NCBI GenBank assembly: GCA_964474825.1
Contig: CAYYWQ010000001.1
Span: 677,609 to 741,608 of the forward strand
Reading direction: 5' to 3'
Length of the DNA: 64,000 bases
From: an uncultured Candidatus Saccharibacteria bacterium
GTDB lineage: Bacteria > Patescibacteriota > Doudnabacteria > UBA920
Positions within the stretch are counted from its first letter, which is position 1; every line of letters starts with the position of its first letter. The translations under genes were made by a program, and so were the position numbers. This document shows, one piece after another, positions 1 to 64,000 of the stretch. A model generated the notes under the pieces. The model did not search any database. It worked only from the letters and a program-made list of their open reading frames with translations, and was not told the origin of the DNA.

Positions 1-3000
1 AGTTCACCGTTCCCCCGCCCTGTAAAATCTGGGTCGGAGTTATAGACGAAATGTTGTAGCCCGGCGGAGGCGTGCAGACCAGAGTTTTGCTGCCTGCGTC
101 CTGGTTGGTCAAAATAGACGGCGCTGAAATGCTAACGCCGTTGAGAGTACAGAGTATTGTACGACTGTATCCGGATACGCTATTGTTAACCGTGCCGGTA
201 GTTGGCTGAGTGGGTTGAGTAGGCTGTGTAACTGTAGCCGTCCCACCCCCGCCGTAGAGCGTTGCAACTTCAGAAGCGGTGAGCGGCCGGCTGAACACAG
301 CGAAGTCGTCCAGAGAGCCGGCGAGGTTGATGCCGTAAGCGTTACCGTACCACGCGCCAATAATGAAATTGCCGAAGGAGTCGGCAACCGAAGGTGCAAT
401 GGCTGCGGAGTTGTCGAGAACGCCGTTAATGTAGCTCCTCATGGTAACACCGTCGTATGTAATGGCCACGTGGTGCCATGAGTTAAGCGGAATGGCCGTG
501 TTGCCATTGAAAATGGCCGTGTTTCCCCCGTCAACATAGGCACGGAGTTTTTGGTTCGCTAGGACTACAAATTCGTAATCTTTGTAGTTATTTGCGCCGA
601 GGTCCTTGTTGGTTGTGAAGATCTGGTGAAATTTAGCCTGACTCTGGTAGAGCCAGAAAATTATTGAGAAATTCTTGGCCGTAAAGGAAATGGGAGAGGT
701 CGGGATAATGTGGCTGCTTGAGCCGTTGAAGTTCGCGGCCTGTTCGAACTTGCCGGAACTGTAGGTGATGTTGGTGGGTGTTGCGTTGTTAGTCCCCTTG
801 CAGGTGTTCGTGTTGCCGTTGAAACTGTAGCAAACCATGAGACTGGGGTCTAAAGCAAGCGAGGTTTGGGAGAACGGGATGGGGCCGGAAACAACTGCCG
901 GAGCTACCGTAAAGGTAGCCGAAGCATTGGACCAGGCTCCGCTGTCGGTGTTGCGAAATTTTAGGTAGTGGTCGCCCGCGGCAAGTTGGACTTTTTGAAG
1001 GACCATACCGGAAGCAGTGACATTGGCGAGTAGGGAGTCAGGATGCCTGCAGCCGGCAGTACAAGCGCCGGTGTCAAACACCCAAGCCTGAATTTTTCCT
1101 AAAACAAAGTTGGTTGCGTTTGTAACCGTAATGTCAAACGGCGTGTTAGCAACCGGGTTAAGCGTTTGAATGTTTCCGGGGGTTGGCGTTGGAGGTTGCT
1201 GGGGCAATACTGAAGGCGGCTGGGCAATACCCGTACCTCCCCCACCACCATAAAGCATGGAAACCTCAGTGGAGGTTAACGGACGGTTGAAGATCGCAAG
1301 GTCATCCAGAGAACCGTTGAAGTTCGCGCCGTAAGCGTCATTAAAGAAAGCACCGACAATGCTGTTGCCGTAAGAGTCAGTTACGGAAGCCGGCACAGCA
1401 CCGGAGTTGTCCAAGACGCCGTCAACGTAGATCTTCATGGTCACGCCGTCGTAGGTAATGGCAACGTGGTGCCAAGTGTTGAGCGAAAGAACAGTGTTGC
1501 CGGTGAAGTACGCCGTGTCGGCGCCGTCAACGTAAACCCTGACTTTCTGAGAATCAATAAGGGCGAACTCGTAGCCCTTGTAGCGGTTGAGCAGTGTATC
1601 CTTGGCAGTTACCAAAATGTCCGCGTACTTGGCGAAGGTCTGGTAAGTCCACACCACAACTGAAAACTGCTTGCTAGGCAGGAACGAAATGGGAGTGGGA
1701 AGGGTGATGTGGCTGTTGCTGCCGTTAAAGCTAGCAGCTTGGCCATGTTTGCCTGCAACATAAGTAATGTTAGCAGGCACGCCGTTGTTGGTGCCCTTGC
1801 TGTCGTTGGTATTGTTGTTGAAGCTGGCGTACCACAACAAGCTCGATTCGGTAGCGAGTGAAGTGGAGGAAAGCGCCCCGGGTACAGAAGGTAGAACGGG
1901 GGCGTTAATTTGCACCGAGCAATTTGCAGTGGCAGCTTGTTTAGGACTGCCGCTGTCCGTTACCGTGAACGTTGCGCTGCCGAAACCGGCAGGCGTGGAA
2001 GTGGTTGTAGCATAGGTGGCGGTTGTGCCGCTACCGGAAACCACTTTGCCCCAAACCCCCGAAACCGCACCCGTGCCGCCCGTGTAACTGCCGGTAAAGA
2101 CAGTCGACTGCCCAGCAGTTATAACAGCCGGGTTGGCGGAGCAGGTGGGAATAAGCGTTGGCGGCGGCTGAAGTCCCGCTGCAGCAGTACGGACGACTGA
2201 GAGATCTTTAACGTGCAAGGTGTTGTCACCCTGCGACTCAATCTCCAAGTATAAGCCGTCCATTAAATCAGAAGCAACGGACCAGGTCGCACCACCGACT
2301 GACATGGACACTGTATTGTTAGTTTTGGTTATAGTTAGAAGTTTCCAGCCTCCGAAGTTACTAGCGGTTGAATTGATCGTCACCAAATTCGGAAAAGTTT
2401 CTACCGAATTCTTGACAGAATCTATGGTCAGAGCGAGGATGGTGGAGTCTTTTAATGCTTTCTTCAAGCTAAAGATAGACTTCCCACCACCAATGTTGGT
2501 GTTGATGAAAAATGTAATATCAACCGGCCCGACGAACACCCGCCGTGTTCTTAAGGTAACACTGCCGTTCACAGTAGCGGGATACATTCCCCCTCCTGAA
2601 AACAAGTAGGTGTGGGAATTAAACAGCAACACTCCTGCGCTTTGGATTGCCGTGGAGTTGCTGATTGTTGCGGAGTCACTGGTCTGCAACCAGTTACCCG
2701 TGTAATCCGCCGACCGAAAACTGTCCTTCAAGTAGCAGTTGGTATCGCCGCCGCATCCAGGGTCGGGAAGGGAGTCTTCCAGATGCTGGAAAATTTGCTT
2801 CTGGGTGTTGGAATTATCGGTCATGTAGGTCGGGAGTAGATGAGCCTTAACCGAATAACCAACATTGACGGCGTTCAATGCTGCGGCACCAAGTGACAAA
2901 CTCGGCACCACAACATATGTGGTAATACAAGACAGCAAGCTGTCTCGAACATTCCAAGGCATGGCGGACTCCGGAACCCGAACAAAAGCCGGAGCGAAGT

Positions 3001-3670
3001 GAATGAAGTCATTGCAGTGCGTGGTATACTTTTGCCGACCGTCAGCCACATTGTTGGCTGGAGTTGCAATACCGACCACGGAAAGGTAGTTGGCGTTGGG
3101 TAACTGTTTACTCTTTCCGTCCGCGTTGCGGAGACGGATACCATATTCCAAGTTAGCGTAAAAGTTTCCCTGGCTGTGACCAACAAGAACAACGTAGTAA
3201 CCCTTGCTCCAAAAGTCCAACACGACTTGATCTAAGGTTGCCAGATCAGAATCGGCTTTGAACTGATCATCCTGGAATCCCAAGGCCGCTGCCATAAAAG
3301 ATTTATGGGCTTGGGACTGTTGGTTAAGCAGGTTAAGATCGTTGAGATACTTGTCGACCTCCTGCATACCAATTTGGTCAATTGCCTGATTGATGTCGCC
3401 TCTGCCAAGCAGAGTCTTGAGCAGGCCGGAACTTTGGTTGTGGACCGCTTTAAATTCCACGCAAGAGGAACTTAGACCAGGGTTAGAGGCCATAAACCTT
3501 GCTTTGATCTGGTCAACAAAGTCTTGCCATATTTTACTATCCGGTACCAAAATCCCATTGGCCCAAACAAATGCAGTCTTGCCGTAGGGGCAATCCTGCG
3601 CCAAAACCAGGCCACTGGACGAAACCAGCAACCAAAACAAAAACAAAATACGGCCTAAGCCGCTTTTCAT
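1..3670 (-). CDS. Large secreted multidomain protein, 5' part only (C-terminus beyond window edge). Contains a signal peptide, a lipase-like alpha/beta-hydrolase domain, a Thr/Gly-rich Ig-like linker and two tandem LamG-type (concanavalin A-like, Laminin_G_3-like) jelly-roll domains.
   Basis: The minus-strand frame is open from ATG at 3668-3670 (AGGAG-like RBS ~9 nt upstream) to position 1 with no stop. It is missing from the ORF track because the stop is outside the window. Features read from my translation: N-terminal MKSGLGRILFLFWLLVSSSGLVLAQ signal; nucleophile-elbow motif VLVGHSQGNFYANLEY; two diverged repeats each ending ...WHHVAITYDGVTM(K/R).Y(V/I)(D/N)GVLDNS....GSLDD(L/F)A(I/V)F(N/S)RPLT..EV..LYGGGG, the hallmark C-terminal strands of LamG_3 domains. 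The region is visibly more GC-rich than its neighbours. Confidence 0.8.
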   Translation of the reverse strand, partial: MKSGLGRILFLFWLLVSSSGLVLAQDCPYGKTAFVWANGILVPDSKIWQDFVDQIKARFMASNPGLSSSCVEFKAVHNQSSGLLKTLLGRGDINQAIDQIGMQEVDKYLNDLNLLNQQSQAHKSFMAAALGFQDDQFKADSDLATLDQVVLDFWSKGYYVVLVGHSQGNFYANLEYGIRLRNADGKSKQLPNANYLSVVGIATPANNVADGRQKYTTHCNDFIHFAPAFVRVPESAMPWNVRDSLLSCITTYVVVPSLSLGAAALNAVNVGYSVKAHLLPTYMTDNSNTQKQIFQHLEDSLPDPGCGGDTNCYLKDSFRSADYTGNWLQTSDSATISNSTAIQSAGVLLFNSHTYLFSGGGMYPATVNGSVTLRTRRVFVGPVDITFFINTNIGGGKSIFSLKKALKDSTILALTIDSVKNSVETFPNLVTINSTASNFGGWKLLTITKTNNTVSMSVGGATWSVASDLMDGLYLEIESQGDNTLHVKDLSVVRTAAAGLQPPPTLIPTCSANPAVITAGQSTVFTGSYTGGTGAVSGVWGKVVSGSGTTATYATTTSTPAGFGSATFTVTDSGSPKQAATANCSVQINAPVLPSVPGALSSTSLATESSLLWYASFNNNTNDSKGTNNGVPANITYVAGKHGQAASFNGSNSHITLPTPISFLPSKQFSVVVWTYQTFAKYADILVTAKDTLLNRYKGYEFALIDSQKVRVYVDGADTAYFTGNTVLSLNTWHHVAITYDGVTMKIYVDGVLDNSGAVPASVTDSYGNSIVGAFFNDAYGANFNGSLDDLAIFNRPLTSTEVSMLYGGGGGTGIAQPPSVLPQQPPTPTPGNIQTLNPVANTPFDITVTNATNFVLGKIQAWVFDTGACTAGCRHPDSLLANVTASGMVLQKVQLAAGDHYLKFRNTDSGAWSNASATFTVAPAVVSGPIPFSQTSLALDPSLMVCYSFNGNTNTCKGTNNATPTNITYSSGKFEQAANFNGSSSHIIPTSPISFTAKNFSIIFWLYQSQAKFHQIFTTNKDLGANNYKDYEFVVLANQKLRAYVDGGNTAIFNGNTAIPLNSWHHVAITYDGVTMRSYINGVLDNSAAIAPSVADSFGNFIIGAWYGNAYGINLAGSLDDFAVFSRPLTASEVATLYGGGGTATVTQPTQPTQPTTGTVNNSVSGYSRTILCTLNGVSISAPSILTNQDAGSKTLVCTPPPGYNISSITPTQILQGGGTVN

Positions 3671-3817
3671 ACTTGTACACTCCTGAAATTCAGATTTGGA
3701 AAACAAAAACACAGACAGTATTAAGAACGCCTGCCTAAATGACTACCCAATGTTTCTCTTTCCCCTCCCGGTTACCAAAAATTATTGATAACCAGTATGA
3801 GGAAAGAGAAAATTTAT

Positions 3818-4648
3818 TTAATATTGATCTTTCACATTCTCACAGGAATAAATCGAACCTACGGGAGTGATATATGGTTTACCTTTGGTATCATTATCTT
3901 CAAATACTTTTTTTCGTTCTGGGGTATTTTTGACCATATACCATAGCTTGTCACTATTTGAATAATCCCTAAGACCTGTACCAAAAACAAGGTGATTGTA
4001 ACAGTCCTGAAAAGTAAACACTGAAACCATTAATTCTTTATAATGTTCATGGTCTCCTGTAGTGGTTATAACATCCTGTTCTTTTTTCACCATAGCCCTT
4101 AGCACTCTCCGTACTTCGTCGTTTCCCGGATACATAAAAACAATTTCTCTTTGCAAATCATCTCTTACTCCATCGTTGTCCGAGTCTATGCCCGCAAGAG
4201 TTGCCTTACCGGCCTCACCAGGATCGGGCGGAAGAGTAATTGAGGTATCCGTAATAGCAAACCTTACTACCGTCGCAGTTTTAAGGCCATTTACATATAG
4301 GCTAAAAGTGATGGTCTGGGGCTTCTTTAACAATTCTGGAGAAACTTGATAGCTTCCGGTAAAACCACCCTCAGTTTGTCTATCTAATAACACCTTTGAA
4401 CTCGAGGTTGTGGTAGCCAAAGATTTCAGAAAGGCACCCCATACAGGTAAACTGCTTTTAATCTTTAAGTTAAAGCTTAAAAGCGTTTGGCTCTTTGTAG
4501 TTGAGACTAAGACAGCCTCTGGACTAACCGTGGCGGAAATTACTTGTGGGGTCTGACTAAGAAAAACCAAACCTAACAATATTACTATTCCCACTGGGAC
4601 TGCCCACTTTAAATGGAATTTAAGCTTTGGTGTCATATTAATACACAA
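3818..4648 (-). CDS. Hypothetical secreted/membrane-anchored protein (N-terminal hydrophobic segment). The start may be the internal Met of MTPKLKF...
   Basis: 276-aa ORF; N-terminal KWAVPVGIVILLGLVFLS hydrophobic stretch; no recognisable catalytic motifs. Confidence 0.5.
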   Translation of the reverse strand: MCINMTPKLKFHLKWAVPVGIVILLGLVFLSQTPQVISATVSPEAVLVSTTKSQTLLSFNLKIKSSLPVWGAFLKSLATTTSSSKVLLDRQTEGGFTGSYQVSPELLKKPQTITFSLYVNGLKTATVVRFAITDTSITLPPDPGEAGKATLAGIDSDNDGVRDDLQREIVFMYPGNDEVRRVLRAMVKKEQDVITTTGDHEHYKELMVSVFTFQDCYNHLVFGTGLRDYSNSDKLWYMVKNTPERKKVFEDNDTKGKPYITPVGSIYSCENVKDQY

Positions 4649-4885
4649 TTAATTTGTTCTCTATATTATACTCTATTTCTGAATTTCGAGAACACTAAAA
4701 ACACTAAAATTTACAGTATCGCATTATGCCTCCTGGGCATTGTTAAAGTACTGTCCATAAGGTAAATTTAGGCTCAACAACATTGTTGTCAATATTAAAC
4801 AAGGCTTACTCTTGTGTTTATTTGTATATTGGTGTAATCTGTTGTCATACTCTAACAGTAAAATCATTATTAAATAATAACCTTT

Positions 4886-5659
4886 ATGGACAGTGTGTTA
4901 GTTAAACAGCTCAAAAACTTCGGACTTTCAGAAAAAGAGTCAAAAATCTACCTTGCTTTGCTGGAATTAGAAATGGCAACCGTATTTGAAGTTGCCAAAC
5001 AGTCAGGCATAAACCGCAGTTCCGCTTACGTGGTTTTAGAGGCCTTAAAGAAAAAAGGATTTGTAGGAATATCTGACGACAAAAAAGTCCGTAAATATAT
5101 TGCAGCTTCCCCGGAAACTCTTCTCCATGCAGCAAAAGCCGCTGCCAAAAAACAGGAAGATACAAAAGAAGGAATTGAATCTATTCTTCCAGAACTAAAG
5201 GCACTGCACAAGTCTACGAAACATAGACCTATAGTAAAAATATTTGAGGGGGAAAGTGGAGCAAGGGAAGTATATTGGGATGTTTTATCAACAAAAACAA
5301 AAAAAATAAAAGTTTTTGCAAACCCCGATAATATATTTAAAAGAATTCCGGATTTTTTAGATTACGATAAAGAAAGAAGTGAGAAAAAAATTAAAATGTT
5401 TGCAATAAGCCCAGCGACCAAAGGAGTGGTAAACATATATAAATACACCCCACCACATCAACCCTATGAAGCTGCTTTAATTCCTGAAAGTAAATTTAAA
5501 TTCACATCGGACATTGGAATATATGAAAATAAAGTCTCTTTTGTTTCTCCAGAGGACAACTTTGGGATAATTATAGAAAGTCAAGAGATTGCGGACATGC
5601 TCGGAAACAGCTTTGATTTGGCATGGGAAGAAGCAAAAAGACTGGATAATAGAACGTAA
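4886..5659 (+). CDS. TrmB-family HTH transcriptional regulator
   Basis: The N-terminus LKNFGLSEKESKIYLALLELEMATVFEVAKQSGINRSSAYVVLEAL matches the TrmB wHTH signature. It lies immediately upstream of, and in the same orientation as, the 7-gene operon. Confidence 0.75.
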   Translation: MDSVLVKQLKNFGLSEKESKIYLALLELEMATVFEVAKQSGINRSSAYVVLEALKKKGFVGISDDKKVRKYIAASPETLLHAAKAAAKKQEDTKEGIESILPELKALHKSTKHRPIVKIFEGESGAREVYWDVLSTKTKKIKVFANPDNIFKRIPDFLDYDKERSEKKIKMFAISPATKGVVNIYKYTPPHQPYEAALIPESKFKFTSDIGIYENKVSFVSPEDNFGIIIESQEIADMLGNSFDLAWEEAKRLDNRT

Positions 5660-5815
5660 ATAGTTCTGCATCTCATATACTTTAAGTTTTTAAAGTCTTA
5701 TGATGAGCTTTCTTTTCTCTACTATATTTTAAAATGTGTATATTTAAAAAGCACAAAAGTTAAAAATGTGTTATAATTATACAGACTTTCTTACATAAAG
5801 AAACAAAAAAACGTA

Positions 5816-6829
5816 ATGCGGCCAATAATTTCATTTCCAGATATTGAAGGCTTAAATCGCCTTTCAAAAACTGAAAAAATCAATCTTTTATTGACTGCTG
5901 CCTCTTTAGCTCCTTCCACAATCAACACCCAACCCTGGCTATTCAAGATCGAAGGCAATAGAATAGAATTATTTCTAAACCCTTCCCGCCATCTTCCGGT
6001 TTCTGACTCAAGTGGAAGACAAGCCTATATTAGCCTTGGGGCATGTTGGGCTAATTTAGAGTTACTTGCCCAAAGCTATGGACTAAAATACAGGACCGAA
6101 CAACCAACTAAAATTGCAATAAATAAAGCGGTTGCAAGTTTTATTATTGAAGACTTTAAATCCAGTAACGATGACTCCGAAACTAGGGAGGCGATAATTC
6201 AAAGGCATACCAACAGATTCCCGTTTGAAAAAAAACCCCTTCCTTTAAATTTTGTTCAAAAAATAAAACTGACATCCTCGCCTACTCTTACCCTACATTT
6301 AGCAGAAGATGGGGAAACAAAAAATGAAATAACCCCTATAGTTCTTGATTCGGTATTTGAAATGTTCTCCAAAAAAGACTGGTCTAAAGAATTATCACAT
6401 TGGGTAAAACCCGGCTTAAAAAAATACGAGGACGGTATGCCTGGTTATTATTTAGGAGTTCCCCTGCCAATTTCTTTCCTAATGCCCTTAGTCTTAAAAT
6501 ATGGCTCAGTTGCTAAAATGCAACTACAAACTCATAAAAAAATGCTTAGTTGGGTAGGTGCATACGGAGTCATTACTGCTTCAGAGAATAATCCCTTAAC
6601 TTGGTTTTTAACTGGGGAAATGTTTGAAAAAATTGCTATAGAAGCGCAAAAAAATAACATTAAGGTTGGAATACTAACAGCACCCACCGAAATAGAAACT
6701 TATAGCCAAAAACTAAAAAAAATCTTAGGGACGTCAAATACTCTACAAATGTTTTTCCGCTTAGGCTTTACTGAAAAAACCCCCATTTTCAGTCCTCGCT
6801 TACCAATAAACAAAATAATTAAAGTATGA
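5816..6829 (+). CDS. Nitroreductase-superfamily protein (double-domain Acg/SagB-like size class)
   Basis: Has LAPSTINTQPW (nitroreductase NxQPW motif) and RHTNRFPFE (RxxxRxF FMN-site motif). At 337 aa it is larger than simple NfsB-type enzymes. Confidence 0.7.
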   Translation: MRPIISFPDIEGLNRLSKTEKINLLLTAASLAPSTINTQPWLFKIEGNRIELFLNPSRHLPVSDSSGRQAYISLGACWANLELLAQSYGLKYRTEQPTKIAINKAVASFIIEDFKSSNDDSETREAIIQRHTNRFPFEKKPLPLNFVQKIKLTSSPTLTLHLAEDGETKNEITPIVLDSVFEMFSKKDWSKELSHWVKPGLKKYEDGMPGYYLGVPLPISFLMPLVLKYGSVAKMQLQTHKKMLSWVGAYGVITASENNPLTWFLTGEMFEKIAIEAQKNNIKVGILTAPTEIETYSQKLKKILGTSNTLQMFFRLGFTEKTPIFSPRLPINKIIKV

Positions 6830-7869
6830 ACGGTTCAAAAATTTTACTTAAGGACTTTGACAATCATCGCCTAGTAACTTTCATTTACGACCCCCAATCT
6901 AAGCTACAGGGATTTATTGCTATACATAGAGGCAACGGCAGCAATGTCCCCTCTTTTGGTGCCACAAGATTTGTTTCTTATAACACTCTCACAGATGGCC
7001 TACATGACGCTTTGCGATTATCCCGCTTAATGTCCTATAAGGCTGCAATGGCTGGCTTAAAATATGGAGGAGCAAAAGGAGTAATTCTTATTCCCCAAGT
7101 CCCACATAATAAAAAACAAATTTTACAGGCATACTGCAAAAAAATAAACTACCTTAACGGCCATTTTATTACCGGTGCCGACGTAGGCATTAACGGTTCC
7201 GAGGTAGGAACAATGAGGAAATATAGTAATTTTATTGTTGGTGTAAAAGTTGATCCAGTCAAATATACAGTTTTAGGCATTTTGTACGGCTTACAAGTTT
7301 CACTACAAGAAGTCTTTGGAAACTCAGACATTCAAGAAAAAACATTCTCCATTCTGGGGGTAGGAAAAATTGGCACGGGTATTTTAAAATCAATATATGG
7401 GCAGGCAAAAAAAATCTATATTTCCGACATAGACCAACAACAAATTAAAAAAATTAAGCACGCCTTTCCCAAAATAACGATTCTTTCCCCGCAAGAAATT
7501 TTCAAACAAAAAGTGAATGTGTTTATGCCCTGCGCATTAGGCAACGCATTAAATACTAAAACAATATCAAAACTTAGGTCGGATATAATTTTAGGAGGGG
7601 CAAATAATCAATTAACGAACAGCACTGTTGGGGAATTATTATTTAAACTTGGTATTCTATATGCCCCAGATTATGTTGTAAATGCAGGCGGTTTGATTTC
7701 AGTTGTGGACGAATATGAGAACAAAAATATAGTGGAAACTAGAATTGAAAAACGGCTAAGTAATATTAAGACAGCACTTCGTTCTATTTTTAAACAAAGC
7801 ATGGCAACCGGCATAGCTACAAATATGGTTGCAGATAAAATGGCAGAAAAAATTTTTAACAATCATTAA
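6826..7869 (+). CDS. Glu/Leu/Phe/Val-type amino-acid dehydrogenase family protein (Leu/Phe/Val dehydrogenase-like)
   Basis: PSFGATRFVSY...ALRLSRLMSYKAAMAGLKYGGAKGVI matches the catalytic Lys/Gly-rich region of LeuDH/PheDH. ILGVGKIGTG forms a GxGxxG NAD(P)-binding site. The start overlaps the upstream gene by 4 nt. Confidence 0.75.
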   Translation: MNGSKILLKDFDNHRLVTFIYDPQSKLQGFIAIHRGNGSNVPSFGATRFVSYNTLTDGLHDALRLSRLMSYKAAMAGLKYGGAKGVILIPQVPHNKKQILQAYCKKINYLNGHFITGADVGINGSEVGTMRKYSNFIVGVKVDPVKYTVLGILYGLQVSLQEVFGNSDIQEKTFSILGVGKIGTGILKSIYGQAKKIYISDIDQQQIKKIKHAFPKITILSPQEIFKQKVNVFMPCALGNALNTKTISKLRSDIILGGANNQLTNSTVGELLFKLGILYAPDYVVNAGGLISVVDEYENKNIVETRIEKRLSNIKTALRSIFKQSMATGIATNMVADKMAEKIFNNH

Positions 7870-7888
7870 TAATTAAGAAATAATCTTT

Positions 7889-8704
7889 ATGCAAGCTAGT
7901 GCCGAGAACACAAAAACAAAAGAATGGTGGGAGAGTGAAGGAGGTTTCTTTGGAGACCTCTATAGGCAGGCAGATAATTCTCAAGAAGGCCACCTAAACT
8001 CACCTCAAGACTTGTTAGCCAGAACGGAAAAAGAAGTTAACGGAGTTATAAAATTATGCACCTTAAACCCAGGTGGTGCCGTTATGGACTGCCCATGTGG
8101 TTACGGCAGACACTCTTTAGCCTTGGCACAAAAAGGTTTTCAAGTAACTGGAGTCGACATTAATAAAACTTTTCTCAAACACGACAGGGAAGAACTTGAA
8201 AAAGCCAAGCTTGCCAATTGTCAGTTTGTCGAAAAAGACATGAGGCAAGTGGACTTTAACAATCAATTTAATGCTGTAATAAATATGTTCTACTCTTTTG
8301 GATTTTTCGAAACAGAAGAGGAAAATTTAAAAGTCGCAGCGAATTTTTATAACGCTCTAAAACCAGGTGGAAGGTTTTTAATGCATACGCATATCACTCT
8401 TCCAAAAATCTTAAATGGTGATTACAAAACCCATGAAATCAGAACCCTACGAGACGGAAAGAAGCTAGAATTATTCCGCACATACAACACCCAAACCAAA
8501 AGAGAAGATGGAGAATGGTTTATTTTACATGAGGATGGCAAAAAAGATTCTCTTACCCCCTACTCCGTACGGATTTACAGCCTGGAAGAATATACTGATT
8601 TATGTAAAAAGGCTGGTTTTAAAGAAGTGTTAGCTTATGGAGACTGGTCCGGTACGCCGTACACCGATAAATCTCCAGAATTAATTGCAGTTGCCGTAAA
8701 ATGA
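7889..8704 (+). CDS. Class I SAM-dependent methyltransferase
   Basis: VMDCPCGYGRHSLALAQKGFQVTGVDIN (motif I, DxGxGxG-like) and a downstream acidic motif II. Confidence 0.75.
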   Translation: MQASAENTKTKEWWESEGGFFGDLYRQADNSQEGHLNSPQDLLARTEKEVNGVIKLCTLNPGGAVMDCPCGYGRHSLALAQKGFQVTGVDINKTFLKHDREELEKAKLANCQFVEKDMRQVDFNNQFNAVINMFYSFGFFETEEENLKVAANFYNALKPGGRFLMHTHITLPKILNGDYKTHEIRTLRDGKKLELFRTYNTQTKREDGEWFILHEDGKKDSLTPYSVRIYSLEEYTDLCKKAGFKEVLAYGDWSGTPYTDKSPELIAVAVK

Positions 8705-10272
8705 CTGTAAAAAATTCTTTATTCTCTGGAGCCTTACCGTTTCCCAATTCTGTGGAGTGGAAATCTTTTTATTCTGCGGATTTAAAAACGATGGTCAAAA
8801 AGTTTATAACTTTCTCCCCAAACGTTTTTGAAAAAATGGGAGAGCAAATGGCCTTTAATCTTTTTCACAACATGGCCAAGCGAGTCCCAGCTTATAAAGA
8901 TTACCTGAAGAGTAATAAGATTAACTCGCAAAAAATTAAAACGTTCTCCGATTTAAGATTTATACCGTGGATAGACAAAGAAAATTACCTTAAAAAATAT
9001 CCTCTAAAAGACTTATGCTGGGACGGTAAATTAACAGCGCCAATAATTTCAGCAAGTTCTGGCTCTTCCGGCCAACCATTTTTTTGGCCTAGGTCCTCAG
9101 CAATAGAAAAAGAAACCTCCTACATATACGAATTATTTTTACGTTTTTTGTTTGATATAGGCAAAGTACCCACTTTGTTAATAAACGGTTTTTCTATGGG
9201 TATATACATTGGGGGCACGTTCACTCTTAACTGTTCAATGAGGCTTCATCAGAAAGGTTATCCTTTAACAATAATGACCCCCGGTATCCATCAGGAAGAA
9301 ATTCTAAAAATTGTAGAAAAAATTGGTGGAAACTATGGGCAGATAATACTGGGTGGTTATCCTCCTTTTATTAGGGACATTTTAGATGCAGGCGAAAAAA
9401 GAGGTATTAACTGGAAAAAGAAAAATATAAAATTTATATTTGCTTCGGAATCCTTAAGCGAAGAATTTCGCTCTTACCTTTATTCCAAAGTTGGTATCTC
9501 TAACTCTTCATATTTGACTTCTTCAATGAACCTTTACGGAACCGCCGACGCCGCAGTTGCCGGTCACGAAATGCCCTTGAGCATACTTATTCGCAAGCTT
9601 TTTAGTAAAAACGCAGAACGTACCCAAGATTTCTTCTCCAAGACCTACGTGCCTTCTTTGAACCAATATTATCCATTTTTTAAATATTTCCAGACTGAAA
9701 ACGGTGAGTTAATTTTTTCCACTTCCCATAATGAAATTCCATTACTAAAATATAACATCCATGACAGGGGTAACATAATTTCATATGAAAATATGCTGGA
9801 GATAGCTAGGTCCTTTGGTTATAACACCAATGATTTAAACAAATTAGTTGGCAAACAATTGCTCTGGCGTTTACCATATGTTTATCTTTACGGCCGGAGC
9901 GATTTCACTACAACTCTTTACGGTTTAAATATCTACCCTGAAAATATAAAGGCCGCACTGGAAACTCCTGCGATCCGCCATCTCTGCAGCGGAAAGTTTG
10001 TTATGGAAACAAAAAATCGTGCAAAGACTCAAAAGCAGTATCTGGCGGTTCGTGTAGAACTCGCAAGTGGAATAAAGCCCTCTAAGTCTTTAGAGCGCAA
10101 ATTCCAGCAAGTAATTGTAACTACTTTACGCAAAAAAAATTCCGAATTTAACCACTTATTTCATTCAATAAAAAACCAAGCCCTGCCTGACATAAGCTTG
10201 AATATTAAAGGCGAAGGCGTTTACTTTAAACCCAGCATCAAACAACAATGGGTCAATAAAATCAAATCTTGA
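8701..10272 (+). CDS. Adenylate-forming enzyme of the phenylacetate-CoA ligase (PaaK) / coenzyme F390 synthetase / CapK-like family
   Basis: ISASSGSSGQPFFWPRS matches the P-loop-like AMP-binding motif (T/S-SG-T/S-xGxP). LYGTADAAVAG matches the core motif. The ~520-aa size is consistent with the ANL-superfamily PaaK-like subgroup. Overlaps the upstream gene by 4 nt. Confidence 0.6.
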   Translation: MTVKNSLFSGALPFPNSVEWKSFYSADLKTMVKKFITFSPNVFEKMGEQMAFNLFHNMAKRVPAYKDYLKSNKINSQKIKTFSDLRFIPWIDKENYLKKYPLKDLCWDGKLTAPIISASSGSSGQPFFWPRSSAIEKETSYIYELFLRFLFDIGKVPTLLINGFSMGIYIGGTFTLNCSMRLHQKGYPLTIMTPGIHQEEILKIVEKIGGNYGQIILGGYPPFIRDILDAGEKRGINWKKKNIKFIFASESLSEEFRSYLYSKVGISNSSYLTSSMNLYGTADAAVAGHEMPLSILIRKLFSKNAERTQDFFSKTYVPSLNQYYPFFKYFQTENGELIFSTSHNEIPLLKYNIHDRGNIISYENMLEIARSFGYNTNDLNKLVGKQLLWRLPYVYLYGRSDFTTTLYGLNIYPENIKAALETPAIRHLCSGKFVMETKNRAKTQKQYLAVRVELASGIKPSKSLERKFQQVIVTTLRKKNSEFNHLFHSIKNQALPDISLNIKGEGVYFKPSIKQQWVNKIKS

Positions 10273-10276
10273 AGCC

Positions 10277-11311
10277 ATGCTAAAACCCTACTTCTTTAAA
10301 AAACAAAAACCAACCCGAGTTGAACTAAAAAAATTTCCGGTTAAAAACATGGTGGATATTTTTACCACGCAAAATCGGGAATTGTTTGACGTTTTAAATC
10401 CTCATGCTAAATTCGAACAAAATTACAAAAAAAACCTAGAAAAATTTTTAAAAAACAGAGTTGGGCAATGGATTTATTTTCCTTGGAACCAAACCCTTCT
10501 GCACACCCTTCTTTCTAATGAGCTCTTTTTATTAAGAACCAATCGAAACAGAAATCTTATTAATAACGAGGAGCAGAATACTCTTGCTAATTTTACAGCG
10601 GCTGTAATTGGGCTTTCTATTGGCAACTCCATAGCCTTAAACCTACTCTATAATGGCATTTCCAGAAAAATTAAAATAGCAGATTTAGATACTTTAGAAA
10701 CATCTAATCTAAACCGTGTCAGAGCAAGCCTACAGGATGTTGGCAAAAGCAAAATCTCAATTACTGCAGCGCAAATTTATGAAATTGATCCCTACGCGTC
10801 TATTTATGCCTTTGAAAAAGGAATTCAAGACAAAACTTTAAAACAACTCTTTGCAAACCCAAAACCAAAAATTATATTCGAAGCAATTGATGATTTAAAA
10901 ATGAAAATCCAAATCCGATTAGCAGCAAAAAAGGCTAAAATCCCGGTTGTAATGTTGACTAATTTAGGAAATAATATACTTATAGATGTAGAACGCTATG
11001 ACTTAGATAAAAATTTACAACTCTTCAACGGCCTAATAGGAAAAGCTGGCAAAGAGATCCTAAATTCAACAATATCCGAGCAGGATAAACAACGTTATGC
11101 CGTAGCAATAGTTGGGAAAGAAAATGTTCCTTTAAAAGCATTAGATTCATTACGGGAAATTAATAGAACATTAGTTGGCAGGCCCCAACTAATGTCAACG
11201 GTAACCATTGGTAGCGGCATAGCCTCGCTTATAGCCAAAAAGATTGCTCTAGGTGAACCTGTCAAAAGCGGCCGCAGTTTAATCAAGCTAGAACAGTTGA
11301 TTAATTTTTAA
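10277..11311 (+). CDS. ThiF/MoeB/E1-like nucleotidyltransferase-domain protein
   Basis: AAVIGLSIGNSIALNLLYNGISRKIKIADLDTLETSNLNR matches the ThiF Rossmann GxGxxG segment and the downstream D..E.SNLNRQ motif. The N-terminal ~100 aa are an extension. Confidence 0.65.
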   Translation: MLKPYFFKKQKPTRVELKKFPVKNMVDIFTTQNRELFDVLNPHAKFEQNYKKNLEKFLKNRVGQWIYFPWNQTLLHTLLSNELFLLRTNRNRNLINNEEQNTLANFTAAVIGLSIGNSIALNLLYNGISRKIKIADLDTLETSNLNRVRASLQDVGKSKISITAAQIYEIDPYASIYAFEKGIQDKTLKQLFANPKPKIIFEAIDDLKMKIQIRLAAKKAKIPVVMLTNLGNNILIDVERYDLDKNLQLFNGLIGKAGKEILNSTISEQDKQRYAVAIVGKENVPLKALDSLREINRTLVGRPQLMSTVTIGSGIASLIAKKIALGEPVKSGRSLIKLEQLINF

Positions 11312-11315
11312 TCTT

Positions 11316-12197
11316 ATGGACACGAGTGAAAAAAAACTTCTTGAAAGTCTTGGAAATATTAAAGCAGAAATTAAGCAATTTACGACAGAAGATGTTACAA
11401 TAAACTATGTTAAAGCAGGAACAGGTTTTCCACTATTACTAATTCATGGAGCCAACTTTGGTTGGGGTCAATGGCATACCTTAATCACCGATCTTTCACA
11501 AAACTACACTGTGTATGCTGTAGACCTTCCAGGATTTGGCAACTCCACTTCCTTAAACTATGAAAAACTGGAATTTAACCGTCAGCTAGTTAAACCCATG
11601 GCATCTTTTGTTGAAAAAATGGGTTTGCAAAATAGTTTTGTAATGGGCCATTCTTTAGGAGCTTGGGTTGGGATGAAATTGGTTTTAGATGGTTATGCGA
11701 ATTTTAAAAAAATAATATTAGCAAATCCTTTAGGGTTCTCAAAAGATACACCACTACAATATAAATTACTTGGCCTACGCTGGGTGGCCAAACTGCTCGC
11801 AAAAACTGTCCTAAAAATAAGGCCGGGAAACATAAAAAAATTTTTAAATATTCCACTACACACTAAAGTCAGCTTCCTTCCAGAATTTACTGATTATTAC
11901 CATTCCATATCAAAAGGCGAATTCAGGCATCCTTTTTACTTATTTAACCGTATAGCTGGATTTAAAAAAGTTAACAAAGAATTAATACTTGACAGCAAGC
12001 TCTCACAAATTCATCAACCAGTTTTAATTATTGGCGGAGAGTATGATCCCATTGTATCTTTAAACCATAAACAAATAGAACTAATAAACCTACTACCTGA
12101 AGCAAAGATTAAAGTAATAAAAGGGGTTGGTCACGTCCCTTTTTTTGAAAATAGAAACGAATTTTATAAAGTCATTAATGAATTTTTAAAAAAATAG
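11316..12197 (+). CDS. Alpha/beta-fold hydrolase
   Basis: LLLIHGANFGWGQW (HG oxyanion region), VMGHSLGAWVG (GxSxG nucleophile elbow), C-terminal GHVPFFE (His of the catalytic triad). Confidence 0.75.
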   Translation: MDTSEKKLLESLGNIKAEIKQFTTEDVTINYVKAGTGFPLLLIHGANFGWGQWHTLITDLSQNYTVYAVDLPGFGNSTSLNYEKLEFNRQLVKPMASFVEKMGLQNSFVMGHSLGAWVGMKLVLDGYANFKKIILANPLGFSKDTPLQYKLLGLRWVAKLLAKTVLKIRPGNIKKFLNIPLHTKVSFLPEFTDYYHSISKGEFRHPFYLFNRIAGFKKVNKELILDSKLSQIHQPVLIIGGEYDPIVSLNHKQIELINLLPEAKIKVIKGVGHVPFFENRNEFYKVINEFLKK

Positions 12198-12201
12198 CTG
12201 A

Positions 12202-13854
12202 ATGGAAATTATATCCAAGTTAGAATTTATTCTTCTGTTATGCGCCATAGCAATCAATGCTTTACTAGCTTGGGTTGTTTATACAAGTGACAAAAAAAGT
12301 GATACAAACAGACTTTACACAGTATTAAGTTTAAATATTTCTGTTTGGCTGATTATAAACTACATCTCTCACACAACCTTATTTTTAAGTAATAGTATTT
12401 ACTGGATTCGCCTAAGTTTGTTTTTTGCGCTTCCCATGAGCATGTTGTTCTTCCTGTTTGCCCATACAATACCGGAAAAAGTAATACGTATATCCAAACG
12501 GCAGTTAGTACTATTATTCGCGCTAACTGGATCGGCCATGCTGTTAACGATATCACCCTATACTTTCACCGAGGTCAAGCTGGTTAATGGTTCGCCTCTA
12601 CCCGTTACAGGTCCGGGAATAATTTATTTTGGATTCATATCAATTACCTACAGTCTTTTTGCTGCAATTACATTTTTCCGAAAATACAAGTCTTCGACTG
12701 GCGAACAACGACTCCAATTCAAATATATTATGTATGGCGTCTTGTCGATGATAGGCTTGATTACCACTACTATTTTCTTGCCGGTTATATTTTTTAGCAA
12801 CAATACCTTTCTTGGTTTATTGCCTCTCTACACGCTAATTTTTCTTACTATTTCGGCGTATGTAATCATTGGCTTACATTTATTCAAAGTAAAACTTATC
12901 GCCACTGAGGCCTTATTTTTTGCACTTTGGATAGGTCTTTTTTCTCAGGCATTAGGAAGAAATTCTGTTTCTGATCTTTTTGTAGGCTTTATTATGCTTT
13001 TTGGATTAACTGTTTTGGGATATTTACTTATCAATGGGGTTAAAAAGGAAGTTGAACAAAAAGAGCTATTAGAAGCTTTAACACAAGAGTTAGGTGATGC
13101 TAATGAGAAGCTTCAGAGTTTGGACAAGGCTAGGGCGGAGTTTATTTCTATTGCTAGCCACCAACTACGCACTCCCCCTTCCACTGTAAAATGGTATATG
13201 TCTTCCGTGCTTTCCGGGGATTTTGGAAGAATTTCGGCCAAAGTTTTAGAGCCTCTTAAAAAAGTAAACGAAACCAACAACCATTTAATTTCTTTAATTG
13301 AGGACATGTTAAACGTTTCGCGTATAGAACGCGGAAAAATGGAATTTTTATTTGAGCAGACTAATGTGCAGGACTTGGCCAAACAGGCTTTTGACCAGTT
13401 AATTCCTATGGCCAGCGACAAAAAACTAAAGTTTGATTTCGATTCCCCCAAAAAACCCTTACCAGAAATAATGGCAGACAAAGAAAAACTTAAGCAGGTT
13501 ATGAACAACCTAACAGATAACGCCTTAAAGTATACCAAGTCCGGCAGCGTTAAAGTTAAAATTTACGAAAAAGACGGAAATATTTTCTTTGAAGTCACAG
13601 ACAGCGGTAAAGGCATTAGCAAAGAAGACCGTGAAAGCATTTTCCAAAAATACACCAGAGGCAAAGAATCTGTTAAGCAAAGCGCGGGCCTGGGCCTTGG
13701 GCTTTATGTTGCCAAAATAATTATAGAGCAGCACAAAGGCAAAATTTGGGCCGAAAGCCCTGGCGAAGGCCAAGGCAGCACCTTTGCCTTCAGCGTCCCA
13801 ATTAAGAATGACTTAAAGGCTACTACGCTTGTTGACCTAGCCACACAAAAATAA
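12202..13854 (+). CDS. Sensor histidine kinase with an N-terminal multi-pass (about 7 TM) membrane domain. No adjacent response regulator in the window.
   Basis: Hydrophobic N-terminal ~290 aa, coiled-coil linker, H-box FISIASHQLRTPPSTV, N-box DNALKYT, G-boxes DSGKGISKE and GLGLGLYVAKII. Confidence 0.85.
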   Translation: MEIISKLEFILLLCAIAINALLAWVVYTSDKKSDTNRLYTVLSLNISVWLIINYISHTTLFLSNSIYWIRLSLFFALPMSMLFFLFAHTIPEKVIRISKRQLVLLFALTGSAMLLTISPYTFTEVKLVNGSPLPVTGPGIIYFGFISITYSLFAAITFFRKYKSSTGEQRLQFKYIMYGVLSMIGLITTTIFLPVIFFSNNTFLGLLPLYTLIFLTISAYVIIGLHLFKVKLIATEALFFALWIGLFSQALGRNSVSDLFVGFIMLFGLTVLGYLLINGVKKEVEQKELLEALTQELGDANEKLQSLDKARAEFISIASHQLRTPPSTVKWYMSSVLSGDFGRISAKVLEPLKKVNETNNHLISLIEDMLNVSRIERGKMEFLFEQTNVQDLAKQAFDQLIPMASDKKLKFDFDSPKKPLPEIMADKEKLKQVMNNLTDNALKYTKSGSVKVKIYEKDGNIFFEVTDSGKGISKEDRESIFQKYTRGKESVKQSAGLGLGLYVAKIIIEQHKGKIWAESPGEGQGSTFAFSVPIKNDLKATTLVDLATQK

Positions 13855-13858
13855 CATA

Positions 13859-13968
13859 GGACTTCCACACCGCTACTTTTCTGGACTGGCGGAACTTGTC
13901 ACCGTAGATAAACTACGCCTCCAAACATCCTCAGAAAATGCCTCGAACTTGGCTCAGTGTGGAAGCCC
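13859..13968 (+). ncRNA. Candidate structured RNA element (copy 1), of unknown family, followed by an intrinsic terminator
   Basis: A ~110-nt intergenic segment closed by the 9-bp inverted repeat CTTCCACAC/GTGTGGAAG, with an internal conserved hairpin CGTAG-ATAAA-CTACG. Three sequence blocks are conserved, in reverse complement, at 57428..57650. Confidence 0.35.
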
Positions 13969-13972
13969 TATC

Positions 13973-14004
13973 AAAAAAACTCTTGTTAAAACAAGAGTTT
14001 TTTT
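13973..14004 (+). terminator. Rho-independent terminator
   Basis: AAAAAAACTCTTGTT-AAA-ACAAGAGTTTTTTT: a perfect stem followed by a T-tract. Confidence 0.65.
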
Positions 14005-14064
14005 GGGTCACAAGAATTGAGTTAACATAGTGTATAATAGAATTACTTACATAACATTAGCGGT

Positions 14065-14814
14065 ATGGTTAATTTAACAACAGGCGGTAAATATAAGTTT
14101 GCAACAGTAAAACAGAACTACGAAGATTATTCTAGCGGGAGGGTACTTTATGGCGCAACCGGAGCAACCGGTTTTCCTGTTAGGTTAACAAGTGAAATTT
14201 TCCAGAGAGCCGCTAGAAGACTAGAGAACGCTGGGGTTAAGGCCCCTTATTCTATTTACGACCCTTTTTGCGGGGCCGGTTACTCCTTAACCGTTATAGG
14301 GTTTTTGCACGGAAGCGCGATTAAAAATATAGTCGCTTCTGACGTTAACAAAGAAGCCCTGGTGACCGCACATAAAAACCTTTCCCTATTAACTACAAAA
14401 GGGTTTAACAATAGGATTCAAGAATTAATTAAATTAAAAAATACCTACAACAAAACTTCACATAAAGAGGCTTTAGAAAGTAGCGAGCGTTTGAAAAACA
14501 AGGTGCCAAATATAGACATTAAAATATTTGAATTTAATATACTTAGTAAACAAAATTTACCTATACCCCAAACTTCCATAGATTTAGTTTTAACAGACTT
14601 ACCCTACGGCAAACTTACCCAATGGGAAGGAAAGGAAGCAGCGGTTAACCCAACCCAAAACTTTTTAAATAATATTAGCCTCCTGCTTAAACCAAACGCA
14701 ATAATAGCAATAAGCGCTAACAAAAAACAAAAACTCGCTCATGAAGGCTATAAACGAGTAGACCTGCTCAAACTCGGAAAAAGACAAGTGTTGTTTCTTA
14801 CTAAAATAGCTTAG
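14065..14814 (+). CDS. Putative N6-adenine/N2-guanine-type nucleic-acid methyltransferase (UPF0020/RlmL-like putative RNA methylase)
   Basis: DPFCGAGYSLTVIG (motif I, D-P-x-C-G-S/A-G) and DLVLTDLPYG (motif IV, a (D/N/S)PPY variant). Confidence 0.6.
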   Translation: MVNLTTGGKYKFATVKQNYEDYSSGRVLYGATGATGFPVRLTSEIFQRAARRLENAGVKAPYSIYDPFCGAGYSLTVIGFLHGSAIKNIVASDVNKEALVTAHKNLSLLTTKGFNNRIQELIKLKNTYNKTSHKEALESSERLKNKVPNIDIKIFEFNILSKQNLPIPQTSIDLVLTDLPYGKLTQWEGKEAAVNPTQNFLNNISLLLKPNAIIAISANKKQKLAHEGYKRVDLLKLGKRQVLFLTKIA

Positions 14815-14832
14815 ACCATTAAAACTGGAATA

Positions 14833-14866
14833 AAAAAAACAGCCCCAACTTTTGGGGCTGTTTTAA
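14833..14866. terminator. Bidirectional Rho-independent terminator
   Basis: AAAAAAAACAGCCCC-AACTTTT-GGGGCTGTTTT, with A-tract and T-tract flanks, between convergent genes. Confidence 0.7.
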
Positions 14867-14871
14867 ATTTT

Positions 14872-15273
14872 TTAATTCGCTTGGTCTTTCATGCTTCCCA
14901 GCATTTCTTCTTCAAAGTGGAGTAAGAATTGTTCGGGGTCTGGGGTACTTCCGAATAGAATGTGTTCTACGCTGTTGCGCTGGCCGCGGTTTTGGCTGCT
15001 GCCCACGCCTTTGGTTTGAAACCATTCCTGCCAAGCTGCGCTGAAGTCTTTATAACCTTGGGTACCCTCTTTGCCATATTTGGCAAAAATTAAATCATAC
15101 TTGGTTGTGTCGCAAATATTTATGAATTCACTTTTTTCTTCCATGCTTAAAAAACCATTTACCTGCGCGGAATGCTTTATTCTTTGGCAGTGGGGGTTGG
15201 TGTAAACAGCCTGGCAAATTTCCCGGCCAAGCTGAGTCCATTCTTTGTCGAATTTTTGAAAATCAAAACCCAT
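14872..15273 (-). CDS. Hypothetical cytoplasmic protein
   Basis: 133-aa ORF ending at the convergent terminator; no recognisable motif. Confidence 0.45.
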   Translation of the reverse strand: MGFDFQKFDKEWTQLGREICQAVYTNPHCQRIKHSAQVNGFLSMEEKSEFINICDTTKYDLIFAKYGKEGTQGYKDFSAAWQEWFQTKGVGSSQNRGQRNSVEHILFGSTPDPEQFLLHFEEEMLGSMKDQAN

Positions 15274-15334
15274 GGGGGTACAAGCTAATCAGCCGATCAG
15301 CTAATAAGCATATCAGCTAAAATCCAGTAGGATT

Positions 15335-15607
15335 TTATGCGGTTACTTTTAATTTCAGTTTGTCTACCAATTTTTCCCAGCGCTTTTCGTCTTCGTTTTT
15401 TAAATATCTCAATAAGCGGCGGCGGTTGCCGACCATTTTAAGCAAACCACGGCGGGAATGATTGTCTTTGCGGTGGGTCTTTAAATGCTCGCTGACCTGT
15501 TCAATTTCTTTGGTCAAAATAGCAACCTGGACTTCCGGGCTTCCGGTGTCGTCTTTATGCGTCTGAAACTTCTTAATTAACGCGTTTTTCTCTTTAGGGG
15601 TAAGCAT
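15335..15607 (-). CDS. rpsO: 30S ribosomal protein S15
   Basis: [50 protein letters not shown] is the near-universal S15 signature. Confidence 0.95.
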
Positions 15608-15636
15608 AGCTTTTCCTTTGTCTACACGTAATAAAT

Positions 15637-15663
15637 TGCGGCCCTGCTCTGTTTACGGCCGCA
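15637..15663 (-). promoter_or_regulatory. Stable hairpin in the rpsO 5' leader, downstream of a TATAAT-like -10 element. Possible S15 autoregulatory structure.
   Basis: TGCGGCC-N13-GGCCGCA stem about 25 nt upstream of the rpsO ATG on the coding strand. A GTATAAT motif lies further upstream. Confidence 0.35.
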
Positions 15664-15736
15664 TTACAGATTTATTCGTGGATTAATAAATATAAGGACA
15701 TTATACTTTATTTACTGCCTTTTGGCAAATCTAATT

Positions 15737-16549
15737 CTACCTTAAATATGCTACAAACTCCCCAATTGCATTGTAACCCGTTAACTCTTCATACCCGCTC
15801 ACCCCAGGCCAGCGGTTAACTTCTAATATATAGTACTTGCCTTTACTTTCAATAATGTCTACTTTGGCCAGCTCCCGTTTAAGCAAAGCAGATGCTTTTT
15901 CAGCTAGCGCTACAACCTCTGCCACTGACTGTGCAGCAACGGAATCATGGGCATAATAATCCACCCCAAAGCCTGTGTCAGAAATTTTATGCCTTAAAAC
16001 CACAGGCAAACTTTTGTAGCCAACTGTAATAACTTTATACTCATACTCAGCCTCTAAAAATTCCTGAACCATTAATTCATCCCGCGGAATAGTGGACGGG
16101 ATTTTTTGCATGTCTTCTAGCTGGCGAATTAAAAAAGTACCCTGGCCCTTAAAACCGTAGATCCATTTTAAAATTAGCGGATACCTTAAATCTTCAATCT
16201 TAAATCCTAAATCAGTTTTAGGAATTGCCAGCCCTGCCTTTCCTAAAACTTTATAATCTTCCCATTTTCCTTCTCCTAATTCGCCCTGAGCAATAGCAGC
16301 ATCTACAACTTTTTTACCGGCGACTTTAAATTTTTTGGCCAAGTCAATAATTTGCAGAAAGTATTTGGGGCTGCCGTTCAAATACGGTAGGCGAATGTAA
16401 AAAACGCTATAGTCGTCCACGTTAACCTCAAAACTCCTTTCCACCAACTCCTGCATACTCAAAACCTCCACAGCAACATTTTGCAGTTTAGCTTCTTCCA
16501 CAAACCTTCGCGTAAAATAAACGCTTTTTAGAGATATCAACAGTATCAT
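15737..16549 (-). CDS. RimK-type ATP-grasp ligase (alpha-L-glutamate ligase-like)
   Basis: ATP-grasp motifs: PLILKWIYGFKGQGTFLI, YKVITVG and the C-terminal YILEVNRWPGVSGYEE. Confidence 0.8.
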   Translation of the reverse strand: MILLISLKSVYFTRRFVEEAKLQNVAVEVLSMQELVERSFEVNVDDYSVFYIRLPYLNGSPKYFLQIIDLAKKFKVAGKKVVDAAIAQGELGEGKWEDYKVLGKAGLAIPKTDLGFKIEDLRYPLILKWIYGFKGQGTFLIRQLEDMQKIPSTIPRDELMVQEFLEAEYEYKVITVGYKSLPVVLRHKISDTGFGVDYYAHDSVAAQSVAEVVALAEKASALLKRELAKVDIIESKGKYYILEVNRWPGVSGYEELTGYNAIGEFVAYLR

Positions 16550-16582
16550 TGTTTAATTGTACAAGAAAATCAGCTATACTGA

Positions 16583-16766
16583 CAGTGTCGCATAATGTTA
16601 AAACTACCCCTTCAGAAAAGCCCGTGTCGTAATATCACCTGTGGACATTGTGGATAACACCTCGCGTCGCATAATGTTATTAGCGAGTAGGATGTAGCCG
16701 GTAGCTTGTAGCCAAACAAGTATCGCAGGCCTACTTCCTACTCACTACTAGCTACAAGCTAACCCC
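16583..16766. repeat. Integrase-proximal repeat block: two dif-like XerC-arm motifs (GTGTCGCATAATGTTAAAA at 16583..16604; GCGTCGCATAATGTTATTAGCGA at 16664..16687) plus an imperfect hairpin U1/U2 (16681..16718 and 16730..16765)
   Basis: TCGCATAATGT matches the XerC-binding arm of proteobacterial dif (GGTGCGCATAATGTATATTATGTTAAAT). U1 and U2 are partial reverse complements of each other. Diverged copies D1 and D2 lie downstream of the gene. Confidence 0.45.
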
Positions 16767-16767
16767 T

Positions 16768-17763
16768 ATGAACCCTATCACTCCCCTGCGCAAGCTTATA
16801 ATGGATTTTTTGGAATACTGTGAGCTGGCCAAAAACCAAAGCCGCAATACTATTGCCGCGTATTTTAGGTATTTGGACAAATTTGAAAAATTTGCCCAAA
16901 GCTTGGGACTTAAGGAACCCAGCGACATAGACTTAGACACAATAAAAAAATACCGGCTTTACTTAAACCGGCTAACAGACAGCAAAGGGAATACTTTAAA
17001 GCTTATAACCCAAAATTACCACTTAATTGCGCTTAGGGCATTCTTAAAATTCCTAACAAAGCAGGACATAAAGACCTTAGCGCCGGAAAAAATAGAATTA
17101 CCAAAAAACCCGGAGCGCCAGGTGGAATTTTTAGAAAACCAGGAACTGGAAAGATTATTCGAAGCCGTAAAGTCCGAGAAAGACGAACTCCAGCGCCTGC
17201 GCGACGCAGCCATTTTACAAACCCTGTTCTCTACCGGTCTGCGCGTAAGCGAGCTAGCCAGCCTGCGAATAGATTCCATAAACCTTGAGAGGCGCGAGTT
17301 TACTGTGCGCGGAAAAGGCAGCAAACTTAGGTTGGTATTTTTGTCTGAAGAAGCAGCGGATGGCGTAAAAAAATATTTGACCAAAAGAAAAGACAACAGC
17401 AAAGCTTTGTTTGTAAGCCATAGCGGCGTTGGACAGAGCGTGGAAAAGCAGATAGACAGCCAAAGTAAAAAAAATAACATTAACGACAAAAATAACTATG
17501 GCAAAGCCGCGGGACTCACTCCCCGCTCCATTCAAAGGATTATAAAAAAATACTGCAAAATTGCAGGTATTGTAAAAAAAGTATCTCCCCACACCCTGCG
17601 CCACAGCTTTGCCACAGACCTTTTGCAGAACGGCGCGGACATAAGGAGCGTCCAGGCCATGCTAGGCCACAGCAGCATTACCACAACGCAAATTTACACT
17701 CACGTAACCAACCAGGGCCTTAGGGATATACATAAGAAATTTCATGGGAAGACTAATAGCTAG
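16768..17763 (+). CDS. Tyrosine site-specific recombinase (XerC/XerD family) with an internal Lys/Asn-rich insertion
   Basis: N-terminal SAM-like core-binding domain (LEYCELAKNQSRNTIAAYFRYL). The catalytic C-terminus has R (LRVSEL), HTLRHSFATDLLQNGADIRSVQAMLGHSSITTTQIYTHV (H-R-H...Y). A ~45-aa insertion (SVEKQIDSQSKKNNINDKNNYGK...) precedes the HxxR box. Confidence 0.85.
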   Translation: MNPITPLRKLIMDFLEYCELAKNQSRNTIAAYFRYLDKFEKFAQSLGLKEPSDIDLDTIKKYRLYLNRLTDSKGNTLKLITQNYHLIALRAFLKFLTKQDIKTLAPEKIELPKNPERQVEFLENQELERLFEAVKSEKDELQRLRDAAILQTLFSTGLRVSELASLRIDSINLERREFTVRGKGSKLRLVFLSEEAADGVKKYLTKRKDNSKALFVSHSGVGQSVEKQIDSQSKKNNINDKNNYGKAAGLTPRSIQRIIKKYCKIAGIVKKVSPHTLRHSFATDLLQNGADIRSVQAMLGHSSITTTQIYTHVTNQGLRDIHKKFHGKTNS

Positions 17764-17901
17764 TAGTAAGTAGCGGGTAGATGGTAGCCAAACAAAAAAT
17801 CCCACACCTTTTTGGTGTGGGATTTTTAATTAGGTCTCCATCTCATTTTTGCTCAAAAATGTTCTATCCTACTTACTACTAACTACAAGCTACTAGCTAA
17901 A
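17761..17901. repeat. Downstream repeat block D1 (17761..17795) and D2 (17868..17901) bracketing a terminator. These are direct copies of U1 and U2.
   Basis: D1 TAGTAGTAAGTAGCGGGTAGATGGTAGCCAAACA matches U1 TAGCGAGTAGGATGTAGCCGGTAGCTTGTAGCCAAACA. D2 CCTACTTACTACTAACTACAAGCTACTAGCTAA matches U2 CCTACTTCCTACTCACTACTAGCTACAAGCTAA. Confidence 0.45.
17795..17827. terminator. Rho-independent terminator (bidirectional)
   Basis: AAAAAATCCCACACC-TTTTT-GGTGTGGGATTTTT. Confidence 0.8.
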
Positions 17902-17909
17902 CTTACCTC

Positions 17910-19721
17910 TTACCAGCTTCCACCACCGCCGCCGCCAAAGCCTCCGCCGGACGAACCGCCGGAAAAACCGCTTCCCCCGCCTGAGGCTGAACTGCCGGGG
18001 CTGCTGGCCAAAGTAGTGCTGGACGTACTGTGGAACCGGTCTATAGAATTCACAAAAGCCAGGGCGCCAAAAGTGGAATAATTACCACTATACCAGGAAG
18101 GCGGACTCAAATAAATCCCTTCAAATTTTTTGGCCCACTGTTTTTCCACGCCTAGGGCAATGGCATAAGGCAATAACTTTTCAAACCGTTCCGGCGTTTT
18201 GCTTGGGGCATTGTGGAATTCCAAGCGGTCTTTTTCTGCCACTTCTAAATATAATTTTAGACCCAAAATCTGTTTTGCGGCCAACGCGCCGCTTAAAGTC
18301 CGCCTAGGCATTGCTAAACCAAAAATTATAATAATAACCGCGGAAACCAGCATGCTTACAAGCCCAATCAGCCCAAAAGCACCAATTAAAGGAAAACCCA
18401 AACAGCCTACAAAAAAAGCAATTACAACAAACCCAACCTTAACCTTTGCCGGGTCAGAAGTAAAATATTTTTGATTAATTAAAGATTTAACAATTTCGGA
18501 TTTCGCCTTAATTAATTTAGTATAAAAACTGTCTTCCAAAGAAGAGAGCATTACAACATTAGGATTTTTAGGATCAGGATTCTCTTTCGTAACAAACTTT
18601 TGTAATGTATTCAAAAATCCAGCAGCTGCGGGAAGGTTTTTTGCAAGCTTTTTAAGTCCTTCTCCGTCCCCGGGTACTTCGGAAAGTGTAGACTGGTCAA
18701 ACAAACCATTCAGTAAGGTTTTCTGGAATTTTTTTTCCGAGCCGTCCGGAGGTTTTAACTTAGTAAGTTCGTAGTCGTCCTTTTTAGCCGTTATTTTTAA
18801 ATATCCGTTTACAGCCAAAAAAATAATTTCCCCTGTAATCCCCCGAACGGGTTCGGAAAATTTTAACAGCTGGGCAATTTCTGCAGGAGAAAGCCCGGCA
18901 GGAGCCTCGTATTCGGCCACAACAATTTTAGAAACTTCCGGGTCCCGGCCAAAAGAATACCAAATCCAGAAAAAGATTATAAAAATAAACAATGGCACAA
19001 CGGCTATCCAGTTGTCTGAAAATATTTGCATTACCTTTTGCCAGGTTGTGGCTGGAATTACCAAACCTTTAGGAAAAACCACAACAATGGTTAAGCCTTC
19101 ATTGGCCGCCAAACTCTGCTGACTAAAACCTGCGCCGCCAGTTTGAGCAATTGCTTCCTGGCACGCCTGGCCGCTACCAAAACTTCCGGCAAAACACTTA
19201 ATTTTTATACTGCTTTGCGGAACTTCTCCTGGCAAGAGAACAAATGCCTGGGCACTTAAAATAGGCACGTTCCACTCATTGCCGGTAATGTTCCAGTAAA
19301 GCTCGTCGTGGTCTTCAAAAAAATTAATTACCCGCTCAATGGAGTAATTAATCACATAAGTTTGAATGCCGCTAGCAGTTGTGTTAGCGTCTCCAATTTT
19401 AATTTCCAGGTTATTTCCGGACTTAGATGTGCTAAATTTATAAGGACTCCCACTTTCATTGCTAACTGTTACAGCAGAAATTTTAGTCTTTAGCTTACCG
19501 TAATTTGTTGTAAAAACTACTGGAATGTTCCTAAAAATTCCATGCTTGTCGTAGTCGCCAAAATTGTAAACTATTTCTTCTTTAACGGTAACAGTGTTGT
19601 CGCTATGCACTGTAAGCGTGGCTTTAAAACTATTAATCTGCTCCTCTCCATTTGCAGCCCTAGCAGCAGCAGGGAAAAAAAGAAAAACTGCCAAAAATAA
19701 AATTGCGTATTTTAACTTCAT
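17910..19721 (-). CDS. DUF2207-family membrane protein with a Gly/Ser-rich C-terminal tail
   Basis: Signal peptide MKLKYAILFLAVFLFFPAAARA, a large extracytoplasmic domain, internal TM segments, and the C-terminal ...GGGSGFSGGSSGGGFGGGGGGSW typical of DUF2207 proteins. Confidence 0.75.
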   Translation of the reverse strand: MKLKYAILFLAVFLFFPAAARAANGEEQINSFKATLTVHSDNTVTVKEEIVYNFGDYDKHGIFRNIPVVFTTNYGKLKTKISAVTVSNESGSPYKFSTSKSGNNLEIKIGDANTTASGIQTYVINYSIERVINFFEDHDELYWNITGNEWNVPILSAQAFVLLPGEVPQSSIKIKCFAGSFGSGQACQEAIAQTGGAGFSQQSLAANEGLTIVVVFPKGLVIPATTWQKVMQIFSDNWIAVVPLFIFIIFFWIWYSFGRDPEVSKIVVAEYEAPAGLSPAEIAQLLKFSEPVRGITGEIIFLAVNGYLKITAKKDDYELTKLKPPDGSEKKFQKTLLNGLFDQSTLSEVPGDGEGLKKLAKNLPAAAGFLNTLQKFVTKENPDPKNPNVVMLSSLEDSFYTKLIKAKSEIVKSLINQKYFTSDPAKVKVGFVVIAFFVGCLGFPLIGAFGLIGLVSMLVSAVIIIIFGLAMPRRTLSGALAAKQILGLKLYLEVAEKDRLEFHNAPSKTPERFEKLLPYAIALGVEKQWAKKFEGIYLSPPSWYSGNYSTFGALAFVNSIDRFHSTSSTTLASSPGSSASGGGSGFSGGSSGGGFGGGGGGSW

Positions 19722-19807
19722 AAAAATTCTTTAACTCATTTTAAGTATAGCATTTCTGAAAATTTTAGGCAGCCAGATGCCAACAATGTACTACATTTAA
19801 AGAAAAC

Positions 19808-19839
19808 AAAAAGCCCACACATTCCTGTGTGGGCTTTTT
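19808..19839. terminator. Rho-independent terminator (the stem is nearly identical to the one at 17795..17827)
   Basis: AAAAAGCCCACACA-TTCCT-GTGTGGGCTTTTT. Confidence 0.7.
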
Positions 19840-19962
19840 ACATTTCGTTATTCATTTTTCTTTAATTCTAACTCATGGTTTAACTCCGAATAATTAATAA
19901 GTCAAGCATAGTTACGCACTTTTAAAAAGACAAAATAAAAAACCCTTTTCGGGTTTAAGTTA

Positions 19963-20037
19963 TGGTGGTCCCGGTTGGAATCGAACCAACATCAATGCCT
20001 TAGAAGAGCACTGCTCTATCCATTGAGCTACGGAACC
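19963..20037 (-). tRNA. tRNA-Arg (anticodon UCU)
   Basis: Reverse complement GGTTCCGTAGCTCAATGGATAGAGCAGTGCTCTTCTAAGGCATTGATGTTGGTTCGATTCCAACCGGGACCACCA folds as a cloverleaf: 7-bp acceptor, GCTC/GAGC D-stem, anticodon loop CTTCTAA, T-loop TTCGATT, encoded CCA. Confidence 0.85.
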
Positions 20038-20226
20038 ACGTAAGTTTTCAAGTTAAAAGTAAAAAGTTATCAAGTTATTTGTTACTTGATAACTTGGAGC
20101 TTAAAGCTTATTCTGCCCCTCGACTTCGCTCGGGACACTCGACTTGCTTCGAGGTTTATGAGTGGTTAAGGCCTCCTAAAGGCCGAAACCACGAGCGAGC
20201 TTTGACGTTAGTCAAAGCGAGTCGAG

Positions 20227-20303
20227 TGGTGATCCCGGCAGGAGTTGAACCTGCGACCTCAAGCTCCGCAAGCTTGCGCTCTATCCAGCTGAGCTACGGG
20301 ATC
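20227..20303 (-). tRNA. tRNA-Arg (anticodon read as GCG)
   Basis: Reverse complement GATCCCGTAGCTCAGCTGGATAGAGCGCAAGCTTGCGGAGCTTGAGGTCGCAGGTTCAACTCCTGCCGGGATCACCA: perfect 5-bp anticodon stem CAAGC/GCTTG, loop TTGCGGA (G37), encoded CCA. Confidence 0.8.
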
Positions 20304-20382
20304 ATGCAACTTCCAGATTTTACCACAAACCCGTATTTTTTTCAAGCTGTAATATACTCTATTCTCAAGAAAAATATGCGGA

Positions 20383-21411
20383 TTATTTAAGCGTTACAGA
20401 AGTTAAATACTGCCTGTTTATTCTTACGGCGTAATAACCAACAACCATTATAACCAACCCGGCCAAAACCAACGCAAGTGGCCAGCCAAGGCCTGAGGTA
20501 AAGTATTCACCGGTAAGCTTTAAAATGTAACCTACCAAGGACAAAGTACCAAAAGTTAAAAAGGCTTTGCTTTTTACATAGACGCTTAAAAATACAATAC
20601 CAAACACAAGCAGCGGGTAAATTAGTTCCCAAAAGACATTTTGGTCCGGCTGCCACCCGCCCAAGGCCATAGTGGAACCCAAAAAGAACAAGCTACCAAA
20701 ACCATAAAGCGGACCCACCAGACCTCTTTGGGAAGTTTGCGACAAGTAATATCCCAAAAGCATATAAACTAAGCCAACAACCATAAACTGATATTCCCAA
20801 ATTTTACTGACATCGCTATAACTTAAATTATCCCCCACCAGCCAGCTTACCAAAAAGTGGAAAAGCACAGTTGCAAAAATAATACTAAAGAGCAGCAGGA
20901 CTGTTTGCTGTTTAAAATACCAAAACACTCCTAAAAATATTGCGGTTAAGGAAGCATAAATTGCGACCTGCAGTATATTAGAAGACAAATCAAACCCAGC
21001 TTCTTTGACAGTAACACCTACACCTAAAGGGGCCAGCATGCCAAACAGCAAAAAGAAAGCTTGGGCAAGTTTGCTTAAATTTTCATAACGGCTCAGCAAA
21101 ATGGCCACAAGCCCGCTGGCTAAACAGCTCCCAAGAGTTATAAAAATCCGGAGAGGTGCGCTAAAGCTATCCCAGTTCTGGTAGCAAAGCACAATAATTC
21201 CCAAAAACACAATAGCGCCGCCAATATAATACAGAATCTCGGAAACCCCAACATGACTCTTTTGTTCAACATACTGGGGCACAGCCGTTGAAACTCCGCC
21301 CAAAGCGCTTAAAATTTCCGCCTGGCTTAGTTGCCCGCTTTGGGCCATTTGCCTAACCTCATTTAGTAGTTCTTGTTTTTCCATAAATTTATTTTTATTT
21401 ACTCTATCCAA
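20383..21411 (-). CDS. Polytopic integral membrane protein (8 or more TM segments), hypothetical
   Basis: 342 aa. The soluble N-terminal ~45 aa are followed by repeated hydrophobic helices. Overlaps the upstream ORF by 13 nt, so an operon is likely. Confidence 0.5.
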   Translation of the reverse strand: MDRVNKNKFMEKQELLNEVRQMAQSGQLSQAEILSALGGVSTAVPQYVEQKSHVGVSEILYYIGGAIVFLGIIVLCYQNWDSFSAPLRIFITLGSCLASGLVAILLSRYENLSKLAQAFFLLFGMLAPLGVGVTVKEAGFDLSSNILQVAIYASLTAIFLGVFWYFKQQTVLLLFSIIFATVLFHFLVSWLVGDNLSYSDVSKIWEYQFMVVGLVYMLLGYYLSQTSQRGLVGPLYGFGSLFFLGSTMALGGWQPDQNVFWELIYPLLVFGIVFLSVYVKSKAFLTFGTLSLVGYILKLTGEYFTSGLGWPLALVLAGLVIMVVGYYAVRINRQYLTSVTLK

Positions 21412-21926
21412 CCTAAAAATTGGAAATTATAATAATTGTTGCTGCCGCTTAGTTTTAAGTTGAGCTTACGGCTACGGTTGTGGCCTTTTATAAACCAGCT
21501 GTTGTAATCCGAAGAGCCCCCGCCAAACAGAAAATCTCCTCCCCCACCATTACCCTGCTGTACCGTATAACCGTCGGGCGAAGGATTACTGCTGTCCAAA
21601 TTATAACCTTGGGCCTGTTCAAAAGTTATTTCACTGCTCTGATCTTTGGCTACGTCGTAAATATAAAAATGCACTTCCCCAGGCTGAGGCTTGTAATAGT
21701 CGGGCGGATTTGTTGTTGGGGGCGGATTATGTATTAAATGCCCGTTACTAACCTGGTATTCCTGCTGGCCGTAACCATAATAAACATTATTATTGCTGGA
21801 ATATAAAAAATTATATTGTGGCTTTTTGCCTATTCCTGGAACGTAAATAAAAATCGCGACTAAAATAATCATTAAAACTGGCACTGCTAAGGCAATGTAT
21901 AGGGGGAGATTTTTCTTGTTTAACAT
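21399..21926 (-). CDS. Single-pass membrane-anchored hypothetical protein (Pro/Tyr/Gly-rich ectodomain)
   Basis: N-terminal TM segment LPLYIALAVPVLMIILVAIFIYV; low-complexity PPPTTNPPDYYKPQPG and GNGGGGDFLFGGG segments. Confidence 0.45.
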   Translation of the reverse strand: MLNKKNLPLYIALAVPVLMIILVAIFIYVPGIGKKPQYNFLYSSNNNVYYGYGQQEYQVSNGHLIHNPPPTTNPPDYYKPQPGEVHFYIYDVAKDQSSEITFEQAQGYNLDSSNPSPDGYTVQQGNGGGGDFLFGGGSSDYNSWFIKGHNRSRKLNLKLSGSNNYYNFQFLGWIE

Positions 21927-22030
21927 AAAATTACAAGTTAATGTCTACTTAGAACCTAACTTAAAAATACTTCGGGCTGCAATTCCATAATTTTGACGGC
22001 TTGTATCAAAAAATTTTTCCGCTTATGCCT

Positions 22031-22114
22031 CCGGCTAAACATCAAAATTTGTTTGAGCCCAATCCGCTCAAAATTCTGAAATTTCGCCTACAAATTATTT
22101 TTAAGATAGCTTCT
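22031..22114 (+). repeat. Copy A of an ~85-nt intergenic repeat element (also at 36452..36614), ending about 55 nt upstream of the rluB-like start
   Basis: CCGGCTAAACATCAAAATTTGTTTGAGCCCAATCCGCTCAAAATTCTGAAATTTCGCCTACAAATTATTTTTAAGATAGCTTCT is about 90% identical to the reverse complement of 36452..36545 and about 75% identical to 36546..36614. Confidence 0.5.
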
Positions 22115-22171
22115 GTTAATTATAGCACTTTTCCCTAAAATCATATATGATGATAGTAGAAGTTATATTTT

Positions 22172-22858
22172 ATGCAAGAACGAGTACAAAAGTTTATCAG
22201 TAGCGCTGGCGCGGCCAGCAGGCGCAAAGCCGAGGAATTCATAAAGTCCGGCCAGGTTTTTATTAATGGCAGAAAAGCTAAGCTTGGTGACAAAGTAGAC
22301 CCTGAAAAAGACGTGGTAAAAATTTACGGAAAAGTTGTAAAACCAGCGGAACAAAAAATTTACGTAATGTTAAATAAACCAAAAGGCGTAGTAGTAAGCA
22401 AAAGCGACCCAAGGCACAGGAAAACTGTGTTCGATTTACTGCCGGAGGAACTTAGGACTAAAGTTTGGAACATTGGCCGCTTAGATTTTGACACTGAAGG
22501 CCTTATAATTTTAACTAACGATGGCGACCTTACCCAGCAGCTAGCCCACCCCAAATACGAACACGACAAAGAATATGAAGTCTTAACCCAGGAAGCTCCA
22601 ACTGAAAGCCAGCTGGAAGCATTAAGGAGCGGGGTGGAAATTGCCACGGGCACAACTTACCCGGCCACAGTAAAAACCCGCGGAGACATTATTCGCATTA
22701 TTATTCACGAAGGCAAGAAGCGACAGATAAGACGGATGTTCGCGGCCGTAGATTTAACAGTAAAAAATCTAAAACGTATTCGCATAAACAAACTGCTATT
22801 GCCGGCAGACTTACCCCTTGGGCAATACAAGCTAATTAAAAAAGAGTCGATTCTCTAG
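22172..22858 (+). CDS. rluB: Pseudouridine synthase, RsuA/RluB family (S4 domain plus catalytic domain)
   Basis: N-terminal S4 RNA-binding segment (RVQKFISSAGAASRRKAEEFIKSGQVFINGR) and catalytic-Asp motif GRLDFDTEGLIILTNDG. Confidence 0.85.
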   Translation: MQERVQKFISSAGAASRRKAEEFIKSGQVFINGRKAKLGDKVDPEKDVVKIYGKVVKPAEQKIYVMLNKPKGVVVSKSDPRHRKTVFDLLPEELRTKVWNIGRLDFDTEGLIILTNDGDLTQQLAHPKYEHDKEYEVLTQEAPTESQLEALRSGVEIATGTTYPATVKTRGDIIRIIIHEGKKRQIRRMFAAVDLTVKNLKRIRINKLLLPADLPLGQYKLIKKESIL

Positions 22859-22867
22859 CAAAGTATA

Positions 22868-23647
22868 ATGTATAAACACAGAGCAGCAATTATTATTTTT
22901 GTTTTAGCAATAGTTATTTTTGCTGTGTCGTTATTTAAAATAAACCAGCATTACCCACAAAATAAGATTGCAGATGCTCCAAAATTTAAACCGCATGCCT
23001 CCCCCACGCCTACATTTGTTGTCCCATCACCTTCCTCGTCTGTGTCTCCCACGCCTACCAGCTACGAACTACCAGCTACTCTGCTACTTCCAGTCCCCTT
23101 CACACCCCAAGCGCCAACCGGCAACTGGGACACCATTCATAACGAAGACTGCGAAGAAGCCAGCGCAATAATGGCTAATGCTTATTACAATGGCCCGGAC
23201 GACGTAAAGCTAAACACCGACTATGTTGAAGGACAATTAACCAAACTCACGGACTGGGAAATGCAAACCTATGGTTATAACCTGGACATAAACAGCGAGC
23301 AGACCGCGGAAATGATACAAGCCAACTACGGCCTTCACACAAAAATTTTATACAGCTACACGGAAGACGACATAAAAAAAGAATTGTCCCAAAAACATTT
23401 GGTATTATTCCCGGCCAACGGGCAAATGCTGGGCAACCCCAACTTTAAACAACCAGGTCCTAAATACCACATGATAGTCCTGCGGGGCTACACAACAGGA
23501 ACTATAATTACCAATGACCCCGGCACCCGCAACGGCCTAAACTATTCCTACTCCTTTGACACCCTCTACGAAGCCAACGGCAACTGGGATCACGATACTG
23601 AGAAGGTAAATTTAAATATAAAAAATATTATTGTGGTTTGGAAATAA
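22868..23647 (+). CDS. Membrane-anchored papain-like cysteine peptidase domain protein (Peptidase_C39_2-like)
   Basis: N-terminal TM segment, Pro/Ser/Thr linker, then NEDCEEASAIMANAYYNG (catalytic Cys context) and downstream YHMIVLRGY (His). These fit the C39-like fold. Family assignment by motif only. Confidence 0.5.
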   Translation: MYKHRAAIIIFVLAIVIFAVSLFKINQHYPQNKIADAPKFKPHASPTPTFVVPSPSSSVSPTPTSYELPATLLLPVPFTPQAPTGNWDTIHNEDCEEASAIMANAYYNGPDDVKLNTDYVEGQLTKLTDWEMQTYGYNLDINSEQTAEMIQANYGLHTKILYSYTEDDIKKELSQKHLVLFPANGQMLGNPNFKQPGPKYHMIVLRGYTTGTIITNDPGTRNGLNYSYSFDTLYEANGNWDHDTEKVNLNIKNIIVVWK

Positions 23648-23804
23648 AGGTTGTAAGCAGCCTGTATTAGCTCCTCGCCTCGCTTGTCTTGCAAGCAAGA
23701 CAGACTCATCTACGTGCTAATAAAATTAAGAAAGCGCAAGGACAGCCGGGGGGCCGCCTTGCGCGATCACGTTGAATTGAGTCTTTCTCCCATGGTCGCC
23801 TCTT

Positions 23805-24524
23805 CTAGGCGACCTTTGCTTTTGGTAACGATTTCACCTTTGCGAGCCCGATGGACTCGAGCAGGCAAATAACAGGCCATGCGGGGTCGATTTCGCCGGC
23901 TTCGTGCGCGAACCGCGCCGAGGTCGGATACTGATGGTGGTTGTTATGCAAGCCCTCCCCGCCGGTCAAAAACGCGACCGACTGCAGGTTGGTTGCGAGG
24001 TTGTCGTAGTTCCGGTAGCCCACCATGTGACAGATGCTGTTGATCGCCGAATTCAGCAGAATGTAGAAAATTACGTGGAATCCCCAAGCAAAGAATCCCC
24101 ACATCCAGCCGAACATCAGCATAAAAATCGCCAAACCGCCGAGGACGCCGAACTTGATGAACGGCAGGCGGTCCAGTATGTCCGGTCGGTAATCCGGAGC
24201 ATACTTGGCAACCATAGCAGCGTCCTTCGTCGCCGTGCGATAGTAAAAAAAGTTACCGAACAGCACGTTCCACATTCCGTACAAGTACGGACTGTGCGGA
24301 TCCCCTTCCTTGTCGGAAAACTGGTGATGCTTACGGTGCACCGCCACCCACTCCCGGGGCATAATCCCGGTAAAAAGAGCGAGCTCCAAGTGCATTACCA
24401 GTGCGAGTGCCGGGTGAATATCCAGACCCCTGTGCGTCAGGTGCCTGTGCAGGTAGATGGTCGTCAACAAGACCGACGTCTGCAAAATTCCGAGCGTAAT
24501 CAAAAACATCAAAAACGGACTCAT
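23805..24524 (-). CDS. Membrane fatty-acid desaturase (acyl-CoA/acyl-lipid Delta9 desaturase-like), in a GC-rich island
   Basis: Three His boxes typical of the integral-membrane desaturases: HRHLTHR, HRKHHQF, HNNHHQYP. A strong GAGGAGG RBS precedes the ATG. GC content is clearly higher than in the flanking regions. Confidence 0.8.
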   Translation of the reverse strand: MSPFLMFLITLGILQTSVLLTTIYLHRHLTHRGLDIHPALALVMHLELALFTGIMPREWVAVHRKHHQFSDKEGDPHSPYLYGMWNVLFGNFFYYRTATKDAAMVAKYAPDYRPDILDRLPFIKFGVLGGLAIFMLMFGWMWGFFAWGFHVIFYILLNSAINSICHMVGYRNYDNLATNLQSVAFLTGGEGLHNNHHQYPTSARFAHEAGEIDPAWPVICLLESIGLAKVKSLPKAKVA

Positions 24525-24611
24525 TTGTATTGAATCCTCCTCACGTTAAGTATAACAGCAACCCAAACTAATTACGAAAAATTTCCAACAAAAAAACCGT
24601 AACTTGCGGTT

Positions 24612-24653
24612 TAAAAATAAAATACCGCGGACCTCTGAGGAGATGGTCCGCGG
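24612..24653 (-). terminator. Rho-independent terminator of the deaminase-like gene
   Basis: On the minus strand: CCGCGGACC-ATCTCCTCAGA-GGTCCGCGG followed by TATTTTATTTTT. A second weaker hairpin+T-run lies at 24590..24612. Confidence 0.65.
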
Positions 24654-24694
24654 CGGGCATAGCCCTAAGTTTTGATGCGGGAGTGAGCGTAAAA

Positions 24695-25234
24695 CTAGAT
24701 GTTGGCTTTCTTGTTCTTGTACTTGGTTGGATACGGGAACAAGAAGAACTTACGAATAGGAAACTTGATCCACTCCCTCTTGTACTTCATGATCACGGTT
24801 GCGTTGGAAGTGGAAAAACGCCTTAAAACTTCAATGCACTTCGCGCACGGCGCCTGCACAGTACGGCGACTGTAACCAGGCTTGAAGTGGACAACAACCA
24901 GTTTAAGAACGATATCATCGTTATCCACTGTCTCGGCCACTGCCGAAGGCTCTGAGCACTGGTTGAATTCGCGTCCGCGCGAACAATTGAGTTGCGGTTT
25001 GCCGTAAAAGTCTTTACGACCCTTGATCACACAGTAAGTGTGACTACGGCGATTCTTGCATTTCAGCTTTGCCTTTTCTAAGGCCAGGTCGACCATCGAC
25101 ATGTCTTCTTTGTTAACCGGCCGCGCTAACTTGCGGATGTAGGCATCACGCAATTCGTCCGCGGTCATCTCGTCTACGGTTTTTCCGACATGCATCGAAG
25201 GTCGCTTCTTCATTACAACCACAGCGGTTCCCAC
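24695..25234 (-). CDS. Hypothetical protein with a cytidine-deaminase-fold zinc-binding signature (C-S-E ... PCAKC). GC-rich, GTG start.
   Basis: NQCSEPSAVAE (C-x-E) followed ~35 aa later by APCAKCIEVLRRF (PCxxC then L..F). This is the spacing and context of the CDA superfamily. GTG start with an AAGGAGG RBS 7 nt upstream. Confidence 0.4.
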   Translation of the reverse strand: MGTAVVVMKKRPSMHVGKTVDEMTADELRDAYIRKLARPVNKEDMSMVDLALEKAKLKCKNRRSHTYCVIKGRKDFYGKPQLNCSRGREFNQCSEPSAVAETVDNDDIVLKLVVVHFKPGYSRRTVQAPCAKCIEVLRRFSTSNATVIMKYKREWIKFPIRKFFLFPYPTKYKNKKANI

Positions 25235-25351
25235 GAAATTCCTCCTTATTCCCTTTCTTGCAGTACTATAATAACATCTACTAACATAATAAAAGCCTAA
25301 GAGTAAGCATCTGAAATCTTAGTAGATCGACTTGTAATTTAAACATTTTTC

Positions 25352-27103
25352 TTATTTTACGTCAAGGTTTTCGCCAATTTGCTGTCTCCACATGGCATAG
25401 TATAAACCTTTTTGGTCTAGCAAGTCTTGGTGTTTGCCATGTTCGGCGACGTTACCTTTTTCTAGGACGTATATTCTATCCGCGTGCATAATTGTAGACA
25501 GGCGATGCGCTATCATTACCGTAATTTGCTCACCAGCACCCGAAAGGTCGCGAATGGTTTTGGTAATTTGTTCTTCGGTTAAAGAGTCGAGGGAAGATGT
25601 TGCTTCGTCGAATACCAAAAGTTTAGGGTCACGCAGTAATGCGCGCGCGATAGATAAACGCTGTTTTTCTCCCCCGCTGACTTTAACTCCGCCTTCGCCA
25701 ATTACCGTGTCCAGCCCTTTTGTGGCCCTTTGCATTAAACTGTCAGCAGCGGATTTTTTTAAGGCTACATTCAATTGCTCATCTGTCGCGTTAGGATTTA
25801 CAAACTTTAAGTTGTCGCGAATACTGCCGGCGAACAATTGAGTGTCTTGGGTCACTAAACCAATTTGGGACCTGAGTTCTTCCAGGTTCGACTCAGTCAT
25901 GTCGACACTATTATAAAATACTTTGCCGTTTTGCGGCCTGTAGAGCCCAACGAGCAATTTTACCAAAGTAGTTTTGCCGGCTCCCGAAGGCCCAACAAAA
26001 GCAATTGTTTCGCCGCTTTGTGCCTGAAAAGAAACTTTTTCCAAAGCAGATTTCCCGGCGCTTAAGTGCTGGAAAGAAACATTTTCAAAAGCAATTTTTT
26101 TGAGGCTGCCAATGCTCTTGGGATTTTCCGCCTTTGGCTCTTTAGGCGAATTTAAAATTTTGCTGAAATTTTCCAGCGATGCCTGGGCTTCGCGGTAAGA
26201 ATTTACTACATCGCCGAGCTGCTGCAGCGGGCTAAACAAAAAGAAGGAATAAATCCACAGGGAGAAAAACTGCCCAATGCTTAAAACCCGGGTAAACACC
26301 AAATAAATCATTACAAATAAAATAAGCGTGCGTAAAAAGTTAATTGCGGAACCCTGCACAAAACTTAAGGTGCGCAAATATTTAACTTTTTGCAGTTCTA
26401 GTTTTAAAATTTCGTTGGTCGTGTTGTTTAAGCGTTTAACTTCGGCCTCGGAAAGCCCCATAGACTTAACCAGCTCAATGTTACGCAGGCTTTCTGTTGT
26501 GGAGCCGGCCAAGGAAGTAGTTTGGGCAACAATTTTAATTTGGACCGCCTTAATTTTTTTGCTCAAAAACGCCGACAAAAACCCTAACACAGGGACCATG
26601 GCCAAATAAACCACAGCCACAATCCAACTTAAAAAGAAAGCATAAATAATAACAAAAACAAATCCAATAATGGAAAAAAATAAAATGTTAACAAAATTGG
26701 TTATTAAAACCTGGCTGTCCTGGCGCACGCGCTGGAGCTTTTCCAAAGTCTCGCCGCTTCTCTGGTCTTCAAACACCTGGTAAGGCAGCTGCAAAGAATG
26801 GGCCAAGCCGTCGGTATACATTTTAGCCCCAACCCTTTGGGTAACGGTGTTTACGTAAAAGTCCTGGAAGTTTTTGGCAATTCGGGAAACCAGGTTAGTA
26901 CCCATAGACAGCAAAAGTAAAATGCCTACGCCGCGGAAAAAATCACTACTGGAAAGTTCGGCGAACTTTGTAGCGTAGTTGTCTAAAATCAGGCGAAAAA
27001 TATATGGATCAAGCAGGGAAAAAATTTGGTTGACCGCGGCCAAAAACATGGCAAGAGCCAAAATTTTCCAGTAGCGTTTTAAGTAACCCAATAAAATTTT
27101 CAT
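25352..27103 (-). CDS. ABC transporter, fused permease/ATP-binding subunit (MsbA/MdlB-type exporter)
   Basis: Six-TM N-terminal domain, Walker A GPSGAGKTT, signature LSGGEKQRLSIARALL, Walker B LLVFDEATSSLD, H-loop IAHRLS. Confidence 0.9.
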   Translation of the reverse strand: MKILLGYLKRYWKILALAMFLAAVNQIFSLLDPYIFRLILDNYATKFAELSSSDFFRGVGILLLLSMGTNLVSRIAKNFQDFYVNTVTQRVGAKMYTDGLAHSLQLPYQVFEDQRSGETLEKLQRVRQDSQVLITNFVNILFFSIIGFVFVIIYAFFLSWIVAVVYLAMVPVLGFLSAFLSKKIKAVQIKIVAQTTSLAGSTTESLRNIELVKSMGLSEAEVKRLNNTTNEILKLELQKVKYLRTLSFVQGSAINFLRTLILFVMIYLVFTRVLSIGQFFSLWIYSFFLFSPLQQLGDVVNSYREAQASLENFSKILNSPKEPKAENPKSIGSLKKIAFENVSFQHLSAGKSALEKVSFQAQSGETIAFVGPSGAGKTTLVKLLVGLYRPQNGKVFYNSVDMTESNLEELRSQIGLVTQDTQLFAGSIRDNLKFVNPNATDEQLNVALKKSAADSLMQRATKGLDTVIGEGGVKVSGGEKQRLSIARALLRDPKLLVFDEATSSLDSLTEEQITKTIRDLSGAGEQITVMIAHRLSTIMHADRIYVLEKGNVAEHGKHQDLLDQKGLYYAMWRQQIGENLDVK

Positions 27104-27108
27104 AGAAT

Positions 27109-28362
27109 TTAGAGATTAAGAAACTTTCCAAAAAAAGTTACCAGAACTGCAATAGTAATACAAACAGCGGAAACGCGCAAAAACCATTTGGAAAAGCCCT
27201 TGGATATATACTCCCCCATAATGGCCTTGTCTTCAGAAAAACGGATAAGAAAATAGAATATTACAGGAAGCAGCGCGCCGTTTAAATAGTCGGCATATAA
27301 AGTCAGGCCAAATAAATTCACTGCCGGAAACAAGGCGGTAATGACGCCAAGGGCAATTTGTAAAATAAAAAAAGTATAAAACACGCGCCCCTTAGTAAAG
27401 TTGGCGTTAAGCGTGCGCTCGTAGCCAAAAAATTCCGTAAACACATAAGCTGTGGCCAACGGCACAATTGTCAGGCCCAAACAGGAGGCAGCGAACAAAC
27501 CCGTGGCGAATAAACCGTAAGACAAAGCGCCGGCCAAAGGCTTAATGGCCAAGGCCGCGGTTAAGCCGTCGGTTACCACCTGGTGATTAACAAACAAAGT
27601 GTATGTAACGGCTATAGCTATCATCCAGGAAAAAAAGTTGGTAACCAAAGCACCAAAATAAACTTCTGCTCGTGCTTCTTTAATTTGTTCGGGTTTAAGC
27701 CCCTTGTCTGCCACATAGCTGTTAATAAAAAACTGGCCCCAGGCTGTTACCGTGGTTCCCAAAACCGCAATAAGCGCGAACCAGTATTTAAAATCCGTTA
27801 GCTGCACCAGCTGCGGATAGACTAAACTTTCTGTTAAAGCCTGCCCCCAATTTGGATGGACCAAAAACGCGGAGACAACATAGCTGCCGTAAAACAAAAT
27901 AGTGAACAAAAAAATGCGCTGGAGGTTTTTATAATTAAGTTTTATTACCAGCGCTACAAGGAGGGAACAAAAAACAATTAACATTAATTGCCAGGGCAGG
28001 CCGAACAATTGCATGGAGGCTTTTAGGCCGCTGACGTTTTGCAGAACCACGCCTTGGTTTACAACAAAATAAAAAATAAACAGAACAACGGCCACGCGCG
28101 CGCCGTAATGCTCGCGAATTAAATCCCCAAGACCCTTGCCGGTAACAATGGCAATGCGCGCGCCAATCTCCTGGGTAATGGCAAGCAGAATGGTAGTGAG
28201 TATTACAAAATACTGCGAAGCCATACCAAACATGGCGGCGGCCACTGTGTAGGTAGCCACGCCGCCTGCATCGTTGTCGGCCACGGCCGTAATTAGGCCG
28301 GGACCAACAACCATCATGAACAACATGAAGTGGCGTTTAAAATTTTGCCAAAAAGATTTCAT
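27109..28362 (-). CDS. mntH: NRAMP-family divalent metal cation transporter (MntH-like)
   Basis: VVGPGLITAVADNDAGGVATYTVAAAMFG matches the NRAMP TM1 DPGN-type motif. About 11 TM segments. Confidence 0.8.
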   Translation of the reverse strand: MKSFWQNFKRHFMLFMMVVGPGLITAVADNDAGGVATYTVAAAMFGMASQYFVILTTILLAITQEIGARIAIVTGKGLGDLIREHYGARVAVVLFIFYFVVNQGVVLQNVSGLKASMQLFGLPWQLMLIVFCSLLVALVIKLNYKNLQRIFLFTILFYGSYVVSAFLVHPNWGQALTESLVYPQLVQLTDFKYWFALIAVLGTTVTAWGQFFINSYVADKGLKPEQIKEARAEVYFGALVTNFFSWMIAIAVTYTLFVNHQVVTDGLTAALAIKPLAGALSYGLFATGLFAASCLGLTIVPLATAYVFTEFFGYERTLNANFTKGRVFYTFFILQIALGVITALFPAVNLFGLTLYADYLNGALLPVIFYFLIRFSEDKAIMGEYISKGFSKWFLRVSAVCITIAVLVTFFGKFLNL

Positions 28363-28484
28363 AAATATTGCGCCGAGGGCAACGGATTTACTCCGTGACT
28401 GAGGCAGCTTTGTGGTAAGGATGGGATCCCGACCGAGGCGGGATGGTTGGGAAGGGAAACCTATAGGTTTACCTTCCCAAAATT
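28363..28484 (-). promoter_or_regulatory. GC-rich structured leader/intergenic RNA upstream of the NRAMP gene (candidate riboswitch or attenuator, unclassified)
   Basis: On the minus strand: GGGAAGGTAAACC-TAT-AGGTTTCCCTTCCC extended hairpin, then ATCCCG-CCTCGGT-CGGGAT hairpin, then further GC-rich sequence ending about 20 nt before the ATG. Compositionally unlike the neighbouring AT-rich spacers. Confidence 0.3.
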
Positions 28485-29723
28485 TTACGCTGTCGGGAAC
28501 AGCTGTCTCATAACATCATCTATTGTAACAATTCCGAGTAATTTTTTATCTGAGTCTAAAACAGCGGCTGTATATAAATTATAGCGGGTCATAAGCTGAA
28601 TAATTTGGCGGATTTTGTCGTCCGGATGCAAAATAGAAGCCGCAGTTAATTTTTTTGCCAGCTTGCTGACTTTGTATTCCTGAGAAGCCGAAATTAAGCG
28701 GCGCAAACTGACTACACCGGTAAACTTACCCTTCTCGTCTGTAACATAAACGTACACAATGGACCTAAATTCACTGGACTTCTGTTTAATTTCTTCCACA
28801 GCACGCTGTACTGTCCATTCCGGCCTAACAGTAACAAAGTCTACGGTCATAAGCCCCCCGGCAGTGTCATCCCCATAAGAAGACAGCTCGGCAACACTGG
28901 CCGCCCGCCCGCCATGGAGCTTGGACAAAAATTGACGCGACTCCTCGGTAGTAAAAGTTTTTGCCAGGTCCACAATTTCGTCGGTAGACATATATGCCAA
29001 AATTTTTCCAGCTTTGTCAGGTCCTAAATATTTTATTAAAATGTTTTGCCAGGTTGGGTCCACCTCTTCCAAAACTTTAGCCGCGTCACGGTCCCCCAAA
29101 GAAGCCAATAGGCTGCTGCCGCGTTTAACATCCAACTCTTCCACAATATTAGCTAAGTCCGCCGGATGCAAATGCCCCAAGTGTTCAGCCATGGTATTTA
29201 AATGCACCGTACCCTTGTTGTCTACCAGTTGAGCCTGGCGCCAATCTATTAAATTCACCTTAAACGGCCAAGCTATGGCACTGCCAATCCAGCCAAGCCT
29301 GCGCAAAAGGCCCCGAAAACTGGAGTCTATGCCTAGCACGCAAGTACGGTTTTCAAAATTGCCTATTCGTAAATCGTTAACTCGCACCACGCGGGTGCCG
29401 GCCACGTCTACAATTTGCTGGTCTAACACGTCCCGTTTTAAATGAATAAACTGGCGTTCAGGCAAAGCCGGCAACGCAATATGCGTAAATAAATTTTTAA
29501 GTGAAATTTCGCTGGTGGTAAAATTTTCTACGTAATCGTAAGGAACAAATTTTAAAGGCTGGTTGTTGCCGGTTTTGACCACTAAAAATTCCAGTGGGCT
29601 AAAGCTGCCGTTTTTTTGGCTAATTAAAATATCCTCCAGCTTGCCTGCTACGGCGTCTGAGCTGTCGTAAATTTTGTTGTTCAGTAATTCGCTAATGTAG
29701 GGCATAAATGACAAACCACCCAA
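28485..29723 (-). CDS. Soluble MgtE N-terminal domain plus tandem CBS domain protein (no transmembrane transporter domain)
   Basis: HPADLANIVEELDVKRGSSLLASLGDRDAAKVLEEVDP (MgtE_N). Two CBS motifs lie near the C-terminus (VSLRRLISA; LLGIVTIDDVMRQL). No hydrophobic helices. Confidence 0.7.
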   Translation of the reverse strand: MGGLSFMPYISELLNNKIYDSSDAVAGKLEDILISQKNGSFSPLEFLVVKTGNNQPLKFVPYDYVENFTTSEISLKNLFTHIALPALPERQFIHLKRDVLDQQIVDVAGTRVVRVNDLRIGNFENRTCVLGIDSSFRGLLRRLGWIGSAIAWPFKVNLIDWRQAQLVDNKGTVHLNTMAEHLGHLHPADLANIVEELDVKRGSSLLASLGDRDAAKVLEEVDPTWQNILIKYLGPDKAGKILAYMSTDEIVDLAKTFTTEESRQFLSKLHGGRAASVAELSSYGDDTAGGLMTVDFVTVRPEWTVQRAVEEIKQKSSEFRSIVYVYVTDEKGKFTGVVSLRRLISASQEYKVSKLAKKLTAASILHPDDKIRQIIQLMTRYNLYTAAVLDSDKKLLGIVTIDDVMRQLFPTA

Positions 29724-29770
29724 ATTAAAACAGCCATCTGTTTATAAAAACCACCAATGCTGTGGCTAAA

Positions 29771-30331
29771 TTATAACATATCTCTAAGGATTTTTCTATC
29801 TAGAATAATGCGTTCCAACAATTTTTGATTGACCAAAACCAAATCCTGTTTGCCTTTAGCCCAAAGCAGCGCGGGCAAGCTAAAATTGCCTGAGGTAATG
29901 AGCATGACTTTGTCAAAATGTTCAGCCCACTTAACCCCGTAAAGGTCGCGTACCTCCGGTTCGCCGACTAGCCACTTGTCATATTTTTTGCACTGAATGC
30001 CAATACGGCGTCCCTGGTATTCCGCCACTACATCTATACCGTGGTCCCCCTGCTGCCCTCTGTGTTTGGCCTTTGCCCCAACACTTAAGAGTAATTGCAC
30101 CACCCATTGTTCAAAACCCTGGCCGCTTAAATTTTGCACAATATGCGAAGTGTCACGGTTGCGCAAAAATATTTCACGAAAATGCTTTTTGGTAAAATGC
30201 CATTTTAAGACCAGGCCTAAAATTACTACAACTGCCAAAGCCGCCAGCATCCACAGCGCAGGCACAAGCGGCGACAATAAATCCTGGTTGCGCGGCGCGC
30301 CGACCTGATATGTAAATTCCACTACAAACAT
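29771..30331 (-). CDS. Membrane-anchored restriction-endonuclease-like (Mrr_cat) domain protein
   Basis: N-terminal TM segment, then GQQGDHGIDVVAEYQGRRIGIQCKKY, matching the Mrr catalytic core (D...D/E-x-K within GIDxx...QCKxY). Confidence 0.6.
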   Translation of the reverse strand: MFVVEFTYQVGAPRNQDLLSPLVPALWMLAALAVVVILGLVLKWHFTKKHFREIFLRNRDTSHIVQNLSGQGFEQWVVQLLLSVGAKAKHRGQQGDHGIDVVAEYQGRRIGIQCKKYDKWLVGEPEVRDLYGVKWAEHFDKVMLITSGNFSLPALLWAKGKQDLVLVNQKLLERIILDRKILRDML

Positions 30332-30400
30332 GAATACATTATATCACTAAAATGATACAATACTTAAGCCAAAATCTGCTTATTAGTCGTATAAATTTAT

Positions 30401-31699
30401 ATGAAGAAATTTCTGCTCTACGGGTTATTGCTTTGCAACCTGGTAATAATTGCTGTTTTGTGGTGGGAGGGCTCCGGTTTTATGTGGACCCTAGGCTCAT
30501 CCGGCAAGCTTATAGCTTTGGGCCGTATTGCCGGACTACTCCTGGAATTTACGATTTTACTGCAGCTACTTTTAATTGGCCGCGTGCCCTGGATAGAGCG
30601 GATTTTTGGCCATGACAAATTAAACCGCCTGCATAGGCTTATTGGCTACAGCGTAAGCAGCCTGCTCATTACCCACCCCCTGCTTTTAATATTTGGCTAT
30701 GCCCAAATTAACCAGTTTTCCCTGTGGCGGCAATTTTTGGATTTTTGGTTTCATTGGGAAGACGCATGGAAAGCCGCGGTGGCTCTGGTAATATTTTTGT
30801 CCATAATATTTATTTCAATTGCTGTGGTGCGGAGAAAACTTCGCTACGAAACCTGGCATGGTATTCACTTGCTAATGTATGTTGCTATTTTCTTGGTGTT
30901 TGGTCACCAAATTAACACGGCCGATGTTTCCTCGGGACAACCCCTTTACTATTGGTATGTTTTAAATTTCTCGGTCTTTGGGCTAGTCCTATTATATAGA
31001 TGGCTAAGGCCGCTGTGGCTGTTTTACAAACATAAGTTTAGTGTGGCAGATATTAAAAGAGAAACTCTAGACGTTGTGTCTGTCTATATTAATGGGAATG
31101 ATTTGGGAAAATACAAATTCCAAGCCGGGCAATTTGCCAACTTGACCTTCTTAAAAAAAGGGATGTGGTTCACGCACCCGTTTTCTTTTTCTAAAGCGCC
31201 AGATGGAAAAACTTTGCGCTTCTCCGTTAAAGCAAGTGGCGATTTTACAAACCAGGTTAGCAGCTTGCCTCTGGGAACAAAAGTAATAATAGACGGCCCT
31301 TTAGGAACTTTTACTGCCAAATCCGCCCGGGCAAATAAATTCCTGCTTTTAGCCGCAGGCATTGGCATAACTCCTCTAAGGGCCCTGGCACAGGAACTGG
31401 CTGATGAGGAGCGTGATGCTATTCTAATTTATGGAAATAAAACTGAAAGTGATATTGCTTTTAAACCAGAGCTGGCTAAATTAAATATAAAAAAATACTT
31501 TTTATTGTCGCGGCAGCATTTAACCAATTTTGAACACGGACGGCTTAGCCACGAAAAAATTTCGCGGTTAGTGCCCGATTATAAAGAACGGGAAATTTAC
31601 ATTTGCGGCCCGGACGAAATGATAAAAAGGACGCGCGATGAACTGCTAAAATCCGGTGTCGCTAAAAAACAAATCCACTATGAGAGGTTTGCTTACTAA
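30401..31699 (+). CDS. Ferric-reductase-like transmembrane oxidoreductase (FRE/NOX-type; heme-binding 6-TM domain plus FAD/NAD(P)-binding domain)
   Basis: His-containing TM helices (HRLIGY, HGIHLLMY, GHQIN), the FAD motif HPFSFS, and the NAD(P) motif GIGITP with a C-terminal CGP. Confidence 0.8.
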   Translation: MKKFLLYGLLLCNLVIIAVLWWEGSGFMWTLGSSGKLIALGRIAGLLLEFTILLQLLLIGRVPWIERIFGHDKLNRLHRLIGYSVSSLLITHPLLLIFGYAQINQFSLWRQFLDFWFHWEDAWKAAVALVIFLSIIFISIAVVRRKLRYETWHGIHLLMYVAIFLVFGHQINTADVSSGQPLYYWYVLNFSVFGLVLLYRWLRPLWLFYKHKFSVADIKRETLDVVSVYINGNDLGKYKFQAGQFANLTFLKKGMWFTHPFSFSKAPDGKTLRFSVKASGDFTNQVSSLPLGTKVIIDGPLGTFTAKSARANKFLLLAAGIGITPLRALAQELADEERDAILIYGNKTESDIAFKPELAKLNIKKYFLLSRQHLTNFEHGRLSHEKISRLVPDYKEREIYICGPDEMIKRTRDELLKSGVAKKQIHYERFAY

Positions 31700-31834
31700 C
31701 CCCCCAAAACTTTTTGAAAAAAATTCAGGCGAGTGATAAATTTCTTTTGGTTGTAAAATAAAATAAATCTTCCACCTATTTAAAAAAAGTTTAGTGGGGT
31801 AAACAAACAGCTATTGTGATATAATAAAATCAAG

Positions 31835-32398
31835 ATGCAAAATCAAACAGACGAACAATTAGTTAAAGCTTATTTAAAAGGCAACGAACAGGCCTTGGAG
31901 CTCTTAGTAGAGAGGTATTTATCCCCTCTTTATAATTTTGCCTTTAAATATGTCCACACCCCGGCAGCAGCCGAAGACGTAGTACAGGAAGCTTTGGTAA
32001 AAATTTGGAAGAATATAAACAAATTCAATAAAAAATTTAAATTCAAAACCTGGGCATACACCATTACTAAAAACACGGCTTTAGATCACTTAAAGAAAAA
32101 AGGGATGGTTGCGGTGCCCGAAGGCACGGACGAGCAGCATAGCCAGCTTTTAGAAGCCTTGGTGTCACACGACCCGCTGCCTCAGCAGGCTATGGAGGCC
32201 ATAGATAATGCGGTAATGGTTAAAACCGCTGTAGCCAAGTTACCAGGCAAATACCGCCAAATAATTTCTCTGTACTACGACCAGGGCTTTAATTTCCGTG
32301 AAATTGCCCAGAATTTAAAAGAGTCTATTAACACCATAAAAACCCGCCACAGAAGGGCTGTTCTCTATTTAAAAAAACAAATAGTCAGTAAAGATTAG
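31835..32398 (+). CDS. ECF-subfamily RNA polymerase sigma-70 factor
   Basis: Region 2 (VVQEALVKIWKNINKFN...FKTWAYTITKNTALDHLK) and region 4 HTH (FREIAQNLKESINTIKTRHRRAVLYLK). Confidence 0.85.
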   Translation: MQNQTDEQLVKAYLKGNEQALELLVERYLSPLYNFAFKYVHTPAAAEDVVQEALVKIWKNINKFNKKFKFKTWAYTITKNTALDHLKKKGMVAVPEGTDEQHSQLLEALVSHDPLPQQAMEAIDNAVMVKTAVAKLPGKYRQIISLYYDQGFNFREIAQNLKESINTIKTRHRRAVLYLKKQIVSKD

Positions 32399-32420
32399 CC
32401 GGGTGTTTTGTTAATTTTTT

Positions 32421-32443
32421 AGGCCTAACAAGGCCTTTTTTTT
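32421..32443 (+). terminator. Rho-independent terminator
   Basis: AGGCC-TAACA-AGGCC followed by TTTTTTTT. Confidence 0.7.
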
Positions 32444-32484
32444 AATGAACCTAATCACCGCCATTTTACGTATAATAACCACTT

Positions 32485-32862
32485 ATGAGCCAGCTAACTC
32501 CCCCGCCAAAACTTTATAACCAGATACTGGAAGAAATCCGCTACCAGGAAAGTTTGGCCAAACTGAAAAGGAAAATTTTGACCTGGATTATTGGTCTGTC
32601 ACTTTCCTGGGTGGCTTTTTTATTACTGCTGAAAAATTTTTCCCAGGAAGCAGGACGGAGCGGTTTTGGCGATTTAAGTTTTTTAATAATTAGTGACTTC
32701 TCAGAAATTAAAATTCATTTTTACGATTACATACTCTCCCTCGCCGAAAGCCTGCCGCTTATTAGCCTAACCCTTTTGGCTTTAATGCTTTTAATTGTAA
32801 TTATTGCGGCAATTAAACTCACCTCTTCCGCTTGGGAGTTAAAAAAACTTCGGGTTGGTTAA
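32485..32862 (+). CDS. Putative membrane-bound anti-sigma factor (partner of the upstream ECF sigma)
   Basis: 125-aa protein with a short cytoplasmic N-terminus and TM segments, immediately downstream of the ECF sigma. Assignment is by context only. Confidence 0.45.
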   Translation: MSQLTPPPKLYNQILEEIRYQESLAKLKRKILTWIIGLSLSWVAFLLLLKNFSQEAGRSGFGDLSFLIISDFSEIKIHFYDYILSLAESLPLISLTLLALMLLIVIIAAIKLTSSAWELKKLRVG

Positions 32863-32882
32863 TAGTCCCGGCCTTCCTAGGT

Positions 32883-32988
32883 GTCATTCCGAGCGAGTGC
32901 ATCCGAAGCAAGAAATCCCTAATGTCCGATAATTTCCAGGTTTAAGGGATCCCTCCGCTCCTCGGATGTACTCGTCGGTCGGAATAAC
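32883..32988. repeat. Long imperfect inverted repeat (about 26-bp arms, about 50-nt spacer) overlapping the annotated start of the next ORF
   Basis: Left arm GTCATTCCGAGCGAGTGCATCCGAAG. Right arm CTCGGATGTACTCGTCGGTCGGAATAAC, whose reverse complement matches the left arm with a few mismatches. The inner GGGATCCC palindrome sits at 32946..32953. Confidence 0.45.
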
Positions 32989-33454
32989 ACACGAAAAAAA
33001 TATTATGGAACTTCACGAAATAATTGTGTCTAAAAATTTCCGGCGCGGTATAGAAATTGCCGTAGCTGTTTTGGTTTTACTTGTTGTTTTTGGCACCGGC
33101 GTTTTTGTTGGACTCGAGAAAGCACGCTTCTCCTACCGCTGGGGCGAAAATTATTTCCGCAATTTTGCAGGGCCCAGGCCAATGTCCCTTGACCGCGGCT
33201 ACTTAAACGCCCACGGCATAGCCGGTGCTATTTTAAAAATTGGAGAAGACGGCTTAGTTATTCAGGACAAAGACGGCGACGAAAGAAATATTTTAATTAC
33301 CGAGCAAACAATGATTAAACGAGGACCAACCAGCGCTAACATTACTCAGCTAAAAACCGGCGAATATATTGTAAGCATTGGTTCCCCAAACAACGAAGGA
33401 GAAATTAACGCCAAATTTATCCGCATAATGCCCGGCCCCCCTCTTTCCTATTAA
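32966..33454 (+). CDS. Hypothetical membrane-anchored protein. The real start is probably the internal Met (MELHEII..., about 33005).
   Basis: TM segment IEIAVAVLVLLVVFGTGVFVGL. No motifs. The annotated 5' end overlaps the inverted repeat. Confidence 0.45.
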   Translation: MYSSVGITHEKNIMELHEIIVSKNFRRGIEIAVAVLVLLVVFGTGVFVGLEKARFSYRWGENYFRNFAGPRPMSLDRGYLNAHGIAGAILKIGEDGLVIQDKDGDERNILITEQTMIKRGPTSANITQLKTGEYIVSIGSPNNEGEINAKFIRIMPGPPLSY

Positions 33455-33472
33455 TTTAATTAAATTTTTACA

Positions 33473-35137
33473 ATGCCTAAAATCACAACTTATTTAAAGG
33501 AACACAAAATCCCGACTATTATTACGGCAGTTGTAATTATTTTAATTGGTTATTTTTGGTACCAAAAAACCCACACTACTGCCGCTACTATAAAATATGT
33601 TACCGCAGCCGCGCAAAACGACACAGTAATAGCAACTATTACGGGCACTGGCCAGGTTCAGGCACTAAACCAATTGGACGTTAAACCTCAGACGGATGGA
33701 CGACTAACTTCCCTCAGCGTGCAATTAAACCAACAAGTAAAAAAAGGACAGACTTTGGGAGTAATTGACCAACAAACCGCGGCCAACAGCACAGCCCAAG
33801 CTCGCGCATCGCTTCAGCAGGCCCAGGCCAATTACGACAAGCTAATTGCCGGCGCAACACAAAACACTATAAATGGCCAAAAACTTTCCATTGAATCCGC
33901 GCAGCAAGCCTTGGACCAAGCGAAAAAAGATTACACGCTCACCGTAAAACAACAGCAGCAAGCCGTGGAAAAAGCTTATTCCGATTTACTAAACAGCGGA
34001 CTTGAGGCAGACCCAAGCGATATACAATCTTCGGCTACGGTCAGCGTTAGCGGCAACTACATAGGGAAAGAAAAGGGCCAATATGTAATTACTTTATACA
34101 ACTCGGGCGATGGCGTTCATTATAGCGCCGCGGGTTTAGGAACAGGCACCGGTTCTATTAAACCAGGACTGGCGCAGCCTATTGGCAACGGACTGTATAT
34201 AACTTTTAGCAGCTCCTCCATAAATGTCCAAACTAAATGGACAATAGATGTGCCTAATATAAAAGGCAGCAGTTATTTAGGGAACTTAAACAGCTATAAC
34301 ACTGCGCTGCAAAACCAACAGCAAGCAATAGATAAAGCGCAAAATACAATTAACTCCGACCAGAACGCCTTAGACAAAGCCAACCTGTCCCTCCAGACAA
34401 CCGTAGAGCCTCCAACGGCGGCGGACATTGCCTCAGCCAAGGCGCAAATTACTTCAGCCCAAGCCCAACTGGCAAATGCACAAACCGCTTACAGTAATAC
34501 CATACTGACCGCGCCTTTTGACGGCGTTATTGCCACTTTAAATTTTTCAGCCGGAGACAAGCTTACGGCCGGCAGCGTTTTTGCCACTATTATTACCAAC
34601 CAGCAAGTGGCCAAAATTACTTTAAATGAAGTTGATGTTGCCAAAATTAAATTGGGACAAAAAGCCACGCTGACCTTTGACGCAATTGACGGCTTGCAAA
34701 TTGCCGGAACCGTGGCGCAAATAGACACACTCGGAACGGTAAGCCAAGGCGTGGTTACTTACGGGGTAAAAATTGCAATGGACACTTCTGACCCTGCCGT
34801 TAAACCGGGAATGAGCGTGAGCGCCTCTATAATTACGGCTGTTGCCGCAGATGTTTTAACTGTGCCAAACGCCGCCGTAAAATCTAATGCCTCTGGAAAT
34901 TATGTACAAATTTTAGGTAGTGACGGCAAACCGGAAAATAAAGTTGTAACAATAGGCTTGGCCGATAACAGTAATACCCAAATTACAGACGGACTAAACG
35001 CGGGCGACCAGGTAGTAACCCAAACTATTAATTCCACCGCAGCCACAACAAATACTTCATCTTCCAGCTTACGTCTCCCCGGGCTCGGCGGAGGCAACGC
35101 GGGATTTACCGGAGCTGTTAGAATTCAGGCAAGATAA
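33473..35137 (+). CDS. Efflux-pump periplasmic adaptor (HlyD/MacA-type membrane fusion protein) with a long Gln/Ala-rich coiled coil
   Basis: N-terminal TM anchor, the biotin-lipoyl-like half motifs DGRLTSLSVQLNQQVKKGQTLGVID and ILTAPFDGVIATLNFSAGDKL, and a long coiled-coil hairpin. Confidence 0.8.
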   Translation: MPKITTYLKEHKIPTIITAVVIILIGYFWYQKTHTTAATIKYVTAAAQNDTVIATITGTGQVQALNQLDVKPQTDGRLTSLSVQLNQQVKKGQTLGVIDQQTAANSTAQARASLQQAQANYDKLIAGATQNTINGQKLSIESAQQALDQAKKDYTLTVKQQQQAVEKAYSDLLNSGLEADPSDIQSSATVSVSGNYIGKEKGQYVITLYNSGDGVHYSAAGLGTGTGSIKPGLAQPIGNGLYITFSSSSINVQTKWTIDVPNIKGSSYLGNLNSYNTALQNQQQAIDKAQNTINSDQNALDKANLSLQTTVEPPTAADIASAKAQITSAQAQLANAQTAYSNTILTAPFDGVIATLNFSAGDKLTAGSVFATIITNQQVAKITLNEVDVAKIKLGQKATLTFDAIDGLQIAGTVAQIDTLGTVSQGVVTYGVKIAMDTSDPAVKPGMSVSASIITAVAADVLTVPNAAVKSNASGNYVQILGSDGKPENKVVTIGLADNSNTQITDGLNAGDQVVTQTINSTAATTNTSSSSLRLPGLGGGNAGFTGAVRIQAR

Positions 35138-35143
35138 CCCCTA

Positions 35144-36382
35144 ATGACCACTTTGGATTTAATAAAAGAATCATATGTTGCCCTGGCGGCAAATAAGGTC
35201 CGCTCCGGCCTGACCATGCTTGGGATTATTATTGGCATTGGCAGCGTAATTGCCATGGTCGCCATTGGCCAGGGCGCGCAAGCTTCCATTAATGCCAATA
35301 TTTCTTCTTTAGGCTCTAACTTAATAATTGTAAGTCCGGGCGCACAGCGTGGCCCTGGTGTCACTGTAAGCGCGGGCTTAGGCAGCGCGCAAAGCTTAAC
35401 CCTTGCCGACCAACAAGCTATTAGTTCGCAAATCAGCCTGGCCAAAGCAGTGGACGGCGAACAGCAGCGCCGTTTCCAAGTCACTGCCAAAGGAACGAAT
35501 ACAAACACAACAGTAATCGGTACGGACGATAATTATCCTATTGTCAGAAACGTAAATATAGACAGTGGCTCGTTCATTACCGCGCAAAATGTAAAAGACT
35601 CTTCCAAAGTCGCGGTTTTAGGACCGACCACCCGTGACAATTTATTTGGCGAAGGTGCGGATGCCTTAGGACAAACCATTCGTATTAGCGGAATCCAATT
35701 TAAAGTTATTGGCATTACAAAATCCAAAGGCGGCAGTGGTTTTTTTAACCAGGACGACACTATTTTTATACCCCTGTCCGTTTCTCAGCACTATTTAGCA
35801 GGGCCAAACCAAAATGGCCAGCCTTACTTAAGCAGTATTGCCATTTCAGCCCAAAGTCCGGAAGTCATGACAACAGTGCAGCAACAAGTAACGGAGCTCT
35901 TACTTGAGCGCCACAAAATTTCTGAAGCGGCACAAGCAGATTTTACAGTTCAAAATCAGGCGGACATAGTTTCCGCCGCCTCGTCCGTAACAAATACTTT
36001 TACAATGCTTCTGGCTAGCATTGCCGGAATTTCTTTATTGGTCGGCGGCATTGGGATTATGAACATGATGCTGACAACCGTAACTGAACGCACGCGCGAG
36101 ATTGGACTTCGCAAAGCCGTGGGCGCCACTGCCTCCAACATTAACCTGCAATTTTTAATTGAAGCGGTGCTGCTGACTTTTTTGGGCGGAGGAATTGGTA
36201 TAGTCCTGGGCTGGCTATTGGCTGCCTTACTCTCAAAATTCGGAGGACTAACCACTTCTATCTCGGGATCTTCCGTTCTTTTGGCTTTTGGGGTTTCCGC
36301 AGCTATTGGTTTAATTTTTGGTTACTACCCCGCCCGCCGCGCCTCCAAATTAAATCCTATTGAGGCATTACATTTTGAATAA
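35144..36382 (+). CDS. ABC-transporter permease of the MacB/FtsX family (periplasmic MacB_PCD domain plus C-terminal FtsX 4-TM domain). No ATPase domain.
   Basis: N-terminal TM, then a ~230-aa extracytoplasmic domain, then a C-terminal FtsX-like helix bundle (REIGLRKAVGAT....). No Walker motifs. Confidence 0.8.
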   Translation: MTTLDLIKESYVALAANKVRSGLTMLGIIIGIGSVIAMVAIGQGAQASINANISSLGSNLIIVSPGAQRGPGVTVSAGLGSAQSLTLADQQAISSQISLAKAVDGEQQRRFQVTAKGTNTNTTVIGTDDNYPIVRNVNIDSGSFITAQNVKDSSKVAVLGPTTRDNLFGEGADALGQTIRISGIQFKVIGITKSKGGSGFFNQDDTIFIPLSVSQHYLAGPNQNGQPYLSSIAISAQSPEVMTTVQQQVTELLLERHKISEAAQADFTVQNQADIVSAASSVTNTFTMLLASIAGISLLVGGIGIMNMMLTTVTERTREIGLRKAVGATASNINLQFLIEAVLLTFLGGGIGIVLGWLLAALLSKFGGLTTSISGSSVLLAFGVSAAIGLIFGYYPARRASKLNPIEALHFE

Positions 36383-36451
36383 TCCTGCTTGGGGGGACAT
36401 CTTATTGCAACTTTAAAACTTGCAATGGATGCCCGCCTGATCAGGAATATT

Positions 36452-36614
36452 TAGAAGCTATTTTAAAAATAATTTGTAGGCGAAATTGTCAGAATTTTGA
36501 GCAGATTGGGCCAAATAAATTTTGATGTTTAACTATAGTTAAGCGGAAAAATTTTTTGGGCCAAGATGCCGAAATTCTGACAATTGCAGCCCAAAGGATT
36601 TTTAAGATAGCTTC
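36452..36614. repeat. Palindromic double copy (B', inverted, 36452..36545; B, direct, 36546..36614) of the ~85-nt element also found at 22031..22114
   Basis: See the element at 22031..22114. Both copies end with TTTTTAAGATAGCTTCT facing outward. The direct copy ends about 30 nt upstream of the 36644 start codon. Confidence 0.5.
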
Positions 36615-36643
36615 TAACTGATCTTAATAATTAACAAACAATA

Positions 36644-37114
36644 ATGAACAAATCTATCATCACCACAATTGTGGTGGCAGTCATTGTGGGAGTCGTGGGT
36701 TTTTTTGGCGGCTACAAGTATGGGCAAGGCAAAACAACAGGAATTCCGGGCAACCGTCAAATAAATTTCTTAGGCGGTCCGGCCGGCGCAACAGGCGCCA
36801 CGCGTCGCTTTGGCACCACCGGCAATAATTTCGTCAACGGCACTATTTTGTCCAAGGACGAAAGCGGCATTACGGTGCAGACGCGGGGCGGCTTGCCAGG
36901 CAGCGCCACATCAACTACAGGCTCTAAAATTGTAATTGTTTCAAACAACACCCAAATTTTTAAAGCAGTGCAAGGCACGTCCGCCGACTTAACCGTTGGC
37001 GAAAATGTTACGGTTACAGGGACAGACAACCCTGCTGGCGCCTTAACCGCGCAAACTATCCAGGTCAGGCAAATGCCGCCGGCCGGCCAGCCTAACGTCT
37101 TTATGGGAAATTAG
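36644..37114 (+). CDS. Small membrane-anchored/secreted hypothetical protein (Gly/Thr-rich)
   Basis: N-terminal TM segment IITTIVVAVIVGVVGFFGG. The remainder is low-complexity and predicted extracytoplasmic. Confidence 0.5.
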   Translation: MNKSIITTIVVAVIVGVVGFFGGYKYGQGKTTGIPGNRQINFLGGPAGATGATRRFGTTGNNFVNGTILSKDESGITVQTRGGLPGSATSTTGSKIVIVSNNTQIFKAVQGTSADLTVGENVTVTGTDNPAGALTAQTIQVRQMPPAGQPNVFMGN

Positions 37115-37173
37115 ACACCACTTTAAAATCTGCTATACTACAATCTGTCTAAAAATAATTAAACTATTTAACT

Positions 37174-37713
37174 ATGGACGAAAACACCACACCTCAAACC
37201 ACTCCCCCAACGGGCAAAAACAACACAGCTATTTGGGTCACAATTATTGTAATCGTAGTACTGCTTATAGTCGGCTTTTTCTTAATGCAGAACAAAAACA
37301 ACGACCAAGAACAAAACGAGGACACAAGCCAGGACCAAGTTATACCAACAATTCCCGATACCACTCCGACCGCAACCCCCTCCGCTGCAGACAACATGCC
37401 CACTCCTACCACCACCCCAACGTCTACAGCTCAGGAAACAAAAACTTTTACCATTGAAGGCGGTGAATTTTACTATAAGCCAAATAAAATAACCGTCAAC
37501 AAGGGCGATAAAGTAAAAATTATTTTTAACAACGTCGGAGGCTTCCACGATTTAGTCATAGACGAATTTAGTGGCGCGCGCACTCCAAGAATACAAGGCA
37601 ACCAAACTTCTACCATTGAATTTACAGCCGACAAAACCGGAAGCTTCGCCTACTACTGTTCCGTAGGCAGCCACCGCCAAATGGGCATGGAAGGCACTCT
37701 AATAGTCCAGTAA
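37174..37713 (+). CDS. Membrane-anchored cupredoxin (blue-copper, plastocyanin/azurin-like) domain protein
   Basis: TM anchor, Pro/Thr linker, then the type-1 copper ligand pattern H (GGFHDLV) ... C-x2-H-x2-M (YYCSVGSHRQMGMEGTL). Confidence 0.7.
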   Translation: MDENTTPQTTPPTGKNNTAIWVTIIVIVVLLIVGFFLMQNKNNDQEQNEDTSQDQVIPTIPDTTPTATPSAADNMPTPTTTPTSTAQETKTFTIEGGEFYYKPNKITVNKGDKVKIIFNNVGGFHDLVIDEFSGARTPRIQGNQTSTIEFTADKTGSFAYYCSVGSHRQMGMEGTLIVQ

Positions 37714-37724
37714 GCTTTACCTAT

Positions 37725-37761
37725 AAAAAAAGCCGGCCACCTCAAGGGTAGCCGGCTTTTT
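37725..37761 (+). terminator. Rho-independent terminator
   Basis: AAAAAAAGCCGGCCACC-TCAAGGG-TAGCCGGCTTTTT. Confidence 0.8.
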
Positions 37762-37845
37762 AAATTTGTGTAACAATGTACATTCCAAGAAACAATTTAC
37801 CAAATTTAACGATATAAATAATAGTAAACTACCCCTGCAAATGTT

Positions 37846-38403
37846 ATGGATATAAAAGAGCTTGTTTACAAGGCCAAAAACGGGGACAGTTACGCTTTTG
37901 GGCAAATTTACGACGAATTTTCGGCAAAAATTTTCCGCTATATAAAGATTAAAGTCCAGAGCCCCCAGGAAGCCGAAGACGTCCTCCAGGAAGTTTTTTT
38001 AAAGGCCTACAGGGGCCTGGAAGGGCTTAACATGGAAAATTTAAATTTTTCGGCCTGGCTCTACAAAGTAGCCGGGAACACCATAAACGACTTTTTCCGC
38101 AAAAAATACCGCTCCCCCCAAATTTCGGAACTAAACGACAATCTTGACGTAGCGGGCGGGAGTTTAATAGAAAAAGATTTTGAAATTAACTGGGACTGGA
38201 ACCTTGCGCACACGGCTTTTCAAGAACTTCCCCCCATATACAGGCAGGTGCTGGAACTGCGGTTTGTACAGGATTTGTCTTTAAGCGAAGTCTCGGAAAT
38301 TTTAAACAAGAATAATTTGTCCGTGCGCTTAATTCAGCACCGCGCTCTAAAAAAAATCCGCAAAATTTTAAACAACAGTAACTTAGAATATGGAAAAATT
38401 TAA
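37846..38403 (+). CDS. ECF-subfamily RNA polymerase sigma-70 factor (second copy)
   Basis: Region 2 (DVLQEVFLKAYRGLEGL...FSAWLYKVAGNTINDFFRK) and region 4 (LSEVSEILNKNNLSVRLIQHRALKKIRK). Confidence 0.85.
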   Translation: MDIKELVYKAKNGDSYAFGQIYDEFSAKIFRYIKIKVQSPQEAEDVLQEVFLKAYRGLEGLNMENLNFSAWLYKVAGNTINDFFRKKYRSPQISELNDNLDVAGGSLIEKDFEINWDWNLAHTAFQELPPIYRQVLELRFVQDLSLSEVSEILNKNNLSVRLIQHRALKKIRKILNNSNLEYGKI

Positions 38404-39265
38404 ACAGGAAATTTCAGCAATAAAACAGTTAAGTGGGCATGACCATTCTTTGCCGCCTGAACGGCAAGAACTTATTAAACAGCGCCTGCTTGCGGCTATT
38501 GCCAATGAACCTTTACCACAGACGCAGAAACATTTTCCGTCGTGGAAAGAAAAAATAAGCAAGATTTTTCGCCTGGCTGCTTCCGTGGCCCTAGGGTTGT
38601 CTTTAGCCGGCGGCACGGCATATGCAGCGGGTAATTCAAAACCCGGGGATGTTTTGTACCCTGTTAAACTAGCAACCGAAAAAATTCGCCTGGGGCTTTC
38701 GATTACAGAACAAACCAAAGCCCAGCTTCAGGCCCAATTTGCTTTGGAAAGGCTCAGGGAGCTTAAAGAAATAAAGCTTAAAAATTTTCCCGTGCAAATT
38801 TTGGACAACAGTAATACCCACAGCGGCAGCACTTCCACGGCCCAAGGCGAAGTATGGCTAACTTTGCCAGCAAACGCCACTGGCTCTCCCCTGCTGAATA
38901 AAAGGCAAAATCAACTACAAGTTAACACCCAAGCAGAAGCTAATTTGGAAATTAGCGCGGCAATTAGCTCCTTAGAAAAAGTCCAAAGCAAACTTCAGGA
39001 TAAAGGAGAAACCGAAGCGGCGGAAAAAATTTCCAAAAAAATTCTCCAGCTCCAAACCGGCGCCAAAAGTGAAAATATCATTATTACCAAAAATAAAGAA
39101 AAACAGGGGGAGAACAACGCAGCTACCAGCACTCCTGCACAAGCCCGGGAAAAAAATACCATAAAAAAACCGGAAACTCCTAAATTACAAATGCAAATAA
39201 TAGACAAAACCGGAAGCTCCAGCCCATCAGGATTAATTAAGAAATTGCCTTTAAAAAAAGACTGA
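38390..39265 (+). CDS. Putative anti-sigma factor / membrane-anchored coiled-coil protein (overlaps the sigma gene by 14 nt)
   Basis: Translationally coupled to the ECF sigma. One central TM segment (LAASVALGLSLAGGTAYAAG). Assignment by context only. Confidence 0.4.
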   Translation: MEKFKQEISAIKQLSGHDHSLPPERQELIKQRLLAAIANEPLPQTQKHFPSWKEKISKIFRLAASVALGLSLAGGTAYAAGNSKPGDVLYPVKLATEKIRLGLSITEQTKAQLQAQFALERLRELKEIKLKNFPVQILDNSNTHSGSTSTAQGEVWLTLPANATGSPLLNKRQNQLQVNTQAEANLEISAAISSLEKVQSKLQDKGETEAAEKISKKILQLQTGAKSENIIITKNKEKQGENNAATSTPAQAREKNTIKKPETPKLQMQIIDKTGSSSPSGLIKKLPLKKD

Positions 39266-39335
39266 AACAATCCCAGCCGCATAGCGATATACTGCCCAGA
39301 GAGTGAAAAATTAACTCAAAGGGAAAGGTAAATTT

Positions 39336-39785
39336 ATGCGCAAATTTTTACAAACATCTATAGTCATTGGATTAATTGGCCTTTTGCCAACCTTGGCTTT
39401 GGCCCACAACCTTAACACTGAAGGTTCGGCTAAAACCTCCGCGCGAGGGGTTAAAATTAACAACGGGCTGCATTTAGGCTGGGAAAAACAGGACAACAAA
39501 CACGAAAAAAATGACGCGGCAACCACAACTCCCGCAAACACCCATCCGGCTTCCGGCCGTGGGACTGTAACCGCGGTTTCCGGAAACAATTTTACTTTGC
39601 AGTTAAACAATCACGGTATTATAAGCTCCGCGACAGTTAACACAAACGCCAGCACAACTATTATTACTAAAAATGGGACAGCCACCACGACTGCTGCAAT
39701 AACAGTTGGCTCCAAAGTAAAAGTTAAAGGTTTTTGGGACGAAATCTCAAATATTTTAAAAGCAATAAAAGTTAAAATCTTCTAA
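39336..39785 (+). CDS. Small secreted hypothetical protein (signal peptide; Thr/Asn-rich; distantly resembles the 36644 product)
   Basis: Signal peptide MRKFLQTSIVIGLIGLLPTLALA. A C-terminal ...ITVGSKVKVKG... segment parallels ...LTVGENVTVTG... in the 36644 ORF. Confidence 0.5.
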   Translation: MRKFLQTSIVIGLIGLLPTLALAHNLNTEGSAKTSARGVKINNGLHLGWEKQDNKHEKNDAATTTPANTHPASGRGTVTAVSGNNFTLQLNNHGIISSATVNTNASTTIITKNGTATTTAAITVGSKVKVKGFWDEISNILKAIKVKIF

Positions 39786-39872
39786 AAAAACTGGCTGAAA
39801 AAATTATAAGGAGACAAAATGCCCCGGCTACGGCTGGGGTGTTTTGTTGTTGGCGTTATGTTATAATAAACC

Positions 39873-40457
39873 ATGACTTGGTATGAGCATCTTCTTGGAT
39901 TTTTAAGTTTTTCCCGCTACGCGCTGGTATTTATTGGCTGTATTGTGGAAGGGCCGGTGGTAATGGTAACAACCGGATTTCTGCTTAAAGCCGGACAGTT
40001 TCAGTTGGTTCCATTGTATTTCACACTCATGGCCGGAGATTTTGTTGCTGACATGGGATGGTACGCATTTGGCCGCTTTGGTGCCCGCAAGCTTATTAAC
40101 CGCTTCGGGCATTTTTTAAATATTACTCCCGAGGTCATAACAAAAATTGAAAAACGTTTTCATAAGTACCAAGACAGAATTCTTTTTATTTCCAAAATTA
40201 CTATGGGCTTTGGTTTTGCCTTAGCAACTCTAATAGTTGCCGGCATGCTGCATGTGCAGTTTAAGCGTTATGTTTTACTTAATTTTTTAGGTGGCTTCAT
40301 TTGGACAGCACTGCTTATAGCCTTAGGGTACTTCTTTGGCCAAGTTTATTTTTCACTCGCGGGCCCGGTCAAAACCGTTTTCCTTATTTTAGCTCCAATT
40401 GTTGTAATCTATGGCTTATGGGCAATTAACAGGTATTTGATAAAGAAAGAAATATGA
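39873..40457 (+). CDS. DedA/SNARE-associated (VTT domain) family membrane protein
   Basis: The ~190-aa, 4-5 TM topology and the characteristic G.F..K......P motif region (GFLLKAGQFQLVPLYFTLMAGDFVADMGWYAFGR). Confidence 0.75.
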   Translation: MTWYEHLLGFLSFSRYALVFIGCIVEGPVVMVTTGFLLKAGQFQLVPLYFTLMAGDFVADMGWYAFGRFGARKLINRFGHFLNITPEVITKIEKRFHKYQDRILFISKITMGFGFALATLIVAGMLHVQFKRYVLLNFLGGFIWTALLIALGYFFGQVYFSLAGPVKTVFLILAPIVVIYGLWAINRYLIKKEI

Positions 40458-41182
40458 GGCTTTCAATAATAATTCCTACCTTAAACGAAGAAAAAATTTT
40501 AGAGCGGACTATTAAAGCGCTCCGTCTTTTAAACAATATTGATTATGAAATTATTGTTTCCGATGGCTTAAGCACCGACAGCACGCTTGATATTGCCAAA
40601 CGCCTGGCAGACAAAGTTGTAGTACATGAAAGCAAGACCAGGCAGACTATTGGGCAGGCGCGCAACGCCGGCGCCGCGGCGGCCATTGGAGAATTTTTAG
40701 TTTTTTTAGACGCGGATGTTACTATTTTTAATCCTAATGATTTTTTTAAGCGGGCTTTGGCGCATTTTCAAAAAGACCCAAAGCTTGTTGGCCTGGGCGG
40801 CTGGCTTAAAGTCTTTCCGGAAATGGAAACTATTGGCGACCGCATAGGCTACGGCATATTTTCTAACTGGTCATTCACCATCCATAACAACATTTTAAAA
40901 ATTGGCGGCAACTGCGGAGAGTTTGGAATAATCAGGGCCGATGTTTTCCATAAACTTGGAGGCTACCACGAAAACTTGGCTGCCGGAGAAGATTTTGAAC
41001 TTTTCCGCCGTTTAGCTAAAGCTGGGCGTGTCTTTACCGACTCAAAACTTGTAGTCTTCCATACAGGCCGCCGGCCTCATACCATAGGCTGGCCAAAACT
41101 TCTTTTTACGTGGTTTAAAGAATTTATTTACGTGGCTGTGTTCCATCGTTCGGCAAGTAAGGAATGGACAGTAATTAGATAA
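40454..41182 (+). CDS. Family 2 glycosyltransferase
   Basis: LSIIIPTLNEEKIL (N-terminal GT2 motif), DYEIIVSDGLSTDST (DxD context) and FLDADV (DxD). Confidence 0.8.
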   Translation: MRLSIIIPTLNEEKILERTIKALRLLNNIDYEIIVSDGLSTDSTLDIAKRLADKVVVHESKTRQTIGQARNAGAAAAIGEFLVFLDADVTIFNPNDFFKRALAHFQKDPKLVGLGGWLKVFPEMETIGDRIGYGIFSNWSFTIHNNILKIGGNCGEFGIIRADVFHKLGGYHENLAAGEDFELFRRLAKAGRVFTDSKLVVFHTGRRPHTIGWPKLLFTWFKEFIYVAVFHRSASKEWTVIR

Positions 41183-41189
41183 ACTACCT

Positions 41190-41828
41190 ATGAAAAAACT
41201 GCTACTTATTGGTTTAATTTTTTTGGCTGCCGGATGCGGTAAAACTATTGCTCCCAATACGCCTTCGCCAATAGCAACTCCTAGCCCCACCTCATCGGAA
41301 GCTCCTTCCCCTGTTCCAACATCTACGATGATGATCGAGGAGCCTATTAGCAACGCTCTGACGCGTGTTACTAAGAAATCTTTTGGCACTTATGTGAATC
41401 CACAAAATTCTCCTGTTAGCCCGGAAGTATTTACAGGCTTTCACACAGCAGTAGATTTTGAAACTGGTGAAGATGAAAAAGATATTGACGTCCCAATTTA
41501 CGCTATATGCGACGGAAAATTACTGCAAAAAAGATCTGTCACGGGTTATGGCGGCATGATTGTGCAATCTTGCTTGGTAAATAATGAGCCAGTAACGGTT
41601 ATATATGGACACTTACGACTTTCAAGCATTTCTTTAAAGAGCGGTGATGCGGTTAAAGCCGGCGATCAATTAGCAGTTTTAGGAACCGGGTATAGCTCAG
41701 AAACCAGCAATGAGCGCAAACATTTACACTTGGGAATTCACAAAGGCACCGCCATAAATATTTTAGGCTATGTCCAAAATAAAAAAGACCTAGCCTTTTG
41801 GTTAGATCCTTTAACATTACTTAAGTAA
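41190..41828 (+). CDS. M23/LytM-family metallopeptidase lipoprotein
   Basis: Lipobox LAAGC. M23 motifs HTAVDF (HxxxD) and HLHLGIH (HxH). Ser/Pro/Thr-rich linker. Confidence 0.75.
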   Translation: MKKLLLIGLIFLAAGCGKTIAPNTPSPIATPSPTSSEAPSPVPTSTMMIEEPISNALTRVTKKSFGTYVNPQNSPVSPEVFTGFHTAVDFETGEDEKDIDVPIYAICDGKLLQKRSVTGYGGMIVQSCLVNNEPVTVIYGHLRLSSISLKSGDAVKAGDQLAVLGTGYSSETSNERKHLHLGIHKGTAINILGYVQNKKDLAFWLDPLTLLK

Positions 41829-41831
41829 TAA

Positions 41832-42290
41832 CTATTTTGTCCTGGCTTTTGGGTCCAAAAAATTAATCTGCGCCACAACAACCAAAGACAACGCAATAAT
41901 TAAAACATTTTTTATAATATATTGTCCTTCCAGTGTGGGCACCAAAAACCCTTGCCAAGTTACTGAAGGCAGTAAAACCAACGGCATAAAAGTCGTGAAC
42001 ATGTGAACGGCGAGCAGAGCGGCAACTACTCTTTCCACTTTGGGGATTAAAAATAAAATACCAATAAGAATTTCAAAAAGCGCTAACAAAATAATAAATT
42101 GGTCAAAAGTAATAAAGGGCAAGGTGCGCTTAAGCAGGTCTTCTACTAAAGGATTAGCCGGACTGCTGCCAACTAACTTTAAAATACCAAACCAAAAATA
42201 AACAATAAAAATAGCCACCCGCGCAAAAATGAGGTGGTATTTTTTTATGAAAGCTAAAACAACGTAATCGAACTTGTGTATTTTACTCAT
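41832..42290 (-). CDS. DoxX-like small membrane protein
   Basis: About 150 aa and 4 TM, with the conserved DoxX-style FIVYFWFGILKLVG segment. Family call is moderate. Confidence 0.5.
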   Translation of the reverse strand: MSKIHKFDYVVLAFIKKYHLIFARVAIFIVYFWFGILKLVGSSPANPLVEDLLKRTLPFITFDQFIILLALFEILIGILFLIPKVERVVAALLAVHMFTTFMPLVLLPSVTWQGFLVPTLEGQYIIKNVLIIALSLVVVAQINFLDPKARTK

Positions 42291-42318
42291 ATTTATTTTT
42301 TTATTTTATTGTTTAAAT

Positions 42319-43044
42319 TTAAGCCAGCCTGGTTATAAGGTAAATAAAAACAGTACCAAAAACTGTGAGTCCGATTAATTTAGTAGAACTATTTTTACTA
42401 TGGGCTTCGGGCAAAATGTCGCTCGCGCCTATGTAAAGCAAAAATCCGGCAAAGAAACCCAAGTACCACAGCAAAAAATGAGGAGAAACGCTGAAAAATA
42501 AAGTGGAGACCGCTCCGAGCATTGGCGCTAGGGAATCTATTAATAAAAACCATTTGGTTTTTTTAGTGGTGTTGTTATGGTTAAACATTAAAGCCACGGT
42601 GTTCATGCCGTCTGTAAAGTCGTGGGAAATTACTGCTATGGCAACAATTAAGCCAACGGCAGGACTTACCTGAAAACCCAAACCAATCCCCACGCCGTCC
42701 ATAAAACTGTGTCCGGCAAGCGCAATGGCGGACATTACACCCACGTGCGGGTGCTTATGTTCGGCATAATCCCCCTCATGCGCGTGGTGGATCATTATGG
42801 ATTTTTCTAAAATATGGAACAGCAAAAAACCAATGACCAAGGCTATCATTGGCTCAATAGGCTTAAAACCATATTCATTTACCTGACTAATAATTTCCGG
42901 AAGAATATCAAAAGCTACAACGCCAAGCAAGACTCCGGCAGTAAAGCCCATTATTAAATGCAGCTTTTTCTTAAAACGAAGGGCAAACAAACCGCCAAAC
43001 AAAGTAGAAAAAAAAGTGGCAAGGGCTAAAAGAACTATTTGCAT
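42319..43044 (-). CDS. zupT: ZIP-family metal (zinc) transporter (ZupT-like)
   Basis: His-rich cytoplasmic loop HHAHEGDYAEHKHPH. ZIP signature helices HSFMDGVGIGLGFQ and ISHDFTDG. Confidence 0.8.
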   Translation of the reverse strand: MQIVLLALATFFSTLFGGLFALRFKKKLHLIMGFTAGVLLGVVAFDILPEIISQVNEYGFKPIEPMIALVIGFLLFHILEKSIMIHHAHEGDYAEHKHPHVGVMSAIALAGHSFMDGVGIGLGFQVSPAVGLIVAIAVISHDFTDGMNTVALMFNHNNTTKKTKWFLLIDSLAPMLGAVSTLFFSVSPHFLLWYLGFFAGFLLYIGASDILPEAHSKNSSTKLIGLTVFGTVFIYLITRLA

Positions 43045-43054
43045 GTTTTATAAA

Positions 43055-43474
43055 TTAATTATTACAATTTTTACAAAGACCAAAAAATTCCAGGGAGTGC
43101 CTTGTTATTTTAAATTTCTGCTCGGTCAATACCCGCTTTTCAATATTACCCACGTCGTGCTTTACCTCAATGTCTTTAACTTCCCCGCAGTCAGTGCAAA
43201 CCAAATGATGATGGTGGTGTCCAGCTAGTTCATAACGAATTTTACCGTCTCCAAAATCTACCTGGTGAATAATCCCATAACCACTTAACACTATAAGTTC
43301 CCGATAGGTTGTTGTTTTATTAACCACCTTCCCTTTTTTTGCCAACAGCTCTCTAATTTCTAACTCAGTCATTGGCAAATGCCGCTGCTCAAGTATATCA
43401 ATTACGAACTGTCGTGTTTGGGTTAACCTTGCCCCTTTTTGCTTTAATAAACCAATAGCCTTATTCATAAACAT
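43055..43474 (-). CDS. zur: Fur-family metalloregulator (Zur-like, given the zupT linkage). I trimmed the ORF-track start at 43549; the real start is at the MFMNK.../MNK... Met.
   Basis: wHTH LTQTRQFVIDIL, the metal site HHHHHLVCTDCG...C..C at the C-terminus. The 25-codon upstream extension in the ORF track contains an operator-like palindrome and has no RBS. Confidence 0.8.
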   Translation of the reverse strand: MFMNKAIGLLKQKGARLTQTRQFVIDILEQRHLPMTELEIRELLAKKGKVVNKTTTYRELIVLSGYGIIHQVDFGDGKIRYELAGHHHHHLVCTDCGEVKDIEVKHDVGNIEKRVLTEQKFKITRHSLEFFGLCKNCNN

Positions 43475-43479
43475 ATAAT

Positions 43480-43498
43480 AACGCAACTTAGTTGCGTT
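43480..43498. promoter_or_regulatory. 19-bp palindrome AACGCAAC-TTA-GTTGCGTT immediately upstream of the zur start (candidate operator or leader hairpin)
   Basis: Perfect 8-bp arms with a 3-nt spacer, 6 nt from the Met codon. It does not match the AT-rich Fur-box consensus, so its identity is open. Confidence 0.3.
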
Positions 43499-43590
43499 TG
43501 TCAAATAATAACCCTCTCTTTCAAAGATATAAATTGACCGGCTGGGCATATTTCTTTATACTTCTTCTATCTTCTTAAGGAGGTTACCCT

Positions 43591-44109
43591 ATGCCTAGCA
43601 CAGCGGTGCTGGAACCAAGCGTAACACTGGCTACAACACGAGCAACAACGGCACAGGAATGCCCTGTTCCGACAGTCGAAGGCGCATTTCGCGCCGTTCG
43701 ACTAACCGTAATGAACGGCAAAACCAGACGGCAACTCAAGCATAAGGCCGAGTTGCAGATGTACCACGATACCATGCTGGTCAAACCGCGTAATTACAAT
43801 GACATCCTGAGGATGGGCTGGATCTGGCACGTCGGCAAGTACGACCCCGCTACTGGACACTTCAAGGCACTCGACTACCTCGGCATGACTGAGGTCGATA
43901 CGCCGGCCGATCCACTGTTCGTGAGCATGACGGCCGCGCTGGACCGGGAACTGTCCAAGGTGCCGGGGATCCAATACCGCTTCACGGTGGAAAGCCTCTG
44001 GATCGACCCGATTGGCGCGGTTGAAATCTGGACCGGCGGCGTCAAACGGATCTACCGTTACTACGCCTGGTACGGCAACCGCACCACCTGGCCGCCCAGC
44101 CGCGGCTAG
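43591..44109 (+). CDS. Orphan GC-rich hypothetical protein (172 aa), compositionally foreign
   Basis: A strong AAGGAGG RBS 7 nt upstream. Codon GC is far above the neighbouring genes. No TM segment and no recognisable motif. It is followed by a 9-bp-stem hairpin (GACCGGTAG...CTACCGGTC) and a T-run. Confidence 0.5.
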   Translation: MPSTAVLEPSVTLATTRATTAQECPVPTVEGAFRAVRLTVMNGKTRRQLKHKAELQMYHDTMLVKPRNYNDILRMGWIWHVGKYDPATGHFKALDYLGMTEVDTPADPLFVSMTAALDRELSKVPGIQYRFTVESLWIDPIGAVEIWTGGVKRIYRYYAWYGNRTTWPPSRG

Positions 44110-44287
44110 TCCGCCAACCGCTTCGCGGCCAGATTTTGGCCGCCGCTTAAAGCTGCTCCCACGAGCAAGACCGGTAGAATTGTTGTCAGCACCTGCGCTG
44201 ATGATGATACTACCGGTCTTTCATTTGGAAAACATTGATATGATTACAATAATCTCCTTTGTACACGAAGATTTTTATATTTAAAAA

Positions 44288-46471
44288 TCAAATTTTATTA
44301 TTTTTTATTCTCAAACTATTTCCAACAACACTAAAACTGGAAAAGGCCATGGCTGCGCCGGCTATCATGGGGTTTAAATACCCTAGTGCTGCTAGCGGAA
44401 TAGCCGCTACATTATAGAAGAAGGCCCAAAATAAATTTTGTTTAATAATGCTAAAAGTTTTTTGGGACAATTGCAGTGCCTGAACAACCTTTAGAGGACT
44501 TCCTTTTACCAAAACAAGCTCACCGGATTCAATTGCAATGTCTGTGCCTGTGCCAATAGCTATACCTAGGTCGGCTTGCACTAAGGCCGGAGCGTCGTTA
44601 ATGCCGTCGCCAACAAATGCAACTTTTTTCCCTTGAGCCTGAAGTTTTTTTACTTCCGCGGCTTTGTCCTGTGGCAAGACCTCTGCCAGAACTTGATCTA
44701 CCCCCGCCTCTTTAGCAATAGCCTGCGCGGTTCTTTGATTGTCCCCGCTAATCATAATACTCGTAATACCCATAGCCTTTAGTTTACCTATGGCTTCCTT
44801 GGCGTCAGGCTTTAAAGTATCGGCAATCGCAATAACGCCAATCATCTGCTTGTTTTTTACAACGCAGACAACTGTTTTTGCCTCATGTTCCAAACTTTCA
44901 ATTTGGGATTTTAAATTATTTTCTATGTCTAGTTCTAAAATTAATCTCGGACTGCCTATTAAAATTTCATCTTGGCCAACTTTCGCGGAAACTCCTTTAC
45001 CTGCCAAATTAAGAAAATCCAATGAAATCGGCAAAATAATTTTGCTTTCTGTAGCAAAACGAAAAACAGCTTGGGCTAACGGATGTTCTGAATGTTTTTC
45101 AACGGAAGCCGCAAAAGCCAATACCTGATTTTTTTCTATTCCTGATAACGGAACAACATCGGTAACCGCAGGTTTACCTTCTGTTAATGTTCCGGTTTTG
45201 TCGAACATAACCACATCTATATGTTTAGCCTTTTCCAAAGCCTGCCCATTTTTTATAAGTATCCCTTTTTTAGCTCCCTCCCCCGTTCCTACTAAAATAG
45301 CTACGGGAGTTGCAAGACCCAAGGCACAAGGACAAGCAATAACCAAAACCGCCACCGCGGCAATTAAACTTCTGCCAATATCTCCGCTAATAAAAAACCA
45401 AACCCCAAAAGTTCCCAAGGCTAACACAATTACTATGGGAACAAAAATTCCGGCAATTTTGTCGGCCAATTTTTGTATGGGGGCTTTTTTTACCTGCGCG
45501 TCTTCCACCATTTTAATTATTTGCGAAAGCACTGTGTCTTTACCGACTTTTAGTGTCTGGATTTCCACGGAGCCGTCTATATTTATGGTGGCGCCAAAAA
45601 TTTCGTCGCCTTCTTTTTTGCTTACAGGCATACTCTCCCCTGTTAACATAGATTCGTCTACAGTTGTTTGGCCTTTAAAAATTTTTCCGTCTACCGGATA
45701 CTTTTCTCCGGGCTTCACCGCTAAAATATCGCCCACCCGAACCTGTTCAATTGCAATTTCGCTTATGTTGCCGTCTTTGATCAAATGCGCGGATTTGGCA
45801 CCCAATTGCATTAGCTTACTAATTGCCTGGCTGGCCTGACCGCGGCTCTTAGCTTCCAAATACCTCCCAAGCAAAAGAAAAGCAGTTATAATGGCAGCAG
45901 TTTCAAAATAAAACTCTTGTCGTCCGGCAAACATTGCCCAAAAACTAAACGCCATGGCTGAGGCAGTTCCCAAAGAAATAAGGGTATCCATATTCGCCGC
46001 AAACTGCCTAAGTAATTTCAAAGTCATAATATGGAATTCTTTACCCACTATAAAAACAGTAATAACGCTTAAAATTGCTTGCAGCCAAATACTGGCATTT
46101 AAAAAACCAATTTGCCAAGGCAAATTTATTTTCATCATTGCTAAAACCAAAGTAGGCACAGCAAAAACTAAAGATACAATTGCTTTATTGCGCGCACTAC
46201 TAACCTCCTTTTCGCCAGCCATGCCCCCATGCTTGTGTTCAATTTCTTGGCGATGATGAGAATGCATTTCAACATGGTAACCATTTTTTTCCACGGCCTT
46301 ATACAGATCGTGTTCGGAAACCTGGGTTTCATCAAACTCCACTGAAGCTGAACGCATTGCGTAATTAACCGAAGCGCTTTTTACCCCCGTTAATTTATTT
46401 AAAGAATTTTCATTACGCGTAACGCAGGAAGCGCAGTGCATGTCCGGAATAAGAAATTTTGTTGTTGTCAT
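44288..46471 (-). CDS. copA: Copper-translocating P1B-type ATPase
   Basis: N-terminal HMA domain with MHCASC. TM CPC motif [12 protein letters not shown]. Phosphorylation site [17 protein letters not shown] hinge. Confidence 0.95.
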
Positions 46472-46482
46472 ATATTTTAAAA

Positions 46483-47814
46483 TTAATCAATTACAGTAAA
46501 TTTGCCTCGGTACATTCCCATTGAACAAGAAAAGGCAATCTCACCGGTTTTAGTGGGAGTAAACTCTATAATATTCTCGCCGGATTTTAGCGGCTGACTA
46601 ATGTTATAAGCCGGCATCATTATGTAACTGGCGCATGTAAATTGGCTAGTGGAATTAATTACCCAACGGACAAGTTTGCCTTTTTTTATTGTAAATTGAT
46701 TTGGGGAATAGCCTCGGCTACCCTGGGTCATGATAATTTCTTGATAATCACCTTTAGGCAAATTTGCAGTTTGGTTCGTGGCCGCAGACCCCGATGCAGA
46801 AACAAACACTACGCGGCTTGCATTGGAAATATTAAACACTCCTAGTAAAATTACAGCAAGTCCGGCGGTGGCAAAAAATAGCTTAGCCTTACTGCCTTTA
46901 AAAGCGGAAGACAGTCCCCCAACACTAAGCAAACCTGGCGCGGTCCCTACGGCAAACAAAGACATTATTAACGCGCCGGAAACGAAACTGCCCGTACTAA
47001 TTGCGTACAACTGCATAGCCTGCGTAAAGCCGCAGGGCAAAAAGAAAGTTAACATGCCGCCAATAAAAGCAGATTTATGGCTGTATTCTTTGTCGCTTTG
47101 TTTTATTCCCAAAAACCTGGAAACAAATTTTGGCATGGTTATATTTACTCTCTGCAAAATTGGAAAAATTTCTATAAGCTTTAGGCCAAGCAATATCATA
47201 ACCCCTCCTACAAAAAGAGTAACAATGGCCATAACTTTCGCGGAAGGTTGAAGCGCCCCGCCAACAAACCCTATAAGGCCACCTAACAGGGCAAACCCAA
47301 TAATTCTGCCTAAATTAAAAAACAAATGGGGACGAAATTTTTGCATTGCCGTAGCTTCAAGGTGAAGCTCTGCGTGCCTTGCTGATAAAGCTAAAACAAG
47401 TCCGCCAATTAAAGCCATACAAGAAGAAACACCGGCAACTAAACCTATAACCAAAGACATGGCAACGCTCTGTTGATTAAAGCCCCCTACAACACTATCC
47501 ACACCAAAAAATTGGGTCGCTATAAACAAAAAGAGTAAAATTGCTCCTGCATTTACCAAGAAAAAATAATCCCGTGGATTTCTGGAAAACCACTGCCTGC
47601 TGTCTTCCTGTCCAACCGTGTAACCTGCGTCTTCCACTGCTTTACTAATTTGACCAAGTGACGGTTTGGAGTCCTCATACCAAATTTTCGCCCTGCCTGA
47701 AACGTGACTAACATCGCATTTTTTTATTTCCTTAACGTTTTTTAAATTTTCCTCAATAGTCATTTCGCAAGACTTACAGTGCATGCCCTTTATGGGCACA
47801 ATAATTTTTTGCAT
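46483..47814 (-). CDS. HMA-domain membrane protein: N-terminal metal-binding domain (MHCKSC), a polytopic permease-like domain, and a C-terminal cupredoxin-like domain
   Basis: [15 protein letters not shown] (HMA). About 8 hydrophobic helices including a conserved FLPCGF segment. C-terminal [14 protein letters not shown] resembles a C-x-M-x-M copper site. Confidence 0.55.
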
Positions 47815-47820
47815 GGATGT

Positions 47821-48087
47821 TTATTTATTATATAAACTGTAAATTTTTAGAAGCTCGGCTGTGGCCTTGTCAGTCTGGCCATGCTGGAATTGGTGCGACA
47901 CATGCTCTTCCAAATGGTTTTTTAACAACTCCTGGTCAAAGCTTTCCAGGGATTTTTGCACCGCGCGGGACTGGGTAATTATGTCCACGCAATACTTATT
48001 TCCGTCTAACATTTTCTGCAAGCCCTTAATTTGCCCCTCTATTCTGCGCAGGCGATTGTTTAACTTACTCTGATATTTAGTTTGCAT
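47821..48087 (-). CDS. csoR: CsoR/RcnR-family metal-sensing transcriptional repressor (copper-sensing CsoR by context). I trimmed the start to the Met of MQTKYQSK...
   Basis: LNNRLRRIEGQIKGLQKMLDGNKYCVDIITQSRAVQKSLESF carries the conserved R-x2-G-Q-x3-M, the Cys (YC) and His ligands (HLEEHVSH). Confidence 0.8.
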   Translation of the reverse strand: MQTKYQSKLNNRLRRIEGQIKGLQKMLDGNKYCVDIITQSRAVQKSLESFDQELLKNHLEEHVSHQFQHGQTDKATAELLKIYSLYNK

Positions 48088-48120
48088 TGTTATAATTATT
48101 ATGATTGATATTTTCACTAT

Positions 48121-48137
48121 ATACCCCCTGGGGGTAT
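48121..48137. promoter_or_regulatory. Candidate CsoR operator: perfect GC-tract palindrome ATACCCCCTGGGGGTAT about 34 nt upstream of the csoR start
   Basis: CsoR-family operators are pseudo-palindromes built on C/G tracts (for example TACCC-N-GGGTA types). This 17-bp perfect palindrome sits in an otherwise AT-rich promoter with a TATAAT-like box nearby. Confidence 0.55.
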
Positions 48138-48184
48138 GTGTCAAGTCCAAATAAAAAACACTCCAATTTGGAGTGTTTTTTATT

Positions 48185-48260
48185 TGGGGCGGCTAACGGG
48201 AATTGAACCCGTGTTCCCGCTGCCACAGAGCGGTGTAATAACCACTATACCATAGCCGCC
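48185..48260 (-). tRNA. tRNA-His (anticodon GUG) with an encoded G-1
   Basis: Reverse complement G-GCGGCTATGGTATAGTGGTTATTACACCGCTCTGTGGCAGCGGGAACACGGGTTCAATTCCCGTTAGCCGC-C-CCA. Anticodon loop CTGTGGC. An extra 5' G pairs with C73, as is typical of bacterial tRNA-His. Confidence 0.9.
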
Positions 48261-48288
48261 ATATTGGGATTATTTTATTGTATTACCA

Positions 48289-48819
48289 TTATAATATTTC
48301 CTTTTCTAATCTTCTTTCCAATTCTTCCGCGCTTATAGGTTTAAGGAGGTGTTTTAATTCCGGGTCTTTAGAAAGATCAACACCATTTTTTTCCAGTATA
48401 ATTGCTGTCATTTTCATAATTTTGGTAACTTCTTTTTCAGCAATTAAATTGACCTGTAAATGAATTTCTTCCCGTAAATCGTCTACCTTCATGGAGCGGT
48501 TCTGTGAAATAAGTACTATTATGGCCAGGAAAATAGCTTCTAAAGACACAAAAGTTGTTAGCAGACTAAAAGGGAAAGGGTCAAACACCGGAAGAAAAGA
48601 AATTTGGCCGGTATTTGTCAAAATCCAAAGCAGGAATATTACCGCATTAAGAGCCAAGAAAGCCATACTTCCAAAACCGGAAGTCATTTTGTCGGCCAAA
48701 CGTTCTATAAACGTCCGTCTAGCGTCTGCCTTAGCTTTAATAGTTTTAATTACCACTCTTCTTTGGCCTTCATTTTCAGGAGCATTAACGTTAGTAGAAG
48801 AGGGCGGATTGCTTGGCAT
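48289..48819 (-). CDS. DUF1003-family membrane protein
   Basis: Two central TM helices with FGSMAFLALNAVIFLLWILTN and ISQNR, matching the DUF1003 core. C-terminal coiled coil. Confidence 0.55.
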   Translation of the reverse strand: MPSNPPSSTNVNAPENEGQRRVVIKTIKAKADARRTFIERLADKMTSGFGSMAFLALNAVIFLLWILTNTGQISFLPVFDPFPFSLLTTFVSLEAIFLAIIVLISQNRSMKVDDLREEIHLQVNLIAEKEVTKIMKMTAIILEKNGVDLSKDPELKHLLKPISAEELERRLEKEIL

Positions 48820-49016
48820 AAACTAATGGTTAAAATAAAAACCCTTGCACAGAATTTGTGAAGAGCTTGCAAATATACCTGCTGTGCCAGGTAAGAACAT
48901 TATATCAATTTATTGGGTTTTAGTCAATTAAAAAGGGTTAAAAGGTCCTGAGGACAGCGGCCTGGATATATTTTGCTCGCCTAGATGATAAAACGATAAG
49001 ATGGTAAAATGTAAAT

Positions 49017-49787
49017 ATGAGTACCCCTATTATTTGTTTTGGCCAGCAGCCCAATGGGTTTTTCCCCAAAAATTTTGTTGTGTCTAAAATTAACACCGCG
49101 CGCAAGCTGCAAAAAGAAGTTGGGGGGAAGATTGTGTGGTTTTACCACGACAGCGATGCGGACTATAGAGAGACTATAACTATCCTCCACGATAAAAAAT
49201 CTGGCAACGAAGTTCGCTTAAATTTTTTGCAAGAAAATAAAATCCAAAAAAAGTTTTCGCCCCTTTACGCCAAAAGAATCCCAAACGGCTGGAAAGAAGA
49301 AATTTTAAAACAACTTCCCCGGTTTGTTAATCCACCAACGATTGAAATCTTCCGATCAATAGAAAAAAGTAATGTCGCGGATTTCTGTCTGGAAATGTAC
49401 GAAAAACTGGGACTTTTAGAAGGCATTGAAGTAATGCGTTCTTCTGACAAAAATTTTAGGGAAGCCGCGCCGGACCTTTTACAAGACTACTTTGCTGATG
49501 TAAAATACCAAGGCGAGATTGTCAGGGCGCAAATGATTGAAGGTCAGCTTAAACTTCACGAAGGTGGCGGCAAATACATTACATTAGATAATCAAACACT
49601 ACAAAAATCCCAAAAAACCCCAGGTCGTGACCATCGTCTTTCCTGGATGCAAGCAGTTATAAACTGCACCCACTACATTCACGGCGAGGGTGAAAAAGAT
49701 TATTTAAATTTTGAGCAACACCCGGAAATTAAATACATTCAGCGCGACCCAATTGAAAATTCTGATTCTGCTTGGCTTCCTTCTTAA
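49017..49787 (+). CDS. Short BshC-like protein (candidate minimal bacillithiol-type cysteine-adding enzyme; resembles only the N-terminal domain of BshC)
   Basis: PIICFGQQPNGFFPKNFVVSKI parallels the BshC N-terminal signature ...IGGQQAG(L/F)...P...KI recalled from Bacillus BshC. At 256 aa it is about half of BshC. It is followed, with small intergenic gaps, by the bshB-like and bshA-like genes. Confidence 0.35.
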   Translation: MSTPIICFGQQPNGFFPKNFVVSKINTARKLQKEVGGKIVWFYHDSDADYRETITILHDKKSGNEVRLNFLQENKIQKKFSPLYAKRIPNGWKEEILKQLPRFVNPPTIEIFRSIEKSNVADFCLEMYEKLGLLEGIEVMRSSDKNFREAAPDLLQDYFADVKYQGEIVRAQMIEGQLKLHEGGGKYITLDNQTLQKSQKTPGRDHRLSWMQAVINCTHYIHGEGEKDYLNFEQHPEIKYIQRDPIENSDSAWLPS

Positions 49788-49814
49788 ATCTTTCAATTAT
49801 TAAATCTTTCAATT

Positions 49815-50507
49815 ATGAAATTACTAGCTATTGGTGCCCACCCCGACGACATTGAATTTGGTTGCGGCGGGTTAATAATTAAAGAGGTGGAAAAAGGTAG
49901 TCAGGTGAAATATCTTACCTGCTCTTTAGGTGAGGCCGGCAGTAATGGTACGGCGGACGGACGGAAGGCCGAAGCCGAAGCAGCTGCCAAATTAGTTGGC
50001 GCGGAAATTGAATTTTTGGATTTTGGCGGCGATTGCCACTTTGAATACAAACCACAAAACGCTATCGCTTTGGCCAAAATAATAAGGCAATTCAAACCGA
50101 ATGTGGTTTTAACCCAGCAGCTAAAGGAAAACCAGCATCCTGACCATGCGGTTATTGCCAAACTTACCCGCGACGCGTGCCGTATGGCTCGTTACGGAGG
50201 CCTTACAGAACTAAAAGAATTACCAGTACATAAAATAGACGGACTCTATTATTTCCCAAGCTCCGTAGATTTTGACGGCCAACCGGATATTTTAATAGAC
50301 GTAAGCGACTATTTTGAAAAATGGCAGGAAGCTATGAATTGCCACAAAAGCCAAATGAAAACTACTGACTATTTGGAATTAATAAACAGCAAAGCCGCTG
50401 CCTTAGGCAGGTCTATTGGCATAAAATACGCTGTTGCACTCTGGGCCAACGAACCAATGCGCTTAGACAGTTTAGCTGATATAACCCTGTCTTCCCGCAA
50501 TTACTAA
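49815..50507 (+). CDS. bshB: PIG-L/LmbE-family N-acetylglucosaminyl deacetylase (BshB-like)
   Basis: LAIGAHPDDIEFGCGG (AHPDDE zinc-site motif) and downstream HPDH. Confidence 0.75.
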   Translation: MKLLAIGAHPDDIEFGCGGLIIKEVEKGSQVKYLTCSLGEAGSNGTADGRKAEAEAAAKLVGAEIEFLDFGGDCHFEYKPQNAIALAKIIRQFKPNVVLTQQLKENQHPDHAVIAKLTRDACRMARYGGLTELKELPVHKIDGLYYFPSSVDFDGQPDILIDVSDYFEKWQEAMNCHKSQMKTTDYLELINSKAAALGRSIGIKYAVALWANEPMRLDSLADITLSSRNY

Positions 50508-51658
50508 TGAAAACTTCCTACAAGCTAAAGATCGGAATAGTCTGTTATCCTTCCATTGGCGGCAGCGGCGTTGTTGCCACGAATTTAGGTTTGGAATTGG
50601 CAAAGCTTGGCCACCAGGTGCATTTTATTTCCTACGAAAAACCTTTTAGGCTAAACGGAAGCCACCATAAGAATGTTTATTTCCATAAAGTAAATATAAA
50701 TAAATATCCCGTTTTTAAGTATCCTGACTATTCCTTGCCCTTAGCCGTTACTATTGGTAATGTGCATGAAAAATACGAACTGGATATTGTCCATGTACAT
50801 TACGCGGTACCCCATGCCACCGCAGCACTTTTAGCCAATGGCATGATACGGCAATGTAGCCACTGCACTCCCCCAAAAATTATTACTACTTTGCACGGCA
50901 CCGACATTACGCTTTTAGCGCAGGACCCAAACCTCTACGAGGTTATAAAATTTTCCATAGAAAGATCTGACGGCGTAACCGCAGTTTCAGACAGCTTAAA
51001 AAATGAAACACACAAAGTTTTAAAAACTAAAAAACCTATAGAGACAATTTACAATTTTTATAACCCCGTGCCCGCGACTAAATCCCGCGAGTCCATTCGC
51101 AGAGCTTTAAAAATTAAGACTGATAATATCCTGGCAATACATCTTTCAAACTTAAGGCCCGTAAAAAGAATCCCTGACTTGCTAAAAATTGCCTCCTTAA
51201 TTCAAAATTCTAAATTCAAACTTCTAATTCTGGCCGGAGAAAAATTTGATCCCTATTTAACATTAGTAAAAAAGCTTGGCGTTCAAAATAAGCTCATTGT
51301 TAAAGAAAATGTTCAGGACATAGAAAACTATTTAAGCGCCGCAGACCTGGGACTCTATACTTCTGAAACCGAAAGCTTTGGTATGGGCATGCTTGAAACT
51401 ATGGCCTATGGAAACCCAGTATTAGCCACAAAAACCGGCGGGATTCCTGAAGTTTTAATTAACGGTGAAAATGGCTACCTGTTAAAACTTGGGGACACCA
51501 AAGGCTTTGCAAGCAAAATTAAGGATTTAATAAACAACCCCTATCTTCTAAAAAAGCTAGGAGCGCAAGCCAAACTCCGCGCCGCTGAACATTTTTCCTC
51601 CCAAAAAATAGTTAAAGACTACTTAGAATATTACTTTAAAATATTAGAAAAAAAATAA
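50507..51658 (+). CDS. bshA: GT4 glycosyltransferase, N-acetyl-alpha-D-glucosaminyl L-malate synthase-like (BshA-like)
   Basis: The N-terminus KIGIVCYPSIGGSGVVATNLGLELAKLGHQVHFIS closely matches the BshA/MshA-type GT4 start. C-terminal E-x7-E region (ETESFGMGMLETMAYGNPVLATKTGGIPEV). Confidence 0.75.
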   Translation: MKTSYKLKIGIVCYPSIGGSGVVATNLGLELAKLGHQVHFISYEKPFRLNGSHHKNVYFHKVNINKYPVFKYPDYSLPLAVTIGNVHEKYELDIVHVHYAVPHATAALLANGMIRQCSHCTPPKIITTLHGTDITLLAQDPNLYEVIKFSIERSDGVTAVSDSLKNETHKVLKTKKPIETIYNFYNPVPATKSRESIRRALKIKTDNILAIHLSNLRPVKRIPDLLKIASLIQNSKFKLLILAGEKFDPYLTLVKKLGVQNKLIVKENVQDIENYLSAADLGLYTSETESFGMGMLETMAYGNPVLATKTGGIPEVLINGENGYLLKLGDTKGFASKIKDLINNPYLLKKLGAQAKLRAAEHFSSQKIVKDYLEYYFKILEKK

Positions 51659-51694
51659 AAAAATCACCGCGTGAGGCGGTGATTTTTTTATTTT
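51655..51694. terminator. Bidirectional Rho-independent terminator
   Basis: AAAAAAATCACCGC-GTGA-GGCGGTGATTTTTTTATTTT. Confidence 0.8.
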
Positions 51695-52311
51695 GCCCAT
51701 TCTTGCAATCTTCCGGCTTTAATTTCAATTTTGTCCGCCTTTCTTAAATTCTTGATTTGCCTTATCGACAAAATTTTATAATGTTTTGTGGCGTCTAGTT
51801 TCTCGGGCAAAGTTACTAAATCTTTTTCCGTGGTTCTCCAAGAGAGATTATTTATTTTATTTAAATTAAACGGCCCGGAATATTCCCTTAAAGTTTTTTT
51901 GCCGTTGTCTAAAAAATATTCGTGAAAATAACTAAGCGCTAATTCGCGGATAGTTTTATAAATAGGTTCGCGATAACGCAGGACTACGTGGTTAGTTTTG
52001 CTAATGGCGCCCCAGCTGCCAAACTGCCGAAACAAACAAACTACATGATCAAGGTCGTTTGATGTAGAGCGAAGATCTAAAAGAAGTGGCTTTTGCCCGT
52101 GAAATTCCAAAATTGCAGCAGCTAGTGCCGCGCCATCCATACAATGGGCTTTGCCAAATTTTAAGACTTCCCGGGGGCTCCTGCACTCTACCCCGTCCTT
52201 GGCCGGGTTATGCTTTATTTTAAAAGTTAAAAAATCCTGGATTTTTTTAGGAGAATCCAGTTTTTTAAAAATTGCTATTTCTTTTTTATTGTATGGTTGG
52301 AGGCGCGACAT
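51688..52311 (-). CDS. Hypothetical cytoplasmic protein with a possible transglutaminase/papain-like Cys-His core
   Basis: GKAHCMDGAALAAAILEF (Cys in a G-x-C context followed by a hydrophobic helix) and downstream His/Asp residues. Weak, motif-level only. Overlaps the upstream gene by 26 nt. Confidence 0.35.
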   Translation of the reverse strand: MSRLQPYNKKEIAIFKKLDSPKKIQDFLTFKIKHNPAKDGVECRSPREVLKFGKAHCMDGAALAAAILEFHGQKPLLLDLRSTSNDLDHVVCLFRQFGSWGAISKTNHVVLRYREPIYKTIRELALSYFHEYFLDNGKKTLREYSGPFNLNKINNLSWRTTEKDLVTLPEKLDATKHYKILSIRQIKNLRKADKIEIKAGRLQEWAK

Positions 52312-52927
52312 TACTTTGTTTAAAGAAAAATCTGCATTCCACTAAAGCACAAAGAGCGTAATACAAAACACCCCACGCAACAATAGTTTGCGGCACGCGT
52401 TCAAACATACCCCCTCCCCCGGGAAATACTCCAGTAGGAAACGGAAACCATTTTAGCAAAAGGCCTTGAAACAAAACAACTAAAACAATAGCCCCTAAAA
52501 AGCATAAGAAGAAAGACGCAAGCCTACCCTGTTCAGTTTGGGACAAAGCCTGTCTGCCAAAAAATTTGGAGAGAACGCTAACCGCAAACATTCCGGTTAA
52601 AGTCCAATTATTAAAATGTACGGCGTAAGTTATGGCAAAAAGAAAATAAAATGCTATAAGCAAAGCTTCTGTGCCATAAAAACTAAAGGTTTTACCAAAA
52701 ATAGATACTGTAAACTGTTTAAAGGCTTTTAAATTTTCCGGTCTGGTATTTTGCAACCCGCCAAACATGCCGCTGGCATGAAGACTTAAAAATTCAAAAA
52801 CAAAAAAAAGAACACTTAAACTGGTAATAAATTGGGCGTTTGCAACAGGATTTAACAAAGCAGCCCAAAACAACCATACAAGTACAATATTACCTGTTAA
52901 AGCCAAGACAAAATTAAAGCTTTTCAT
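52286..52927 (-). CDS. Polytopic membrane protein, hypothetical
   Basis: 213 aa with about 6 TM segments and no motifs. Sits between the pilin gene and the Cys-His protein gene. Confidence 0.45.
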   Translation of the reverse strand: MKSFNFVLALTGNIVLVWLFWAALLNPVANAQFITSLSVLFFVFEFLSLHASGMFGGLQNTRPENLKAFKQFTVSIFGKTFSFYGTEALLIAFYFLFAITYAVHFNNWTLTGMFAVSVLSKFFGRQALSQTEQGRLASFFLCFLGAIVLVVLFQGLLLKWFPFPTGVFPGGGGMFERVPQTIVAWGVLYYALCALVECRFFFKQSNVAPPTIQ

Positions 52928-52951
52928 AAACCATTTTAAGAAATTTAACGA

Positions 52952-53554
52952 CTACCTAGCATCAAAACGTATAGCTGCTTCCCCCAAGCCCGTACCCTGG
53001 TTAGACCAGCCATTGCCATTACCGCGCATGTCTCCGGTAGCAAGGTTGCCATCGTCTATTGCTTTATCTATATTTATTAGTTCTGCCACAGGAACAAGTC
53101 CGGAATTATTAGCGGCTACTGTACCAGCTTTGTCGTCGTCCAAAAAAATAAAATAATCAGGTTTGCCGTCCCCGCTGCCGTCCGCAGTTCCGTCGTCTCC
53201 CCCAAATTCATAACCCACATGGCCGCCCCAGGGATGATTTTTTTCCCACTGGGAAATATAAGGACCTGCCCATTTTGGAACTCCTAAACTATTAAGAAAT
53301 GGGTCATTTAATGCATTGCAGGTAAAAGTAATATCAGATTCAACCATACAGTCATTAGGAGGGTACTGGCCGGTGTCTGAAACGTATAATTCCAACCTCT
53401 GCCTTAAATCGTTAACTAAAATTTCTGTCTTTGCGGTTTTACTTCTGTCCCTTGCTTTAGTAAGAGACACCAACACAACCGAAGCCATTAACCCAATAAT
53501 TGCAATTACCACGAGCAATTCCAGTATGGTAAAACCTTTTTGTGTTCGAGACAT
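52952..53554 (-). CDS. Type IV pilin / pseudopilin (prepilin-type N-terminal cleavage/methylation domain)
   Basis: MSRTQKGFTILELLVVIAIIGLMASVVLVSL: a class III signal with G-F-T-L-x-E and a hydrophobic N-terminal helix. Confidence 0.85.
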   Translation of the reverse strand: MSRTQKGFTILELLVVIAIIGLMASVVLVSLTKARDRSKTAKTEILVNDLRQRLELYVSDTGQYPPNDCMVESDITFTCNALNDPFLNSLGVPKWAGPYISQWEKNHPWGGHVGYEFGGDDGTADGSGDGKPDYFIFLDDDKAGTVAANNSGLVPVAELINIDKAIDDGNLATGDMRGNGNGWSNQGTGLGEAAIRFDAR

Positions 53555-53564
53555 CTAAAAAAAT

Positions 53565-54470
53565 TTATTTTTTTTCGGTTTTATGCCCGCCAAACTGTTT
53601 TCGCAGCAAGGCCACAATTTTGTTGGAAAATTTTTGTTGGTTCTCCGGCTGCGCGGATTCCTGGCGTACTTTAAGCGCGTCTTCAATAATCCTAACGTCC
53701 ACCCCCAACTCTTTAGCAGTCTTAACTGTCCACTCGCCTTCACCGGTTGCTTCTATCAATCCTGAAGTTTCTTCCACATTTTCATTTTCAAAAATATTCT
53801 TGGTCAAATCAATCAACCAACTTTTAACTACCGACCCTTCCTGATAAATCTTTGTAACCTGGTTTAAATCTAAATTAAAATCACTGGCCTTTAAAACTCC
53901 ATAACCTTCGGCAATAGCTTCCATCATTCCGTATTCAATGCCGTTATGCACCATTTTAACAAAATGCCCGGCGCCGTTACTGCCAACCAATCCGTAATTC
54001 TGTCCTGATGATAAAACTTTAAGGACCGGCTCTATAACTGGCCACTGCTCCTTTGGTCCCCCGACCATTAACGCAAAACCATTTTTATAACCCCAAACCC
54101 CGCCGCTGGTGCCGCAATCGTAAAAAATTATCCCTTTGCTTTTTAATTCTTCCGCTCTCCTAATGCTGTCTTTATAAAAACTATTACCGCCGTCTATAAC
54201 AATGTCACCGGGCTTAAGATGTGGCCCCAACTGGTCTTTTAAGAACTCGTCTACAATTTTATGCGGCAACATTAACCAAAACACACGCTGAACGTCTGTA
54301 ATATTTTTTACAAGCTCGCTTACATCAGCAAAAGTTTTTACGCCAAATTTTTCAGCCTCTTCCCTATGCTCAGCCGACCGATTCCAGCCTAAAACTTCAA
54401 AACCATTTTCTTGAAGTTTCCTGGCAATCTGACCACCCATTCTTCCTAAACCAAAAATTGAAATTTGCAT
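53565..54470 (-). CDS. gnd: 6-phosphogluconate dehydrogenase, short (about 300 aa) NAD-binding decarboxylating form
   Basis: MQISIFGLGRMGGQIARKL (Rossmann GxGxxG), the GGNSFYKD substrate-binding segment, and the HNGIEYGMM catalytic region. Confidence 0.8.
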   Translation of the reverse strand: MQISIFGLGRMGGQIARKLQENGFEVLGWNRSAEHREEAEKFGVKTFADVSELVKNITDVQRVFWLMLPHKIVDEFLKDQLGPHLKPGDIVIDGGNSFYKDSIRRAEELKSKGIIFYDCGTSGGVWGYKNGFALMVGGPKEQWPVIEPVLKVLSSGQNYGLVGSNGAGHFVKMVHNGIEYGMMEAIAEGYGVLKASDFNLDLNQVTKIYQEGSVVKSWLIDLTKNIFENENVEETSGLIEATGEGEWTVKTAKELGVDVRIIEDALKVRQESAQPENQQKFSNKIVALLRKQFGGHKTEKK

Positions 54471-54474
54471 AAAT

Positions 54475-54792
54475 TTATTGTAGCAAATAACGGTATTTTT
54501 TCATATCTATTTTAAAATCGGGGCTAACCTTTACTCCTTCTTTCTTTAACAACACCATTTGTAGTTCCTTATTCGCCGTCCAATTGCCTTTAATCGATAT
54601 TACTCCCTGATTATTTATTACCCGCCACCAAGGGATACCATCATCCGCTGATAATGAACGAAGTACTCCTCCAACCTGCCTTGCCGCCCTCGGGCTGCCA
54701 GAGGCCGCGGCAACCTGACCATAACTAACAACTCTCCCCTTAGGGACGCGCGAAATAATTTCCAAAACTTTTTTCCTGAAATCTTTTGCCAT
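54475..54792 (-). CDS. Alkyltransferase-like (ATL) protein: MGMT-fold DNA-binding domain lacking the acceptor cysteine
   Basis: IPKGRVVSYGQVAAASGSPRAARQVGGVL is the Ogt/MGMT HTH. The active-site P-C-H-R-V is replaced by IPWWRVIN (Trp for Cys), as in ATL proteins. Confidence 0.7.
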   Translation of the reverse strand: MAKDFRKKVLEIISRVPKGRVVSYGQVAAASGSPRAARQVGGVLRSLSADDGIPWWRVINNQGVISIKGNWTANKELQMVLLKKEGVKVSPDFKIDMKKYRYLLQ

Positions 54793-54793
54793 T

Positions 54794-55405
54794 TTATTCC
54801 ATATCTACACTTGCCCATAGCAGTCTGCTGGCGAGAGTTTTATGCGGGTGCCAAGAGTCCAATAATTTTTGTAGTTTTTTGCTATGTTTCTTAGTGTCTA
54901 TATTATATAGCTTCTTTAAACCATTACGCAGGCCTAAGTCTCCCATACTAAACACATTTGGCCTGCCAAGACTAAACATTAAAAACATTTCCGCGGTCCA
55001 GCGGCCAATACCTTTAATTTGGATAAGTTGATTAATTATTATTTCGTCCTGAAGTTTAGAAAGCTTCCTAAAATCCAAACTTTTATTTGTAGCTGCTTCA
55101 GCCAAATTTTTTATATAAGATATTTTTTGGAAGGAAAGCCCACAAGAACGAAGTCTGGAATCTGATATTTTTAGCACATCATCGGCCTTAGGAAATTTGT
55201 TACCAAAAAGCCCGCGGAACCTTTTTTCAATTGTGGCGGCAGCCTTGCCGGAAAGCTGTTGGTTAATTATTGCCACGACCAAAGACTGGAAATGGTTGCG
55301 ACGGGGCAACAATGCTTTAATATTGGCGCGTTTAATTATCCCAGCCAAAACCGGATCAGCTTTTCCCAGATGTTTCAGTGCCCGCTGATGAATATTTATA
55401 GCCAT
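54794..55405 (-). CDS. alkA: DNA-3-methyladenine glycosylase II (AlkA-type, HhH-GPD superfamily)
   Basis: IKGIGRWTAEMFLMFSLGRPNVFSMGDLGLRNG shows the HhH, Gly/Pro-rich loop and catalytic Asp. Confidence 0.8.
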   Translation of the reverse strand: MAINIHQRALKHLGKADPVLAGIIKRANIKALLPRRNHFQSLVVAIINQQLSGKAAATIEKRFRGLFGNKFPKADDVLKISDSRLRSCGLSFQKISYIKNLAEAATNKSLDFRKLSKLQDEIIINQLIQIKGIGRWTAEMFLMFSLGRPNVFSMGDLGLRNGLKKLYNIDTKKHSKKLQKLLDSWHPHKTLASRLLWASVDME

Positions 55406-55452
55406 TTAAGATAAAAAAACGGCCGCCCAAAGCGACCGAAAATATTTAAATA

Positions 55453-55815
55453 TTAAAATAAATTAAATTCAGAGTTTTTATTAAGCCCATAATATGTACC
55501 AAGGTCCTCGCCTTTAAACTGATGGACTATACCTAAACTTTCCAGCTGCGCTAAATATTCGGAAGTACTCGATTCGTCCGCCATTAAAAAAGAGGTTAGC
55601 TCTTCCATTTTGGCCCCTTCGGGTTTTTGTACCAAAAAATTATAGAGCTGTTCCATTTTTTCCGCGCTCTCGCGGCTGGCTTTAGACTGGGACTCAGTCG
55701 CTGCGCCGGCAGCCTTGGCCTGCTTTTTCCAAACATACAAAACCAGCCCAATACCGAGCAGCACCCAACAACCTACCAAAGCAATTTTTACTATATCAAT
55801 ACTGGACATTTTCAA
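55453..55815 (-). CDS. Small membrane-anchored hypothetical protein
   Basis: One N-terminal TM segment (IVKIALVGCWVLLGIGLVLYVW) and an acidic C-terminus. Confidence 0.4.
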   Translation of the reverse strand: MKMSSIDIVKIALVGCWVLLGIGLVLYVWKKQAKAAGAATESQSKASRESAEKMEQLYNFLVQKPEGAKMEELTSFLMADESSTSEYLAQLESLGIVHQFKGEDLGTYYGLNKNSEFNLF

Positions 55816-55887
55816 TATTCTCTAACAAAATTATAACCTGTTAAGGTTAAAAAGTAAATTTAACAATATTTTAGCCTTAACTTAAAC

Positions 55888-57378
55888 CTATTTAGTATGC
55901 CACTGTCGACCGTCCCTAGCCAAAAATTCGTCCGCTTCTTTTGGGCCGTTGCTTCCGGCCTTATAAATTTGCAGCGGAAGATCTTTAAAAGCGGAGTTTT
56001 GGGTAATACTGTCCACAAATTTCCAGGCTGCTTCAATTTCGTCACTGCGGATAAACAAACGCTGGTCCCCTTCCATAAAATCCAACAGCAGACGTTCATA
56101 AGCAGAAGGAATTTCCGAGGCAAAATTTTTCTGGTAACCAAACTCGTAATCCCCCTGGTGAAGCTTAATTCCAAAACCGGGCTGTTTGTTGTTCAAATGC
56201 AAATTAACACTTTCGTCCGGCTGGATGCGGAACGTTAAAGTATTGGCGGCGCAGCCTTCAAACAGGCAGCGTGCCGGTTCACGGAAGTGAATGGTAATTT
56301 CCGTTAATTTTTTACTTAATTTTTTACCGCTGCGCAAATAAAACGGCACTCCGGCCCAGCGCGGCAAATTAATATAGGTTTTTAGTGAGAAAAAAGTTTC
56401 CGCGTTGCCGCCCGTGTCATTCAAAATTTTGGGTCCAATGTCTTTTTTGTAACCCTGGTACTGCCCCTTTACCAAACGCACAGGCAATTTTTGCTGGTCA
56501 AACAATTGCAAAGCATTAAGCACGCGCAATTTTTCGCTGCTTATCATATCCGCGGTTAACTGGTAAGGCTCTTCCATGGCAATTAACGCAAGCATTTGCA
56601 AAATGTGATTTTGCAAAAAATCTTTTAAAGCGCCGGTTTGTTCGTAATACATGGCGCGGCCACCCACTCCGTCTTTTTCTAAAACGGAAATTTCCACATG
56701 CTCAATAAAGCGGTTATTCCACAGGGGCTCAAAAATGCTGTTGGCAAAACGTACCACCATTAAATTCTGTACGGTTTCCTTGCCGGCATAATGGTCAATG
56801 CGGTAGATTTGTTCCTCGGTAAAATACTTGAGGAGCAATTTATTTAAGTCGCGTGCAGATTCCAAATTAAAACCAAAAGGCTTTTCCACCAAGATCCGCA
56901 CTTTGCGGTCATGGGAAGCGCAACTGGTTAAAAGCCCGTTCTCTTTTAAAATATGGGTAATGGAAGCAAAAAACTGCGGACTGGTCGCGAAATAATACAA
57001 ACGATTAAAGCATTTATGGGTCGGCTTTTCGCGCGTTTGCAAAAGCTTAGTTAAGGCGGCAAAAGATTCCGGCTTCTCAAAATCCCCTTCAAAGTAAACC
57101 AGGTGCTTTAAAAAATGCTGTCGTTGTTTTTTGCTAATTTTTTTTTGCGACCTGGATTTTTTTAAAATAAAATCCAAATACCCTGCCGCGTCCAGGGACC
57201 TTCTGCCTACACACACCAAAGTAAAATCTTTGGGGAGCATCCCTTGCCCATCCATGCGAAGCAGCGCTGGCAATAAATAATTGCCAGACAAATCACCCGT
57301 AGCGCCAAAAATAGTCAAAACCGTTGGCGGCAGGTTTAGGTCTAATTTATGGAATTTATTATTGCCGGACTTTTTCAT
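55888..57378 (-). CDS. zwf: Glucose-6-phosphate 1-dehydrogenase
   Basis: N-terminal NADP site LTIFGATGDL. Active-site RIDHYAGKETVQNLMVVRFANSIFEPLWN (RIDHYLGKE motif). Confidence 0.9.
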   Translation of the reverse strand: MKKSGNNKFHKLDLNLPPTVLTIFGATGDLSGNYLLPALLRMDGQGMLPKDFTLVCVGRRSLDAAGYLDFILKKSRSQKKISKKQRQHFLKHLVYFEGDFEKPESFAALTKLLQTREKPTHKCFNRLYYFATSPQFFASITHILKENGLLTSCASHDRKVRILVEKPFGFNLESARDLNKLLLKYFTEEQIYRIDHYAGKETVQNLMVVRFANSIFEPLWNNRFIEHVEISVLEKDGVGGRAMYYEQTGALKDFLQNHILQMLALIAMEEPYQLTADMISSEKLRVLNALQLFDQQKLPVRLVKGQYQGYKKDIGPKILNDTGGNAETFFSLKTYINLPRWAGVPFYLRSGKKLSKKLTEITIHFREPARCLFEGCAANTLTFRIQPDESVNLHLNNKQPGFGIKLHQGDYEFGYQKNFASEIPSAYERLLLDFMEGDQRLFIRSDEIEAAWKFVDSITQNSAFKDLPLQIYKAGSNGPKEADEFLARDGRQWHTK

Positions 57379-57427
57379 ATTCAGCTTTCGTTTATTGGAT
57401 ATTTATGTTATATTGAGTCAAGAATTA

Positions 57428-57650
57428 CACACTGAGCCAAGTTCGAGGCATTTTCTGACAATAGCTTGCTGGCCTAAGTCGGGCTTAGCCCGACTAGCGG
57501 CCAGCATAATGCTTCAGGATGTTTGGAGGCGTAGTCAGACTACGGCGACAAACACCGGAAGAAAATAACGAAGAAATTGGCCAGAGCTGCTTTTTTAAGG
57601 ATTCCCAATTCACTTGGGATCCAAAAAAAAGCAGCGGTGCGGAAATCTTG
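57428..57650 (-). ncRNA. Candidate structured RNA element (copy 2, expanded), in the zwf 5' region. Same family as 13859..13968.
   Basis: The reverse complement carries the three conserved blocks of copy 1: CCGCACCGCTGCTTTT; TTGTCGCCGTAG-TCTGA-CTACGCCTCCAAACATCCT; CAGAAAATGCCTCGAACTTGGCTCAGTGTG. Two inserted hairpins (GGATCCCAA-GTGAA-TTGGGAATCC and GCTGGCC...GGCCAGC) lie between the blocks. The 3' block ends about 45 nt before the zwf ATG. Confidence 0.35.
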
Positions 57651-57654
57651 ATAT

Positions 57655-57885
57655 ATGAGCTATTACGAACATCACAAACGATCAATTGTTAAAACCATTG
57701 GCTTTCATGCCTTAATAATATTGTCCGATGCTTTGGTAATTTTTATTCTTACCCACAAAGTCACCCTGACCCTTAGTATAACTATTTTCTCAAATCTGGT
57801 CAGCGGCCTAATTTACTTTATTCACGAACGAGCCTGGAATAATATTCACTGGGGCAAGAGTAAGCTGGAAATAGACTTGAAATAA
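57655..57885 (+). CDS. DUF2061-family small membrane protein
   Basis: HKRSIVKTIGFHALIILSDALVIFILT....FIHERAWNNI matches the DUF2061 two-helix pattern with a conserved HER(V/A)WN. Confidence 0.6.
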   Translation: MSYYEHHKRSIVKTIGFHALIILSDALVIFILTHKVTLTLSITIFSNLVSGLIYFIHERAWNNIHWGKSKLEIDLK

Positions 57886-57927
57886 CCGTGACAATAAACT
57901 ATAGCAATAACTTAGGCTATAGTTTTT

Positions 57928-58959
57928 TTATTTTCCCATGTAACCTTTTAAGTCTACTCTATAAATTTCCACGAGTGCCATAAACATTGCCATGAGCACG
58001 GGGCCGAGCAAAATTCCCAAAAGGCCAAAAAATTGCAAGCCGCCCAAAACCGAAAACAAAACCAAAAAAGGATGCAAATCCATTTTCCTGCCAACAAGTT
58101 TTGGGCCGACAAAGTTGTCTATGGTGCCAACCGCAAGCGTGCCCCATATGGCCATTCCAACCCCCGCGCCAATATGGCCGGTTACAAACAAATAAATTAC
58201 CGCGGGAATTAAAGAAAGAGAAGTTCCCACAGTGGGTACCAACGCGGCCAAAATGGTAAACGCCCCCCATAGCAGCGGCTGTGGTACGCCAAACAACAGG
58301 AATCCGGCCACAGCCGTAACTCCCTGAATTAACGCGACCAAAAACTGCCCCTTAATAACTCCGGACACCGCGCGCTCTAATTTTATAATAAGCAAGTCCC
58401 CGTGCGCCGGATCAAGCGGTAAAATTCCTCCCAAATAATCTTTTACCCTCTGTCCGTCTTTTAATAAATAGTAAAAAGAAAAGAACACAAAAAAGAAAGA
58501 CAAAAAGAAATTAAAAACATTGGACAAAAGAGAGGCCGTGCCCGCAAATGCGTTGGACGCGAAGTCGCTTAATTTTTGGCCAAAATTAGAAGAGAAATCC
58601 CCGGCCCAGCCCTGGAACTGCGGCGGCAAACCTTTAACAAATTCCGTCTGGTTCCAAACCAGTTGGCCGGATTGGTATTCTTTGTAAATTACATTTAATT
58701 CGTTATACGCAAGCTGGCCAATTAAATACAACGGGATCATAACTATTAGCAAAACTAAAATAATTGTGGCCCAGGCTGCCAAACTTTCTTTCCCCATTTT
58801 TGCGAGTAAATATTTATAAACCGGGTGGAACAAAATTGCTAAAATCGCGCCCATGGCCACAAAAGTTAAATACGGCCACCACATAAGCACGACAATAACA
58901 GCTAAAATCGCAAAAATAATGGACAATACGACAACTTGTAATCTTTGGTTTGTTAACAT
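57928..58959 (-). CDS. AI-2E family transporter (UPF0118/PerM-like)
   Basis: About 8 TM segments. Conserved C-terminal segment IDNFVGPKLVGRKMDLHPFLVLFSVLGGLQFFGLLGILLGPVL. Confidence 0.85.
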   Translation of the reverse strand: MLTNQRLQVVVLSIIFAILAVIVVLMWWPYLTFVAMGAILAILFHPVYKYLLAKMGKESLAAWATIILVLLIVMIPLYLIGQLAYNELNVIYKEYQSGQLVWNQTEFVKGLPPQFQGWAGDFSSNFGQKLSDFASNAFAGTASLLSNVFNFFLSFFFVFFSFYYLLKDGQRVKDYLGGILPLDPAHGDLLIIKLERAVSGVIKGQFLVALIQGVTAVAGFLLFGVPQPLLWGAFTILAALVPTVGTSLSLIPAVIYLFVTGHIGAGVGMAIWGTLAVGTIDNFVGPKLVGRKMDLHPFLVLFSVLGGLQFFGLLGILLGPVLMAMFMALVEIYRVDLKGYMGK

Positions 58960-58968
58960 AATTTTTAA

Positions 58969-59988
58969 TTAATTTTCTTTTACTTCTGTCCTATACATTT
59001 CTACTAAGGCTACAAAAATTGCCATAATAATTGGCCCAAGCAAAACACCTAAAACTCCAAAAGTTACCACTCCCCCCAAAATTGCAAAAATGGTGAGCAG
59101 CGGATGCAAGCGCGCCTTGGAAGAAACAATTTTTGCGGCCAAAATATTGTCTATTAACGCTACGCTCACTCCGGCCCAAATGGCCATGCCAATTGCCCCG
59201 CCCACATGACCCGTAAAATATAAAAACAAAACTGCGGGCACCCAAACTAAAGCCGTGCCAAAAGTAGGAACAAACGCGGCGACAAACATTACGCACGCCC
59301 AAAGCAAAGCGTTGGGAAGTCTAAATATGGAAAAACCGATGAATGAGGCAACAGAAATAGTTAACACAACCAAAAACTGGCCTTTAACCACGCCGTTAAC
59401 CGCTAAATTTAATTTGTCGAACAAAATGTTTTCATTAGCGTCTGAAAGAGGAAGAATATCTTTTAATAATTTTTTTATTTTCTCGCCGTCTCGCAAAAGA
59501 AAAAATGTACTAAAAGCCACAACCACTAACGAGCCAAAAAACCAACCGAGCGATGACAAAAGACCGGAAAGAGAATTAAAAGCCTGGCCAGTTAATTGCG
59601 AAACCCAGGCACCTAAATCTACATTAAAATTGGTAGCTAAGTTCTGTAAGGGTACTGGCAAACTGTGAACAAAACTTCCGGACTGTCCCGCCAAGTCCCC
59701 TAAATTAAGTGTGTGATAAAAATCTGAAAGTTCAAAAAACACCTGCTGCCCCACCAAAAGCACCGGACCTGCAACAATTACAGCTATAACCGCCACAACA
59801 AAACCAGCGGACAAGTTAGGCATTTTTGTCTCTTTATGAATTCGTTCATAAAGCGGCTGAAAGAGCAAAGTTAAAATTACCGCAAAAGCCAGCAGTTCCC
59901 AAAACGGCCAAAAAATAGCAAGCACAACCAAACCAACCAAACCCATTAAAATATAAAACCCAATTTTTTGTGATTTTTGTTTCAACAT
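58969..59988 (-). CDS. AI-2E family transporter (tandem paralog)
   Basis: Same architecture. IDNILAAKIVSSKARLHPLLTIFAILGGVVTFGVLGVLLGPII. Confidence 0.85.
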   Translation of the reverse strand: MLKQKSQKIGFYILMGLVGLVVLAIFWPFWELLAFAVILTLLFQPLYERIHKETKMPNLSAGFVVAVIAVIVAGPVLLVGQQVFFELSDFYHTLNLGDLAGQSGSFVHSLPVPLQNLATNFNVDLGAWVSQLTGQAFNSLSGLLSSLGWFFGSLVVVAFSTFFLLRDGEKIKKLLKDILPLSDANENILFDKLNLAVNGVVKGQFLVVLTISVASFIGFSIFRLPNALLWACVMFVAAFVPTFGTALVWVPAVLFLYFTGHVGGAIGMAIWAGVSVALIDNILAAKIVSSKARLHPLLTIFAILGGVVTFGVLGVLLGPIIMAIFVALVEMYRTEVKEN

Positions 59989-60087
59989 AATACTACGGAA
60001 CTACGGATTAATTACACTACGGATGCCTACAGAATAACTGCAAGACTCCTTTATTGATATTATAACAAAAAATGGGCTAAAAAGCAT

Positions 60088-60133
60088 TAAAAAAGAGCGC
60101 TCCTTGACCATCGTGTCAAAAAGCGCTCTTTCA
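60088..60133 (-). terminator. Rho-independent terminator of the GC-rich ORF
   Basis: On the minus strand: AAAGAGCGCT-TTTTGACACGATGGTCAAGG-AGCGCTCTTT followed by TTTAAT. Confidence 0.65.
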
Positions 60134-60238
60134 AGATTTTACTACTAATTTCCTCCTGTCTATAACTGACAGTTTTTGCCTGGTTACGCCAGACTAGCGA
60201 GCGGTTTTAATGGTTCGCTAAACCAACGCCGAATACCG

Positions 60239-60964
60239 CTACTTAATCAGAGGGTATCCATAACGGGTACGTAGTACATACCCAGCTTCGGAGAGGATTA
60301 CTGTGCCGTCGGCCTTGACCAGATGCCGGAGCGTGCAGCGCAACTTCTTTTCAAGCCGCCATCCCAGTGGATTTTGCTTGGCAAGTTCCTCCATTTTTGG
60401 CTCTCGGGAATCCTTGAAGGATTTCACCAAAACAGCCGCCGAGGCATCCGCAATCAACCCGAGCTGCCGTGCCGCTTCAATAACGAGCGCGCGAACGTCA
60501 AAATGGGCCCTCTCTTCCCATACTACCGTCCGGCCCGGATTGCTCAGCACCCGGGCGTTCATTACCGTAGGCAGCAAGTTGGCAATTGCAGCCACCTCGG
60601 ACTTTGAAAGGTAGAGTTTTACTTCTACCCCCATTGCCGCGACATCCTCGTGGGATACCGCGGGAAGGACTACAATGTCGGCAACCGTAGCCCCACCACT
60701 GCCCCGAGTGAAATACTCAGAGCGGCAGTGGCGCCACATAAAAAATGCGGCGTCATAAATCTGCACCCGAGTAGAGGCCAGCCACTCCACTCCCTGTTCT
60801 GTTTTCGTACTCTCTCTCCACACTTCAAATCCTCCGCTCTCCAGAGGCGTCAAAGTGTACCCCTCCCAAGTAGAGGGGAAAAGATTTTTGGACCATTGCT
60901 GGATGGTCACAAAACCACTGGCTTGGCGAACCTTCCGCCAATTCTCCAGTTCTTCGTTGTTCAT
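60239..60964 (-). CDS. Orphan GC-rich hypothetical protein (241 aa), compositionally foreign
   Basis: A GGAGAAGGAG RBS precedes the ATG. GC-rich codons contrast with the neighbours. No TM segment or signal and no motif I can name. It has its own terminator. Confidence 0.5.
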   Translation of the reverse strand: MNNEELENWRKVRQASGFVTIQQWSKNLFPSTWEGYTLTPLESGGFEVWRESTKTEQGVEWLASTRVQIYDAAFFMWRHCRSEYFTRGSGGATVADIVVLPAVSHEDVAAMGVEVKLYLSKSEVAAIANLLPTVMNARVLSNPGRTVVWEERAHFDVRALVIEAARQLGLIADASAAVLVKSFKDSREPKMEELAKQNPLGWRLEKKLRCTLRHLVKADGTVILSEAGYVLRTRYGYPLIK

Positions 60965-61046
60965 GGCAGATCTCCTTCTCCCAATGCGGCATAACCTGCC
61001 TAATTACCCGCCGGGGCAAAAAGTCAGCTTTGTGAGCTGGCCCTTC

Positions 61047-61100
61047 TTTTCAGAAAAGCAATTTAAAAACATGTTTATTTTCAAATTGCTTTTCTGAAAA
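61047..61100. repeat. Near-perfect 54-bp AT-rich palindrome (18-bp perfect arms TTTTCAGAAAAGCAATTT / AAATTGCTTTTCTGAAAA)
   Basis: The arms are exact reverse complements. The spacer itself contains AAACATGTTT. It lies between the divergent GC-rich ORF and typA. Confidence 0.5.
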
Positions 61101-61402
61101 CCTAAATTCTTTATTAAAGAACAATTCCGGGCACAATTTCCCAGACTGCTGATTATGACATTTTTTTAACTTAATGTCAACCATTTGACGTATATGCCCT
61201 ATTTATGCTATATTTGCATCACCTTGCCCTGGCAGTTTCGGGCATTTTTGTTTGCATAGCGCGAAGCACATTATTTTTCTCCCCAAATCGTGGGGAGATG
61301 TCCCGACTGAAGTCGGGACAGAGAGGTTTAAAACCTAAAATTAACCTCACCCCCAGCCCTCTTCACAAATTGGAGAGGGAGACTATAAGGAATAAAACTA
61401 TT

Positions 61403-63271
61403 ATGAGACGAGACAACATAAGAAACATTGCAATAATTGCTCACGTTGACCATGGTAAGACAACCTTGGTGGACGCTATGCTTAAGCAGACCCATACGGT
61501 AAAGGACAATGCCGATACCACGGATTTAATTATGGACAGCATGGACCTGGAGCGCGAGCGCGGTATTACCATTCGGGCCAAGAACGCGTCGCTTATTTAT
61601 AATGGCATTAAAATAAATATTGTAGACACCCCGGGCCACGCGGATTTTGGCGGTGAAGTTGAACGCACACTCAGAATGGCAGACGGTGTTTTGTTGTTGG
61701 TAGACGCCAAAGAAGGCCCAATGCCTCAAACTAAATTCGTACTTAAAAAAGCTTTGGAACTTGGTCTTAAAGCTATTGTTGTCATAAATAAAATAGACAA
61801 GCCCGACGCCCAAACCGAAGAAACCATTAACAAAACTTTTGACTTATTCGTAAAGCTGGACGCTAAAGACCACCAGTTAGATTTCCAAATTATTTACGCT
61901 GCCGGCAAAATGGGTTTGGCCGAGACAGATTTGGAAAAATTAAAAGCCAAAATCGCGGCCAATGCCGCTCCGGACGTTACTCCCCTGTTTGAATCTATTG
62001 TTAAATTTATTCCGGCTCCGGAAGTTAAACCAGAAGACCCGTTTGCTATGTTAGTTCTTGCTTTGGTTTATGACAACTACAAAGGTAAAATGGGTATTGG
62101 TAAAATTGTTTCCGGCAATATTAAAAAAGCCCAAAACATTGTCCGTATTAAACCTGCCGGCGAAAAAGAAAACGGCAAAATTTCCAGCTTACAAATGTAC
62201 CAGGGTTTAAAACCGATCGATGTGGAAGAAGCCGTAGCCGGCGACATTGTTGCCATTGGCGGTTTTGACGACATTTCCATTGGCGAAACTTTAACAGACC
62301 CAGTAAGCCCTATTCATTTAGAGCCAGTAGCTATAGAGCCTCCTACTATTAAAATGACTTTTGGCGTAAACACTTCCCCGTTTGCGGGACGCGAGGGCAC
62401 AAAAGTTACCTCCAGAAATATTCGCGACCGCTTAGTAAAAGAACTGGAAGTAAACGTTGCTCTTAAAGTTGAAACTTTAGAAGGCCAACCTTTGTCTGCC
62501 GAAACTTCCGGCGGCGGCGAAAACTTTTTGGTTTCCGGCCGCGGTGAGTTACATCTCGGAGTACTTATTGAAACCATGAGACGCGAAGGTTTTGAACTCC
62601 AGGTTTCCCAGCCTCAGGTTATTTACCACGAAAAAGACGGCGTTAAAATGGAACCTTATGAAGTCGTTACCATAAACGTGCCTAGCGAATACCAAGGTTC
62701 GGTTATTGAAGAAATGGGTAAACGCGGCGGCGAACTCCAGCATATGGATTCCTCTAACAACAACGAACTCCAGGCGGAATACTTAATTCCTACCCGCGGG
62801 CTTATTGGCCTAAAAAGCCTTTTGCTTACCCGCACCCGCGGTACCGTTATTTTAAACAACCTTTTTGATAGCTATAAACCAGTACACGAAATAGACACCC
62901 ATGTTAACGAACACGGCTCCCTTATTTCCTCTGAAACTGGCCTCAGCAACTCCTACGGACTTAACAACGCCCAAGAACGCGGTATTATGTTCATTGGCCC
63001 TGCCGTAGACGTTTACGCTGGTATGGTGGTTGGAAAAAACGCACTAAACGATGACATTGAACTAAACGTTTGTAAAACTAAAAAACTCACCAACATTCGT
63101 TCCAGTGGAACAGATGAAGCTATAATCCTCACCCCTCCCCGCCCTGTAGAACTCGACTTCGCCCTAGAATACATTGGCGCCGACGAACTAGTAGAAGTAA
63201 CTCCAAAATCTATAAGAATAAGAAAAAAAATCCTAGACGCCACCGCCCGCAAACGTTCTGAAAGAAAATAA
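61403..63271 (+). CDS. typA: Translational GTPase TypA/BipA. Start set at [22 protein letters not shown]; the ORF-track start at 61205 is an in-frame leader without support.
   Basis: G1 [10 protein letters not shown]2/G3 [15 protein letters not shown]4 NKID. EF-G-like domain layout, about 620 aa. Confidence 0.9.
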
Positions 63272-63280
63272 GCAAACTTA

Positions 63281-63307
63281 AAACCCCGCCGAATGGCGGG
63301 GTTTTTA
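63281..63307. terminator. Bidirectional Rho-independent terminator
   Basis: AAAACCCCGCC-GAATG-GCGGGGTTTTT. Confidence 0.85.
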
Positions 63308-63313
63308 AAATTA

Positions 63314-63991
63314 CTAATACCCTATTGTTTTTTTAATTTCCTTAATATATAAATCACTCTTACCCAAAAGTATGCTTTGACTTTCATTCGAAAGACTTTT
63401 AAATTTTTCTAAATATTCCAAAGCAACTGGGTAATTAAATTCTTTTTTAAACTTTATAAACCCCAACCAAAAATATAATTGCGCCTTATTTTGTTCAGTC
63501 TTAAGTAAATTTAAATTAAAATTTTCTACCTCCTGCAGCGTTCCATATTCGTTGTCATAAGTATGATTTTCGATTCTTTCACAAGACTTTAAGGCTTCGC
63601 TATACTTTTCTAGCCAAAAATACAAAAATGCTTCGCTATATCTCCACTCCGAAGTTCCATTTGAAAATTTTTTTGATTTCTTTATATCTATTAAAGCCAG
63701 CTTGGGGTCTTTTAAAATGCTAAAATCATAAACGGCTTTAAATAACCACGCCCCATAATTTGAAGGATTAAATCTGAAGGAATCATCTAAAAATTGTTTT
63801 GCTGATAAAATATCATTTTTTAAAAATTTATGTCTGGAGATCACCAGCTGCTCTTCAGATATTACTCCTGGAAGCTTATTCTTAATTATGAGTAAATTGG
63901 GTGGCAAAGGATTAAATTTGGCAAAATCCTTTTCTAAATTACTGTGAAGCTTGTAAGCCAAAAATGGATCCCCGGAAAGAAATGCCGCCAT
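63314..63991 (-). CDS. Hypothetical protein, possibly N-terminally truncated by the window edge (helical, TPR-like composition)
   Basis: The ORF runs to within 9 nt of the window end with no upstream in-frame stop. Lys/Phe/Tyr-rich helical repeats. No motif. Confidence 0.4.
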   Translation of the reverse strand: MAAFLSGDPFLAYKLHSNLEKDFAKFNPLPPNLLIIKNKLPGVISEEQLVISRHKFLKNDILSAKQFLDDSFRFNPSNYGAWLFKAVYDFSILKDPKLALIDIKKSKKFSNGTSEWRYSEAFLYFWLEKYSEALKSCERIENHTYDNEYGTLQEVENFNLNLLKTEQNKAQLYFWLGFIKFKKEFNYPVALEYLEKFKSLSNESQSILLGKSDLYIKEIKKTIGY

Positions 63992-64000
63992 ACCTGTAAT

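Follow-up and report, generated by a model that had tools for sequence, protein, structure and literature searches.

For the XerCD sites cer and psi, the accessory factors are ArgR, PepA, and ArcA, and the spacer of dif is 6 bp. In streptococci and lactococci, the difSL site lies immediately upstream of xerS, and autoregulation has been proposed (Le Bourgeois et al. 2007, PMC1914069). Repeats of heptamers, some of them in inverted pairs, are known from cyanobacteria, Xanthomonas, and Beggiatoaceae (PMC4692102, PMC4679880). These include the GGGAATC-type repeats of Xanthomonas and Nostoc (PMC4692102) and the TAACTGA repeats of Beggiatoaceae, cyanobacteria, and Bacteroidetes (PMC4679880). We found no report of heptamer arrays from CPR/Patescibacteria in the literature searched with those terms.

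Like XerS/difSL (PMC1914069), the xer locus described here, within the 64-kb stretch of DNA that was analyzed (the window), has a single Xer-type gene with its presumed cognate site directly upstream, probably in the promoter or leader. As in that system, site and gene stay linked throughout the clade, the gene forms a unit by itself and has a terminator of its own, and autoregulation is proposed. The differences are that the window carries direct half-sites only and no full inverted site, that the module includes an invariant DnaA box, and that there is no terminus-type skew switch. The recombinase is also XerD/XerA-like rather than XerS, and the arms are like those of canonical dif rather than difSL.

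With the XerCD systems at dif, cer, and psi, the locus shares an accessory-like region on the left-arm side. However, the spacer in relatives is 7 bp rather than 6 bp, the site adjoins the recombinase gene, and there is no second xer paralogue in the 64-kb window. Instead of ArgR, PepA, and ArcA, extra half-sites and DnaA would presumably serve as accessory factors. The locus also recalls an integron, with an ORF between imperfect inverted repeats of ~80-150 nt that can form hairpins and a tyrosine recombinase gene close to them, but the recombinase is not of the IntI type, the ORF between the repeats is the one that encodes it, and there is no cassette array. The hairpins consist of heptamer arrays, which are also found within genes and at places with no integrase nearby. 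These arrays resemble the cyanobacterial STRR, GGGAATC-type, and TAACTGA repeats in their 7-nt tandem units, their mainly intergenic position, their inverted pairs capable of forming stem-loops between convergent genes, and their variation in length and sequence among close relatives. They differ in being found in Patescibacteria, in keeping a 4-nt core while the 3-nt spacers vary, in having many cores within one clade, and in lying in-frame in genes as well, including xer.

Identity and placement of the xer gene

15737..16549, minus strand: RimK-like ATP-grasp gene, divergent, a conserved neighbor of xer (profile match and synteny)
16768..17763, plus strand: xer, encoding a Xer-family tyrosine recombinase of 331 aa (ORF, profile and structure-database matches, alignment of relatives)
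17422..17511, plus strand: hypervariable low-complexity loop in xer, residues ~219-248, including a Lys/Asn-rich insertion (alignment of relatives)

The 331-aa product is a Xer-family tyrosine recombinase of the XerC/XerD/XerA clade, closer to Xer proteins than to integron or phage integrases. Its catalytic residues R145, K183, H275, R278, H301, and Y310 are invariant (15 relatives aligned), and Pfam matches cover the Phage_integrase catalytic domain (PF00589, 1.6e-45) and the SAM-like N-terminal core-binding domain (PF02899, 4e-11). NCBIfam matches were XerD (9e-72), XerC (1.5e-70), and XerA_Arch (1e-68); the XerA_Arch score of 231.7 exceeds its NCBIfam cut-off of 220, and the XerC and XerD equivalog scores are below theirs. 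In the PDB ranking, XerD (2e-37) and XerA (6e-37) stand well above IntI4 (1e-22) and XerH (4e-16). The XerS HMM gave 112 bits against a cut-off of 267, and the integron-integrase models TIGR02249 and NF011946 gave 141 against 265 bits and 90.8 against 435. An earlier note on this DNA had suggested an integron-like cassette and proposed placing the recombinase among Xer, IntI, and other integrases. The profile and PDB comparison returned a Xer-type protein and not IntI, and there is no attC-cassette array. The same note had called the internal Lys/Asn insertion atypical. The insertion is real, but it belongs to a loop that is hypervariable clade-wide, with lengths from 0 to ~80 aa among relatives; in two relatives this loop contains heptad arrays.

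In metagenome loci anchored on the ATP-grasp neighbor, xer adjoins the ATP-grasp gene, always divergently, in 24/25 informative cases. These loci were collected by a search with an ATP-grasp alignment, as a single ATP-grasp protein used as query gave no confirmed relatives. Approximately 25 loci found through xer itself show the divergent arrangement again, down to ~58% Xer identity. The orientation of xer relative to the ATP-grasp gene was never inverted in the 24 neighbor-anchored loci, nor were both orientations of the xer segment, as in fim- or shufflon-like inversion, seen among them. The single neighbor-anchored locus without xer (L091) is also without the boxes described below, with no footprint left. 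The genes flanking xer are of a conserved housekeeping type, with no cassette array and only two hairpins, both around xer itself. We consider it probable, with some reserve, that this is an ordinary, stably placed, vertically inherited chromosomal xer of a Doudnabacteria-like (CPR) Patescibacterium, with an xer-linked control region and, separately, heptad hairpins around the gene.

Several MAG contigs break near xer. Structural heterogeneity was rejected as the cause, as the contig ends carry tRNA genes, SSRs, and MITE-like repeats.

A conserved, probable control region upstream of xer

16575..16580, plus strand: -10-like TATACT, 6 nt upstream of box m1, reading TGCTATACT in several relatives (sequence, alignment)
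16587..16600, plus strand: box m1, GTCGCATAATGTTA, its GTCGC..AA core invariant in 22 aligned relatives (repeat search, alignment)
16626..16635, plus strand: box m2, GTCGTAATAT, with GTCG..A invariant, spaced 39 bp from m1 and 40 bp from m3 (alignment)
16640..16657, minus strand: DnaA boxes, one degenerate and one perfect, the latter being TTATCCACA at 16649-16657 (motif scan, alignment)
16666..16679, plus strand: box m3, GTCGCATAATGTTA, which in many relatives forms the left arm of a 25-bp dif-like inverted site; in the window the hairpin starts where a right arm would be (repeat search, alignment)

The 14-nt sequence GTCGCATAATGTTA is an exact direct repeat, starting at 16587 and 16666, and the box GTCG[CT][AG][CT]AA[TC] occurs elsewhere in the 64 kb only once, at 165 on the minus strand. 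The clade module consists of a box, 39 bp, a box, a DnaA box, and a box at fixed spacing. Across the 22 aligned relatives the order GTCGC..AA, GTCG..A, TGTGGA.A, GTCGC..AA is invariant and the spacers are unconserved. The perfect DnaA box, with TGTGGA.A invariant in relatives, is the sole perfect one in the 64 kb, and the DnaA box was also found in ~19 further metagenome loci.

The boxes are closely tied to xer. In 871 kb, GTCGCAYAAY has 103 matches, 96 of them within 350 nt upstream of an xer start; another five precede xer genes that are truncated or mis-started, which brings the count upstream of xer to ~101/103. The earlier note had pointed to two upstream motifs resembling a Xer arm, and these are real, Xer-arm-like, and xer-specific. 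The boxes match the XerC arm of E. coli-type dif, GCGCATAATGT. The box GTCGCATAA(TGT) likewise closely matches proteobacterial dif, from the XerC arm into the first bases of the central region. The boxes overlap or abut promoter -10 elements, with m3 abutting an extended -10 in many relatives. In distant Patescibacteria with other neighbors, the box is still upstream of xer, either directly 3' of TATAAT or just before the ATG. The linkage of boxes to xer is thus conserved clade-wide and, with or without the DnaA box, across phylum-level distances.

Judged by this conservation, the boxes and the DnaA box appear to form a strongly conserved, undescribed control region of xer. We infer that the boxes may be Xer's own binding sites for autoregulation, coupled to DnaA. 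Xer would bind the m1-m3 boxes and DnaA its own box, so that xer transcription would be autoregulated and tied to replication status. The module may descend from, or be sister to, the full 25-bp dif-like core site of related lineages.

The predicted DnaA target sequence of the xer control region is TGTGGATAA. As to layout, three direct half-sites 40 bp apart correspond to no known Xer operator, and another conserved factor could bind the boxes instead of Xer.

Other candidates for this region were set aside. A structured RNA, riboswitch, or leader in 16583-16680 was rejected on the unconserved spacers and an RNAalifold energy of -3.1 kcal/mol with 0 covarying pairs; Rfam gave no match on the upstream region, only sub-threshold terminator look-alikes. 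A small leader ORF running from m1 to a stop in m2 was dropped in view of the 38-39 nt spacing, early stops (e.g., in L005), and an unconserved peptide. The boxes are not themselves -10 elements, since the invariant GTCGC..AA does not fit the conserved -10 hexamer positions. As for a LexA/SOS box, the boxes follow xer only, which argues against a regulon-wide operator.

Heptad hairpins at xer and elsewhere

16678..16762, plus strand: upstream heptad hairpin in the xer 5' region, composed of (GTAGNNN)x4, a GCCAAACAA loop, and (NNNCTAC)x4 (repeats, folding)
17754..17900, plus strand: downstream heptad hairpin, built from the same pair of arms, of which the left one overlaps the last codons and stop of xer (repeats, folding)
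17794..17829, no strand assigned: bidirectional intrinsic terminator with a 14-bp stem, an A-tract before and a T-tract after (sequence, folding)

The earlier note's description of the flanks, with two repeat pairs bracketing the xer ORF, a possible hairpin on each side, and a terminator inside the downstream one, was borne out. Positions 16678-16719 and 17754-17795 are 83% identical over 42 nt, and 16730-16762 and 17868-17900 are 88% identical over 33 nt. In both repeat pairs, GTAG (or CTAC) recurs four times with a period of exactly 7 nt. All 16 units in the window keep a perfect GTAG core while their 3-nt spacers vary, and GTAGNNNGTAGNNNGTAG with at most one mismatch has 14 matches against 0.05 expected. 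The upstream hairpin folds at -34.2 kcal/mol (z = -4.0) and the downstream hairpin at -58 kcal/mol (z = -7.8 on the plus and -9.3 on the minus strand). The arms pair along their spacers as well, and a 13-bp stem is maintained through two compensatory G:C<->T:A changes that distinguish the upstream from the downstream copy. The main terminator, which was shown by folding and was not listed by the consensus terminator scan, lies between the convergent xer and DUF2207 genes, enclosed by the downstream hairpin. As read from the sequence, the convergent transcripts from the xer and DUF2207 sides would both carry a GUAG array just before it.

Both window copies also have a non-heptad motif in common, GTAGCCAAACAA, of which there is no further complete copy in the 64 kb. 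Near-identical copies of the arrays in the 64 kb are limited to the two at xer and one CTAC half-array at 23055-23079. Close relatives differ in the hairpins at xer: some have them, some lack them, and some have other 7-nt units instead. No Xer-arm motif was found in the flanking repeats. The flanking pairs would represent two diverged copies of a heptanucleotide-periodic hairpin, one in the 5' leader and one around the terminator. We infer that the flanking repeats are not recombination sites. The hairpins, if active at all, would most likely act at the RNA or structural level, e.g., in transcript stabilization or read-through processing.

The hairpins at xer are members of a widespread 7-base-periodic hairpin class. 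In 594 kb of relatives we counted 47 period-7 arrays, compared with 0-2 at every other period tested (5-15), and in the window 6 compared with 0-1. This census is a core-based scan; a strict identity scan (18/21 positions) missed the GTAG arrays, in which only 4/7 positions are kept. Array density per kb is 1.44 at xer flanks, 0.38 in other intergenic regions, and 0.13 in coding regions, with periods 6 and 8 reaching at most 0.11 per kb. Core sequences differ between arrays and lineages, even within one locus. Coding regions, including xer itself, contain arrays as in-frame insertions as well; the ATP-grasp gene carries GATTTAR x4 on its own strand at 16185-16213, a spot with insertions in relatives. 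Inverted array pairs are present in the window and in L001, L019, L022, L028, L039, L048, and L078. GTAGCCN inverted arrays were also found in 40 phage contigs with a GC content of 0.34-0.71, and only one of these (L142) lies beside a recombinase-like match.

Arrays occur in 20% of xer-flank regions and 8% of size-matched intergenic regions (p = 0.03). With this enrichment, the hairpins may not be fully independent of xer.

Alternative readings of the locus

The boxes could be a working recombination site, either XerS/difSL-like or cer/psi-like with m1, m2, and the DnaA box as accessory region, which Xer uses for chromosome dimer resolution. Relatives carry full 25-bp dif-like inverted sites at the exact same position. 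The 25-bp sites GTCGC...ACGAC lie upstream of xer only (7/7 matches in 658 kb), with two in tandem in L092, and m3 reads GTCGCAYAA-N7-TTRTGCTAC in L001, L012, L028, L081, L082, and L084. Counted together, a full inverted site precedes xer in L021, L023, L024, L033-36, L092, L012, L028, L081, L082, and L084. The arm asymmetry in these sites is consistent, with GTCGC on the left and GTCGT or GTAGC on the right. The likeness to canonical dif is strong as well: the relatives' sites share CGCATAA-TGT...TTATG with E. coli dif, spanning the XerC arm, the central TGT, and the inner TTATG of the XerD arm. XerS provides a precedent (PMC1914069). The window, however, has direct half-sites only: m1, m2, and m3 all lack a right arm, and the 64 kb contain no full dif of the canonical or clade type; since no full site is left, no recombination is expected there. 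GC skew is negative to either side of the locus, with the cumulative curve declining steadily between 3 and 64 kb, and in 18/20 relatives the sign does not change across the locus either. Without a skew switch the locus is not a terminus dif, and we regard a working site as unlikely. The missing polarity switch also speaks against the idea that the boxes and DnaA box are a replication element, i.e., an iteron-type origin or a DnaA-titrating or -reactivating site. That idea draws on the invariant consensus DnaA box and its degenerate neighbor, and on three evenly spaced, iteron-like direct repeats. Yet only one DnaA box is good, no AT-rich unwinding region or DnaA-trio is visible, no dnaA, dnaN, or rep is among the 25 proteins scanned (2.2-31.7 kb), and the repeats track xer over phylum-level distances whether or not a DnaA box is present. 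An origin or terminus at the locus was rejected on the unswitched skew in window and relatives and on the gene content; a replication element of any of these kinds seems highly improbable to us.

The earlier note had read xer and its flanking repeats (16583-17901) as a recombination module complete in itself, such as a cassette of IMEX-like or integron-like type or the relic of an integrative element. On this view the unit would be mobile or invertible, with Xer recombining the repeats. Repeat pairs, direct and inverted, do bracket the ORF, L091 lacks xer and boxes together, arrays are somewhat enriched at xer flanks, and several MAG contigs end close to the gene. The contig ends have the other explanation given above, though, and the repeats are not conserved with xer, as the closest relatives are without them or have other 7-nt units. 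No Xer-arm motif lies within the repeats, the Xer-like boxes are upstream only, and no full dif-like site bounds xer on either side. The IntI HMM score below cut-off and the PDB ranking of XerD and XerA well above IntI4 point the same way. An IMEX-like unit is further contradicted by the lack of a terminus signature and, in the presence/absence comparison that the note had proposed, by the unit being present in 24/25 informative neighbor-anchored loci. Conserved synteny, with position and orientation kept, already largely refutes the cassette, and we give it very little chance. What survives of the proposed recombination module is that xer loosely carries its own cognate sites, like xerS/difSL; no mobile or invertible unit is seen. 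The note had weighed its module against an xer at a conserved position, with the same repeats in all relatives and a separate dif elsewhere. The position of xer is conserved, but the same repeats are not in all relatives and no separate dif lies within the 64 kb. The heptad arrays might alternatively be functional binding arrays, in which an oligomeric RNA- or ssDNA-binding protein reads the 4-nt cores every 7 nt, or to which Xer itself binds. HutP, for example, reads UAG-N4. A core perfect in 16/16 window units amid varying spacers, GUAG before the terminator in both convergent transcripts, the enrichment at xer flanks, and the GTAGC shared by the window heptad unit and the right arms of L012, L028, L081, L082, and L084 are consistent with this. 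Against it, cores differ between arrays even in one locus, pairing extends through the spacers and is kept by compensatory changes, and the GTAGCCN arrays recur in unrelated phage contigs of high GC content that have no xer. We consider binding arrays quite unlikely, and favor the reading of an ordinary chromosomal xer with its own control region and separate hairpins.

Implications

How members of the Candidate Phyla Radiation resolve chromosome dimers, and how they control this, is essentially uncharted. A broader and rather doubtful proposal is that Patescibacteria keep the dif-like core site of their single Xer in the xer promoter, as an independently evolved XerS/difSL-like module, and that in Doudnabacteria three Xer half-sites ~40 bp apart, with a DnaA box, form a fixed nucleoprotein platform that would tie the expression of Xer, or the synapsis of its sites, to the replication initiator. 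It is speculative that the heptad arrays, with their 7-nt period, clustering at xer flanks, and a GTAGC shared with the outer right arm, are tied to the 7-bp crossover spacing of Xer. The arrays also call for caution, as heptamer-periodic hairpins are common in these genomes, invade genes, break assemblies, and can mimic cassette boundaries around any gene that they flank. The xer-specific cis-module is conserved from Doudnabacteria to distant Patescibacteria classes, with an invariant DnaA box in one clade. It gives a testable handle on the target sequence of Xer, on Xer autoregulation, and on a DnaA link that may connect xer expression to replication.

Identity of the xer recombinase

16768..17763 (+): xer, tyrosine recombinase of 331 aa (ORF call)

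The xer product contains a Phage_integrase catalytic domain and a SAM-like N-terminal domain (Pfam-type domain search). In HMM searches it matched XerD, XerC and archaeal XerA models at ~1e-70 each, XerA_Arch being the only one of these whose cut-off was passed. The earlier note had also considered the locus integron-like; against this, the integron-integrase model scored far under threshold, and the nearest solved structures are E. coli XerD and archaeal XerA, with IntI4 and XerH ranking behind. The relatives found in species-representative genomes, at no more than 77% identity, come from MAGs that carry the labels Candidatus Doudnabacteria, Patescibacteria or, as a generic name, Saccharibacteria; the window is accordingly assigned to a Doudnabacteria-like CPR bacterium. 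No second xer was found within the 64-kb window. The Lys/Asn stretch, once thought atypical, lies inside a loop whose length in relatives is anywhere between 0 and ~80 low-complexity residues. The inserts in the xer orthologues of loci L001 and L012 are similar to those in the L001 ATP-grasp orthologue.

Conserved boxes and a DnaA box upstream of xer

16587..16600: m1, Xer-arm-like box
16626..16635: m2, Xer-arm-like box
16666..16679: m3, Xer-arm-like box

Two dif-like motifs had been reported upstream of xer, and they are real: GTCGCATAATGTTA stands twice, at 16587 and 16666, as an exact direct repeat of 14 nt, and the degenerate box occurs only once elsewhere in 64 kb, at position 165(-). An alignment of 22 regions upstream of xer contains invariant GTCGC..AA (m1), GTCG..A (m2), TGTGGA.A and GTCGC..AA (m3), with fixed spacing (m1-m2, 39 bp; m2-m3, 40 bp; DnaA box 16-17 bp ahead of m3) and unconserved sequence between the boxes. 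The DnaA box, TGTGGATAA, is the reverse complement of the consensus TTATCCACA and the only perfect one in 64 kb. The same module was found in ~19 additional metagenome loci. Since the upstream regions yielded no consensus RNA structure, covariation or Rfam family, the boxes are DNA sites.

Comparative evidence supports the proposal that these motifs are Xer-related. Across 871 kb (the window plus loci), 96 of 103 GTCGCAYAAY matches fall within 350 nt upstream of an xer start, and five of the other seven precede xer genes that are truncated or mis-started. Even in distant Patescibacteria whose neighbouring genes are unrelated, the box lies ahead of xer, mostly right after TATAAT or right before ATG. 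Within the window's clade, m1 is preceded by a TATACT element, an extended -10 (TGTTATAAT, TGCTACAAT) abuts m3 in many members, and a promoter-like site for the ATP-grasp gene on the minus strand overlaps the left edge of m1.

Dif-like full sites in relatives

A 25-bp imperfect palindrome, GTCGC-N15-ACGAC, has seven matches in 658 kb, all seven directly upstream of xer, and many loci of the module type have m3 as the left arm of GTCGCAYAA-N7-(T/A)TRTGCTAC. Locus L092 has two tandem 25-bp GTCGC...ACGAC sites, 7 nt apart, directly before the xer start (minus strand, about 3170-3260). E. coli dif, GGTGCGCATAA-TGTATA-TTATGTTAAAT, has CGCATAA, TGT and TTATG in common with the relatives' full sites, in which the spacer is 7 bp and the left/right asymmetry consistent. 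No partner arm for m1, m2 or m3 was found in the window, nor any full site or canonical dif within 64 kb. GC skew is negative on both sides of the locus, as it is around xer in 18 of 20 relatives. Because the window has no full site and its skew is negative on both sides, the locus is unlikely to serve as the chromosomal dif; the skew speaks against an origin too.

Flanking hairpins and period-7 arrays

16678..16762: hairpin upstream of xer
17754..17900: hairpin downstream of xer

As had been noted, two repeat pairs bracket the recombinase ORF (42 nt at 83% identity; 33 nt at 88%). GTAG in the left arms, and CTAC in the right arms, recurs four times at exactly 7-nt intervals, separated by 3-nt spacers that vary, and the left arms terminate in GTAGCCAAACAA. 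Folding likewise bore out the proposed hairpins, with a long one predicted at each flank (z = -4.0 upstream; -7.8 (+) and -9.3 (-) downstream). The downstream hairpin encloses a 14-bp bidirectional terminator with an A-tract and a T-tract, between the convergent xer and DUF2207 genes. The upstream hairpin starts 19 nt past the start of m3, at the place of the right arm in relatives.

A census of 4-mer cores with at least four copies at a fixed period (periods 5-15) returned 47 arrays at period 7 in 594 kb of relatives and 0-2 at each other period; the window has six, against 0-1 at other periods. Single arrays lie within two genes of the window, and another 7-nt array apparently within a further ORF:

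16185-16213: GATTTAR x4, single period-7 array in the ATP-grasp gene (ORF 15737-16549)
23055-23079: CTACNNN x4, single period-7 array in a C39-like peptidase gene (ORF 22868-23647)
51199-51231: AATTCTA x4.9, 7-nt tandem array apparently inside ORF 50507-51658

Cores vary (GTAG, AGTG, TAGTG, GAAT, CTAA, GAGA, ATAA and others), and many arrays form inverted, foldable pairs. Their density is higher in intergenic than in coding DNA, a bias absent at periods 6 and 8. In-frame insertions within genes also occur, including a hairpin pair in the L001 ATP-grasp coding sequence and arrays in the variable loop of xer in L009 and L052. The GATTTAR array occupies the variable position in the ATP-grasp protein at which relatives have hairpin-derived insertions. 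Several in-frame insertions bring the L001 orthologue (2556-3755, -) to 399 aa, against 270; they read like translated palindromic repeats (e.g. PLTPPLEGGE, IPAKAGIQ) or a heptad hairpin and resemble Rickettsia-style repeat insertion into genes, here in a CPR genome. L004 (5006-5075) has at least 10 perfect (TAAGTAG) copies in an array that begins 30 nt past the xer stop and reaches the contig end; this array is therefore long enough to break assembly.

GTAGCCN arrays and inverted pairs were also present in 40 IMG/VR contigs (GC 0.34-0.71), only one of which, L142, has an array adjoining a recombinase-like match. That array lies ~80 nt from the end of the tyrosine-recombinase-like match. Putative phage contigs of GC 0.55-0.71 among L124-L163 commonly carry (GTAGCCN)n ... 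(NGGCTAC)n inverted arrays, in many cases adjoining gene starts. Published work covers the over-representation of heptameric repeats, heptanucleotide repeats of cyanobacteria, TAACTGA arrays, and Xanthomonas and Nostoc heptamers with inverted pairs between convergent genes (PMC4692102, PMC4679880).

The flanking repeats of xer thus belong to a general period-7 class. Some link to xer is possible, since arrays are 2-4 times commoner in its flanks (1.44 per kb vs 0.38 in other intergenic DNA) and occur in 20% of them vs 8% of size-matched regions (p = 0.03). Most plausibly the hairpins act as RNA or structural elements: the upstream one would be a 5'-leader stem, and the downstream one a long stem that encloses the terminator and would form only in read-through transcripts. 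The hairpins may equally be a neutral outcome of heptamer slippage and palindrome maintenance. Two G:C<->T:A double changes between the two hairpin copies keep a 13-bp stem. Relatives show the layout of arm, terminator and inverted arm 3' of xer too, built from other units (TCTTAAT-like, ATAAC-like, TAACTGA-like or an 8-nt ATCAGCNN); in L083 and L104 the loop start ...CCAAACAAAAA and the terminator are recognisably those of the window.

Genomic position of xer

Loci anchored on xer share one divergent upstream neighbour, the RimK-like ATP-grasp gene, and do so down to ~58% Xer identity. For a less biased synteny test, metagenome contigs were searched with an ATP-grasp protein alignment. Among 25 loci with enough upstream sequence, xer adjoined the ATP-grasp gene in 24, on the opposite strand every time; the sole exception, L091, has thrS, 780 nt of non-coding DNA and the ATP-grasp gene, without xer or boxes. 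This non-coding stretch (2718-3500) holds MITE-like repeats and TAACTGA-type heptamers.

The earlier note had proposed a self-contained mobile cassette, to be checked by its presence or absence among relatives. A mobile cassette is not supported: the divergent synteny holds in 24 of 25 loci, the Xer-like boxes are confined to the upstream side of xer, and the repeats are of a general class. The repeats are not the same in all relatives; their units turn over, and of the relatives only L022 has the upstream GTAG hairpin (loop TTTAGCCAAACAG).

Two tRNA-Arg genes lie at 19963-20303 (-), ~2.2 kb downstream of xer. In relatives (e.g. L009), too, tRNA genes are retained downstream of xer, and the long contigs L008 and L012 both end within the same tRNA sequence. 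A co-directional, low-GC block at 4886-14814 (+; GC 0.35-0.37) encodes a TrmB-like regulator, TM1586/nitroreductase-like and ELFV-dehydrogenase-like proteins, a SAM methyltransferase, a 523-aa protein without a Pfam match, a ThiF-like protein, an alpha/beta hydrolase, a 7TM histidine kinase and an AviRa-type rRNA methyltransferase. The block, which stops ~2 kb from xer, has the look of an acquired island for natural products or resistance. At 1-3740 (-), a stop-free frame of at least 1247 aa, cut by the window's left edge, has a GC of ~0.53 vs ~0.40 for the rest and a start resembling a signal peptide, and probably encodes a giant surface protein.

Proposed regulation of xer

Apart from xer, the box has no constant partner, and it resembles a Xer arm. 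We infer that Xer would occupy m1-m3 and DnaA the DnaA box. Since the boxes overlap promoter elements, autoregulation of xer with DnaA input appears the likeliest role. In the nearest known parallel, difSL lies directly upstream of xerS, and autoregulation has been proposed there (PMC1914069); in the window, boxes precede xer without a full site. We found no description of a Xer-box/DnaA-box control module in the literature searched. The remaining interest of the locus lies in this clade-conserved module and the dif-like full sites in sister lineages, and in the abundance of heptamer hairpins in CPR genomes.
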